Of a stretch of DNA of 31,078 nucleotides, positions 1 through 31,078 are shown piece after piece. Origin of the DNA: an uncultured Eubacteriales bacterium (GTDB lineage: Bacteria; Bacillota; Clostridia; Monoglobales; CAYZNM01); NCBI GenBank assembly GCA_964412285.1, contig CAYPOE010000001.1, forward strand, positions 1 through 31,078. Reading direction: 5' to 3'. The translations under genes were made by a program, and so were the position numbers. The notes beneath the pieces were generated by a model. That model ran no database searches. It was not told the DNA's origin and saw only the letters and a list, made by a program, of their open reading frames with translations. Position 1 is the stretch's first letter, and every line of letters begins with the position of its first letter.

Positions 1-6
1 TAAAGT

Positions 7-39
7 AAAACTCCCTGTCATTGTGTGATAGGGAGTTTT
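7..39. terminator. Bidirectional intrinsic terminator-like hairpin
   Basis: AAAACTCCCTGTCA (7-20), loop TTGTG, TGATAGGGAGTTTT (26-39): 14-bp stem with one G-U pair, A-run on the left and T-run on the right. Confidence 0.7.
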
Positions 40-57
40 GGTTCTACATGGGATACA

Positions 58-86
58 TTGACACTTCGCGCGACATGGCGTATAAT
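58..86 (+). promoter_or_regulatory. Perfect consensus sigma70/sigmaA promoter
   Basis: TTGACA (58-63), 17-nt spacer, TATAAT (81-86). Predicted TSS near 93, upstream of the ATG at 142. Confidence 0.85.
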
Positions 87-141
87 AAATACAGTTGTAC
101 TGATACAATACAAAAGCGGGCTTTATGCATACAGGCTTCAT

Positions 142-510
142 ATGAAAAATATTCCTGAACGCGAATGGCTTGACGCATTGCCTGAAAACGTAAGAAATGG
201 CAATCAGCCGCTTACAATCAATCCGACTGACCAGAACAGGCATATCAAAGATACAGATGAGTATACCCTGGGTAGGAGTTATATCTACGGCGACATAGCC
301 GAGGCACAGGCACTGGTGAACCAATATGCAGGAACGGGCGTATTTGAATTAGACAGATCAGACAGGCCTAAAAACAAGGAGATCATAACAGCCGACAAAA
401 TCATAGGCGTTGTGATTTCTGAGTCCAACGCGGAATGCTCGAGTGAAACCCATTCATTCAAGATACACTATTCAAAGAGTGGCGTTCACATCGTACCGAG
501 AAAGGATTAA
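142..510 (+). CDS. Stand-alone polymorphic toxin type 50 (Ntox50-like) predicted RNase domain, 122 aa
   Basis: N-terminal QNRH and C-terminal FKIHYSKSGVHIVP match the two-His signature of the Ntox50 family as I recall it. Start moved from 25 to ATG 142 because the promoter at 58-86 lies inside the longer ORF. Confidence 0.7.
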   Translation: MKNIPEREWLDALPENVRNGNQPLTINPTDQNRHIKDTDEYTLGRSYIYGDIAEAQALVNQYAGTGVFELDRSDRPKNKEIITADKIIGVVISESNAECSSETHSFKIHYSKSGVHIVPRKD

Positions 511-516
511 AATGCC

Positions 517-960
517 ATGACATTATGGGAAAAGGTCAAAGACATCTATCACTTAAACGGCAAACAGCGCATACGCGTGCAATTTGAAAATGGCGACGTA
601 TGGGAAGGCATATATGATGGCTACACATCAGCCCTCGACAACGAGCCTGATCCTGCAAGCATAGATTTGCGTAGGAAGGACGGGGCGATTTACGAACTGT
701 ACGAAAATGAGATCGCGCAAATTCGTATACTCACAAGCCCCATCGAAACCCGCAACCATCTCTTAAAGATGTATCGTCTCCATCAACGCCGCACCATCGA
801 CAGCCACCACCTGCACCGCCACGCCGCACCCTTCCGCAATATCATCGACCGTGCAGCCATCGAGTGTCAGCCCATCGTCGTTAAACATCGCGGCAGACAG
901 CAGCGCGACGTCAGCCGCAACGCCGTCGAGCGCGGCGATCACGTCGGCGGCGGTCAGTAA
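517..960 (+). CDS. Putative cognate immunity protein; folded core about 72 aa, with a read-through tail antisense to the DUF512 gene
   Basis: Starts 6 nt after the toxin stop, with SD AAAGGA at 501-506. The acidic core (MTLWE..VQFENGDVWEGIYDGYTSALDNEP..IDL..ELYENEIAQIRIL) resembles small genes that follow Ntox50 toxins. The remainder is mostly reverse-strand shadow of the DUF512 gene. Confidence 0.55.
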   Translation: MTLWEKVKDIYHLNGKQRIRVQFENGDVWEGIYDGYTSALDNEPDPASIDLRRKDGAIYELYENEIAQIRILTSPIETRNHLLKMYRLHQRRTIDSHHLHRHAAPFRNIIDRAAIECQPIVVKHRGRQQRDVSRNAVERGDHVGGGQ

Positions 961-2067
961 TCCCGCGACCGTCACAGACTCGCCAAAGAACGCGTTGCGT
1001 ACACCGATCACTTGCACGTTCGCGTATTCATGCAATAGCCGCGTCAGCGGCTCGTACATAGCCATACCCGTTATCACCGCAATGCGCTTGCTCGACTGTC
1101 GTACACCGTTTGCTTTCGCGTCCTCGGCTTGTTGCAGAAACAGCGGCGCAAGTCCGACGCCGTTCTCGATCTGTGGAAACGCGCCGTAGTGCGCGGCGGA
1201 CGGCAGCGGAATACCCGCCTGCAAGTACAGCTCATCGGCGGCGTAGACAATGGGTTCGCCGTGCGCGGCGACGTTGTGCGCCGCGACTTGCTCAACTGTG
1301 CGGATGACGTCGGCCGCGTACGCGGGATCGAACGGCTCGAGCGGGTACAACCCGTCGCGGTGACGCGTGACGCCCGACGGTACGACGCTGACGCTCGGCA
1401 CGTGCGGGTACAGCGCGGACAGGTCGTGCAGCGTACGCGTGAGCGCGTCGCCGTCGTTGATGCCGCGACAGAGTACGATCTGGCAGTGCATCTCAACCCC
1501 CGCCTCGGCGAAGCGTCGCAGGATGGGCAGACAGTCGGCGTTCGGATTGCGCAGCAGCTTGGCGCGTACCTGCGGATCCGTCGCGTGAACCGATACGTTG
1601 ATGCGCGGCAGCCGCTCGTCCGTGATGCGCCGTATGTCGGACTCGGACAGGTTGGTCAGCGTGATATAGTTGCCTTGCATACACGACAGCCGATAGTCGT
1701 CGTCGCGCACGTAGAGCGTACGGCGCAGGTGCGGCGGATTCTGCGCGATGAAGCAGAATACGCAGTTGTTGCGGCACTGCTTGACGCCGTCGAAGATGTT
1801 GCCGTAGAACGTCAGTCCAATCGCACGTCCGCCACGACATCGCGCCGTACGCTTTTCGCCGTCGCGCTCGTACACGATGTCAAGCATATCGTCAGCACAG
1901 GCGTAGGCGTAGGCGAGGTAGTCCGTGATGGTGCGGCCGTTGATGCTGATCAGCACGTCGCCCGGCTTGAGACCCGCGCGGTCGGCGGGCGTACCGCGCT
2001 TGACGGCGCGGATTGCGCCGCTGTCGGTACGCCGCACCATGTGGCGCGTGATGCGCGCGCCGCTCAT
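763..2067 (-). CDS. DUF512 family protein: N-terminal PDZ-like domain plus radical-SAM-like Fe-S oxidoreductase
   Basis: GTPADRAGLKPGDVLISING (PDZ-like), CRNNCVFC (CxxxCxxC), RDDDYRLS, GNYITLTN and QIENGVG motifs. Start overlaps the upstream stop (ATGA). Confidence 0.85.
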   Translation of the reverse strand: MSGARITRHMVRRTDSGAIRAVKRGTPADRAGLKPGDVLISINGRTITDYLAYAYACADDMLDIVYERDGEKRTARCRGGRAIGLTFYGNIFDGVKQCRNNCVFCFIAQNPPHLRRTLYVRDDDYRLSCMQGNYITLTNLSESDIRRITDERLPRINVSVHATDPQVRAKLLRNPNADCLPILRRFAEAGVEMHCQIVLCRGINDGDALTRTLHDLSALYPHVPSVSVVPSGVTRHRDGLYPLEPFDPAYAADVIRTVEQVAAHNVAAHGEPIVYAADELYLQAGIPLPSAAHYGAFPQIENGVGLAPLFLQQAEDAKANGVRQSSKRIAVITGMAMYEPLTRLLHEYANVQVIGVRNAFFGESVTVAGLLTAADVIAALDGVAADVALLSAAMFNDDGLTLDGCTVDDIAEGCGVAVQVVAVDGAALMETIHL

Positions 2068-3473
2068 TGGGCGGCCGCCGTTTCGATTGCGGCCTTGAGT
2101 TCCTCGAGCTGCGCCTTACGCACGACAAATTGGGTCTCACCGCCCCACTCGACGGCGTAGTATCGGTCGTCGTACGGATACAGCACCATGGTCTCGGACG
2201 GTGTGCCATCGACGTAGTGGATCGTCACAGTGAGTTCGGGCGCGGCGGTCACAGGCTTGGTGACTTCGTCGTAGATCGTGAAGCTGATGATCGCCTGATA
2301 CGCCTTGCGGAACAGCGACGGATCGACGACGTTACCGTCGATCGAGAACGTCGGTTCCTCGGCGGCAGGATCTTCGATCGAGAGGTTGTAGCGGAATGCG
2401 CCCGAGATGTTGATGTTGTCGACGGTCTTGATGTCGCGGATGAAGATCAGCGACGAGACATAGTTGAGCGGTACGAGGTCGATGAACGAAACCACGTCGC
2501 TGTCGAGCGTGAAGACCGTGTTGTCGTCGGGCAGTTTGGCGTAGAGTTGACCGTTGCCGTCATCCTTGCCGATGAGCATCGTGTACGGGTCGGGCAGCTC
2601 CATCGAACCCGGTTCCGCGCCGTACGGCTCGGCGTACGAGAACGTCACGGTGTAGAGCGGCGGCTCGAGTCCGTATTCAGACAGATCCGTCGCGTTGTCG
2701 GCTACGAAACCCGTCGGCTTGATGTTCGGGATCCGCTCAACGATGTTCTTCTGAATCAAGTCGCTGTTGCCCGCGCGGCTGTACGGCGACGTCATGATCC
2801 ACGATGAGTAGAGGTAGTTGTTGTGCTTGGCCTCCTCTTCGCTCGCGGTATGCAGATCGATCACGCAGTCCGAACGCTCGATACGGATGCCGCCAACATT
2901 CTCACTGATGATCGTGTACTGGTCGCCGACGCGATAGTTGTCGATCGTGTACTGGAAGTAGTCGCCGATGTGCTTGTAGAGCATGAAGACCTTGCCGCTG
3001 TCGGCGGCCTTGGCAAAGTACGAACTCGACACGGGTTCAAACATGCCCACGTAGAGCACGTCTTTGCCGTTGACGGCAATCGCCACCGACGGCTCATCGA
3101 GGCCGTACGCGCTGTCAGGCTGCGGATCGGCGACGACTTCTTTGGCGTTGAGCTTGGTGATGCTCGACAGTACGCCGCCAAACGTCGCTTGGTTGATGGC
3201 GACGCCCGGGTAGTTGGCGAGCGTCCACGGGTCGGCGGATTCGTCGGCCGACTTGCGGAACTCCATGTACACGGGATCCCCGGACTCGTCGGTGAAGCGG
3301 ATGTCGACCGACGTAACCGTGCTGCTGTCGATGTTGACCACGTTCTCGGTCGTGTACGCCGCAGTGGAATCGGCTTCGGGGGCAGGTCGTGACGCGATGT
3401 ACGCGTTGACGCCGAAGTACGCGCCGACGAGTACGCCGAGTACGGCGATACCGATGATCAGTTTCTTTATCAT
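2064..3473 (-). CDS. DUF4340 domain-containing membrane-anchored protein (Gld-type ABC accessory)
   Basis: N-terminal signal/TM anchor, repeated YGLDEP/YGLEP motifs, acidic extracellular body; lies downstream of a GldG-like gene. Confidence 0.7.
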   Translation of the reverse strand: MIKKLIIGIAVLGVLVGAYFGVNAYIASRPAPEADSTAAYTTENVVNIDSSTVTSVDIRFTDESGDPVYMEFRKSADESADPWTLANYPGVAINQATFGGVLSSITKLNAKEVVADPQPDSAYGLDEPSVAIAVNGKDVLYVGMFEPVSSSYFAKAADSGKVFMLYKHIGDYFQYTIDNYRVGDQYTIISENVGGIRIERSDCVIDLHTASEEEAKHNNYLYSSWIMTSPYSRAGNSDLIQKNIVERIPNIKPTGFVADNATDLSEYGLEPPLYTVTFSYAEPYGAEPGSMELPDPYTMLIGKDDGNGQLYAKLPDDNTVFTLDSDVVSFIDLVPLNYVSSLIFIRDIKTVDNINISGAFRYNLSIEDPAAEEPTFSIDGNVVDPSLFRKAYQAIISFTIYDEVTKPVTAAPELTVTIHYVDGTPSETMVLYPYDDRYYAVEWGGETQFVVRKAQLEELKAAIETAAAQ

Positions 3474-3511
3474 GTGTTCACCTGTATTTTATGTTTTTAT
3501 ATTGTATTGTA

Positions 3512-3535
3512 ACAGACAGCCCGAAGGCTGTCTGT
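3512..3535 (-). other. Intra-operon stable stem-loop with C(UUCG)G tetraloop
   Basis: Perfect 10-bp stem ACAGACAGCC/GGCTGTCTGT; the loop reads TTCG on the transcribed minus strand; no U-tail. Confidence 0.7.
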
Positions 3536-3563
3536 GGTGGGTGGATATTGGATTGGAGTTGGA

Positions 3564-4973
3564 TTACAGATGGCGGCGGCGGTACCAGACCACGACGCCG
3601 AATACGAGACACAGCAGCGGCATCACGATGAGTAGCACGATGTAGATCGTACCCGCAACCGACGCGGTCAACGTCTCGGCGTTGAGGCGACCCGCCGTCA
3701 GCGTCTTGGGGATGATGTCAAGCGGCACGTACTGCGACGTACTCCACGTCAGCGTATTGGTGACGAAGTCGCGGTTGTAGTTGAGCAGGCTGTCATTGAC
3801 CACCGAACTCGTGCCGCACGCGACGATGAGCGCGTTCTTGTAATCGCTCGAGTTGTTGCCGATGAGCTTGTACGCCGACGCGGCGATGGTCATCGTACCC
3901 GCCTTGTCGCCTGCCTCACGCGCGAGACTCTCGGCCGGTACGCCCTTGGCGTACGCCTTGCTCGTCGTGGTCAGCATGGGCATCGCCGACGCGCCCGCCT
4001 TACCCGTGAACGACAGGTCGACGCCGCGCGTGAACGATGTGAGTACGCGCACTTTGGCGTTGATCAGCGGCTTATTGACCTCATGCTCGGAGTAGAGCTG
4101 CGATATGATGTTGTACGGCATCTGGCTGAATACGTAGTTGGGGTCGCTCTCGAGCAGCACGTTGGATTCAAACGTCATGCCCCACTCGCGCAGATACGCA
4201 TTGAGCACCGTCATCTCGACCGTGCCCGGGTCGAGGTAGATGTGGAACGCCTTGCCTTGGTTCAGGAACGCGTCGAGCTTGTCGATTTCGTCGCTCGTGA
4301 AGTCGACCTGCGGCGCGACGGAGATCACGACGTCGGCGTCCTCGGGGATTGCCGCGGTGGCCAGATCGATGTCTGTGACCGACATATTCTGCTGCTCGAT
4401 CAATGCGCGGTAGGCAGGGCCAACCTCTTCGTTGTGATTCGTGAGCAGCACGACGGACGAACGCGCATCGCGGAGTACGGTCAGGATCGCCGTCGTGAAC
4501 CGCGCCTCGGCCGACATGAAGTCGCGCTGATTGGTGTAGGTATTGAGCGGGAACATCTCTTCGGCCGTGACGACGATGTAGTTGTCGCCGCGTGCGAACA
4601 CGACGCTGTTGTTCGACAGCGGCTTCGTCACTGTGTTGTACTTCTCGATCAGCTGCGGATCCTTGGACGGCGTGACGTGCTTGACGTGCAGCCGATTCGA
4701 GTACGCGGCGTAGGTGTTCAGTGTGTTCTCGACGAGCGTATCGGGACTTGATGAATAAAAGAAGTAGACGTCGATGTCGGCCTCGAGTGCGCCGAGGATG
4801 CCCTTGGTCTGCTCGGACATCTCGAACAGCTTGTTCTCTGTGAGGTCGATGCGCAGGGCGGGGAATTGGTTGACGACCTTCTCGGTCACGACGTTGAGCA
4901 GTACGAGCGCCGCCGCAACGATGGCGATGAGGATCAGCGAACCGCTCCCATATAAAAACCGTTTATATTTCAT
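3564..4973 (-). CDS. GldG-family ABC-type uncharacterised transport system auxiliary component
   Basis: N-terminal TM, IDLTENKLFEMS motif, HNEE, APQVDFT..E..KLDAFLNQG, C-terminal TM ending WYRRRHL. Confidence 0.8.
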   Translation of the reverse strand: MKYKRFLYGSGSLILIAIVAAALVLLNVVTEKVVNQFPALRIDLTENKLFEMSEQTKGILGALEADIDVYFFYSSSPDTLVENTLNTYAAYSNRLHVKHVTPSKDPQLIEKYNTVTKPLSNNSVVFARGDNYIVVTAEEMFPLNTYTNQRDFMSAEARFTTAILTVLRDARSSVVLLTNHNEEVGPAYRALIEQQNMSVTDIDLATAAIPEDADVVISVAPQVDFTSDEIDKLDAFLNQGKAFHIYLDPGTVEMTVLNAYLREWGMTFESNVLLESDPNYVFSQMPYNIISQLYSEHEVNKPLINAKVRVLTSFTRGVDLSFTGKAGASAMPMLTTTSKAYAKGVPAESLAREAGDKAGTMTIAASAYKLIGNNSSDYKNALIVACGTSSVVNDSLLNYNRDFVTNTLTWSTSQYVPLDIIPKTLTAGRLNAETLTASVAGTIYIVLLIVMPLLCLVFGVVVWYRRRHL

Positions 4974-5004
4974 ATGATGTGTTATCCTCTAATCTCTCGT
5001 AGAC

Positions 5005-5709
5005 TCACGCCCAACGGCGTTTTTCGATCTGTTGCATGGTCAGGAACAGGAAGAACGCGATGAACGACAGGTAGTAGACGACGGAGTATACGTTGAAGAT
5101 GCCGTTGACGTAGTCGTTGAAGCGTGACAGCACGTTGAGCCACTGCACGACCGCCGATACGTACTCGTTGCCTACGACCTGCATCACCCACTCTGCGAAC
5201 CATACGATGAGCAAGATCGCGAACGTCACAATCGCCGCCGTGACCTGCGACTCCGTCAGTGCCGTGATGAGTATGCCGACGGAAATCAGCGACGCGCCGA
5301 GCAAGAAGAATCCGAGGTAGAGCGTGAAGATCGTACCCGCGACGGGCGTACCGTAGACGCTCAAGATGATCGGGTAGATCAGTGTGATCACGACGTATAA
5401 CCCGAACAGCATAAGTGCGGCCAGAAACTTGCCGAGTACGATGCGTACGACGCTGATCGGCGCGGTCAGCAGCAGCTGATCCGTCTTGTTGCGGCGATCC
5501 TCCGAGAAGAGGCGCATGGTCAGCAGCGGTACGAGGAACAGGAAGATGATCGACACGTTGCCGAAGTACCCGCTCATGTCGGTGATGCCCGACGCGATGT
5601 TGATGTTGACAAAGAACAATGCCGATATAAACAGCGCAAATCCCAAACAGATGTATCCCGTGGGCAGCGCGAAGTATGCCTTAAACTCTCGCCAGCAGAT
5701 GGCTATCAT
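5005..5709 (-). CDS. ABC-2 type transporter permease (GldF-like)
   Basis: Multiple TM segments, PLLTMRLFSEDRRNKTDQLLLTAP and ALTESQVTAA motifs. Confidence 0.85.
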   Translation of the reverse strand: MIAICWREFKAYFALPTGYICLGFALFISALFFVNINIASGITDMSGYFGNVSIIFLFLVPLLTMRLFSEDRRNKTDQLLLTAPISVVRIVLGKFLAALMLFGLYVVITLIYPIILSVYGTPVAGTIFTLYLGFFLLGASLISVGILITALTESQVTAAIVTFAILLIVWFAEWVMQVVGNEYVSAVVQWLNVLSRFNDYVNGIFNVYSVVYYLSFIAFFLFLTMQQIEKRRWA

Positions 5710-6734
5710 GATGTGTGTTCCTCCCCCGCTACGACGTCGACGATCTCGGTCTGATCCCCGCCGTCCTGCGTTTCACCCGTTTCATCGACTGCAATCGAGC
5801 GTGCGCTGTCGCGCGTGACCTTGAGGAAGACTTCCTCGAGCGTCAAGGCGGCATTGTTCATCATGATGATGGGCATATCGTTCTTCGCAAGCGCGTAGAA
5901 CAGCGCGCGGCGGATGTCGTGCTGACCCGTCGTCTCAATCGTGTACTCACTCGCGCCCTCGTCGTTGCACGAACGGTGCGATACGCTCGTCACGCCCTCG
6001 ACCTTCTCGATGATGGCCGCGACGTTCTGCCGATTGCCGCAGACGCGTGCAATCACGGTGTTGCGTCCCGACAGGCTCTGCGCGAGATTGTCAGGCGTAT
6101 CCGATGCGACGAGTACGCCGTTGTTGATGATGATGACGCGTTCGCAGATCGCCGATACCTCGGGCAGGATGTGCGATGACAGGATGATCGTGCGCGTCTT
6201 GCCGAGGCTCTTGATCAAGTCGCGGATCTCGTTGATCTGCTTGGGATCGAGGCCGACCGTCGGCTCGTCAAGGATCAAGATCTCGGGATTCCCGAGCAGA
6301 CTCTGCGCGAGTCCGACGCGTTGGCGATAGCCTTTGGACAGGTTCTTGATCAGACGCTTCTGCACGTCGGTGATCTTGACGAGTTCCATGCACTCGTCGA
6401 TGTGCTTCTGGCGGATCATCTTGATGCCCTTGAGCGAGTATGCGAAATTCAGGTAGTCGCGCACGGTCATGTCGAGGTAGAGCGGCGGCTGCTCGGGCAG
6501 ATAGCCGATCTGTCGCTTGGCCTGATCGGGCTTGGACAGGATGTCGTAGCCGTTGATCGAACACGAGCCGCTCGTCGCCGACAGATACCCCGTGAGGATG
6601 TTCATCGTCGTGGTCTTGCCCGCGCCGTTGGGGCCGAGGAAGCCGAGGATCTCGCCGTGCGGCACGGTGAAGCTCACGCCGCCCACCGCGAGTTTGTTGC
6701 CGTACTTCTTGGTCAAATTTTTGACTTCAATCAT
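5706..6734 (-). CDS. ABC transporter ATP-binding protein (GldA-like)
   Basis: Walker A GPNGAGKTT, signature LSKGYRQR, Walker B ILILDEP, H-loop SSH. Confidence 0.95.
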   Translation of the reverse strand: MIEVKNLTKKYGNKLAVGGVSFTVPHGEILGFLGPNGAGKTTTMNILTGYLSATSGSCSINGYDILSKPDQAKRQIGYLPEQPPLYLDMTVRDYLNFAYSLKGIKMIRQKHIDECMELVKITDVQKRLIKNLSKGYRQRVGLAQSLLGNPEILILDEPTVGLDPKQINEIRDLIKSLGKTRTIILSSHILPEVSAICERVIIINNGVLVASDTPDNLAQSLSGRNTVIARVCGNRQNVAAIIEKVEGVTSVSHRSCNDEGASEYTIETTGQHDIRRALFYALAKNDMPIIMMNNAALTLEEVFLKVTRDSARSIAVDETGETQDGGDQTEIVDVVAGEEHTS

Positions 6735-6744
6735 TGTACAGTCC

Positions 6745-8505
6745 TCAGTTGTCAGTCTTTAGTTGTATGCCCAACTCGTCGAGCAGCTTCTGCGGTACAG
6801 GGGACGGCGACGCGACCATGAGTTCCGACGCGTTCTGCGTCTTGGGGAACGGGATGACCTCGCGGATGTTCGTCGCGCCCGCCATGAGCATGACGAGGCG
6901 GTCGAAGCCGTACGCGATGCCACCGTGCGGCGGTACGCCGTAAGACATGGCTTCCATCAGGAAGCCGAACTGCTCCTCTGCCTGTTCGGGCGTGAAGCCG
7001 AGCGTGTTGAACATCTTGCGCTGGAGTTCGGGCGTGTTGATGCGGATCGAGCCGCCTGCAACCTCGAACCCATTCAGGATCATGTCGTACGCGAGTGCGC
7101 GGACTGCGCCGGGGTTGGACTCCATGAGCGGAATATCTTCGTCGTTGGGACGCGTGAACGGGTGGTGCTTGGCGTAGTATCGGTCATCCTCTTCGCTGTA
7201 CTCCAACAGCGGGAAGTCCGTGACCCACAGGAATGCGAATCCCTCGGGGATGGCGTTCGTGATCTTGGCGACGTACTCGCGCAGCGCACCCGCCGCTACG
7301 ACGCAGGTGTCGTACTCGCCATGTGCGACGAGCAGGATCAGGTCGTTGTCGTTTGCGCCGACAGCCGCCTTGAGGCTGTCCGTAAGTTCAGGCGTGAGGA
7401 ACTTGTTGATCGACGAGCGCACGGTTTCACCGAGTGCGACCCATGCGACGCCGCCGAGTCCGTGCTGCTTGACGGGTTCGCTGAAGCTGTCGATCGTCTT
7501 GCGCGGCGTGGCGTTGCCGCCGGGTACGACGATCGCCGCGATATGCGCGGCGGTGTCGAATGCGCCGAGACCGCAGCCTTTCATGACGGCCGTCACGTCG
7601 TGCAGTTCGAGTCCGTAGCGCACGTCAGGTTTGTCCGAACCGTAGCGCCGCATTGCTTCAGCGTAGGTCATACGCGCGAACGGCGTGGGTACATCTATAT
7701 TGAGTATATCCTTAAAAAGCGATTTCACAAACGTTTCGTTGATCGCCAGTATATCTTCGATGTCGCAGAACGACATCTCTACGTCGATCTGGTCGAACTC
7801 GGGCTGCCTGTCGGCGCGCAAGTCCTCGTCGCGCAGGCAACGCGCGATCTGGAAGTAGCGGTCGAATCCCGCGTAGATCGCGAGCTGCTTGTAGAGCTGC
7901 GGCGACTGCGGCAGCGCGTAGAAGCTGCCTTGGTTCACGCGCGACGGCACGAGGTAGTCGCGCGCACCCTCGGGCGTGGACTTCATGAGCAGCGGCGTGG
8001 GGACTTCGATGAAGCCGTTGTCCGAGAAGAACTTGCGCGTATACTGCATGACATTGTGTCGCAGCATGATGCGTCCCTGTAGGTCTGGGCGGCGCAAGTC
8101 TAAATAGCGATAGCGTAGGCGCAACTCTTCGTTGGTGTCGGAGTCGGGTTCGATATAGAACGGCGGGGTCTTCGCCTTGGCGTAGAGTGTGATGTCCTCG
8201 ACGATCACCTCGATCGCACCCGTGGGCAGATCGGGGTTGACATTCTCGGGCGTACGTGCGGCAACCGTGCCGACCACGCCGACGACGAATTCGCCGCGCA
8301 GCGACACAGCTGTTTCCCATACGGCGGGCGATACGCTGTCGGGGAATGTGATCTGCACGATGCCCGTGCGGTCGCGGAGCCATACGAAGATCACGCCACC
8401 GAGGTTGCGCGTACGCGCGACGTAGCCGTTCAGCCGCACGGATTGTCCGACGTGCGTGTCGCGGAGTTCACCGCAGTAGTGCGTGCGTTTTATCAGATTA
8501 GACAT
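6745..8505 (-). CDS. aspS: Aspartate--tRNA ligase
   Basis: RTHYCGELR, KSTPEGARDYLVPSR, YALPQSPQLYKQL, RDEDLRADRQPEF and PPHGGIAYGFDRL. RNLGG (not RDHGG) suggests the discriminating type (inference). Confidence 0.97.
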   Translation of the reverse strand: MSNLIKRTHYCGELRDTHVGQSVRLNGYVARTRNLGGVIFVWLRDRTGIVQITFPDSVSPAVWETAVSLRGEFVVGVVGTVAARTPENVNPDLPTGAIEVIVEDITLYAKAKTPPFYIEPDSDTNEELRLRYRYLDLRRPDLQGRIMLRHNVMQYTRKFFSDNGFIEVPTPLLMKSTPEGARDYLVPSRVNQGSFYALPQSPQLYKQLAIYAGFDRYFQIARCLRDEDLRADRQPEFDQIDVEMSFCDIEDILAINETFVKSLFKDILNIDVPTPFARMTYAEAMRRYGSDKPDVRYGLELHDVTAVMKGCGLGAFDTAAHIAAIVVPGGNATPRKTIDSFSEPVKQHGLGGVAWVALGETVRSSINKFLTPELTDSLKAAVGANDNDLILLVAHGEYDTCVVAAGALREYVAKITNAIPEGFAFLWVTDFPLLEYSEEDDRYYAKHHPFTRPNDEDIPLMESNPGAVRALAYDMILNGFEVAGGSIRINTPELQRKMFNTLGFTPEQAEEQFGFLMEAMSYGVPPHGGIAYGFDRLVMLMAGATNIREVIPFPKTQNASELMVASPSPVPQKLLDELGIQLKTDN

Positions 8506-8531
8506 ATATATTCACCTTTGATCAAGTTTGA

Positions 8532-9767
8532 TCAAGAATCGAGACGCATCGTGGTCTCTTCTCTGGTCTGCATGTCGCGTACCTTGGCAACGCCGCTGGC
8601 GAGTTCGTCCTCGCCAATCACGACAACGCGCTGGGCGCGGAGTCGGTCGGCCTGCTTCATCTGCGCCTTGACGCTGCGACGCATCGTATCGTACTCGACG
8701 TACGTGCCGCCGTCGCGGAGCTTCTGCGCGAGCTTGAATGCCGCGTCGTTGCCTTCGTCGCCGATGCCGATCACGTAATACGCGGGCGCGGGCGACGGAT
8801 GCACTGTCACGCCGTCATGCTCTATGGCCATCGCGATACGCTCGATGCCGATGCCGAAGCCGCATGACGGCGTCGGATCACCGCCGAGTGTCTCGACGAG
8901 GTAATCGTACCGCCCGCCGCCACCGAGTACCACGTCGCTGTCGCCGATGCGCTTGACGAACTCGAACACCGTGGTCGAGTAGTAGTCGAGGCCGCGCACC
9001 AGACCGTCATCCTCGACGTAGGCGATGCCGATGGCATCGAGATACCGCTTGGTATTCGCGTAGTGCGCGTTACACGCCTCGCACTGGTGGTAGAGGATGC
9101 GCGGCGCGTCGGCGACGATGCCCTGGCACTGCGGCGACTTGCAGTCGAGGATGCGCATGGGGTTGCGCGTCAGGCGGTCGCGGCAGGTGTTGCAGAGCTG
9201 CTCGGCCTTGGGTTCGAGGTAAGCGCGCAGCTTTACATTATATTCGGCGCGACAGGTCGGACATCCGATGCTGCCGAGGTGTAAAGTCATGCCCTTGATA
9301 CCGCAGCGGTTGATGAAGTCTACGCCCGCCGCGGCGACTTCCGCGTCGGCAGACGCATCTTTGGCGCAGACGTGTTCGACGCCGAATGTATAGTATTCAC
9401 GCAGTCGTCCGGCGGCGGGTTTTTCGTAGCGGTAGCATGTTGTAAAGTAGTAGAGCTTTACAGGTGTGTGCTGCCCCAACGAGTGCTGCAAGAACGAACG
9501 CATCGCACCTGCCGTGCCTTCGGGACGCAGTGTGATGGATCGTCCACCCTTGTCGTCAAACGTGTACATCTCTTTCTGCACGACGTCGGTCGTATCGCCG
9601 ACCCCGCGTGAGAACAGCTCGGTGTACTCGAACACAGGCAGCCGGATCTCGCGGTAGCCGTACGCGTCGCAGACGGCGCGCATGTTGTCCTCGATGAAAT
9701 ACCAAAGCGGCAGATCCGACGGCAATACGTCGTGTGTACCGCGAATTGAAGCGATCTTATTTGACAT
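8532..9767 (-). CDS. hisS: Histidine--tRNA ligase
   Basis: RGTHD, KEMYTF, LRPEGTA, LVRGLDYY, GGGRYD and GFGIGIER motifs. Start reset to ATG 9767, which has an upstream AGGGGA SD (411 aa). Confidence 0.95.
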   Translation of the reverse strand: MSNKIASIRGTHDVLPSDLPLWYFIEDNMRAVCDAYGYREIRLPVFEYTELFSRGVGDTTDVVQKEMYTFDDKGGRSITLRPEGTAGAMRSFLQHSLGQHTPVKLYYFTTCYRYEKPAAGRLREYYTFGVEHVCAKDASADAEVAAAGVDFINRCGIKGMTLHLGSIGCPTCRAEYNVKLRAYLEPKAEQLCNTCRDRLTRNPMRILDCKSPQCQGIVADAPRILYHQCEACNAHYANTKRYLDAIGIAYVEDDGLVRGLDYYSTTVFEFVKRIGDSDVVLGGGGRYDYLVETLGGDPTPSCGFGIGIERIAMAIEHDGVTVHPSPAPAYYVIGIGDEGNDAAFKLAQKLRDGGTYVEYDTMRRSVKAQMKQADRLRAQRVVVIGEDELASGVAKVRDMQTREETTMRLDS

Positions 9768-9778
9768 AATATATTCCC

Positions 9779-9910
9779 CTGTAGGGGCGGGGCTCTGCTC
9801 CGCCCGTGAATTCACGCAACGGTTGTGTCGATCCACGGTGGCGTTTCGTCGTCCGTTCATTTGCACGACGTTTGCGTGGATCCACGGGCGGCGAAACGCC
9901 GCCCCTACAG
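9779..9910. repeat. GTAG-type REP doublet (REPIN-like) with a third degenerate internal copy
   Basis: Left unit CTGTAGGGGCGG-N9-CCGCCCG; the right unit reverse-complemented is CTGTAGGGGCGG-CGTTTCG-CCGCCCG. The inverted repeat extends inward (TGAATTCACGCAA vs TTGCGTGGATCCA). 9840-9856 matches the reverse complement of 9884-9900 with 2 mismatches. Confidence 0.7.
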
Positions 9911-10477
9911 CAATTGTTCTAATAGAATCAGCAATTCTTCGCGCCCTGTAGACTTCTCGGCCGAGAACGGCAGTGCGTCCTCGACTTCGAGTACGTCGCA
10001 GATCACGCGCACATAGTCGGGTACTTTGGTTACGGGCAGCTTATCAGTCTTGTTCGCAACGACGATGTGCCGCTTGCCTGATGCGCGGATCCACTCGGCC
10101 ATCTGCACATCCTGCGCCGTAGGCTTGTGCCGCGCGTCGACGATTTGCAGAATCGCGCAGAGTTGTTCGCGACGGTCGAGGTAGGCGTTGATCATATCCG
10201 CCCAGCGTCCCTGTTCGGACTTGCCCGCCTCGGCGTAACCGTAGCCGGGGAGGTCGGCGAGCATGATGGCTTCGTCGATGTTATAGAAGTTGATGTGCCG
10301 CGTCTTGCCCGGCACACTCGACGTACGCGCAAGGTTCTTGCGCCGTACGAGCGCGTTGATGACCGACGACTTGCCGACGTTGCTGCGTCCGGCCATTGCG
10401 ACCTCGGGGATCTCGAGCGTCGGGTATTGTTTCGGCGCAGTCGCGCTGATGATGAATTGTGTGTTCTCTACGCGCAT
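9905..10477 (-). CDS. engB: Ribosome biogenesis GTP-binding protein YihA/YsxC
   Basis: G1 GRSNVGKSS, PGKT, DLPGYGYA, G4 NKTD. Confidence 0.95.
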   Translation of the reverse strand: MRVENTQFIISATAPKQYPTLEIPEVAMAGRSNVGKSSVINALVRRKNLARTSSVPGKTRHINFYNIDEAIMLADLPGYGYAEAGKSEQGRWADMINAYLDRREQLCAILQIVDARHKPTAQDVQMAEWIRASGKRHIVVANKTDKLPVTKVPDYVRVICDVLEVEDALPFSAEKSTGREELLILLEQLL

Positions 10478-10478
10478 A

Positions 10479-12857
<2,379 letters not shown>

Positions 12858-12961
12858 AATGTTTGAAAGGATTCTATGAAAACTGCACGGAATTGGAAAA
12901 AACCTACGGAATTGTATACTATCCATCCTATTATAAAGGAAAACCCGTAAAGTTTCAAGAG

Positions 12962-12979
12962 ATATTTGTAAACAAATAT
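12962..12979. promoter_or_regulatory. 18-bp palindromic putative operator
   Basis: ATATTTGT-AA-ACAAATAT, perfect arms, in the divergent lon/egsA spacer. Confidence 0.55.
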
Positions 12980-13003
12980 TAAATATCCGTACTCTTGTCA
13001 CAC

Positions 13004-13032
13004 TTGTGCAGGATCGTACGGTGTGATAGAAT
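13004..13032 (+). promoter_or_regulatory. Sigma70/sigmaA promoter with extended -10
   Basis: TTGTGC (13004-13009), 17 nt, TAGAAT (13027-13032) preceded by TG (13024-13025); SD GGAGG follows at 13039-13043. Confidence 0.6.
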
Positions 13033-13051
13033 AGACGCGGAGGATTCAATT

Positions 13052-14227
13052 ATGACCATATCCAACCTATCCGCACTCTCTCGCACTGCGTTTGCCTGTG
13101 CGTGCGGCAAGACGCATTGCACCGACATACAGCACATCGTGATACGACGCGGCGCATTGGACGCACTGCCCGACATCGCCGCGTCGTTTGCATCGGGCAC
13201 CTGTTTCGTCGTCGCAGACAGCATTACATACGCCGTAGCGGGACAGTCCGTCGCAGACAGGCTCACCGCTGCGGGTCACAACGTGCGTACGCACGTGTTC
13301 AACACGCCAGACCTCGCCCACCCACTTGTACCCAACGAAGCCGCACTCGGGCGGCTCGTCGTCGAGATGCCCGTGGATACGTCGCTGATTGTAGCCGTAG
13401 GGTCGGGTTCGCTGGGCGATGCTGCGCGGATGCTCAGCGCCAAGACCAAAGTACCCTACATCATCGTCGCGACCGCGCCATCGATGGACGGTTACGCGTC
13501 GACGGTGTCGCCGCTCATCATCGACGGATGCAAGGTCACGTACGAGGCTGTGTATCCGTATGCCATCGTCGCCGACGTCGACATACTCTGCACCGCGCCC
13601 GACATGATGCTGCAAGCGGGATTCGGCGACATCATCGGCAAGTATACGGCGCTCACCGACTGGGCATTGTCCCACGCGGTCAACGGCGAATACATCTGCC
13701 CGCACGTGATCGGTATGGTGCAAAATGCGATCCGGCAGTGCGCGGATCATGCCGACGGCCTCGCCAAGCGCGACGCATCGGCGGTCGCAGCCGTGATGGA
13801 AGGCCTCGTGCTGTCGGGACTCTGCATGGGCATGATCGGCAACTCGCGCCCCGCATCGGGCGCGGAGCATCATCTGTCGCATTATTGGGAAGTCGACGCT
13901 TTGGCGAATCACAAGCCCCACGCGCTGCACGGCAACGCCGTCGGTGTGGCGACGCTGGTATCCGCGACGCTGTACGACATCAGCGGCGTCGCGCGGCAGT
14001 ACAACCTGTCGCTGCCGACGGTGGGCGAAATCCGCACGCTGCTGCAACGCGCGGGCTCTGCGACGACGCCGTCGGCATTGGGCATCGACCGCGAACTGTT
14101 CCGCAGGAGCGTGCTGCACGCGCTCGAGATCCGACCGCGCTACACGATTCTGCTGCATCTGCATAATGGCGGCACACTCGAACGCTGCGCCGACGCAGTC
14201 ACACGCATGTTCTACGACGAGGTGTGA
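13052..14227 (+). CDS. egsA: sn-glycerol-1-phosphate dehydrogenase (AraM/EgsA family)
   Basis: AVGSGSLGD, TAPSMDGYAS, AGFGDIIGK, RPASGAEHHLSH and LHGNAVG motifs. Start reset to ATG 13052 behind GGAGGA (391 aa). Confidence 0.85.
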   Translation: MTISNLSALSRTAFACACGKTHCTDIQHIVIRRGALDALPDIAASFASGTCFVVADSITYAVAGQSVADRLTAAGHNVRTHVFNTPDLAHPLVPNEAALGRLVVEMPVDTSLIVAVGSGSLGDAARMLSAKTKVPYIIVATAPSMDGYASTVSPLIIDGCKVTYEAVYPYAIVADVDILCTAPDMMLQAGFGDIIGKYTALTDWALSHAVNGEYICPHVIGMVQNAIRQCADHADGLAKRDASAVAAVMEGLVLSGLCMGMIGNSRPASGAEHHLSHYWEVDALANHKPHALHGNAVGVATLVSATLYDISGVARQYNLSLPTVGEIRTLLQRAGSATTPSALGIDRELFRRSVLHALEIRPRYTILLHLHNGGTLERCADAVTRMFYDEV

Positions 14228-15015
14228 GACACATGAATAAAGATAAGAGTATATTGCTGCAAAAGAAGCTGTTCGTACTCGACATGGACGGCACGATCTA
14301 CCTCGGCGATCGACTGCTCGATACGACGCCGCGCTTCTTCGGCGCACTGCGTCGCAATGGGCAGGATTTCGTCTGCTTCACGAACAATTCCTCCAAGGGC
14401 GCATCCGACTACGTCGCCAAACTGTCGCGCATGGGCATCACGGGTTGTGACGTGATCACATCGGGCGACGTGACCATCGACTACCTCCAGCGCATTCACG
14501 GGGGCCAGTCTGTGTATCTGCTCGGTACGCCGTCGCTGCGCGCATCGTTCGTGGCGGCCGGGATACGCGTGACCGACGATACGCCCGACGTCGTCGTCGT
14601 CGGCTTCGACACCACGCTCGTATACGAGCGATTGAGCGCGGCGTGCCACTACATCCGGGGCGGTGCGACGTTTGTCGCGACGCACCTCGACGTGAACTGT
14701 CCGACAGAGGATGGGTTCATACCCGACTGCGGTGCGATCTGCGCGGCGATTGCGCTCTCGACGGGCGCGTCGCCCAAATACCTCGGCAAGCCGTTCGTTG
14801 AGACCGTCGACGCGATCGTGAACGCGACGGGTGTGCAGAAATCCGACATGGTCTTCGTCGGCGACCGGCTCTACACCGACATCGCGACGGGCTACAACAA
14901 CGGCATTACGACGGTACTCGTGCTGACAGGGGAGACAACGGTCGACGACCTCGCGCACTCGGAGATTCAACCCGACTTCGTCTGCAACTCCTTAGGAGAC
15001 CTATTCGATGAATAA
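14224..15015 (+). CDS. HAD-IIA family phosphatase (NagD/AraL-like)
   Basis: DMDGTIY, TNNSS, GKP and GDRLYTDI motifs. GTGA overlap with the egsA stop; ATG 14233 is an alternative start. Confidence 0.9.
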   Translation: MRHMNKDKSILLQKKLFVLDMDGTIYLGDRLLDTTPRFFGALRRNGQDFVCFTNNSSKGASDYVAKLSRMGITGCDVITSGDVTIDYLQRIHGGQSVYLLGTPSLRASFVAAGIRVTDDTPDVVVVGFDTTLVYERLSAACHYIRGGATFVATHLDVNCPTEDGFIPDCGAICAAIALSTGASPKYLGKPFVETVDAIVNATGVQKSDMVFVGDRLYTDIATGYNNGITTVLVLTGETTVDDLAHSEIQPDFVCNSLGDLFDE

Positions 15016-16153
15016 GCGAAACCTCATCATCGCCTGCATGGCGGGCGGACTCTTCTTCTTCCCACTCTATACCTACGTGCCCATCCTCTCGACCTACGCC
15101 GGATCGCTCGGCGCGTCGCTGTCGATGATCGGTCTGATCGGCGGCGCGTACGGCTTCTCACAGATGGTCGTGCGACTGCCGATGGGCATCTGGTCGGACA
15201 AGGTCGGTCGTCGCAAGCCGTTCGTACTCGGCGCAGTCTGCATGGGACTGCTGTCATCGCTGCTCGTCGTACTCGTGCAGTCGCCCGTGTCGCTGTTCAT
15301 CTGCCGCATCCTCGCGGGATTCGCGGCGGCGGGTTGGGTGCAGATGAGCGTGCTGTTCGCGGAAAACTTTGCGCCCGACGATACCCCGCGTGCGATGGGC
15401 ATCCTCAACGCGTGCAACAATACGGGACAGATGGCTTCGACGCTGCTCTGCGGCGTAGTCGCCTCGGCGTGGGGTGAACTCAGTACGTTCTGGCTCGGCG
15501 TGATCTCGGCGGCGCTCGTACTTATCCCCGTCACACTCCTGCACGAGCGCGTCGAGAAACGCGAACCACTCAAACTCCGCGCACTGCTGTCGGTCGCGGC
15601 CGAAAAGCCTGTGCTCGTCGCGACGATCCTCGCGACGCTCGCGCAGTTCATCACGTTCGCGACGATCTACGGCTTCAACCCCATCGTCGCGCGCAACCTC
15701 GGCGCAAGCAGCCTCGAACTCTCAATCCTGACCGCGATCAATACGTTGCCCGGCATCGGTGGCGCCATCCTCTGCGGACGCATCGCCAAACGCTTTGGCG
15801 ACAAGTATCCGCTGTTCGTGGGCATGGCTGTGACGGCGCTGCTGTGTTTTGTCACACCGTACGCGCCGGGCGTTTGGGCGCTCTATGGGATACAGGCGAC
15901 GTCGGGATTCTTCCGCGGGTTGACCTTCGCGCTGCTCATGGGACTCGTCATCCGCAAGGTCGAGCAGAAGCGCCGCGCGACGGCGATGGGATTCTTTCAA
16001 GCCGTATACGGCCTCGGCATGTTCGCAGGCCCCGCGGTTGTGGGACTGCTCAGCGACCTCGGCGGCTTGCCGTTTGGGTTCGCGGCAACCGGCATCCTCG
16101 GCGCACTGACGGCGGTTGGTATTCTGCTGCTGAATTTCAAGGATATGGCGTAA
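15008..16153 (+). CDS. MFS transporter
   Basis: About 12 hydrophobic segments, GIWSDKVGRR loop motif; overlaps the HAD gene stop. Confidence 0.88.
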   Translation: MNKRNLIIACMAGGLFFFPLYTYVPILSTYAGSLGASLSMIGLIGGAYGFSQMVVRLPMGIWSDKVGRRKPFVLGAVCMGLLSSLLVVLVQSPVSLFICRILAGFAAAGWVQMSVLFAENFAPDDTPRAMGILNACNNTGQMASTLLCGVVASAWGELSTFWLGVISAALVLIPVTLLHERVEKREPLKLRALLSVAAEKPVLVATILATLAQFITFATIYGFNPIVARNLGASSLELSILTAINTLPGIGGAILCGRIAKRFGDKYPLFVGMAVTALLCFVTPYAPGVWALYGIQATSGFFRGLTFALLMGLVIRKVEQKRRATAMGFFQAVYGLGMFAGPAVVGLLSDLGGLPFGFAATGILGALTAVGILLLNFKDMA

Positions 16154-16155
16154 CA

Positions 16156-16174
16156 TGTGACGTGATGCGTCGCA
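16156..16174 (+). terminator. Weak hairpin after the MFS stop
   Basis: TGTGACG-TGATG-CGTCGCA followed by AGAATTTTGTT; short stem and poor U-tail. Confidence 0.3.
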
Positions 16175-16183
16175 AGAATTTTG

Positions 16184-16212
16184 TTGATATTTGTCTATGT
16201 ATGTAGTATAAT
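16184..16212 (+). promoter_or_regulatory. Promoter of the putative type I toxin mRNA
   Basis: TTGATA (16184-16189), 17 nt, TATAAT (16207-16212). Confidence 0.75.
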
Positions 16213-16270
16213 ATTCGCAAGAGCTATAGCAGTCTTGTACGGTTGGGCGGTAACGGTCTGGAGGATTAAT

Positions 16271-16320
16271 TCCGAAGGATGGTGATGCCCTTGGATGTTT
16301 AGCACCTCCTTCGGATTTTT
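16271..16320 (+). promoter_or_regulatory. Toxin 5' leader hairpin containing an anti-SD, followed by T5
   Basis: TCCGAAGGA-T-GGTG (16271-16284) pairs with CACC-TCCTTCGGA (16303-16315). CACCTCCTT is also the exact complement of the downstream SD AAGGAGGTG (16326-16334). Confidence 0.65.
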
Positions 16321-16339
16321 GGTGAAAGGAGGTGGCAGC

Positions 16340-16465
16340 ATGAGTGTGGTGGACGTTATTAAGTTGATAGCTGTTTTCGCATGTATGCACTGGTTTGAGA
16401 TAGTGTATATCGCAGGCTATGTAGTCGACTTAATCAAAAACAACCGCCCCTACACCAAAGGTTAA
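16340..16465 (+). CDS. Putative type I TA small membrane toxin, 41 aa (MSVVDVIKLIAVFACMHWFEIVYIAGYVVDLIKNNRPYTKG)
   Basis: Very strong SD GAAAGGAGGTG, hydrophobic body with a basic C-terminus, own promoter, convergent antisense promoter. Absent from the ORF track because it is short. Confidence 0.65.
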   Translation: MSVVDVIKLIAVFACMHWFEIVYIAGYVVDLIKNNRPYTKG

Positions 16466-16475
16466 CGGTTGTTTT
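16436..16475. terminator. Bidirectional terminator-like hairpin; likely antitoxin RNA terminator
   Basis: AAAACAACCG (16437-16446) / CGGTTGTTTT (16466-16475), 10-bp stem; A5 at 16436-16440 gives a U-run on the minus strand. Confidence 0.7.
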
Positions 16476-16540
16476 ATTGGCAATAAAATTTAATTCTTTC
16501 AAACCGTGAAACCTAATCATAAAAGATTGCGAAACTCTGG

Positions 16541-16564
16541 CGAGAAACGTTCCAGCGTTTCTCG
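16541..16564. terminator. Hairpin that may end the toxin mRNA (+) and form the 5' stem of the antitoxin (-)
   Basis: CGAGAAACG-TTCCAG-CGTTTCTCG, perfect 9-bp stem, followed on + by TTACATATTT. Confidence 0.55.
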
Positions 16565-16574
16565 TTACATATTT

Positions 16575-16603
16575 AGTATAGCCCATTGTGGCGCATTTGT
16601 CAA
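16575..16603 (-). promoter_or_regulatory. Antisense promoter
   Basis: On the minus strand: TTGACA (16603-16598), 17 nt, TATACT (16580-16575). No plausible protein start follows it before the terminator. Confidence 0.8.
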
Positions 16604-16674
16604 TCAGGTGATTCGCGTTTTCGAGACATGATGGCGTTCGACACTCTTTTGTATATTTTTCAGCAACGCGCATC

Positions 16675-16703
16675 TTGACAACGTTCGTGCAATATGATAT
16701 ACT
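16675..16703 (+). promoter_or_regulatory. Promoter of the leader-MFS-iorAB-paaK operon
   Basis: TTGACA (16675-16680), 17 nt, TATACT (16698-16703) with extended TG (16695-16696). Confidence 0.85.
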
Positions 16704-16745
16704 ACCACCGTAAGTGAAGCTATACGTTACGCTCGGAGGCAGAAC

Positions 16746-16835
16746 ATGTATCGTCGTATCGTGAACTTTACAGCGTGGTCTTGGCGAGGCTTTGTTGATA
16801 CAACAAGGTCGGTTTGCCATGCTCCGGCGGTATGA
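16746..16835 (+). CDS. Trp-containing attenuator leader peptide, 29 aa (MYRRIVNFTAWSWRGFVDTTRSVCHAPAV)
   Basis: SD GGAGG at 16735-16739; TGG-TCT-TGG at 16776-16784; lies between the promoter and an intrinsic terminator. Confidence 0.75.
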   Translation: MYRRIVNFTAWSWRGFVDTTRSVCHAPAV

Positions 16836-16878
16836 TGACATGTGATAGATAGATCAGTCGATTCATCACACGATAATC

Positions 16879-16916
16879 AACCTCCCGACTCATGCAAATG
16901 GGCCGGGAGGTTTTTT
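16879..16916 (+). terminator. Attenuator terminator in the 5' leader
   Basis: AACCTCCCG (16879-16887) / CGGGAGGTT (16904-16912), inner stem with GCAA loop, T6 tail; located upstream of the first structural gene. Confidence 0.88.
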
Positions 16917-16958
16917 ATATTCTAAATTTTTATTATTTTATTTTTGGAGGAACGGAAC

Positions 16959-18128
16959 ATGGAAAGGCAAGGGGAAACACAAGCTATGAAGGTGCTGATC
17001 GCCGGGGCGGCGCTACAGCTGTTCTTGGGCGTCATCTACGTCTGGAGCGTGTTCGTAATGCCCGTCGCACAGTACTTCAATCGCGAACCCGGCGAAATCA
17101 AGCTCACCTCGTCGTTTATGCTGAGCTTCTTCGTACTCGGCATCCTCGCAGGCGGTAAGCTGCAACAGCGCATCACGACGCAAAAGACCGTACTCGCGGG
17201 CGGCACACTGCTCGCGCTCGGCATGTTGATCAGTGCGTTCCTGCCCGTCGGACAGGGTCTCTTCATCTACCTGACCTACGGCGTCATGGGCGGATTCGGC
17301 GTGGGCATGGGCTACAACGCCATCATCACGACGGCGCAGCGCAACTTCCCTAAGAACCGCGGCCTCGCGACAGGCGTCAGCGTATGCGCGTTCGGCTTCT
17401 CGACCGTCATCTTCGCGCCGCTCGTCGAGTACTTATGCAAGACCGTCGGCGTGCAGTACACATTCGTGATCCTCGCCGCCGCATACATCGTCGTCGTACT
17501 CGCACTGTTCTCGTTCATCAAGATGCCCGAAAGCAGCGGCGCGACGGCACAGGCCGCGTTCAAAGGCAAGCAGTATACTGTGAGCGAGATCCTGCGCACC
17601 AAAGAGTTCTACTGCATCACGCTGTCACTCATGCTCGGCACCTCGGTCTACTTCATCCTAAACCCATCGTTCAAGACGCTCGCAGCTGAACGCGGTCTGT
17701 CCGACGGCATCGCGACGGTACTCGTCATGCTGACCGGCGTAGCCAACGCACTCGGTCGACTCGGCGTACCGCTGCTGTCCGACAAGATCGGTCGCGAACG
17801 TGCGGCATTCGTCACGATTGCCGTCACGGCGATCTGCGCGATTGCGCTGATTTTCGTCGGCGGCACCCCGCTCATCTTCATCATCGCGGTCATCGCGTTC
17901 TGCTACGGCGGATATTCGGGCATCTACCCCGTCATCACAGGCGACTACTTCGGCCTCGCCAACGTCGGCTCCAACTACGGCGCAGTCATGGTCGGATTCG
18001 CAGCTTCGGCGCTGCTGTTCCCGATCGTGATGAACATGCTGTCCGACATGACGGTCAAGTTCGTCGTACTCGCAGTCGGCGCAGTGATTGGTGCGGCGCT
18101 CACGCTGCTACTCAAGCGAAAGGGTTAA
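16959..18128 (+). CDS. OFA (oxalate:formate antiporter)-family MFS carboxylate transporter
   Basis: LQLFLGVIYVWSVF, GGFGVGMGY, RGLATGVSVCAFG, NALGR and NVGSNYG motifs. Start reset to ATG 16959 behind GGAGG. Confidence 0.85.
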   Translation: MERQGETQAMKVLIAGAALQLFLGVIYVWSVFVMPVAQYFNREPGEIKLTSSFMLSFFVLGILAGGKLQQRITTQKTVLAGGTLLALGMLISAFLPVGQGLFIYLTYGVMGGFGVGMGYNAIITTAQRNFPKNRGLATGVSVCAFGFSTVIFAPLVEYLCKTVGVQYTFVILAAAYIVVVLALFSFIKMPESSGATAQAAFKGKQYTVSEILRTKEFYCITLSLMLGTSVYFILNPSFKTLAAERGLSDGIATVLVMLTGVANALGRLGVPLLSDKIGRERAAFVTIAVTAICAIALIFVGGTPLIFIIAVIAFCYGGYSGIYPVITGDYFGLANVGSNYGAVMVGFAASALLFPIVMNMLSDMTVKFVVLAVGAVIGAALTLLLKRKG

Positions 18129-18132
18129 TCAC

Positions 18133-19776
18133 ATGAAAGCACTGTTCATGGGCAACGAAGCCATCGCGTTCGGCGCACTCGACTCCGGCGTGGCCGTGGT
18201 CACGGGATACCCCGGCACGCCGTCGAGCGAGATCCTCGACACGGTGGCCAAGCACAACGCCGAGGGGCGCGTCTACGTCGAGTGGTCGGTCAACGAGAAG
18301 GCCGCACTCGAAGTCGCGGCGGGCGCGGCGTACAGCGGCGCGCGTACGTTGGTCACGATGAAGCAGGTCGGACTCAACGTCGCATCCGACCCGCTGATGA
18401 GCCTCGCGTACGTCGGCGTCAAAGGCGGCATGGTCATCGTCGTGGCCGACGATCCCGGCCCCATCTCGTCGCAGACCGAGCAGGATACGCGCCACTGGGC
18501 GGCGTTCGCCAAGCTGCCCGTATTCGATCCGTCCACCGTGGAAGAAGCGTATTCTATCGTAGGAAAGGCGTTCGAGTACAGCGAACGCCACCGCACGCCC
18601 GTGCTGCTGCGTCCGACGACGCGCGTCTGCCACGGCTACGCGACCATGGAGCGCGCACCTGCGGCCAACGCGGTACCACCCGTGCGCGGCGACGGCTTCG
18701 TCAAAGACAGCAAGTGGGTCATCTTCCCGCGCCTCGCGTACTTGAGCCATCTCGAGATGGAGAAGCGCAACGTCGCGCTGTGCGACGAATTTTCCGACGA
18801 TCCACTCAATGTGCTGACCACCGTCGGCACGGCCGACAGCGCACAGTCGCGCATCGGCGTCGCGGTCGGCGGCGTAAGTTATGCCTATGCGATGGAAACC
18901 CTCGGCACCTTCGAGCGCGGCGTACAACTGCTCAAAGTCACCACGCCGCACCCGTTCCCCGAACGGTTGGCCGTAGACTTCCTCAAGGGCGTAGACGAAG
19001 TGCTCGTCGTCGAGGAACTCGATCCCGTGATCGAGCGACAACTCGTCTACCTCTGCGGCAAGCACAGGCTGAACGTCGCGATCAAGGGCAAACTCACGAA
19101 CGATATGCCCAACGCGGGAGAATATACCGTCGACGGCGTCAAGCGTGCGCTGTACGATTTCGCGGGTATCGCGTACGACGCGCCGCAACTGCCCGAGTCC
19201 ATCCCACTCGCGGTACGCCCGCCCGTACTCTGCAAAGGTTGCCCGCACCACGCGTCGTTCAGCGCGGTCAAGCAGGCGATGGAGGGCAAGTCTGCCGTAT
19301 TCTGCGGCGACATCGGCTGCTACACGCTCGGCAACGCGCATCCGCTCAACATGGTCGATACCTGCCTCTGTATGGGCGCGGGGATCACCGTCGCGCAGGG
19401 ATTACAGCGCACGAACGAGAATACCACGCACTTCGCGTTCATCGGCGACGGCACGTTCTTTCATTCGGGGATCACGGGCGTGATCAACGCGCTGTACAAC
19501 CACACGGATATTGTCGTCGTGATCCTCGACAACTCCACGACAGCCATGACCGGCGGTCAGCCGCACCCGGGTACGGGTCGCACGATGATGGGTGAGAGTA
19601 GTCCACGCATCAGCATCCGCAAGGTTCTGGAGGCCATCGGCGTGCCGCATATCGAAGTATGCAATCCGTATGACAAGTCGGCGGTCGACTGCGTCAAACG
19701 CATGGCAGAACTCGGCGGCGTACGCGCGATCCTCTTTGAAGCGCCGTGTGTGTCCATCAAGGGGGTGAAGGCATGA
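18133..19776 (+). CDS. iorA: Indolepyruvate:ferredoxin oxidoreductase alpha subunit, lacking the C-terminal ferredoxin domain
   Basis: MGNEAIA, GYPGTPSSE, EWSVNEK, MKQVGLNVASD, QTEQD, RPPVLCKGCPH, GDIGCY and TPP motif GDGTFFHSG..DNSTTAMTG. Start reset to ATG 18133 (547 aa). Confidence 0.92.
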   Translation: MKALFMGNEAIAFGALDSGVAVVTGYPGTPSSEILDTVAKHNAEGRVYVEWSVNEKAALEVAAGAAYSGARTLVTMKQVGLNVASDPLMSLAYVGVKGGMVIVVADDPGPISSQTEQDTRHWAAFAKLPVFDPSTVEEAYSIVGKAFEYSERHRTPVLLRPTTRVCHGYATMERAPAANAVPPVRGDGFVKDSKWVIFPRLAYLSHLEMEKRNVALCDEFSDDPLNVLTTVGTADSAQSRIGVAVGGVSYAYAMETLGTFERGVQLLKVTTPHPFPERLAVDFLKGVDEVLVVEELDPVIERQLVYLCGKHRLNVAIKGKLTNDMPNAGEYTVDGVKRALYDFAGIAYDAPQLPESIPLAVRPPVLCKGCPHHASFSAVKQAMEGKSAVFCGDIGCYTLGNAHPLNMVDTCLCMGAGITVAQGLQRTNENTTHFAFIGDGTFFHSGITGVINALYNHTDIVVVILDNSTTAMTGGQPHPGTGRTMMGESSPRISIRKVLEAIGVPHIEVCNPYDKSAVDCVKRMAELGGVRAILFEAPCVSIKGVKA

Positions 19777-20342
19777 GCTGCACGAACTTTAACTGCATTA
19801 TCGCAGGCGTAGGCGGTCAAGGCACGGTACTTGCGTCGCGGCTGATTTCGGCGGCGGCGACCGCGCGCGGGATGCACGTCGTGAGTGCAGAGACCATCGG
19901 TATGGCACAGCGCGGCGGCTCGGTACTCAGCCACATCCGCATCGGAGATGGTGCATACGCGCCGCTCATCGGCGAAGGTACCGCCGATCTGCTCATCGCG
20001 TTCGAGCCGTGCGAGGGTGCGCGCGCGCTGCGGTATCTCAAGCGCGGCGGCGTCGCGATTGTATGCGCCGATCCCGTCGCACCCGCGAGTGGCGCGTACG
20101 ACGTTGCGCCGATCCTCGACTACATCGCGGCGTATGCCGATACGCGCGTGATCGAGCCGTCGGCGATTTATAAAGAGTGCGGTTCACGGCGCGTACTCAA
20201 CGTCGCACTGCTCGGCGCGGCACTCGCCGCAGGTGTGCTGCCCGTAACCGCAGACGAGGTCGCCGATGCACTCGGCGGCATCTTTACAGACGATAAATTA
20301 GAGATGAACTTGAAGGCGCTGCGCCTTGGAGGTATGATATGA
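19773..20342 (+). CDS. iorB: Indolepyruvate:ferredoxin oxidoreductase beta subunit
   Basis: AGVGGQG, AETIGMAQRGGSV and EPCE motifs; ATGA overlap with the iorA stop. Confidence 0.92.
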   Translation: MSCTNFNCIIAGVGGQGTVLASRLISAAATARGMHVVSAETIGMAQRGGSVLSHIRIGDGAYAPLIGEGTADLLIAFEPCEGARALRYLKRGGVAIVCADPVAPASGAYDVAPILDYIAAYADTRVIEPSAIYKECGSRRVLNVALLGAALAAGVLPVTADEVADALGGIFTDDKLEMNLKALRLGGMI

Positions 20343-21544
20343 TTGAGAAATTGAAGCAAGCCATCGACTACGCGATGCGGGGGTGGTTCTATCAGAAGCG
20401 GTTCGCGAACATCGGCCCGATCCACAGCATGGACGACTTCGCGGCACTGCCGTTCACAGATAAAGATGATCTGCGCGACGCGTATCCGCTGGGACTGTCC
20501 GCCGTCGACGAGCGCGACGTCGTGCGCATCCATTCGTCGTCGGGTACGACGGGTACGCCCGTCATCATACCCTACACGCAGCGCGACGTCGACGACTGGG
20601 CGATCATGTTCAAGCGATGCTACGAGTTCGCAGGACTCACGCCGCTCGATCGCGTCCACGTCACGCCGGGCTACGGCTTGTGGACGGCGGGCATCGGCTT
20701 CCAGAACGGCGCGGAACTGCTCGGCTGCATGGTCATACCCATGGGGCCGGGGAATACCGATAAGCAACTCAAGATGATGATGGACTTGAAGTCGACCGTG
20801 CTCTGCGCGACGTCGTCGTACGCACTGCTGCTCACCGAAGAGATCACCAAACGCCGCATCAAGGACAAGATTCATCTAACCAAGGGCATCATCGGTTCGG
20901 AGCGTTGGGGCGAGAAGATGCGCAAACGCATCGCGGGTGAACTCGGCGTGCAGCTCTACGACATCTACGGGCTGACCGAGGTGTACGGCCCGGGCATCGG
21001 CATCAGCTGCGAACACGAGTGCGGGATGCACTACTGGGACGACTACCTGTACTTCGAGATCATCAATCCCAAGACGGGGCAGCTCGTACCCGAGGGCGAG
21101 ATCGGCGAACTCGTGATCACGACGCTGCGCAAAGAGGCCGCGCCGCTGATCCGCTATCGCACGCACGACCTCACGCGGTTCATCCCGGGCGGCTGTGCGT
21201 GCGGGCGCAGGTATCCGCGCATCGACACCATCATCGGGCGTTCGGATGATATGGTCAAGGTTAAGGGTGTGATGATCTACCCGAGCCGTGTCGATGAAGT
21301 GCTGTCCAAGATCGACGGCGTGTCGAGTGAGTATCAGGTCATGATCGACCACCTCGAGGGCAAGGACGTGATGACGATCTTCTTCGAGACCGAGCATCTC
21401 GAACGCAAGGCCGCGCTGCAGGACGAGGTCAAGCACGCAGTCAAGCAGTCGTTGGGACTCACCATCGTACCTAAGGCCGTCGACGTCGGCGAACTCCCGC
21501 GCAGCGAGAAAAAGACCACGCGCGTATTTGATAATCGATATTAA
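20339..21544 (+). CDS. paaK: Phenylacetate--CoA ligase family (aryl-acetate-CoA ligase)
   Basis: LPFTDKDDLRD, HSSSGTTG, YGLWTAG, DIYGLTE, PLIRYRT and GRSDDM motifs. Substrate is not determinable from sequence. Confidence 0.88.
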   Translation: MIEKLKQAIDYAMRGWFYQKRFANIGPIHSMDDFAALPFTDKDDLRDAYPLGLSAVDERDVVRIHSSSGTTGTPVIIPYTQRDVDDWAIMFKRCYEFAGLTPLDRVHVTPGYGLWTAGIGFQNGAELLGCMVIPMGPGNTDKQLKMMMDLKSTVLCATSSYALLLTEEITKRRIKDKIHLTKGIIGSERWGEKMRKRIAGELGVQLYDIYGLTEVYGPGIGISCEHECGMHYWDDYLYFEIINPKTGQLVPEGEIGELVITTLRKEAAPLIRYRTHDLTRFIPGGCACGRRYPRIDTIIGRSDDMVKVKGVMIYPSRVDEVLSKIDGVSSEYQVMIDHLEGKDVMTIFFETEHLERKAALQDEVKHAVKQSLGLTIVPKAVDVGELPRSEKKTTRVFDNRY

Positions 21545-21563
21545 AAACCAAAATCCAAAACCC

Positions 21564-21598
21564 GTAAAGCACAATCAAATGTTCTGGTTGTGCTTTAC
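21564..21598 (+). terminator. Terminator-like hairpin after paaK
   Basis: GTAAAGCACAATCA / TGGTTGTGCTTTAC, 14-bp stem with one G-U pair; AT-rich but not poly-T tail. Confidence 0.6.
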
Positions 21599-21638
21599 AT
21601 AATTACATAGACTTTACGAATAATATACACATAGAATA

Positions 21639-21668
21639 TTGCATGGTATAATTAGATATGGTATAATT
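21639..21668 (+). promoter_or_regulatory. Tandem extended -10 promoters for ppx-ppk1
   Basis: ATGGTATAATT occurs twice (21643-21653 and 21658-21668). TTGCAT (21639-21644) lies 17 nt before the second TATAAT. Confidence 0.7.
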
Positions 21669-21693
21669 CATCAGATCACATCATGGAGATACA

Positions 21694-22608
21694 ATGGTTT
21701 ACGCGATCATAGATATGGGTTCCAACAGCGTGCGCCTCTGCGCGTACAAGGCTGAAAACGGACGCGTCACGCGGCTGTTCAACGAAAAAGAAATGGCCGG
21801 ACTTGCAGGCTACGTCGAGAACAACGCGCTGTCGCAAAAGGGGATGCTGCGCGCGGTCGATGCGCTCGACAGCTTCGCGCACATCCTGCGCGGGCTCGAC
21901 ATCCACAACGTGCGCGTGTTCGCGACGGCGTCGCTGCGCAACGTTGCCAATACCGACGAGGCACTCGCGTTCATCAAGGAGCGCACAGGGTTCGACATTC
22001 ACGTCATCACGGGCGAGGAAGAGGGTGCGCTCGACTTTTTGGGCGCGACCAAACTGCTCGGTCTGACGGACGGGTTGCTCGTCGACATCGGTGGCGGCTC
22101 GACCGAACTCGTCGCCTACGCCGATCAGCACATCGTCAAATCCGTGAGCATCCCCATCGGCAGTCTGAATCTGTACACACGCAACGTGTCCGACATCCTG
22201 CCTACGAAAGAGGAGCGCAAGAACATCAAGGCGACGGTCAAGTCGTTGCTCGACGGCGTACACATGCCGTCGGACGAGTACCCGATCATTGCAGGCGTGG
22301 GCGGTACGATTCGCGGGGCGCGGCGCATCTACAACGACCTGCACGCCGCCGACGATGTGTCCAGCGGCATGGATGCCGCCGCGCTGCGTACAATGTCCAA
22401 GGCGCTCTACGACGGCGGACGCGATGCGCGCAGTACGCTGCTGCGTCTGGTGCCCGAGCGCATCCACACGCAACTGCCCGGACTCATCGTGCTGAATACG
22501 ATCATCAAGCGCTTCCATACTGATTCAGTGATTGTCAGCGACTACGGCGTGCGCGAGGGGTATTTGTTTAAGTATGTACTAAATGAATTTACAGTCCAGA
22601 GGCCATAG
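21694..22608 (+). CDS. ppx: Ppx/GppA family exopolyphosphatase (short form)
   Basis: IDMGSNSVRL, ATASLR, EEEG, DIGGGSTE, GVGGT and GVREG motifs. Confidence 0.9.
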   Translation: MVYAIIDMGSNSVRLCAYKAENGRVTRLFNEKEMAGLAGYVENNALSQKGMLRAVDALDSFAHILRGLDIHNVRVFATASLRNVANTDEALAFIKERTGFDIHVITGEEEGALDFLGATKLLGLTDGLLVDIGGGSTELVAYADQHIVKSVSIPIGSLNLYTRNVSDILPTKEERKNIKATVKSLLDGVHMPSDEYPIIAGVGGTIRGARRIYNDLHAADDVSSGMDAAALRTMSKALYDGGRDARSTLLRLVPERIHTQLPGLIVLNTIIKRFHTDSVIVSDYGVREGYLFKYVLNEFTVQRP

Positions 22609-22625
22609 GTCTTGTCTTACAAAAG

Positions 22626-24704
22626 ATGCATATGACGTATGATTATAGTTTTACACAGAACCGCGAGTTGTCGTGGCTGAGTTTCAACGAACGCGTACTC
22701 GACGAGGCGTGCGACGGCCATGTGCCACCCGTGGAGCGGTGGCGGTTCATGGGGATCGCGGCCGCCAACCTCGACGAGTTCTTCATGATCCGCGTGGGCA
22801 GCCTGTACGGGCTGCGCGAGATGGACGCATATTATACCGACAACAAGTCGGGTCTGACCGTGGGACAGCAGCTCGGCGCCATCCTCGCGCGGACGCGGCT
22901 GTTTGTCATGCGGTACGACAAAGCATTGCAGGAGATAGAGGGGGCGCTGTGCGCGCACGGCGTCGAGCGCGTCGAGCCGTGGGAACTCGGCAAAGCCGAG
23001 ACGCGGTACGTCGACAACTACTTCAAGGTGTACATAGCGCCGATCCTGTCGCCGCAGATCGTCGACAAGAGCCACCCGTTCATTCACATGCAGAATGGCG
23101 CGGCGTACGTCGTATCGGCACTCGCCGACAAAGAGAAGCATAAGCTCATGGGTATCACGCCGATCCCCGCGTCGCTGCCGTCGTTCATACAGCTGCCGGG
23201 CAAGGGTACGCGGTACGTGCTGACCGAGTCCGTCGTGCTGCACAAGATCGAACAGCTCTACAAGCACTTCGATGTGCAGTGCAAGGCTTGCGTCATGGTG
23301 ATACGCAACGCCGACATCAACCTCGACGACGAGGCGTTCGACGTCGACGGGGACTATCACGCGTTGGCTGCACGGATCAAGAAGAAGCGCGACAGGCTGC
23401 AACCCGTACGCGTCGACATACGCGGCGAGATCAACAAGTGGCTGATGGGTACGTTGGTCAAACGGCTGCGCATTGGCGATGAGTATTGCTTCAACACGCC
23501 GTCGCCGCTCGGCAAGAAGTACATCGGCGATGTGATCGCGCACTTGTCGCCGCACGTGCGTGCAGAGTTGTCCCATCAGCCTTACGAAGGTACGCATCCC
23601 GACGGGTTGAAGCGCGGCGATAGCGTACTCGAGCGTGTGCAGCGTGGAGATCTGCTGCTGCATTATCCCTACGAGTCGATGGAGCCGTTCATTCATCTGC
23701 TGCGCGAGTGCGCGTACGACGGCGATACGCTGTCGATTCGCATCTGTATCTACCGCCTGTCGGTGACGTCGCGCATCGTCGAACTGCTCTGCACGGCGGC
23801 TGAAAACGGCGTCGACGTACTCGTCGTACTCGAACTCAAGGCGCGGTTCGACGAGACCAACAACATACGCTGGGCAGAGCGGCTGCAAGAGGCGGGTTGC
23901 CGCGTGATCTACGGCATCGAGCATTATAAAATACATGCGAAGCTCTGCCTGATCACGCGCCGCACGCCGAATGGCGTGAGCCACGTCACGCACATCGGCA
24001 CAGGCAACTACAATGAGCGCACGGCGAAGCTCTACACCGACCTGTCGCTGATCACGGCCGATCCCGTGATCGGTGGCGACGCACACGACTGCTTCACCGA
24101 TATGCTGCAAGGCAATCTGTGCGGCGAGTATAAGGCATTGCTCGCCGCGCCGCACACGTTGGGCACGGGCATCGCGCGGCTCATTGACGAGCAAATCGCG
24201 CGCGCCGAGGGCGGTCTGCCCGCGCGGATCGTGTTCAAGCTCAACTCGATCACCGAGCGCGGCGTCATCGATAAGTTGAGCGAGGCGAGCTGTGCGGGCG
24301 TAGAGATCCTGTTGATTGTGCGCGGGATCTGCTGCATCCTGCCTGGGATCCCGGGGCGCACCGACAACATTCGCGTGATCAGCGTGGTGGGACGCTTCCT
24401 CGAACATTCGCGCGTCTACTGCTTTGGCATGGGCGACGACGCGCAGGTCTACATCGCGTCGGCCGATCTCATGACGCGCAACCTCGAGCGCCGCATCGAA
24501 CTCGCGTGTCCGATTCGCGACAACCGCATCAAGCGGCGGATCCTATCGCTGCTTGAGGACTACACGCGCGATAACGTCAAGGCGCGTCTGCTGCGCGGCG
24601 ACGGCACGTACGGGCGTGTGGATGAGGATGCAGAGGGGGATGCGTTTGATGTGCAGGCGGAACTCATGAAGCAGTCCCAATCTTACAACGCGCCCAATAC
24701 CTGA
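22626..24704 (+). CDS. ppk1: Polyphosphate kinase 1
   Basis: NRELSWLSFNERVL, NLDEFF, ELKARFDE, KIHAK, GTGNYN, RFLEHSR and SADLMTRNL motifs. Confidence 0.95.
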   Translation: MHMTYDYSFTQNRELSWLSFNERVLDEACDGHVPPVERWRFMGIAAANLDEFFMIRVGSLYGLREMDAYYTDNKSGLTVGQQLGAILARTRLFVMRYDKALQEIEGALCAHGVERVEPWELGKAETRYVDNYFKVYIAPILSPQIVDKSHPFIHMQNGAAYVVSALADKEKHKLMGITPIPASLPSFIQLPGKGTRYVLTESVVLHKIEQLYKHFDVQCKACVMVIRNADINLDDEAFDVDGDYHALAARIKKKRDRLQPVRVDIRGEINKWLMGTLVKRLRIGDEYCFNTPSPLGKKYIGDVIAHLSPHVRAELSHQPYEGTHPDGLKRGDSVLERVQRGDLLLHYPYESMEPFIHLLRECAYDGDTLSIRICIYRLSVTSRIVELLCTAAENGVDVLVVLELKARFDETNNIRWAERLQEAGCRVIYGIEHYKIHAKLCLITRRTPNGVSHVTHIGTGNYNERTAKLYTDLSLITADPVIGGDAHDCFTDMLQGNLCGEYKALLAAPHTLGTGIARLIDEQIARAEGGLPARIVFKLNSITERGVIDKLSEASCAGVEILLIVRGICCILPGIPGRTDNIRVISVVGRFLEHSRVYCFGMGDDAQVYIASADLMTRNLERRIELACPIRDNRIKRRILSLLEDYTRDNVKARLLRGDGTYGRVDEDAEGDAFDVQAELMKQSQSYNAPNT

Positions 24705-25390
24705 CCGATCGGTTCGCGGATCACGAGGTTGGCGCGGCCGTCGAACGGCGTCTCGCCTTTGTTGATGAGTACGAGCGCGTCGCCGTGGAAGTAGTGGATG
24801 AGTCCGGCGGCGGGGTGTACGACGAGCGACGTACCGCCCACGATGAGGGTATCGGCGGTCTCGAGCGCGCGGATCGCATTGAACACCGTATCGTCGTCGA
24901 GGGTTTCGCCGTAGAGTACGACGTCGGGCTTGAGGATGCCGCCGCACGTGCAGCGCGGCACGTCGGACTCCGACTGCGCGCGCATGTAGTCGGCGTCGTA
25001 CGCCGCGCCGCAAACCATACAGTGGTTGCGGTGGATGCTGCCGTGCAGCTCATAGACGGTCTGGCTGCCCGCCGCCGTATGCAGCCCGTCGATGTTCTGT
25101 GTGATGACGGCGGTCAGGATGCCGCGCTGTTCCCATTCGGCGAGCTTGTAGTGCGCGGGATTGGGCTGCGCGTCGACGCATAAGATTTTTTCGCGGTAGA
25201 ACTGATAGAACGCTTCGGTGTTGCAGAGAAAGAAGTTGTGCGACAGGATGGTCTCGGACGGATACTCGTACCGTTGGTTGTAGAGTCCGTCGGTGCTGCG
25301 GAAGTCGGGGATGCCGCTTTCTGTCGATACGCCCGCGCCGCCGAAGAATACGATGCGGCGGCTGTTGGCAATGATGTCGGGTAGGGTCAT
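24683..25390 (-). CDS. cobB: SIR2-family NAD-dependent protein deacylase
   Basis: GGAGVSTESGIPDFRS, TQNIDGLH, HG, CxxC..CxC zinc site, KPDVVLYGE, GTSL and INK motifs. Start reset to ATG 25390 behind GGAGGA; 3' end overlaps ppk1 by 22 nt. Confidence 0.92.
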   Translation of the reverse strand: MTLPDIIANSRRIVFFGGAGVSTESGIPDFRSTDGLYNQRYEYPSETILSHNFFLCNTEAFYQFYREKILCVDAQPNPAHYKLAEWEQRGILTAVITQNIDGLHTAAGSQTVYELHGSIHRNHCMVCGAAYDADYMRAQSESDVPRCTCGGILKPDVVLYGETLDDDTVFNAIRALETADTLIVGGTSLVVHPAAGLIHYFHGDALVLINKGETPFDGRANLVIREPIGQVLGAL

Positions 25391-26274
25391 GATGGTTCCT
25401 CCGTCTGCCACCACAGGTAGTTGTTCTCGATCCACATGCGCATGTCGCCGCGGTCGCACAGGTACGACAGGTACGATCGCACCGTGAAGCCTACGAGCGC
25501 ACACTGGTTCATGTCCATCGAGAGTCCGTAGTGCGCGAATACATTATGCAGTATATCCTCAAATCGTATTTTTTCTTTGCAGATACGCAGCAATATGTCT
25601 ACGATTTCGTATACTTTGTCGCGATTGACTGCGATGAGTTCGGACAGATCCGACACAGGATCGGCGTGCGACGGCACGAACAACTTGCCCTCGAGCGCAC
25701 CCAACTGCGTCAGCATATCGAGGTAGCCCGCCACATCGTAGAGGAACGCAATGTGGTACTTCTCCATCGTCGCGACGCTCATGACGCTATCCGACACGAA
25801 CCACACGTCGTCGTCGGTACGCACGCCGATCATGTCGTAGGCGTGCCCATACAGCGGCATAAACGTCAGACCCTGCGGCAATACGTCGGCCGTCAGCGGT
25901 CGAACGTCGGCGGGTTGCGGCAGCAGAAACTTGTTGCGCATAGCCTTGGCCGGATACCCGCCGAAGATCGTCGTGGGATTCAGCAGCGGGTGTCGCGCGT
26001 AGACCGTGCCGCCGTCGAGCGCGTAGACCGCGCAACCCGTGCGCTGTTGGAGCAGCGCGTTGCCGCCGATGTGGTCGGCGTGGGTGTGGGTGTCGATGAC
26101 AAGCGACAGCGAAAAACCCTGTGCGTCGAGCACGCGCAGGATGCGTTTGGCCGCGTCGGGCGAGTTGCCGCTGTCGATGAGTGCGACGCGCGTATCGTCG
26201 ATGCGATAGATGCCGATGCGGACGGGTGCGTCGATGTAGTAGGTGCGTGGGGCGAGTTGGACGAGGTCGTACAT
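25387..26274 (-). CDS. Metallo-beta-lactamase-fold hydrolase
   Basis: THTHADH (HxHxDH), GH, SD and PSH metal ligands; SD GGAGG. Confidence 0.88.
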   Translation of the reverse strand: MYDLVQLAPRTYYIDAPVRIGIYRIDDTRVALIDSGNSPDAAKRILRVLDAQGFSLSLVIDTHTHADHIGGNALLQQRTGCAVYALDGGTVYARHPLLNPTTIFGGYPAKAMRNKFLLPQPADVRPLTADVLPQGLTFMPLYGHAYDMIGVRTDDDVWFVSDSVMSVATMEKYHIAFLYDVAGYLDMLTQLGALEGKLFVPSHADPVSDLSELIAVNRDKVYEIVDILLRICKEKIRFEDILHNVFAHYGLSMDMNQCALVGFTVRSYLSYLCDRGDMRMWIENNYLWWQTEEPS

Positions 26275-26297
26275 AGCAGTTTGCCTCCATATATGTA

Positions 26298-26325
26298 AAG
26301 CATAGGGGTGCGTACCCCTATGCTT
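26298..26325. terminator. Perfect hairpin between the hypothetical gene and the MBL gene
   Basis: AAGCATAGGGGT-GCGT-ACCCCTATGCTT, 12-bp stem; followed by TAC on the minus strand, so the U-tail is short. Confidence 0.6.
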
Positions 26326-26350
26326 ATCGATCGCGCTACTTGCGCGTTGC

Positions 26351-27244
26351 TTATTTCCAATTCTGGTTAAATCCCTTGAAGCTGTCGCCCAAGCCTCGAA
26401 GGCTCTCCGTCACTTGGCGACGAATGGTCTCGCCGATGCTGTCGCCATCAGGAGCGCTACCACCGTTCTCGGACACGGTAGTGTGTCCCCCGGATAGGCC
26501 CATCATGGACACGATCATGTCGAGGCAGCGCTGCTGCACATCCCCGTTGTGCGTGGAATGGATGATGCTACGCAGGAACTCGAGCTTATCCTTATCGGAG
26601 ATGTTGCCACCGGGTTGCTTGCCCTTGAGGTCGTTGTACATCTGGCGCAACAACTCCATGACTTCGCGGTTGCTCTCGAGTTTCTTCTCAACCATGTACC
26701 GAATGGTGTCAGAGCGACTGCGGTTTGAACCATCTGAGGACACGGGCATGTTAGCGACGGCCTCCAAACCTGCGGAAATGATGGCGTTGCTCTGTTCGAC
26801 CAATGCGTCAATGCGCGCCAGAATGGCTTCGGCCGTATACTGCGTCGGCTGCGGTTGCGGTGCAACCGGCGGCTGTGGCGGCAGCGGAGGTTCGGGCGCC
26901 ATGGGCGCGTCTGCCCCTATCGTAGGCTGCGGTTGCGGCACGTAGACCGTGTTGTCGTTGGCGGCTACAGACTTGAATACAACGGTGTCGTCGGTGTCGA
27001 TCTCGTGCGTGTTGCTATCGGCGTTGCTGTCGATATTGCTGTTAAAGTTGCTATTATACAGGTCGTTCATGGTATCCTCCGGAATGTCCGGCGGACTATG
27101 ATATGTTCCTGTCGCGATCAGACAGATGGCGTCCTCTCCGACAGGATGTGCCCTGCCGGACTTTATAAGACCCCGCGCCCTGCGGGGATAAGTGCTGTGT
27201 AAGAGCACGCCCCGCTCATCTAAGACTCGTACGTTTTTTTCGAT
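26351..27244 (-). CDS. Hypothetical protein with an RRXRR-like N-terminal motif, Pro/Gln-rich linker and helical C-terminus; probable ATC start
   Basis: The frame stays open 12 codons upstream of GTG 27208 to an ATC at 27244, 5 nt behind GGGGGAGG; an in-frame TAG at 27257-27259 bounds it. Internal ATG 27070 has its own GGAGGA SD. Confidence 0.6.
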   Translation of the reverse strand: MEKNVRVLDERGVLLHSTYPRRARGLIKSGRAHPVGEDAICLIATGTYHSPPDIPEDTMNDLYNSNFNSNIDSNADSNTHEIDTDDTVVFKSVAANDNTVYVPQPQPTIGADAPMAPEPPLPPQPPVAPQPQPTQYTAEAILARIDALVEQSNAIISAGLEAVANMPVSSDGSNRSRSDTIRYMVEKKLESNREVMELLRQMYNDLKGKQPGGNISDKDKLEFLRSIIHSTHNGDVQQRCLDMIVSMMGLSGGHTTVSENGGSAPDGDSIGETIRRQVTESLRGLGDSFKGFNQNWK

Positions 27245-27352
27245 GGGTTCCTCCCCCTATCGCAATCTGCGAAGTAGATCATAGTTGTGCGTTGCGTGAA
27301 TACTGTGCCGTACGCCGTTTTTTCTTATGGGTGCCGTCCCCTGTACGCCGCT

Positions 27353-27381
27353 ATTATATCACACAACGACAGGCATGTCAA
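27353..27381 (-). promoter_or_regulatory. Perfect consensus promoter with extended -10
   Basis: On the minus strand: TTGACA (27381-27376), 17 nt, TG-A-TATAAT (27358-27353), directly after the eda stop. Confidence 0.85.
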
Positions 27382-28032
27382 CTACCCATTTTTCGTGTTT
27401 TTGCACGTCTGGATAAGCTCCACGGTCTCTTTGCAGATGCGTGTAATCTCGTCCCAACGCCCACCGCCCACGAGTGGGGCCGTTACCATAAACGATCCGC
27501 CGCACGCGATCACGTTCTTGCAACCCAGATACGCGGCGAGGTTGTGCAGTCCGATGCCGCCCGTCGGCAGGAAGCGCACCATGCCATACGGCGCGGACAG
27601 CGCCTTGATGTACGCGACGCCGCCGACCTGTTCGGCCGGGAACAACTTGAGCGTCGTGAGACCGCACTCGAGCGCGGCCTCGATCTCGGTCGGTGTGACG
27701 CAGCCCGGCACAATGGGTACGCCCAACTGTTGGCAGTGTGCGACGGTCTTGGGATTGAACCCAGGCGATACGAGAAACGATGCGCCCGCGTCGACCGCGC
27801 GGTCGACCTGTTCGCGCGTGAGTACCGTCCCCGCGCCGACGAGCAAGTCAGGATACGCCTGCCGCATGGCGCGAATGGCGCGATCCGCGCCCTCGGCACG
27901 GAACGTCACCTCGGCGACGGGGATGCCGCCGTCGATCAACGCCTTGGCGAGCGGCTGCGCCTGTGCGTCGGGGTTGTCGAGTTTGATGACAGGTACGATG
28001 CCGATCTCGGCGATGCGTGCTGTGATGTCCAT
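27382..28032 (-). CDS. eda: KDPG/KHG aldolase
   Basis: GIVPVI, EVTFR, VGAGTV, VSPG, LKLFPA and PTGGI motifs; SD GGAGGAG. Confidence 0.93.
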   Translation of the reverse strand: MDITARIAEIGIVPVIKLDNPDAQAQPLAKALIDGGIPVAEVTFRAEGADRAIRAMRQAYPDLLVGAGTVLTREQVDRAVDAGASFLVSPGFNPKTVAHCQQLGVPIVPGCVTPTEIEAALECGLTTLKLFPAEQVGGVAYIKALSAPYGMVRFLPTGGIGLHNLAAYLGCKNVIACGGSFMVTAPLVGGGRWDEITRICKETVELIQTCKNTKNG

Positions 28033-28118
28033 GTCTCCTCCATAGGATTGGATTTATAGAAAGATTAGATGATAGAAAATAAGTAATTGATAGAAAATGA
28101 GTAGCGTAACGCCGTCGC

Positions 28119-29546
28119 TCAAAGCGTGACGCCGCCCTTGAAGATGGCAATCTCGGTGTAGCCGTGGCGTTCGTTTTGGGTCTGTCGACCGCTGGCTATG
28201 TCGATCAGCAGCCCGTGCAACGCATCCGTCGCCGCGTCGAAACCTACGCCGTCGAGGATGATACCCGCATCGTAGTCGAACCAGTCGGGTTTGCGTCGGT
28301 ACAGCGGCGTATTCGTCGCAATCTTGACCGTAGGTACAGGGCCGCCGAACGGCGTACCGCGCCCCGTCGTGAAGCACACGATGTGCGCGCCGCTCGCGGC
28401 GAGGTTGGTACACGACACCATGTCGTTGCCCGGCCCCGTGAGCAGGCTCAACCCGGGCTTGACGCACGGCTCGGCATACTCGAGTACATCGACGATGGCA
28501 GCCATACCGCCTTTCTGGATGCAGCCGAGCGACTTCTCCTCGAGCGTCGTGATGCCGCCGTCCTTGTTGCCCGGCGACGGATTCTCGTAGACGACTTGCC
28601 CGTGCGACGTGTAGTACGCCTTGAAGTCGTCGATCATGCGCACGATGCGGTCGAATACATCGCGGTCGACTGCCCTGTCCATGAGCCGCGTCTCCGCGCC
28701 GAACATCTCAGGCACCTCGGTCAGTATGGCGCGCCCGCCCGCCGCCGTATGGCGATCGGTGAGCCGCCCGCACAGCGGATTCGCCGTGACGCCCGAGAAT
28801 GCGTCGCTGCCGCCGCACTTGAACCCGATCACGAGTTGATGTACAGGGATCGGCACGCGCATGTCGTTGCGCGTATGCGCGACGAGTTCGCCGATGATGT
28901 GCAACGCATCCTCGATCTCGTCGGCCGCGTCCTGCGTGACCAAGAAGCGGATGCGCCGCCTGTCGTAGTCGCCGAGGTATGGCTCAAACGCGGCGACGTG
29001 GTTGTTTTCACAGCCGAGCGACAGCACGAGTACGCCGCCCGCGTTGGGGTGACGTGCGAGTGCGGCGAGTACGCGCTGCGTGTGCACCTGATCGTCGCCC
29101 ATCTGGGAACAGCCGTACGGGTGCGTGAACGCGTACACGTTGCCGCCGTATAGCTCTGTCGCCCGCCGCGCGACGCGCTCCGCCGTCTTATTGACGCAGC
29201 CCACCGTAGGCAGAATCCAGACGTCGTTGCGGATGCCCACGCGCCCGTCGGCGCGGCGGTAGCCGTCGAACGTCGCGGCACAGGTCGACGGCGCGTACGC
29301 ATAGGGTGCGCCGAACGCGTACGCGCACCCGCCGTCGAGGTTGGTGCGCAGGTTGTGCGTATGCACATGTGTGCCCGCCGCGACGTCGACCGTCGTGCGC
29401 CCGATGGGCATACCATACTTGATGACGGGTTCGCCCGCGCGTATGTCGCGCAACGCGACTTTGTGTCCGAATGGGATGCCATCGTGTGTAGCGGGATCTG
29501 TCACAACGGCGACGTTGTCGTCGGGATGAATCGTGATGCGCTGCAT
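28119..29546 (-). CDS. uxaA: Altronate dehydratase (UxaA family, SAF domain plus GarD-like domain)
   Basis: IHPDDNVAV, GHKVAL, HTHN, GRVGIRN, HPYGCSQ, KCGGSD, SPGNKDGG and FTTGRG motifs. Start reset to ATG 29546 behind GGAGG. Confidence 0.92.
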   Translation of the reverse strand: MQRITIHPDDNVAVVTDPATHDGIPFGHKVALRDIRAGEPVIKYGMPIGRTTVDVAAGTHVHTHNLRTNLDGGCAYAFGAPYAYAPSTCAATFDGYRRADGRVGIRNDVWILPTVGCVNKTAERVARRATELYGGNVYAFTHPYGCSQMGDDQVHTQRVLAALARHPNAGGVLVLSLGCENNHVAAFEPYLGDYDRRRIRFLVTQDAADEIEDALHIIGELVAHTRNDMRVPIPVHQLVIGFKCGGSDAFSGVTANPLCGRLTDRHTAAGGRAILTEVPEMFGAETRLMDRAVDRDVFDRIVRMIDDFKAYYTSHGQVVYENPSPGNKDGGITTLEEKSLGCIQKGGMAAIVDVLEYAEPCVKPGLSLLTGPGNDMVSCTNLAASGAHIVCFTTGRGTPFGGPVPTVKIATNTPLYRRKPDWFDYDAGIILDGVGFDAATDALHGLLIDIASGRQTQNERHGYTEIAIFKGGVTL

Positions 29547-29547
29547 A

Positions 29548-30975
29548 TCAGGCCTCCGTAGAGATGGCGATCGCGTCTGCAACCGCCTGTCTTGCGCCGC
29601 GGGTCAGGATGCCATGTATGTGTGCGTCGACGGCGTCGAGCAAGCCGCCGATGTGCGTCAGATCCTCGTCCCAGAGAGATGCGTCGGACAGGATGGTGTG
29701 TGCGACAGTATCTGGTTTTCCCCACGCGACGGCGAACTTATCCACAACATCCCCATCGTCGCGTACATCGTGACCATCGCCTCTGTAGTAGACGAGGAGT
29801 GCGGCGAGTCCGAACGACAGCAGCGTCGGCACACGTCCGCGCGCGGCGGCATAGTCGGTCAGCGACGGCAGACATCGCGCCTTGTACTTGGACACGCTAT
29901 TGAGCGCGATGTCGGTGAGCCTATGTTGGATGAACGGGTTGGAGAAGCGTTCGAGTACGGCGCGCGCGAACGCGTCGAGATCGGCGCGGTCGAGCCGGAT
30001 GTGTGGGATCACCTCATCCCAGAGTGTGCGTTCTATGAACGTGCGGAACACGGCGTCGCCCATCATATCGAGTACCGTCGCGTGACCCGCCATGTGCGCG
30101 GCGAGTACCGACACGGTGTGCGCGCCGTTGAGGATGCGCACTTTGCGCGTACGATACGGCGTCATGTCGCGCGTCCATACGACGGGCAGTCCTGCCTTGT
30201 CGAGCGGCAATGTGTCGCGCCATGGTTCGTCGACCTCGATGACCCACAGTCCGAACGGTTCGCAGGTCACGAGTAGATCGTCCTCGTAGCCGAGCCGCGC
30301 CTGGATGGCCTCGATCTCGCCGCGCGGATAGCCCGTGACGATGCGGTCGACGAGCGTATTCGCGAACGCGTTGGCGGTATGCAGCCAGTCGACAAAACCG
30401 CCGTCCAAGCCCCATTGGGCAGCATATTGCAGCACGATGCGCTTGAGGTGATCGCCGTTGCGGTCGATGAGTTCGACAGGTAGGATGAGCAGGCCCTTAT
30501 CGGCGGCACCGTCGAACGCAGTGTAACGGCGGTACAGCAGCGCGCAGAGTTTGGCGGGATAGCCGGACGGCGGCGCGTCGGTGAGTCGGTCACCCGACTT
30601 GTACGCGATGCCGGCCTCGGTCGTGTTGGAGATGACGACGCGCAGATGGGGGCTTTGGGCGACTTCGAGCAGCGCCGCGTAGTCGTTGTACGGATGGATG
30701 CAGCGCGTGACGCAAGTCACGACGTGCGAACGTTCGACGACGACGCCGCGTTCCATGCCGCGCATGAGCACGGTGTACAGGCCGCGCTGTCGATTGATGG
30801 CGTCGGCCATGCCGTGCGGGATGGGTTGACAGAGTACGACGCCGCCATCGTACACGCCGCTTTTGACGGCGAGGTCGATCATGTAGTCGGCAAACGCGCG
30901 CAAGAAGTTGCCCTCGCCGATTTGCAGTATGGTTTCGCTGCGCGGGGTATGCGGTGTGATGTCGGATAGATTCAT
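29548..30975 (-). CDS. uxaB: Altronate oxidoreductase (tagaturonate reductase)
   Basis: ILQIGEGNFLRAF, SNTTEAGI, PVELIDRNG, LVDRIVTG, RKVRILNGAH and RFSNPFIQH motifs. Confidence 0.93.
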   Translation of the reverse strand: MNLSDITPHTPRSETILQIGEGNFLRAFADYMIDLAVKSGVYDGGVVLCQPIPHGMADAINRQRGLYTVLMRGMERGVVVERSHVVTCVTRCIHPYNDYAALLEVAQSPHLRVVISNTTEAGIAYKSGDRLTDAPPSGYPAKLCALLYRRYTAFDGAADKGLLILPVELIDRNGDHLKRIVLQYAAQWGLDGGFVDWLHTANAFANTLVDRIVTGYPRGEIEAIQARLGYEDDLLVTCEPFGLWVIEVDEPWRDTLPLDKAGLPVVWTRDMTPYRTRKVRILNGAHTVSVLAAHMAGHATVLDMMGDAVFRTFIERTLWDEVIPHIRLDRADLDAFARAVLERFSNPFIQHRLTDIALNSVSKYKARCLPSLTDYAAARGRVPTLLSFGLAALLVYYRGDGHDVRDDGDVVDKFAVAWGKPDTVAHTILSDASLWDEDLTHIGGLLDAVDAHIHGILTRGARQAVADAIAISTEA

Positions 30976-31078
30976 GCGTAACCCTCATTTCGATGGAGTG
31001 TGGTTTGCTACACATAATCTATCACGAATGCGCGTACAATGCAAGTCGCGCGTACAATGCGCAAGATAAAAAATGTGC

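Follow-up and report, generated by a model that had tools for sequence, protein, structure and literature searches.

The window analysed here (the whole stretch of DNA, 31,078 nucleotides) probably carries, at positions 16184-16603, a type I toxin-antitoxin module of an unnamed family, in which a layout like that of txpA/RatA would be combined with a 5'-3' closure of the mRNA like that of hok and AapA1. The module encodes a 41-aa membrane peptide that is probably toxic and is probably silenced by an opposing small RNA. A convergent toxin ORF and antisense gene had already been proposed by a sequence-only reading of this DNA, and the comparative sequence evidence now argues further for that proposal: the locus is a multicopy unit with covarying structures, a sequestered SD and a dN/dS below 1. 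More distant relatives of the module also occur well beyond the genus.

Organization of the putative module

The stretch from 16184 to 16603 has a GC content of 38-46%, versus about 62% in the flanking genes, and a scan found five promoter-like sites in it, versus 1.6 +/- 1.3 in shuffles. The promoters, 5' stem, SD, ORF and hairpin listed by the sequence-only reading were all recovered by scan and translation where it had placed them, except that the start of the 41-aa ORF was off by about one base and lies at 16340. These elements go beyond chance, being kept in register in about 11 paralogous copies and in 12 copies of a sister species. The features are the following.

16184-16212, + strand: promoter of the toxin mRNA, TTGATA-17-TATAAT (scan, 11/12 matches)
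16218-16237, + strand: 5'-terminal hairpin of the toxin mRNA, CAAGA...TCTTG (RNAalifold, 8 copies)
16232-16257, + strand: 5' box of a long-distance interaction (LDI), containing UUGGGCGG and ACGGU and complementary to 16503-16530
16245-16290, + strand: local alternative stem, GGGCG (16245-16249) with UGCCC (16286-16290), around a variable hairpin
16303-16334, + strand: anti-SD CACCTCCTTC (16303-16312) paired to the SD GAAAGGAGGTG (16324-16334), from MFE and consensus folds
16340-16462, stop 16463-16465, + strand: 41-aa ORF, putative toxin (P0001), from translation
about 16436-16476, both strands: first hairpin, AAACAACCG/CGGTTGTTT (16438-16474), kept in all copies of both species
16503-16530, + strand: 3' box of the LDI, in the toxin 3'UTR
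16541-16579, + strand: second hairpin, CGAGAAACG/CGTTTCTCG (16541-16564), then TTACATATTTAGTAT; terminator-like in the scan
16603-16575, - strand: promoter of the antisense RNA, TTGACA-17-TATACT (scan, 11/12 matches)
16430-16568, - strand: antisense RNA of about 137 nt, putative antitoxin, with a 5' hairpin, a middle stem and a terminator (ends inferred)

The toxin -35 and -10 are kept in all complete copies of this genome, and the toxin TSS would lie at about 16219. Behind it, the 5'-terminal stem is retained in the RNAalifold of eight copies, with CG/UA exchanges; its 3' arm doubles as part of the LDI and pairs with the 3' box in full-length folds. When the short form of the mRNA was folded, the GGGCG:UGCCC stem appeared in eight of eight copies of this genome, around an inner hairpin that varies and covaries, and it may compete against the LDI for the 5' box.

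The SD lies 7 nt upstream of the ATG. Its pairing with the anti-SD is kept in the sister species and in a family of shorter modules described below (the short family), and in full-length MFE folds the SD is bound by the local anti-SD in 16 of 18 copies, the exceptions being C1 and C47. Translation of the toxin is predicted to be blocked, with the SD sequestered by the anti-SD hairpin in the folds of all three clades. In silico, however, the SD remains paired in both the closed and the truncated forms of the mRNA, so that the folds demonstrate no ON state. Two further candidate elements were rejected: a leader mini-ORF (ATG GTG ATG CCC...), which is not conserved in other copies, and a 'decoy SD', whose pairing with the anti-SD occurs in the full-length MFE of copy C1 only.

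The two hairpins and the putative antisense RNA

The stop codon of the ORF sits in the loop of the first hairpin. On the - strand the stem is lengthened by G-U pairs and is followed by a U-run; the + strand mostly lacks a U-run in the sister-species copies. This hairpin had been read as bidirectional and shared by both RNAs. Its conservation held up, but given the LDI it probably terminates the antisense RNA alone, and a toxin transcript would probably meet it as an internal hairpin, a weak terminator or a processing stop.

The full-length toxin mRNA probably ends at the second hairpin, whose complement forms the 5' hairpin of the antisense RNA. The stem persists between the species with its sequence replaced (CG to GC in 12 sequences, UA to CG in 11). 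On the + strand the U-run after it is poor in most copies of this genome; UUUUU follows the equivalent hairpin in the short family.

The antisense -35 and -10 are kept in all the sister-species copies and in every copy of this genome whose DNA reaches that far, and the antisense TSS would lie at about 16568. Consensus folds of the antisense RNA from 10 and from 23 copies both contain compensatory pairs, and the covariance model (CM) of this RNA, R1, scored 105-140 bits on all copies of both species. Compensatory changes are likewise found in the leader, the SD/anti-SD hairpin, the terminator and the antisense 5' hairpin. A promoter, a covarying structured body and a terminator, all kept in 23 copies, point to a cis-encoded antisense RNA gene, which overlaps the toxin mRNA only in its last 10 codons and its 3'UTR. 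An antisense RNA of about 135 nt lying over the toxin 3' end had been expected; the size of the RNA gene stands, while the overlap needs revision, as it probably extends over the full antisense length.

Predicted pairing between the ends of the toxin mRNA

The duplex between 16232-16257 and 16503-16530 has a cognate mean of -24.6 kcal/mol versus -11.4 +/- 3.3 for a shuffled partner, although the cognate energy is barely better than the non-cognate one (-24.6 versus -21.7). The RNAalifold consensus contains 19 LDI pairs that are 94% paired, six of them with changes on both sides, versus 22-45% paired in slid controls. In one copy, a C-to-T change in one box is matched by a G-to-A change in the other. 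The core of the 3' box, CCGTGAAACCTAATC, is conserved in this genome and in the sister species. Among single-sequence MFE folds, the LDI is present in copy C1 and in all sister-species copies, and copy C251 has a short end-to-end pairing only; the automated count of LDI pairs in these folds was unreliable for some other copies of this genome. The short family has an LDI of different sequence but on the same principle (23 pairs, 99% paired, six covarying). Energies, MFE folds and covarying consensus folds therefore support a predicted 5'-3' closure of the mRNA in three clades.

Because the 5'UTR pairs with a box downstream of the first hairpin, the toxin mRNA would have to be longer and to read through that hairpin, probably as far as the second (16541-16564). 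In that case the toxin 3'UTR would contain the antisense RNA from end to end, and, as the 3' box read on the - strand nearly repeats the 5'UTR box, the antisense RNA would include a near-copy of that box. A par-like pairing in trans, in which the middle of the antisense RNA would bind the toxin mRNA at its leader or start region, was also considered and was rejected, as it is not conserved across copies.

The 41-aa peptide

An AF2 model of the peptide (pLDDT 84.7) predicts a helix over residues 3-35 with a kink at His17. The TM check that had been suggested for it gave a best 19-aa Kyte-Doolittle window of 1.85 at residues 6-24, which is TM-grade, and the GRAVY is 0.76; this hydrophobicity is below that of typical type I toxins. 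Polar residues are conserved in mid-helix (H17, W18, D/E20), and C15, H17, W18 and Y27 are conserved as polar or aromatic positions. The PXXXG motif is absent from the peptides of this genome and of the sister species.

The nine intact paralogues in this genome are 49-73% identical, with zero indels, and the second codon position is the least variable among the copies. The dN/dS of the ORF is 0.35 in this genome and 0.63 in the sister species. Conservation of the ORF in homologous loci thus held only in part: the frame is open and free of indels in nine copies, but the core is replaced in the sister species. As the core is nearly unrelated between the species while the RNA elements are kept, and as dN/dS there is 0.63, selection may act mainly on the RNA.

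A similar caution applies to the basic tail, KNNRPYTKG (KNNRPxxKG among the copies). The tail is indeed encoded, as had been noted, but by the arm and loop of the first hairpin: the nine C-terminal residues are dictated by the terminator, so that their conservation may reflect RNA and not protein. The tail has the look of an addition, by stop loss, to an ancestral peptide that was shorter.

Copies in the genus

The paralogous loci for which a search had been proposed do exist. The genome of this gut bacterium (2.39 Mb, 380 contigs) contains nine intact and two decayed copies of the module, with 74-79% DNA identity among them, and the sister species, the genus' only other genome, contains 12. 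Homology runs from the toxin -35 exactly to the antisense -35, and among the aligned copy ends neither terminal inverted repeats nor target duplications were noticed. The copies of this genome lie between ordinary housekeeping genes, not in prophages or plasmids, and blastn against phages and plasmids gave no match. Some copies occur as tandem pairs, and in two the toxin ORF has decayed beside an intact antisense gene, leaving orphan antisense genes.

The sister-species copies surfaced only through DNA search. They have the same RNA elements and the same 41-codon frame, open in 10 of the 11 ORFs recovered, with a peptide core that is very different from, and almost unrelated to, that of this genome. 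Both MFS genes that flank the module in the window are absent from the sister species.

The short family and wider distribution

CM search and blastn linked both 41-codon sets to a shorter module with a 22-25 aa peptide, MDNEYIISFMIILLLLVISIKK, which occurs in 41 of 151 genomes from the order and in 47 of 399 sampled from the class (about 12%). Its peptides have an acidic N-terminus, about 16 hydrophobic residues and then KK, and they look like classical type I toxins; the 22-aa peptide is conserved across many genera. Judged from these sequences, the candidate module family is undescribed and is widespread in Clostridia.

The earlier view that the peptide belongs to no named family was borne out, since Pfam, NCBIfam and Rfam gave no match for the window module (Pfam none even at E <= 10), for the peptides related to it or for the single short-family locus that was scanned. 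Its description as unannotated was too strong. The ORF, though it has no family name, is already called as an unnamed product in a large protein collection: the 5.8-billion-protein word index returned only this self-match, and 1.84 billion representatives returned only a paralogue of the same genome. Exact-sequence look-ups in a 15-billion-protein collection did not find the short-family peptides. Pattern scans of GTDB genomes and JGI metagenomes for the 41-aa peptide gave no match, and the ESM Atlas gave no usable match. A peptide HMM, run on 60 relatives and on 151 genomes from the order and 401 from the class, found nothing beyond this genome, a null result that is misleading because the peptide core diverges too fast. 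The roughly 240 loci obtained when genome and metagenome collections were scanned for the terminator pattern were essentially all unrelated terminators and were set aside.

Discussion

Two predicted, convergent sigma-70 promoters bracket the module. In the mechanism that we propose, the primary toxin transcript, about 350 nt long (~16219 to ~16575), would read through the first hairpin and close on itself by 5'-3' pairing, like the hok and aapA1 mRNAs, into a stable and poorly translated form. The antisense RNA (~16568 to ~16430), whose whole length is complementary to the 3'UTR and the final 10 codons of the toxin mRNA, would pair with it into a long duplex for RNase III. Its near-copy of the 5'UTR box would, in addition, let it take the place of the 5' end on the 3' box, and the freed 5' end would be open to decay. 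When the antisense RNA is scarce, the mRNA would be translated, perhaps once trimmed back to the first hairpin, and the peptide would enter the membrane and arrest growth.

A broader proposal is possible, and we make it tentatively: an undescribed Clostridia superfamily would constitute a three-way RNA switch, made of an mRNA locked 5' to 3' and an antisense RNA that mimics the leader, with the 41-aa peptides as a stop-loss derivative. In such a switch, the antisense RNA inside the 3'UTR would mimic the leader box and compete for the same 3' partner, duplex cleavage would be coupled to exposure of the 5' end, and the 41-aa ORFs of this genus would represent an ORF that has grown into the terminator.

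Other explanations deserve consideration. It is unlikely that the locus is a gene for a non-toxic small membrane protein, such as a complex modulator or a stress-induced product, tuned by a cis-antisense RNA and causing neither addiction nor growth arrest. The conserved C15, H17, W18 and Y27 do suggest a specific interaction rather than plain membrane damage, no toxin family is matched, and the location of all copies in housekeeping intergenic regions, neither prophage nor plasmid, fits a cellular function of this kind. However, some 11 and 12 diverged copies per genome, with tandem pairs, would be unusual for a dedicated regulator, as would copies with a decayed ORF yet an intact antisense gene, and the peptide core has been swapped between sister species. 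A block on translation in layers (anti-SD, 5'-3' closure and antisense) is, moreover, typical of harmful products (PMC5416894).

We consider it distinctly unlikely that the locus is primarily an RNA element, either a set of convergent genes for structured sRNAs or a repeat spreading at the DNA level, with an incidental or vestigial 41-codon ORF. The peptide is far less well kept across species than the leader boxes, the terminator, the CCGTGAAGCCTAATC box and the antisense hairpin; nine C-terminal residues are set by the terminator, the sister-species dN/dS is 0.63 and homology stops exactly at the promoters, all of which would suit such an element. It would not account for a 123-nt frame that is open and indel-free in nine copies here and open in 10 of 11 in the sister species, for a second codon position that varies least, or for a 22-aa peptide kept across many genera in the short family. 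The consensus SD is invariant and ideally spaced, an anti-SD hairpin is pointless unless translation matters, and the copy ends lack noted inverted repeats or duplications. A strict par/Fst-type system, in which both RNAs end at the shared terminator and interact by loop kissing and then through direct repeats over the translation start, is hardly probable at all. The convergent promoters, common hairpin, SD-sequestering stem and 5'-end stem are conserved features of par (PMC7472228), and the leader and the antisense region share a weak direct repeat, GTGAyGCC. Yet the copies do not conserve any direct-repeat pairing between the antisense RNA and the start region; the complementarity that is conserved is inverted, joining the leader to a downstream box on the + strand, which requires a longer toxin mRNA. 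The peptides lack PXXXG and match nothing in Pfam or Rfam, and the + strand hairpin mostly lacks a U-run in the sister species.

As a probable type I toxin-antitoxin module, the locus can be compared with several known systems. It resembles txpA/RatA and bsrG/SR4 of B. subtilis (and also bsrE/SR5 and yonT/SR6) in its small hydrophobic ORF, its convergent antisense gene on the 3' side and its SD held in a stem. To our knowledge, 5'-3' mRNA closure is not a feature of the txpA/bsrG-type systems, and searches of Pfam, NCBIfam and Rfam detected no sequence or profile similarity to the TxpA/RatA and BsrG/SR4 families in either peptide or RNA. The B. subtilis systems lie mostly in prophage-like regions, unlike the copies here between housekeeping genes. 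Their antisense RNAs overlap the mRNA only partly (PMC8594479), whereas the one described here would sit entirely within the toxin 3'UTR. RNase III cleaves the 3'-overlap duplexes of txpA/RatA (PMC6563280); similar cleavage would be expected for this module (PMC6563280, PMC8594479), and the enzyme is encoded in this genome.

With par (Fst/RNA II of Enterococcus faecalis pAD1), the module shares convergent promoters, a common terminator hairpin, an SD-sequestering 5' stem-loop and a 5'-end helix, the last of which in par hides the extreme 5' end (PMC7472228). Unlike par/Fst/Ldr, it has no direct repeats of the DRa/DRb type that would place the antisense RNA over the start site, no PXXXG, and no match to the Fst Pfam family or in Rfam; unlike in par, its ORF extends into the terminator loop. 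Closer in phylogeny are the Clostridioides difficile modules CD2517.1/RCd8, CD2907.1/RCd9 and CD0956.2/RCd10 and their prophage copies, which belong to the same bacterial class. Like the module here, these are convergent overlapping genes, present in many copies, whose formerly unannotated peptides have a hydrophobic N-terminus and a Lys-rich C-terminus (PMC6563280). The C. difficile copies are tied to prophages and CRISPR arrays, whereas the copies described here are dispersed among core genes; the passages of that review considered here do not mention 5'-3' mRNA closure. No homology to them was detectable, and our profile and DNA searches matched only this lineage's own superfamily.

The nearest parallels to the predicted mRNA closure are found in hok/Sok (plasmid R1, E. 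coli) and aapA1/IsoA1 (Helicobacter pylori), whose full-length mRNAs are closed by 5'/3' pairing. For aapA1, pairing of the 5' and 3' ends, a poorly efficient internal terminator and 3' processing have been described (PMC5416894). The module would share with hok and aapA1 an inefficient internal terminator-like hairpin and an inert full-length form presumed to need 3' trimming, and it also has multiple chromosomal copies together with decayed 'ghost' copies (PMC5416894). Both are Gram-negative families with no sequence relation to it. Their antisense RNAs target the processed mRNA at its 5' leader or start region, whereas here the target would be the 3'UTR and the end of the ORF, and the antisense RNA would mimic the 5' box. 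Truncation at the 3' end leaves the SD paired in silico, unlike in hok and aapA1, and a mok-like overlapping frame, as in hok, was not seen.

The module occurs in about one in eight of the sampled Clostridia genomes and in at least 10 copies per genome in this genus, and its conserved box pairs provide an RNA-structure signature for annotating such loci in gut metagenomes. It also offers a compact and mutable system for the cooperation of mRNA folding, RNase III and 5'-end protection. If our reading is correct, a major Gram-positive family would be added to the type I systems, and the Firmicutes would possess a counterpart to the Gram-negative hok/aapA1 closure, combined with a leader-mimicking antisense RNA on the 3' side.

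Anatomy and setting of the module

All the features that the sequence-only reading had described (promoters, stem, SD, ORF and hairpin) were found in the sequence. They make up a putative toxin gene for a 41-aa peptide (+ strand) and a putative antitoxin gene for an antisense RNA of about 137 nt (- strand).

Features of the window copy
16184-16212, +: putative toxin promoter, TTGATA-17-TATAAT
16218-16237, +: 5' stem
16324-16334, +: SD, GAAAGGAGGTG
16340-16462, +: 41-aa ORF, with its stop codon at 16463-16465
16438-16474: first hairpin, AAACAACCG/CGGTTGTTT, with the stop codon inside the loop
16541-16564, +: second hairpin, followed by UUACAUAUUU, terminator-like in the feature scan
16603-16575, -: antisense promoter, TTGACA-17-TATACT

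On one side of the module is an MFS transporter gene (15008-16153) and on the other the leader of an MFS-iorAB operon; GC content across the module is 38-46%, down from about 62%. A mini-ORF of seven codons in the toxin leader (ATG GTG ATG CCC TTG GAT GTT TAG, 16278-16301) is not kept in paralogues and is probably no gene. A leader precedes the MFS-iorAB operon, together with a third strong promoter (TTGACA-17-TATACT plus a TG extension, 16675-16703); toxin read-through transcripts would enter this region (16675-16916).

Paralogous and sister-species copies

The paralogue search suggested by the earlier reading yielded eight further complete copies, as well as fragments, in the window's own genome (G000; 2.39 Mb, 380 contigs, 90.5% complete), and the peptide and the 431-bp DNA, used as separate queries, each recovered eight. 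This copy number is a minimum because many copies sit at contig ends, where the repeats probably break the assembly. On contig C328 (L010:1434-2250), two copies follow each other in tandem at a distance of about 50 bp, and the contig end cuts off the second. Flanking genes include purN/purM, a DAP dehydrogenase fusion, UPF0182, methyltransferases, a PMT glycosyltransferase, ABC transporters, MnmA and an M50 peptidase with ScpA, and no phage or plasmid genes were seen among these flanks. Blastn of the module against phages and plasmids gave no match.

In a MAFFT alignment, homology among the G000 copies runs from the toxin -35 to the antisense -35. The ORF is conserved: it is intact in nine copies (49-73% identity, no indels), with 41 codons in eight of the nine and 45 in C88, where the stop is lost; the C47 copy is more divergent. 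Two other copies have a decayed ORF beside an intact antisense gene and promoter, one with an in-frame TGA and a replaced 5' half (C334, L264:448-724) and one lacking the 5' half (C114, L263:1-338). Judged by sequence, these are orphan antitoxin-like sRNA genes.

Peptide-based searches found no relatives beyond G000. A DNA search of the sister species G001, the genus's single further genome, matched the terminator and antisense part, and 12 full copies were identified there. Shared with G000 are the leader core UUGGGC...GCGG...GUGAYGCCC, the anti-SD/SD pair, an ORF of exactly 41 codons, the terminator and the CCGTGAAGCCTAATC box, as well as the antisense promoter and the placement of the antisense 5' hairpin. 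The sequence of that 5' hairpin is wholly replaced and its pairs are the same (CG to GC in 12 sequences, UA to CG in 11); in the first hairpin, the + strand U-run is mostly missing. Upstream of the G001 toxin promoters we also noted repeated TTTGTAAC / TTGTAAC motifs (TTTGTAACACAATTGTAAC; e.g. L266:1190-1260), which could serve as a transcription-factor operator. A motif of this type also precedes a short-family copy (L289:14-60) and is absent from the G000 copies.

The peptide

Residues M1, K8, C15, H17, W18, Y27 and L31-R36 are invariant across the G000 peptides, and the G001 peptides differ in their core (MTGR[DE]xVLVLAIFLVDNAPMIINAIRNMYKIYKNNRPHxKG). The ORF has a dN/dS of 0.35 in G000 (codons 2-32) and 0.63 in G001, and, from the latter value, the peptide of the 41-codon lineage may be less important than the RNA. 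An AF2 model from an eight-sequence alignment has helices at residues 3-16 and 18-35 (pLDDT 84.7), and the best 19-residue Kyte-Doolittle window is 1.85. Pfam, NCBIfam and Rfam gave no match in the window module, in line with the earlier reading, which could not place the peptide in a named family; the G001 peptide is present, without a name, in a collection of 15 billion proteins.

Predicted long-distance 5'-3' pairing

We asked whether the copies share conserved repeats that link the leader to the sequence past the first hairpin. No consistent direct repeat, of the kind that a par-like mechanism would need, was found, and a consistent inverted repeat was present. In the window copy, this long-distance interaction (LDI) joins a leader box (16232-16257) to a + strand box (16503-16530). 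The mean energy of cognate duplexes is -24.6 kcal/mol (range -14 to -34), against -11.4 +/- 3.3 for shuffled partners; non-cognate pairs within the family average -21.7 kcal/mol, so copy-specific co-evolution is slight. In an RNAalifold consensus of 18 copies from both species, the LDI has 19 pairs, 94% paired, six of them with changes on both sides, compared with 22-45% paired when the partner was slid by 1-3 columns. Furthermore, matched changes in three G001 copies turn an interrupted helix into 16 continuous pairs. The LDI is in the minimum free energy structure of the window copy and of all G001 full-length RNAs; for some of the other G000 copies the automated count is unreliable, and in C251 only a short end-to-end pairing is seen.

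Because the LDI is conserved, the toxin mRNA would have to run beyond the first hairpin, and the second hairpin (16541-16564) is likely its 3' end. Thus, the shared bidirectional hairpin of the sequence-only reading exists, probably without being the end of the toxin mRNA; the convergent antisense RNA proposed there to overlap the toxin 3' end would lie entirely within the toxin 3'UTR. Being complementary to the 3' box, it would bear a near-copy of the leader box.

A short family across the order and class

A covariance model of the antisense RNA, R1, scores 105-140 bits on every G000 and G001 copy and has weak matches in 11 other genomes of the order; three of these matches (L289, L292 and L290) have the same architecture with peptides of 23-25 aa. 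By blastn, this short module occurs in 41 of 151 genomes of the order (15 of 33 genera) and 47 of 399 sampled genomes of the class (33 of 217 genera). Its DNA is often 78-86% identical between genomes of different families of the class (L335-L346), far above what vertical inheritance would lead one to expect of intergenic DNA, suggesting either a recent horizontal spread or very strong constraint. The peptides, MD[NSK]EYII[SL]FMIILLLLVISIKK, were absent from the 15-billion-protein collection in exact-sequence look-ups, and Pfam, NCBIfam and Rfam gave no match for them or for the one short-family locus scanned.

Here too the ends of the RNA pair: the extreme 5' end (AAGGCAAGAC) with the 3' end (GGUCUUGCC, then UUUUU), and CGGUUAUGCCA with UGGCAUAACCG. 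Of the 23 consensus pairs (99% paired), six covary, and one copy carries a compensating C-to-T / G-to-A change.

The short-family stop, TAA, lies in the terminator 5' arm (AAAAAAUAACCGCC). The G000/G001 arm, AAAAACAACCGCC, has no stop and the ORF continues across the loop, so that the terminator encodes the KNNRPxxKG tail. One short-family copy (L346, G431:C23) has lost its stop and encodes a 40-aa peptide through the terminator, an independent parallel to the 41-aa form. A terminator pattern scan also returned metagenome contigs (L152, L183, L225) with other small hydrophobic ORFs ending in a KNNR-coding AAAAACAACCG arm, one containing ...SVYQALYLMIAFASLLISLMSLIVLIV...; these may be unrelated type I toxin candidates.

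Proposed mechanism and comparison with known type I systems

Promoters, structures, ORF and box complementarity are conserved, and from these we infer the remaining mechanism. The closed full-length toxin mRNA would be stable and poorly translated, by analogy with aapA1 and hok, whose mRNAs are documented to pair 5' to 3', to contain an inefficient internal terminator and to be trimmed at the 3' end (PMC5416894). In an in silico search for a free-SD state, neither the short mRNA form nor most of the full-length forms left the SD unpaired. The antisense RNA and toxin mRNA would form a duplex of about 135 bp, a candidate substrate for RNase III, which is encoded in the window's genome and has a precedent on such a duplex in txpA/RatA (PMC6563280). 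The antisense RNA would also release the mRNA 5' end; RNA I of par, for comparison, owes stability to a helix that hides its 5' end (PMC7472228).

The T1TAdb survey distinguishes two layouts, and in Gram-positive families the antisense RNA lies 3' of the mRNA with partial overlap. The txpA/RatA and bsrG/SR4 architecture invoked in the sequence-only reading stands for the 3'-side convergent antisense RNA; it does not extend to membership of TxpA/BsrG, which fails on profiles, and a hok/aapA-like closure is added. Membership of Fst/par fails on the PXXXG motif and direct repeats, and that of hok/aapA on antisense position. Rfam 15, Pfam, NCBIfam and the searched literature hold no earlier description of the family. 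In these modules a 3'-side antisense RNA, fully contained in the toxin 3'UTR, goes with a hok/aapA-like closure, and the sequences are unrelated; we consider it probable that they form a new family of type I toxin-antitoxin modules of hybrid regulatory design, with toxicity and both RNAs predicted.

What the first reader, a model, noticed from the sequence alone, without database searches (positions are those of the whole stretch)
16675..16916. Unannotated tryptophan-sensing leader-peptide attenuator upstream of MFS-iorAB-paaK
Seen in sequence: consensus promoter, SD, a 29-aa ORF with W-S-W, then a strong terminator before the first gene. Alternative pairings found by eye: (i) 16772-16779, containing the first Trp codon, pairs with 16816-16823 and encloses a hairpin at 16790-16808; (ii) 16825-16836 (CGGCGGTATGAT), which spans the leader stop codon, pairs with 16876-16887 (ATCAACCTCCCG), the terminator's left arm, and encloses a hairpin at 16841-16870. 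Established knowledge: this is the layout of E. coli trp-type ribosome-mediated attenuation. Inference: a ribosome reaching the stop blocks the antiterminator (OFF), whereas stalling at the Trp codons frees it (ON). Bacillota more usually sense Trp through T-boxes or TRAP, and here the target is not a trp operon.
Basis: partly seen in the sequence, partly recalled or inferred. Interest (0 to 1): 0.88.

Follow-up and report, generated by a model that had tools for sequence, protein, structure and literature searches.

The report
Trp leader peptide replacing a T-box
In front of an operon that probably turns scavenged indole-acetate into tryptophan, this gut bacterium has a tiny gene with two tryptophan codons plus a transcription stop signal, exactly where its relatives have a tryptophan-sensing T-box RNA; it therefore most likely senses tryptophan through a stalling ribosome, but how the RNA switch works, and even in which direction, is not settled.

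Summary
The promoter, Shine-Dalgarno site, 29-codon ORF (W-S-W at codons 11-13) and a -22 kcal/mol terminator with a U6 tail are all present at the stated coordinates. No Rfam family matches, T-box and Trp_leader included.

The strongest new evidence is comparative. At least 11 orthologous MFS-iorAB(-paaK) loci carry T-box leaders with a UGG (Trp) specifier, including the three closest (IorA 67-68% identical, same gene order). This genome has no detectable T-box, TRAP, trpA, trpC, trpD or trpE.

A second case lies in the same genome. An Ile-rich leader peptide (10 of 26 codons) plus terminator precedes an acyl-CoA synthetase whose orthologs carry Ile or Val T-boxes. Trp sensing by a leader peptide that displaced a T-box is therefore likely.

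Its antiterminator is no better than chance. The best complement of the terminator's left arm is the Trp-codon segment itself, which in a one-ribosome model gives the opposite logic.

No homologous leader or RNA data exist, so covariation cannot be tested. This scan has already noted Trp leaders on ior operons in other DNA (Syntrophales, Desulfobacterales).

The parts
16675..16703 (+). Sigma-70-type promoter: TTGACA, 17-nt spacer, extended -10 TGaTATACT. The transcript probably starts near 16710.
   Evidence: 11 of 12 matches, TG present; sequence.
16714..16771 (+). 5' hairpin 'H0' (-16.3 kcal/mol). It partly sequesters the SD and AUG, and it is the co-transcriptional MFE until about 16830 has been made.
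   Evidence: element energies and co-transcriptional MFE series.
16735..16739 (+). Shine-Dalgarno GGAGG, six bases before the leader ATG.
   Evidence: Sequence.
16746..16835 (+). Leader ORF of 29 codons plus TGA. Trp codons at 16776-16778 (W11) and 16782-16784 (W13).
   Evidence: No Pfam match. P(two TGG within 2 codons) = 0.029 in shuffles.
16744..16843 (+). Default long hairpin (-42 kcal/mol). It contains A (16744-16762) paired with A' (16827-16843), B (16772-16779, holding W11) paired with B' (16816-16823), and apical hairpin C (16788-16810).
16773..16799 (+). Trp-codon segment. It is the best complement of the terminator's left arm: 19 bp with 16876-16895 at -19.8 kcal/mol, or 14 bp with 16881-16895 when hairpin C persists. 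This is alternative antiterminator 'AT2'.
   Evidence: (p = 0.0035 for the segment, about 0.04 for the whole leader).
16814..16836 (+). Classical 'segment 2', spanning the leader stop codon (16833-16835).
   Evidence: The duplex is -14.1 kcal/mol and not above chance.
16841..16870 (+). Hairpin D (-6 kcal/mol) between the leader ORF and the terminator.
16879..16918 (+). Intrinsic terminator: 14-bp stem (9 bp lower stem, 1-nt bulge, 5 bp upper stem, loop GCAA) at -22.2 kcal/mol, then U6.
16959..18128 (+). MFS transporter, first gene of the regulated operon.
   Evidence: Pfam MFS_1. Orthologs at 53-65% identity.
18133..20342 (+). iorA (18133-19776; 547 aa, lacks the ferredoxin insert of typical IorA) and iorB (19746-20342).
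   Evidence: TIGR03336 IOR_alpha, 631 bits against a cut-off of 651.
20339..21544 (+). PaaK-like AMP-forming aryl-acetate-CoA ligase.
   Evidence: TIGR02155, 378 bits, below the cut-off of 646.

Best explanation
The region is a leader-peptide (ribosome-mediated) transcription attenuator. It makes read-through from the 16675 promoter into MFS-iorA-iorB-paaK depend on how fast a ribosome can read two Trp codons. It has taken the place of the Trp-specific T-box found on orthologous operons.

Most likely logic, inferred from the regulatory logic of the orthologs:
- Untranslated RNA, or a ribosome that runs to the stop codon, leaves the terminator free to form. The operon is OFF.
- When charged tRNA-Trp is scarce, the lead ribosome stalls at W11/W13 and masks 16761-16794, while a second ribosome queued at the start codon masks 16731-16761.
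- Segment 16814-16836 then loses both of its partners, the W11 segment and the ORF start.
- That segment pairs with 16876-16897 around hairpin D, blocking the terminator. The operon is ON.

The operon then imports an indole acid, activates it to the CoA thioester and reductively carboxylates it to indolepyruvate for transamination to Trp. The organism has no detectable canonical trp pathway.

Shown: the anatomy, the alternative pairings, T-box (UGG) control of the orthologs, the absence of a T-box, TRAP and trp genes here, and a parallel Ile case.
Inferred: translation of the ORF, stalling, the need for a second ribosome, the direction of the switch and the direction of the pathway.
For: (1) Anatomy: strong promoter, SD and ATG, W-S-W, terminator, and no promoter between terminator and gene.

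(2) Orthologs: T-box leaders with UGG in the specifier position stand before the three closest operons, L081, L082/L083 and L084/L085 (IorA 67-68% identical, same MFS-iorA-iorB-paaK order).
- The same holds for L009, L012, L014, L030, L036 and L047 (E 1e-8 to 1e-19).
- L018 has tandem Trp and Phe T-boxes. L020 has a UGG T-box, then a TrpB-like enzyme, the MFS gene and IOR.
- These T-boxes closely resemble the trpE T-box of the genus mate G001.

(3) This genome has no T-box hit, no TRAP, and no TrpA, IGPS, TrpE or TrpD. Completeness is 90.5%.

(4) Parallel case in the same genome, on contig C21.
- A consensus promoter, an SD and a 26-codon ORF with 10 Ile codons are followed by a -27 kcal/mol terminator.
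- These precede an HTH-cupin-acyl-CoA synthetase resembling MbcS.
- Its orthologs in the order carry T-boxes with AUC (Ile) or GUA (Val) specifiers.

(5) With both ribosomes in place, the 16814-16836: 16876-97 antiterminator gives a barrier to terminator formation of 6.8-7.7 kcal/mol. The same crude model gives 6.5 for the proven E. coli trp antiterminator and 2.9 for its OFF states.

(6) Switches between T-box and leader peptide, including His leader peptides replacing T-boxes in bacilli, are documented (PMC2965389).
Against: - No homolog of the leader was found. That covers 151 genomes of the order, 400 of the class, GTDB representative contigs, JGI metagenomes and 5.8 billion proteins (nearest IorA 68% identical). 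Neither ORF conservation nor covariation can be tested.
- The classical antiterminator is not above chance (p = 0.24).
- It needs the ORF start masked. With a single stalled ribosome the barrier is only 2.5 kcal/mol.
- With a ribosome at the stop codon, the Trp-codon segment pairs with the left arm (barrier 10.8). A Trp-replete cell would then read through unless a trailing ribosome covers that segment.
- The Trp cluster has a 3% chance probability given the G/U-rich composition.
- The Ile leader on C21 shows no clear switch in the same model.
- The operon's proteins are not significantly Trp-poor.
- No RNA data exist.
Confidence: 0.5

Rival explanations
1. It is a ribosome-mediated attenuator with reversed logic.
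- The Trp-codon segment (16773-16799) is itself the 5' strand of the antiterminator.
- It is normally held by 16800-16823 and by the long hairpin.
- A ribosome that has read through and sits on the last codons or the stop (masking 16818-16846) frees it to pair with the terminator's left arm. The operon is ON.
- A ribosome stalled on the Trp codons masks it, and untranslated RNA hides it. The operon is OFF.
- The operon would then be expressed only when Trp is sufficient, which is catabolic, tna-like logic. Alternatively, the direction would depend on ribosome load.
For: - The Trp-codon segment is the best complement of the left arm: 19 bp at -19.8 kcal/mol, pairing 19 of 20 left-arm bases. The p-value is 0.0035 for the segment and 0.035-0.047 for the whole leader.
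- The barrier to terminator formation is 10.8 kcal/mol with a ribosome at the stop, against 2.5 with a single ribosome stalled at W11 or W13.
- The E. coli control gives the opposite pattern.
- All three states are coherent without assuming a second ribosome: untranslated OFF, stalled OFF, translated through ON.
Against: - Every orthologous operon with a recognisable leader uses a T-box, which can only induce on Trp starvation.
- An AMP-forming PaaK-type ligase and an importer-like MFS point to assimilation, not degradation (established biochemistry).
- An organism without a trp pathway gains nothing by shutting off Trp salvage when starved.
- The pairing spans about 100 nt and must form across a ribosome.
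- The palindromic CAUG cores in the W11 segment, in 16816-16823 and in the left arm make promiscuous pairing likely.
- Significance at the whole-leader level is marginal.
Confidence: 0.2
2. The leader is not a Trp-codon sensor. The ORF and its two TGG codons are by-products of a G/U-rich structured leader. The terminator would then be controlled by something else (an RNA-binding protein, an unknown ligand, general translation coupling), or it would be a constitutive partial terminator.
For: - This is a single sequence with no conservation or covariation.
- W-x-W arises in 3% of shuffles, and two or more in-frame TGG in 15%.
- No clean two-state switch emerges from folding.
- The SD and AUG are partly sequestered in a -16 kcal/mol 5' hairpin.
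Against: - The amino acid singled out by the ORF is the one specified by the T-boxes of the orthologs. That match was expected in advance, with no multiple testing over 20 residues.
- The same genome shows a far less ambiguous Ile case (10 of 26 codons) on a gene whose orthologs have Ile T-boxes.
- The SD GGAGG, 6-nt spacer and ATG form a good start site.
- No known riboswitch or protein-binding leader matches, and there is no TRAP.
Confidence: 0.2
3. It is an independent small gene or small RNA with its own promoter and terminator. The MFS operon would then be transcribed from an unrecognised promoter in the AT-rich 40 nt after the terminator.
For: - The unit from promoter to terminator is self-contained, about 210 nt.
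- Attenuator-derived small RNAs with functions in trans are known (rnTrpL in Sinorhizobium; PMC6614838, listed).
Against: - No promoter-like site lies between 16918 and 16959.
- The peptide has no family match.
- The position coincides with that of the T-box in the orthologs.
Confidence: 0.07
4. The nascent peptide is a TnaC-like sensor of free tryptophan. The peptide and Trp together would arrest the ribosome at or near the stop codon, prolonging the state that frees the Trp-codon segment for antitermination.
For: - The peptide contains W, D and P in that order (W13, D18, P27), loosely reminiscent of TnaC (from memory).
- The ribosome-at-stop state is the most antiterminated one in the model.
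Against: - The spacing differs from TnaC (W12-D16-P24, with Pro at the last codon; from memory). Here two more codons follow the Pro.
- There is no homology and no conservation.
- It predicts induction by Trp, which contradicts the T-box logic of the orthologs.
Confidence: 0.03

Closest known systems
E. coli-type trp operon leader (trpL; Rfam Trp_leader RF00513), and leader-peptide attenuators with long tails such as leuL
   Same: - Promoter, short translated ORF with clustered cognate codons near codon 10-13, alternative hairpins and an intrinsic terminator before the first gene.
- About 43 nt separate the leader stop codon from the terminator, as in trpL.
- An antiterminator strand spans the stop codon.
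   Different: - No sequence or structure match to RF00513.
- The target is not a trp biosynthesis operon.
- 16 codons follow the Trp codons.
- The ORF start pairs with the ORF end, so a stalled ribosome alone does not free 'segment 2'.
- The Trp-codon segment is complementary to the terminator's left arm. In the classical layout segments 1 and 3 resemble each other instead.
- Ribosome-at-stop is the most antiterminated state in the model, the opposite of the E. coli control.
Trp-specific T-box leaders (Rfam RF00230) on orthologous MFS-iorAB-paaK operons and on trpE of the genus mate
   Same: - Same position, between promoter and MFS gene.
- Same presumed signal (tRNA-Trp charging).
- Same output (read-through of an intrinsic terminator).
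   Different: - There is no Stem I, no specifier loop and no T-box sequence here. Rfam finds nothing even at E <= 10.
- Sensing would be through a translating ribosome, not direct tRNA binding.
Histidine leader peptides that replace T-boxes upstream of hisS paralogs and hisZ in bacilli (Naville and Gautheret 2010, PMC2965389)
   Same: - A 'regular' amino-acid leader peptide in Bacillota stands where relatives use a T-box.
- It looks like an independent, convergent origin.
   Different: - A different amino acid, a different lineage (a gut Clostridia-type MAG) and a different kind of target (salvage from an organic acid).
- The His case is supported by conservation across species; this one is not.
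Trp-rich leader peptides before iorAB-transporter operons in Syntrophales and Desulfobacterales
   Same: The same pairing of a Trp-codon leader plus terminator with an indolepyruvate oxidoreductase, ligase and transporter operon, and the same inferred purpose (Trp from indole acids under starvation).
   Different: - Those have 3-4 consecutive Trp codons, short ORFs and conservation across relatives, according to those notes (not checked here).
- They lie in a different phylum with different transporters.
- This one has only W-S-W, a long ORF and no relatives.
Translation-coupled attenuators (E. coli pyrBI and pyrE) and the tna operon leader TnaC
   Same: Only for the reversed-logic rival: expression requires a ribosome that has progressed to the end of the leader ORF.
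   Different: - In pyrBI the ribosome physically blocks the terminator. Here the ORF ends 43 nt upstream, so an RNA antiterminator would be needed.
- TnaC acts on Rho and senses free Trp.
- No homology to either.

Membership tests
Leader-peptide (ribosome-mediated) transcription attenuator, trp type | A short ORF with a usable ribosome-binding site, inside the 5' leader and downstream of a promoter | tested here: met
   GGAGG, 6-nt spacer, ATG, 29 codons. The promoter matches 11 of 12 positions and has TG.
Leader-peptide (ribosome-mediated) transcription attenuator, trp type | Clustered codons for the regulating amino acid | tested here: met
   W11 and W13. Chance is 0.029 in dinucleotide shuffles. 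Trp is the residue specified by the orthologs' T-boxes.
Leader-peptide (ribosome-mediated) transcription attenuator, trp type | An intrinsic terminator between the ORF and the first structural gene | tested here: met
   A -22.2 kcal/mol hairpin at 16879-16912 plus U6.
Leader-peptide (ribosome-mediated) transcription attenuator, trp type | An antiterminator, exclusive with the terminator, that forms when the ribosome stalls at the regulatory codons and not when it reaches the stop | tested here: inconclusive
   - 16814-36 : 16876-97 (18 bp) forms only if the ORF start is also masked. Its barrier is 6.8-7.7 kcal/mol, against 6.5 in the E. coli control.
- A single stalled ribosome gives 2.5.
- A ribosome at the stop gives 10.8, through a different antiterminator.
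Leader-peptide (ribosome-mediated) transcription attenuator, trp type | ORF, regulatory codons and stems conserved or covarying in orthologous leaders | tested here: inconclusive
   No homologous leader was found in any collection searched. The orthologs carry T-boxes or unrelated leaders.
Leader-peptide (ribosome-mediated) transcription attenuator, trp type | Read-through responds to tRNA-Trp charging | not testable with these tools
   Only DNA runs hold the sequence.
Rfam Trp_leader (RF00513) | A match to the covariance model | tested here: not met
   No hit at E <= 10 in 16300-17100.
T-box leader (RF00230) | Stem I with a specifier loop, and the conserved T-box sequence in the antiterminator | tested here: not met
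   No hit at E <= 10 in the region, and none in the whole genome at E <= 0.001. The orthologs do match.
TRAP-mediated attenuation (Bacillus mtrB) | A TRAP protein gene in the genome, and 9-11 (G/U)AG repeats in the leader | tested here: not met
   PF02081 was not found in the genome, while the B. subtilis control was positive. No such repeat array is visible in the sequence (by inspection).
TnaC-type arrest peptide | Conserved W-x3-D-x7-P with Pro as the last codon before the stop, and Rho-dependent termination downstream | tested here: not met
   The peptide has W13-x4-D18-x8-P27, then A, V and the stop. The TnaC consensus is quoted from memory. An intrinsic terminator follows.

The most novel reading that the evidence does not exclude
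The attenuator works backwards or two ways. The two Trp codons lie inside the antiterminator's own 5' strand, so a ribosome stalled on them enforces termination, and only a ribosome that has read through to the end of the ORF permits read-through.

This would be an amino-acid-sufficiency checkpoint built from the parts of a classical attenuator. Alternatively, it would be a switch whose sign depends on how many ribosomes load the leader.
Probability: 0.2. Interest if true: 0.8.

Novelty: new variant of a known kind. Interest (0 to 1): 0.55.

Why it matters
If confirmed, this would be a clear example in a Clostridia-type gut bacterium of a T-box displaced by a leader-peptide attenuator for the same signal. 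A second, Ile-specific example lies in the same genome. Together they bear on how readily these two tRNA-charging sensors interchange.

Whichever mechanism holds here, the T-box evidence says that MFS-iorAB-paaK operons in this group are switched on by Trp starvation. That argues they make tryptophan from scavenged indole-3-acetate rather than produce indole-acetate. The point matters for reading ior genes in gut metagenomes, where they are usually scored as producers of indole and aryl acids.

The same holds for Phe-, Tyr-, Ile- and Val-specific T-boxes found on paaK, transporter and acyl-CoA synthetase genes in the order.

The unusual wiring, with the Trp-codon segment complementary to the terminator arm, makes this a good test case for how ribosome number and position set the sign of an attenuator.

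Tried and rejected
- Rfam scan at permissive threshold over 16300-17100: only sub-threshold terminator-like hits. No T-box, Trp_leader or riboswitch.
- A degenerate T-box remnant: rejected.
- TRAP: no gene found.
- Homologs of the leader:
  - None in the family (2 genomes), the order (151) or the class (400, only 24-nt matches to the U-rich tail).
  - None upstream of 13 genome and about 40 metagenome MFS orthologs, which carry T-boxes or unrelated short leaders. One 29-aa ORF with two non-adjacent Trp in L049 has no terminator.
- RNA evidence: no RNA run holds the sequence. Four DNA runs from one gut study were laid, and the leader is covered only by 100%-identical low-depth contigs, so no strain variation is available.
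- Thermodynamic folding of the full leader under ribosome masks: the terminator always wins (probability above 0.95). As for E. coli, this is uninformative.
- Trp depletion of the operon's proteins: 0.59% against a genome mean of 0.87%, not significant.
- Other leader peptides in the genome:
  - trpS follows an aminotransferase gene and has no leader.
  - The second acyl-CoA synthetase copy (C199) and the second ior cluster (C52) have none.
  - A Cys-rich mini-ORF on C133 lies in the L10 ribosomal-protein leader.
- The Ile leader on C21 shows no switch in the barrier model.
- The minus-strand 135-aa ORF at 16434-16841 and the 27-aa ORF at 16842-16925 have no family match.
- Literature: no paper links a T-box or a leader peptide with indolepyruvate oxidoreductase.
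Full report
**1. What is in the sequence.**

The stated features are real.
- A promoter with 11 of 12 consensus positions and an extended -10 lies at 16675-16703.
- GGAGG at 16735-16739 stands six bases before the ATG at 16746.
- The ORF 16746-16835 encodes 29 residues, with Trp codons at 16776-16778 and 16782-16784.
- A 14-bp hairpin at 16879-16912 (-22.2 kcal/mol) is followed by U6. The simple terminator scan missed it because of a one-base bulge. My own genome-wide scan found it.
- The MFS gene starts at 16959 behind its own GGAGG, with no promoter-like site between terminator and gene. The operon therefore depends on read-through.
- Downstream lie an MFS transporter, iorA, iorB and a PaaK-like ligase.
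- The leader is more structured than shuffles (z = -3.8).
- No Rfam family matches, even at E <= 10.

**2. The default fold.**

The MFE is one long hairpin, 16744-16843 (-42 kcal/mol), followed by hairpin D (16841-16870) and the terminator.
The ORF start (16744-16762) pairs with 16827-16843, across the stop codon (17 bp, -20.5 kcal/mol).
- A 5' hairpin (16714-16771, -16.3 kcal/mol) forms first during transcription. It partly covers the SD and AUG.

**3. Comparative evidence, which carries the main weight.**

MFS orthologs at 53-65% identity were collected from genome and metagenome contigs, mostly Oscillospiraceae-like MAGs and termite-gut samples.

Many have T-box leaders directly upstream, with UGG aligned to the specifier position (AAA-UGG-purine).
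- L009, L012, L014, L030, L036 and L047 match at E 1e-8 to 1e-19.
- L018 has Trp and Phe T-boxes in tandem.
- L020 has a UGG T-box followed by a TrpB-like enzyme, the MFS gene and IOR.

IorA has no relative above 68% identity among 5.8 billion proteins. The three nearest share its unusual short form without the ferredoxin insert.
- Their contigs carry the same MFS-iorA-iorB-paaK order, a divergent aminotransferase and a UGG T-box.
- These T-boxes resemble the one before trpE-trpG-trpD in the genus mate G001.

A T-box can only induce when its tRNA is uncharged (established knowledge). The orthologous operons are therefore Trp-starvation genes. This fits assimilation of indole-3-acetate: import, AMP-forming CoA ligation, reductive carboxylation by IOR, then transamination. 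That route is long known for rumen bacteria and methanogens (from my own knowledge).

The window's genome (90.5% complete) differs.
- It has no T-box at E <= 0.001. Relatives in the order have 0 to 7.
- It has no TRAP.
- It has no TrpA, IGPS, TrpE or TrpD.

**4. A second swap in the same genome.**

I scanned for SD-ATG mini-ORFs followed by a terminator and then a long ORF. Two clean, amino-acid-biased cases emerged: this one and one on contig C21.

The C21 case has these parts.
- A consensus extended -10 promoter and an SD.
- A 26-codon ORF with 10 Ile codons.
- A -27 kcal/mol terminator.
- An HTH-cupin-acyl-CoA synthetase whose best named relative is the methylbutyryl-CoA synthetase MbcS.

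Orthologs of that gene occur in 137 of 151 genomes of the order. Seven sit directly behind T-boxes, four with an AUC (Ile) specifier and three with GUA (Val).

So in two loci this genome has a cognate-codon leader peptide where relatives have a T-box. Such switches are documented, including His leader peptides replacing T-boxes in bacilli (PMC2965389).

Not every such gene here has a leader. The second ior cluster (C52), the second synthetase copy (C199) and trpS do not.

**5. How the switch might work.**

Full-length folding under ribosome masks always yields the terminator. This is expected, because antiterminators act kinetically.

I therefore did two things.
- I folded the RNA up to 16897, before the right arm exists, with 28-nt ribosome masks.
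- I estimated with findpath the barrier for the terminator to displace what had formed.

| State | Barrier (kcal/mol) | What holds the left arm |
|---|---|---|
| One ribosome stalled at W11 or W13 | 2.5 | Only the SD touches it; the ORF start re-pairs with 16827-16843 |
| Ribosome at the stop codon | 10.8 | The freed Trp-codon segment 16773-16789 pairs with 16881-16895 |
| Ribosome at the stop plus a trailing ribosome on the Trp codons | 2.5 | Nothing stable |

The same pipeline on the E. coli trp leader, fetched from NC_000913, gives these barriers.

| E. coli trp leader state | Barrier (kcal/mol) |
|---|---|
| No ribosome | 2.9 |
| Stall at W10 | 2.9 |
| Stall at W11 | 6.5 |
| Ribosome at the stop | 2.9 |

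The pipeline is crude but recovers the classical logic in that control.

Shuffle tests bear on which pairing is real.
- The Trp-codon segment's complementarity to the left arm (-19.8 kcal/mol, 19 bp) is unusual: p = 0.0035 for the segment and about 0.04 for the whole leader.
- The complementarity of the classical segment (-14.1 kcal/mol) is not unusual: p = 0.24.

Hence two self-consistent models remain.
- Classical: starvation turns the operon ON. This needs frequent initiation, with a queued second ribosome when starved and a trailing ribosome when replete. The 27-nt distance between the AUG and codon 10 just allows a queued ribosome.
- Reversed: read-through occurs only when the ORF is translated to its end. 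This needs one ribosome only.

The Ile leader on C21 shows no switch in this model. The model therefore cannot be trusted to decide.

**6. Weighing the models.**

- The T-box logic of the orthologs, the AMP-forming ligase and the missing trp pathway favour starvation induction.
- The RNA complementarity favours the reverse.
- I put the classical model at 0.5 and the reversed model at 0.2.
- The remaining 0.3 goes to readings in which the ORF is incidental, independent or TnaC-like.
- The Trp cluster alone has a 3% chance probability given the composition.
- No homologous leader, strain variation or RNA data exist. The usual tests by conservation and covariation could not be applied.

**7. Comparison and novelty.**

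- In kind, this is a leader-peptide attenuator.
- It is not a member of Rfam Trp_leader or T-box.
- It differs from trpL in four ways: its target, its long ORF, the pairing of ORF start with ORF end, and the complementarity of the regulatory-codon segment to the terminator.
- Replacement of a T-box by a leader peptide in Bacillota is known for histidine (PMC2965389).
- Trp leaders on ior operons were noted earlier in this scan in Syntrophales and Desulfobacterales. Those are AI notes that I did not check.
- I class it as a new variant of a known kind, of moderate interest, with an unresolved and possibly unusual logic.

Noticed in passing
G000 contig C21, minus strand, about 14000-14210 (locus L077 about 5020-5210): A second candidate leader-peptide attenuator. 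It has a consensus extended -10 promoter, an SD, a 26-codon ORF (MVIAVISIISIISIIIRDNVILRCAE, 10 Ile) and a -27 kcal/mol terminator. These precede an HTH-cupin-acyl-CoA synthetase resembling MbcS. Orthologs in the order carry Ile (AUC) or Val (GUA) T-boxes. As in the window's leader, the ORF start pairs with the ORF end. No clear antiterminator was found.
   Followed up: partly
Loci L115-L141 (relatives in the same order): T-boxes in this order control a set of 'organic acid to amino acid' genes. Phe (UUC) T-boxes precede paaK. Tyr (UAC) T-boxes precede a sodium:solute symporter and an acyl-CoA synthetase. Ile and Val T-boxes precede the HTH-cupin-acyl-CoA synthetase. The usual leuA, ilvB, thrS and valS cases are also present. 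The specifiers for L122-L141 were read by eye from the sequence around the conserved GAA and GAG motifs.
   Followed up: partly
window 16304-16476: This stretch matches many other contigs of the same gut metagenomes at 80-90% identity and much higher depth (up to 85x against 3-5x for the leader), especially the hairpin at 16435-16474. It is a multi-copy or widely shared element.
   Followed up: no
window 18133-19776: The IorA here (547 aa) and its three nearest relatives (538 aa) lack the 4Fe-4S ferredoxin insert (PF00037) found in nearly all other IorA proteins (about 595 aa). It scores just below the TIGR03336 cut-off. The genome has a second, full-length iorA (592 aa) on contig C52.
   Followed up: partly
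G000 contig C52, minus strand, about 1600-11090: A second aromatic cluster: leuS, a sodium:solute symporter, paaK, iorA (592 aa), iorB, paaK and an ACT-domain protein. It has only a hairpin and no leader peptide between leuS and the symporter. In relatives the symporter and paaK orthologs carry Tyr and Phe T-boxes.
   Followed up: partly
G000 contig C36, about 4240-6440 (locus L089 299-2496): trpS lies 28 nt after a class I/II aminotransferase gene and appears co-transcribed with it from a TTGCAA-17-TGGTATAAT promoter, without any attenuator. The aminotransferase could supply the last step, indolepyruvate to Trp.
   Followed up: no
L018 651-1564; L020 1216-4173: One ortholog has tandem Trp and Phe T-boxes before the MFS gene. 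Another places a TrpB-like (TrpB2-type) PLP enzyme between the Trp T-box and MFS-iorAB.
   Followed up: partly
window 16538-16603: A terminator-like hairpin on the + strand (16538-16567) and a consensus promoter on the - strand (16603-16575) lie just upstream of the leader's promoter. They belong to the neighbouring small locus, not to the attenuator.
   Followed up: no

What the first reader, a model, noticed from the sequence alone, without database searches (positions are those of the whole stretch)
16959..21544. Candidate indole-3-acetate-to-tryptophan salvage operon (uptake, CoA activation, reductive carboxylation)
Seen in sequence: an OFA-type carboxylate MFS, iorA, iorB and an aryl-acetate-CoA ligase form one closely spaced unit (iorA-iorB-paaK overlap by ATGA) under the Trp attenuator. 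Established knowledge: IOR interconverts aryl-pyruvates and aryl-acetyl-CoAs; methanogens use aryl acids plus IOR to make aromatic amino acids, and rumen anaerobes were shown long ago to make Trp from indoleacetate. Inference: induction by Trp starvation fits the anabolic direction (IAA import, IAA-CoA, indolepyruvate, then Trp via an unlinked aminotransferase), so the 'paaK' may be an indoleacetate-CoA ligase. This would be a genetic route for scavenging a microbiome signalling metabolite.
Basis: partly seen in the sequence, partly recalled or inferred. Interest (0 to 1): 0.8.

Follow-up and report, generated by a model that had tools for sequence, protein, structure and literature searches.

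The report
Tryptophan-starvation indoleacetate salvage operon
Four tightly packed genes (an acid importer, a two-subunit indolepyruvate oxidoreductase and an aryl-acetate-CoA ligase) most likely rebuild tryptophan from scavenged indole-3-acetate, because related operons in other anaerobes sit behind tryptophan-sensing RNA switches and this genome appears to lack the normal tryptophan pathway.

Summary
MFS (16959-18128), iorA (18133-19776), iorB (19773-20342) and a PaaK-like ligase (20339-21544) form one unit. A promoter, a 29-codon ORF with two Trp codons and an intrinsic terminator precede it.

The anabolic reading gains strong regulatory support but no biochemical support. Sixteen related loci carry Rfam-scored T-box leaders, all with UGG (Trp) at the specifier position; two more were recognised by alignment. 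They include the three nearest relatives, which share the gene order.

No trpA, trpC, trpD or trpE was found in this 90.5%-complete MAG. It keeps an orphan trpB, chorismate synthase and prephenate dehydratase. Its congener has a T-box-controlled trpEGDCFBA operon and lacks this operon.

Unresolved: no antiterminator was found in the window's leader, so "Trp attenuator" is only partly shown. The ligase and transporter substrates are inferred.

New here: IorA has lost its C-terminal two-cluster ferredoxin domain, a loss shared with the three nearest relatives.

IAA-to-Trp conversion in rumen bacteria (Allison 1974) and a biosynthetic role for IOR plus an AMP-forming ligase (PMC13285125) are published. 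This scan has already noted Trp-T-box ior operons on other DNA. I rate it a new variant of a known kind.

The parts
16675..16703 (+). sigma-70-like promoter (TTGACA, 17 nt, TG-TATACT)
   Evidence: Consensus scan gives 11 of 12 matches with an extended -10 TG. This is a consensus match only.
16746..16835 (+). 29-codon leader ORF (MYRRIVNFTAWSWRGFVDTTRSVCHAPAV) with Trp codons at 16776-16778 and 16782-16784; GGAGG lies 6 nt upstream
   Evidence: Sequence and translation. The ORF lies inside a long hairpin in the MFE fold, z = -4.9. Stall-constrained folds show no antiterminator. There is no Rfam T-box or Trp_leader match.
16879..16918 (+). intrinsic terminator: 9 bp + 5 bp G+C-rich hairpin followed by U6
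   Evidence: It forms in every fold computed. It lies 40 nt before the MFS start.
16959..18128 (+). MFS transporter of the OFA / bacterial monocarboxylate-transporter (SfMCT-like) type; proposed importer of the aryl acid
   Evidence: Pfam MFS_1. NCBIfam SfMCT 267 bits (cut-off 320) and OFA family 175 bits. Best PDB match is the SfMCT L-lactate transporter 6g9x. Homologs at 58-69% identity sit directly before iorA in 8 of 10 contexts examined.
18133..19776 (+). IorA, 547 aa, lacking the C-terminal 2x[4Fe-4S] ferredoxin domain
   Evidence: TIGR03336 covers model positions 1-534 of 595 (1-538 in the genome search) at 631 bits, cut-off 650.9. The C-terminal alignment shows a clean loss shared with L094, L106 and L107. 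Six Cys columns invariant across the 85 aligned IorA sequences are retained.
19773..20342 (+). IorB (POR gamma-type subunit), 189 aa; start overlaps the iorA stop (ATGA)
   Evidence: Pfam POR, E 1e-32. IOR_beta models score 138-150 bits, below their cut-offs.
20339..21544 (+). PaaK-family AMP-forming aryl-acetate-CoA ligase, 401 aa; start overlaps the iorB stop (ATGA)
   Evidence: AMP-binding + AMP-binding_C_2. TIGR02155 scores 378 bits, cut-off 646. Best PDB match is the Bacteroides thetaiotaomicron PaaK 4r1l, E 6e-102. It is 63-78% identical to the ligases of related ior operons but only 40-42% to the genome's own two other PaaK paralogs.
21564..21598 (+). hairpin after the ligase stop; likely operon end, followed by the promoter of ppx
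   Evidence: Sequence. A promoter-like site lies at 21624-21652.

Best explanation
This is a tryptophan-acquisition operon that runs the indolepyruvate:ferredoxin oxidoreductase pathway in the biosynthetic direction.

Proposed steps:
1. The MFS transporter imports indole-3-acetate (inferred).
2. The PaaK-like AMP-forming ligase makes indoleacetyl-CoA (inferred from family).
3. IorAB reductively carboxylates it to indole-3-pyruvate using a low-potential electron donor (inferred; the enzyme family is reversible).
4. An unlinked aminotransferase makes tryptophan (candidates exist in the genome).

Expression is expected to rise when tryptophan is short. This regulatory wiring is seen in relatives: their orthologous operons sit behind Trp-specific T-boxes. 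In this window it is only suggested, by a Trp-codon leader ORF plus a terminator. The host appears to be a tryptophan auxotroph that can also salvage indole through an orphan TrpB.
For: 1. Operon anatomy is confirmed.

2. T-box leaders lie directly upstream of iorA or of MFS-iorA in L013, L014, L019, L022, L029, L033, L036, L037, L044, L067, L088, L089, L094, L106 and L107. In L040 one lies upstream of the ligase gene. All have UGG at the specifier position and none has another codon. L193 and L194 carry the same leader by alignment.

3. In the IorA tree the window groups with L094, L106 and L107 (SH-aLRT 99). All three have MFS-iorA-iorB-ligase behind a Trp T-box.

4. In the own genome (90.5% complete), trpA, trpC, trpD and trpE were not found. 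trpB stands alone between valS and a femX-like gene. Chorismate synthase and prephenate dehydratase are present.

5. The congener G001 has a T-box(UGG)-trpEGDCFBA operon and no window-type IorA.

6. The ligase is AMP-forming. PMC13285125 shows that the IOR-linked AMP-forming ligase of Bacteroides acts on HPA, PA and IA, and argues that such ligases favour CoA-ester synthesis and hence biosynthesis.

7. Trp synthesis from indole-3-acetate by rumen anaerobes is published: Allison, Robinson & Baetz 1974. The citation was verified through the reference list; the paper itself was not read.

8. Class I aminotransferase candidates are present elsewhere in the genome.
Against: - There are no biochemical, expression or labelling data for this or any orthologous bacterial operon.
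- IOR enzymes accept phenyl-, hydroxyphenyl- and indolepyruvate, so Trp specificity rests on regulation alone.
- The window's own leader shows no antiterminator in constrained folds. Two Trp codons in a 29-codon ORF could arise by chance with modest probability.
- IorA lacks the ferredoxin domain that 81 of the 85 aligned IorA sequences carry, so its electron path is unknown.
- Seven of 13 T-box-ior genomes also have trpA, so the operon is not confined to auxotrophs.
- The genome is an incomplete MAG. A trp operon on one missing contig cannot be excluded.
- B. thetaiotaomicron IOR is reported to work oxidatively, Phe to phenylacetate (cited in PMC13285125).
Confidence: 0.65

Rival explanations
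1. Broad aryl-acid salvage. The operon converts phenylacetate, 4-hydroxyphenylacetate and indoleacetate alike into the three aromatic 2-oxo acids. Tryptophan is merely the regulatory read-out, being the scarcest or costliest product.
For: IOR enzymes and the Bacteroides IOR-linked ligase accept all three aryl substrates (PMC13285125). Most members of the same IorA/ligase subfamily have no detected T-box, and their ligases share an identical signature at the five positions examined.
Against: Every riboswitch found on this subfamily is Trp-specific; none is Phe or Tyr. The genome keeps chorismate synthase and prephenate dehydratase, so it should not need Phe or Tyr salvage. It also has a second, distinct SSS-paaK-iorA-iorB-paaK cluster available for other aryl acids.
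Confidence: 0.17
2. Catabolic or oxidative pathway. Trp-derived indolepyruvate is oxidised to indoleacetyl-CoA for reducing power, and indoleacetate is exported by the MFS. This is the usual annotation-based reading of ior genes.
For: IOR was first described in peptide fermentation, and B. thetaiotaomicron IOR contributes to phenylacetate formation (cited in PMC13285125). Papers on gut Bacteroidota treat iorAB as IAA-producing (title).
Against: Induction by uncharged tRNA-Trp is the opposite of what a Trp-degrading pathway needs. Energy-conserving oxidative pathways use phosphotransacylase plus kinase, or ADP-forming ligases, not AMP-forming ligases (PMC13285125). The host appears unable to make Trp.
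Confidence: 0.06
3. Trp acquisition with a different transported substrate. The MFS imports tryptophan itself, indole-3-pyruvate or indole-3-lactate. The IOR and ligase then serve a side function, for example recycling internally formed indoleacetate.
For: The transporter matches only family-level models. One homolog at 62% identity sits inside an ilv (branched-chain amino acid) operon, so the subfamily is not tied to one substrate. Another homolog stands alone. From my own knowledge, not checked here: the eukaryotic MCT family includes an aromatic amino acid carrier.
Against: Eight of 10 homolog contexts examined place the MFS immediately before iorA. Five of these are behind one Trp T-box that covers all four genes. 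Many T-box-ior operons have no MFS at all, so the enzymes themselves are the Trp-regulated core.
Confidence: 0.1

Closest known systems
Anabolic IOR route to aromatic amino acids in methanogens (Methanobacterium thermoautotrophicum IOR as cited in PMC13285125; Methanococcus maripaludis aryl-acid pathway, from my own knowledge)
   Same: The same enzyme family is used in the reductive-carboxylation direction to turn aryl-acetyl-CoA into an aryl-pyruvate and then the amino acid. It uses exogenous aryl acids.
   Different: The known case is archaeal and serves all three aromatic amino acids. No Trp-specific regulation or dedicated MFS importer has been described. Here the IorA lacks the ferredoxin domain.
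Bacteroides iorAB with adjacent AMP-forming arylacetate-CoA ligase (PMC13285125; PDB 4r1l PaaK of B. thetaiotaomicron)
   Same: It shows the iorA-iorB-ligase linkage. The ligase is of the PaaK family and was shown to act on indoleacetate, phenylacetate and hydroxyphenylacetate. The authors suggest a biosynthetic role.
   Different: The window ligase differs from 4r1l at three of the four putative pocket positions compared (P/W/F/S against S/F/F/A by the alignment). No Trp-responsive leader or MFS is reported for Bacteroides. B. thetaiotaomicron IOR is also reported to work oxidatively.
Tryptophan synthesis from indole-3-acetate by rumen anaerobes (Allison, Robinson & Baetz 1974, J Bacteriol 117:175; citation verified, paper not read)
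   Same: The physiological conversion proposed here, in the same kind of habitat and bacterial group.
   Different: To my knowledge that work is physiological and assigned no genes.
Trp-specific T-box regulons of Firmicutes (trp operon, trpS, Trp transporters; Rfam RF00230)
   Same: Relatives of this operon carry standard T-boxes with a UGG specifier. These are closely alignable with the T-box of the congener's trpEGDCFBA operon.
   Different: The window has no T-box, and none was found in its whole genome. It has a short Trp-codon ORF plus a terminator instead.
Anaerobic indoleacetate degradation (iaa genes, IaaB indoleacetate-CoA ligase of Aromatoleum; from my own knowledge)
   Same: It starts with CoA activation of indoleacetate by a PaaK-type ligase.
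   Different: The iaa pathway breaks down the indole ring using many further enzymes. None of those is present here, and the logic of Trp-starvation control is the opposite.

Membership tests
Indolepyruvate:ferredoxin oxidoreductase, alpha subunit (NCBIfam TIGR03336) | Fused POR_N plus TPP-binding domain architecture, with the whole protein above the curated cut-off | tested here: inconclusive
   The domains are present. The score is 631 bits against a cut-off of 650.9, and the match covers model positions 1-534 of 595. It falls short only because the C-terminus is missing.
Indolepyruvate:ferredoxin oxidoreductase, alpha subunit (NCBIfam TIGR03336) | C-terminal 2x[4Fe-4S] ferredoxin-like domain (CxxCxxCxxxC motifs) | tested here: not met
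   The protein ends at ...FEAPCVSIKGVKA, where 81 of the 85 aligned IorA sequences (two of them the 40-43% paralog type) continue with the Cys motifs. Only L094, L106 and L107 share the loss.
Indolepyruvate:ferredoxin oxidoreductase, alpha subunit (NCBIfam TIGR03336) | Conserved Cys residues of the catalytic core and a TPP-binding GDG...N motif | tested here: met
   C367, C370, C396, C411, C413 and C539 lie in columns that are invariant in 85 of 85 sequences. The GDGTFFH...LDN motif is visible in the translation.
Indolepyruvate:ferredoxin oxidoreductase, beta subunit (TIGR03334 / NF0049xx-NF0053xx) | POR gamma-type domain encoded directly after iorA | tested here: met
   Pfam POR, E 1e-32, with an ATGA overlap with iorA. 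The NCBIfam equivalog scores (138-150 bits) are below their cut-offs, so this is family-level membership only.
Indolepyruvate:ferredoxin oxidoreductase | Activity on indolepyruvate / indoleacetyl-CoA | not testable with these tools
   This needs an anaerobic enzyme assay.
Phenylacetate-CoA ligase PaaK (TIGR02155) | Score above the equivalog cut-off | tested here: not met
   378 bits against a cut-off of 646.3. It is a PaaK-family member, not a PaaK equivalog.
Phenylacetate-CoA ligase PaaK (TIGR02155) | AMP-forming adenylation fold with conserved motifs | tested here: met
   AMP-binding + AMP-binding_C_2. It aligns over its full length to 4r1l and 2y27, with SSSGTTG, YGLTE and GRSDDM conserved.
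Phenylacetate-CoA ligase PaaK (TIGR02155) | Aryl-pocket residues as in PaaK1 (positions recalled from memory of the Burkholderia PaaK1 structure paper) | tested here: not met
   The window has P110, W115, F121 and S187 where 2y27 has Y, F, A and A. This signature is invariant in 68 ligases of the subfamily and differs from the genome's own two PaaK paralogs. Its functional meaning is not established.
OFA / SfMCT-type monocarboxylate MFS transporters | Score above curated cut-offs (NF049980, TIGR00890) | tested here: not met
   267 against 320 bits, and 175 against 375 bits. The best PDB relative is SfMCT 6g9x, E 4e-28. This is superfamily- or family-level placement only.
Leader-peptide transcription attenuator (trpL type) | Short translated ORF with regulatory Trp codons | tested here: met
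   29 codons, preceded by a GGAGG SD, with Trp at codons 11 and 13.
Leader-peptide transcription attenuator (trpL type) | Intrinsic terminator between the leader ORF and the first gene | tested here: met
   Hairpin 16879-16912 plus U6.
Leader-peptide transcription attenuator (trpL type) | Mutually exclusive antiterminator favoured when the ribosome stalls at the regulatory codons | tested here: inconclusive
   Constrained MFE folds keep the terminator in all states. Only weak, interrupted pairings to the terminator arms were seen by eye. There is no Rfam Trp_leader match.
T-box riboswitch (RF00230) | Match to the covariance model upstream of the operon | tested here: not met
   No hit in the window at gathering score or at E up to 10. 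None was found in the whole genome. Relatives do have it.

The most novel reading that the evidence does not exclude
A widespread Trp-starvation regulon in gut, rumen and sediment Clostridia is dedicated to turning the signalling metabolite indole-3-acetate back into tryptophan. It has its own importer and, in one small clade, an IOR that has shed its ferredoxin domain and so must take electrons from a different partner. It lets lineages that have lost trpEGDCFA live as auxotrophs on other microbes' Trp waste products. Its sensor has been swapped at least once, from a T-box to a ribosome-mediated leader.
Probability: 0.5. Interest if true: 0.7.

Novelty: new variant of a known kind. Interest (0 to 1): 0.6.

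Why it matters
Indole-3-acetate is a major microbial tryptophan metabolite and a host-active signal, acting for example through the aryl hydrocarbon receptor. ior genes are routinely scored in metagenomes as IAA producers.

If a large, Trp-starvation-induced subfamily of iorAB-ligase operons consumes IAA to make tryptophan, three things follow:
- Such gene counts are being read in the wrong direction.
- The 1974 observation of IAA-to-Trp conversion in rumen bacteria gains a genetic basis.
- Predictions of tryptophan auxotrophy and cross-feeding in gut communities need a new salvage route.

The regulatory evidence makes the question directly testable in cultured carriers: Desulfosporosinus acididurans M1 and Anaerobacterium chartisolvens.

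Tried and rejected
- **Rfam scans of the window.** Scans at gathering score and of the leader at E up to 10 found no T-box or Trp_leader, only terminator-like noise.
- **Constrained folding of the leader.** I folded it with a ribosome stalled at the Trp codons or parked at the stop codon. The terminator persists in every state, so no switch model could be supported.
- **A similar leader before the orphan trpB.** The 166-nt gap holds only a 12-codon ORF with a single Trp and no terminator. I rejected it as evidence.
- **DNA search of leader plus MFS in 60 relatives and of 14 kb around the operon in the congener.** Neither found a homologous region. The only hit was a repeated ~100-nt element, so insertion or synteny could not be assessed.
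- **Synteny test for a clean trp-operon deletion.** Using flanks of the congener's trp operon, the flanking genes map to different small contigs. Uninformative.
- **Riboswitch search on the second ior cluster on contig C52.** Nothing found.
- **Correlation of the T-box-ior operon with absence of trpA.** Seven of 13 genomes have trpA, so the operon is not restricted to auxotrophs.
- **Literature searches linking T-box and IOR.** No open paper was found. The 2008 T-box comparative-genomics paper and the 1974 Allison paper are not held, so prior description there cannot be excluded.
- **Census limits.** The T-box census is not exhaustive.
Full report
**Observation**

The + strand between 16959 and 21544 carries four intact genes.

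- An MFS transporter at 16959-18128.
- iorA at 18133-19776. Its ATG lies 5 nt after the MFS stop and follows a GAAAGGG SD.
- iorB at 19773-20342.
- A PaaK-family ligase at 20339-21544.

The last two junctions are ATGA overlaps. Pfam and NCBIfam place the proteins as follows:

- MFS: MFS_1. The nearest models are the SfMCT L-lactate transporter and the oxalate/formate antiporter family.
- IorA: POR_N + TPP_enzyme_C, TIGR03336 at 631 bits.
- IorB: POR gamma domain.
- Ligase: AMP-binding + AMP-binding_C_2, TIGR02155 at 378 bits.

A hairpin at 21564-21598 and a new promoter precede the next genes, ppx and ppk. Upstream and on the same strand lie an Fe-ADH-like gene, a HAD hydrolase and another MFS. 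A ~800-bp AT-richer gap follows. The rest of the window is housekeeping (aspS, hisS, lon, an ABC system), with nothing related to tryptophan.

**The leader**

The gap contains these features:

- A sigma-70-like promoter at 16675-16703.
- A GGAGG SD.
- A 29-codon ORF at 16746-16835 with Trp at codons 11 and 13.
- A strong terminator at 16879-16912 followed by U6.

The whole leader folds far better than shuffled controls (z = -4.9). I then forced the region around the Trp codons, or the region around the stop codon, to be unpaired. The terminator remained in every minimum-energy structure and no convincing antiterminator appeared. Rfam finds neither a T-box nor a Trp_leader here.

'Under the Trp attenuator' is therefore a reasonable reading of the anatomy, but it is not a demonstrated switch.

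**Relatives**

A search with IorA returned 80 loci from Clostridia and a few other phyla. They carry iorA-iorB-ligase at 56-66% IorA identity and 63-78% ligase identity. The genome's own second cluster is much more distant, at about 40% for IorA and for the ligases. The window operon therefore belongs to a distinct, widespread subfamily.

T-box leaders lie directly upstream of iorA in L013, L014, L019, L022, L029, L033, L036, L037, L044, L067, L088 and L089. In L040 a T-box lies directly upstream of the ligase gene. In every case the codon aligned to the specifier position is UGG. The only other T-box seen, in L017, lies 3 kb away and reads AAC.

Searching with the MFS and with IorA in the protein collection found the true nearest relatives, L094/L095, L106 and L107.

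- They have the same four genes in the same order.
- MFS identity is 64-69% and IorA identity is 67-68%.
- They share the same truncated IorA.
- Each has a UGG T-box in front of the MFS gene.

L193 and L194 (MFS, full-length IorA, IorB, ligase) carry the same leader, as judged by alignment to the Rfam-verified ones. In the IorA tree the window groups with L094, L106 and L107 at SH-aLRT 99. T-box-bearing loci are scattered through the subfamily, including early branches.

Of ten MFS-homolog contexts examined, eight are ior-linked. One stands alone and one sits inside an ilv operon.

**Genome context**

The assembly is a MAG of 2.39 Mb in 380 contigs, 90.5% complete. By AspS similarity it is a deep-branching member of the Clostridia whose nearest relatives (about 50-56% AspS identity) are mostly animal and human gut and rumen MAGs.

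- Searches for trpA, trpC, trpD and trpE found nothing, while all 14 control genomes responded.
- trpB is present but stands alone between valS and a femX-like gene.
- Chorismate synthase and prephenate dehydratase are present, so the common aromatic trunk and the Phe branch appear intact (the Tyr branch was not checked).
- The only congener held, G001 (95% complete), has a trpEGDCFBA operon behind a UGG T-box. That leader aligns closely with those of the ior operons.
- G001 has only the distant type of IorA, at 43% identity.
- The window's genome has no detectable T-box at all, whereas relatives in the order have 0-7 each.

All trp genes would normally sit on one ~7-kb operon. A single missing contig could therefore hide them. 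I put the auxotrophy at about 80%.

**Mechanism**

Shown directly:
- The gene order and the tight coupling of the four genes.
- Family membership of the four proteins.
- Retention of the catalytic motifs of the ligase.
- Retention of the invariant core Cys residues of IorA.
- Trp-tRNA-sensing control of the orthologs.

Inferred:
- The transported and activated acid is indole-3-acetate.
- IorAB runs reductively.
- An unlinked aminotransferase finishes the job. Candidates exist on contigs C58 and C137. In L106 and L107 a class I aminotransferase is divergently adjacent.

The direction rests on two arguments. First, a pathway switched on by uncharged tRNA-Trp should supply tryptophan, not consume it. 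Second, AMP-forming ligases drive CoA-ester formation, whereas known oxidative aryl-pyruvate pathways use phosphotransacylase plus kinase or ADP-forming ligases (PMC13285125).

That paper also shows that the Bacteroides IOR-linked AMP-forming ligase accepts indoleacetate, and it suggests a biosynthetic role. Conversion of indole-3-acetate to tryptophan by rumen anaerobes was reported in 1974. I verified the citation but could not read the paper.

**New details**

*Ferredoxin-domain loss.* IorA here ends at ...FEAPCVSIKGVKA. It lacks the ~55-residue 2x[4Fe-4S] ferredoxin domain present in 81 of the 85 aligned IorA sequences. Only L094, L106 and L107 share this loss, which points to one ancestral deletion in a clade that stayed under selection. 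How electrons reach the remaining cluster is unknown.

*Ligase signature.* All 68 ligases of the subfamily have P110, W115, F121 and S187. Burkholderia PaaK1 has Y, F, A and A at the aligned positions, and the genome's two other PaaK paralogs have F/Y, F, L/A and A. I recall these positions as pocket residues, but I did not verify that, so it is a lead only.

*Second ior cluster.* Contig C52 carries SSS symporter, paaK, full-length iorA, iorB and paaK, next to leuS. No riboswitch was found there. It is a plausible home for phenyl-type substrates.

**Rivals**

- Broad aryl-acid salvage with Trp as the read-out is the main alternative (0.17).
- A different transported substrate comes next (0.10).
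- The conventional catabolic reading comes last (0.06). It conflicts with the regulatory logic and with the ligase type.

**Novelty and score**

Several things are already published: the chemistry, the archaeal genetics, the rumen physiology, and a recent suggestion for Bacteroides. The Trp-specific riboswitch link did not appear in any open paper I could search. The key 2008 T-box survey is not held, however.

Within this scan the same link has already been noted on other genomes (e1-2989716, e1-4837383, e1-5015650, e1-4622269). A Trp leader-peptide version was noted in Syntrophales (e1-2075612). I re-derived the T-box evidence independently here.

What this window adds:
- The four-gene form with its importer.
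- The ferredoxin-less IorA clade.
- A host that appears to lack the trp pathway and has no detectable T-box, contrasted with a congener that has a T-box-controlled trp operon and lacks this operon.
- A non-T-box leader in the place where relatives carry a T-box.

I rate it a new variant of a known kind, with interest 0.6.

Noticed in passing
window 19700-19776; L094, L106, L107: IorA lacks the C-terminal 2x[4Fe-4S] ferredoxin domain, ending at ...FEAPC(V/I)(S/A)(I/V)KG.... Only the three nearest relatives share this, which implies one ancestral deletion and an unknown electron route to the remaining cluster.
   Followed up: partly
whole genome G000; G001:C1:28352-35026 (L189): No T-box riboswitch was detected anywhere in the window's genome. 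The congener has two, one of them a UGG T-box heading a complete trpEGDCFBA operon that the window's genome appears to lack.
   Followed up: yes
G000 contig C52:2058-8558 (L003, L108): A second, distant ior cluster (about 40% identity): sodium:solute symporter, paaK, full-length iorA, iorB, paaK, directly downstream of leuS. No riboswitch was found there. It is possibly the phenyl- or hydroxyphenyl-acetate counterpart.
   Followed up: partly
An overlapping ~100-nt element has six 68-76% identical copies in the congener genome.
   Followed up: no
L040:3194-3430: In a Peptococcaceae MAG the Trp (UGG) T-box lies between iorB and the ligase gene. There the ligase alone is directly under Trp-tRNA control.
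   Followed up: partly
L097:260-385 (Anaerobacterium chartisolvens) and L096:4850-4975: The leaders before MFS-iorA look like T-box remnants. The 5' start of stem I and the antiterminator/terminator are recognisable, but the specifier region seems to be deleted. Rfam gives no hit.
   Followed up: no
L192:4501-5697: A 62%-identical homolog of the MFS sits inside an ilvD-ilvB-ilvN-MFS-ilvC operon. This hints that the transporter subfamily serves acid-precursor salvage for other amino acids too.
   Followed up: no
L106:990-2186, L107:1033-2229: A class I/II aminotransferase is divergently transcribed next to the T-box-MFS-iorAB-ligase operon in two nearest relatives. It is a candidate for the final indolepyruvate-to-Trp step. 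The window's genome has a 50%-identical homolog on contig C58.
   Followed up: partly
window 20339-21544 (residues 110, 115, 121, 187): All 68 ligases of this subfamily share P, W, F and S at positions where Burkholderia PaaK1 has Y, F, A and A, and where the genome's own two other PaaK paralogs also differ. This may be a specificity signature.
   Followed up: partly
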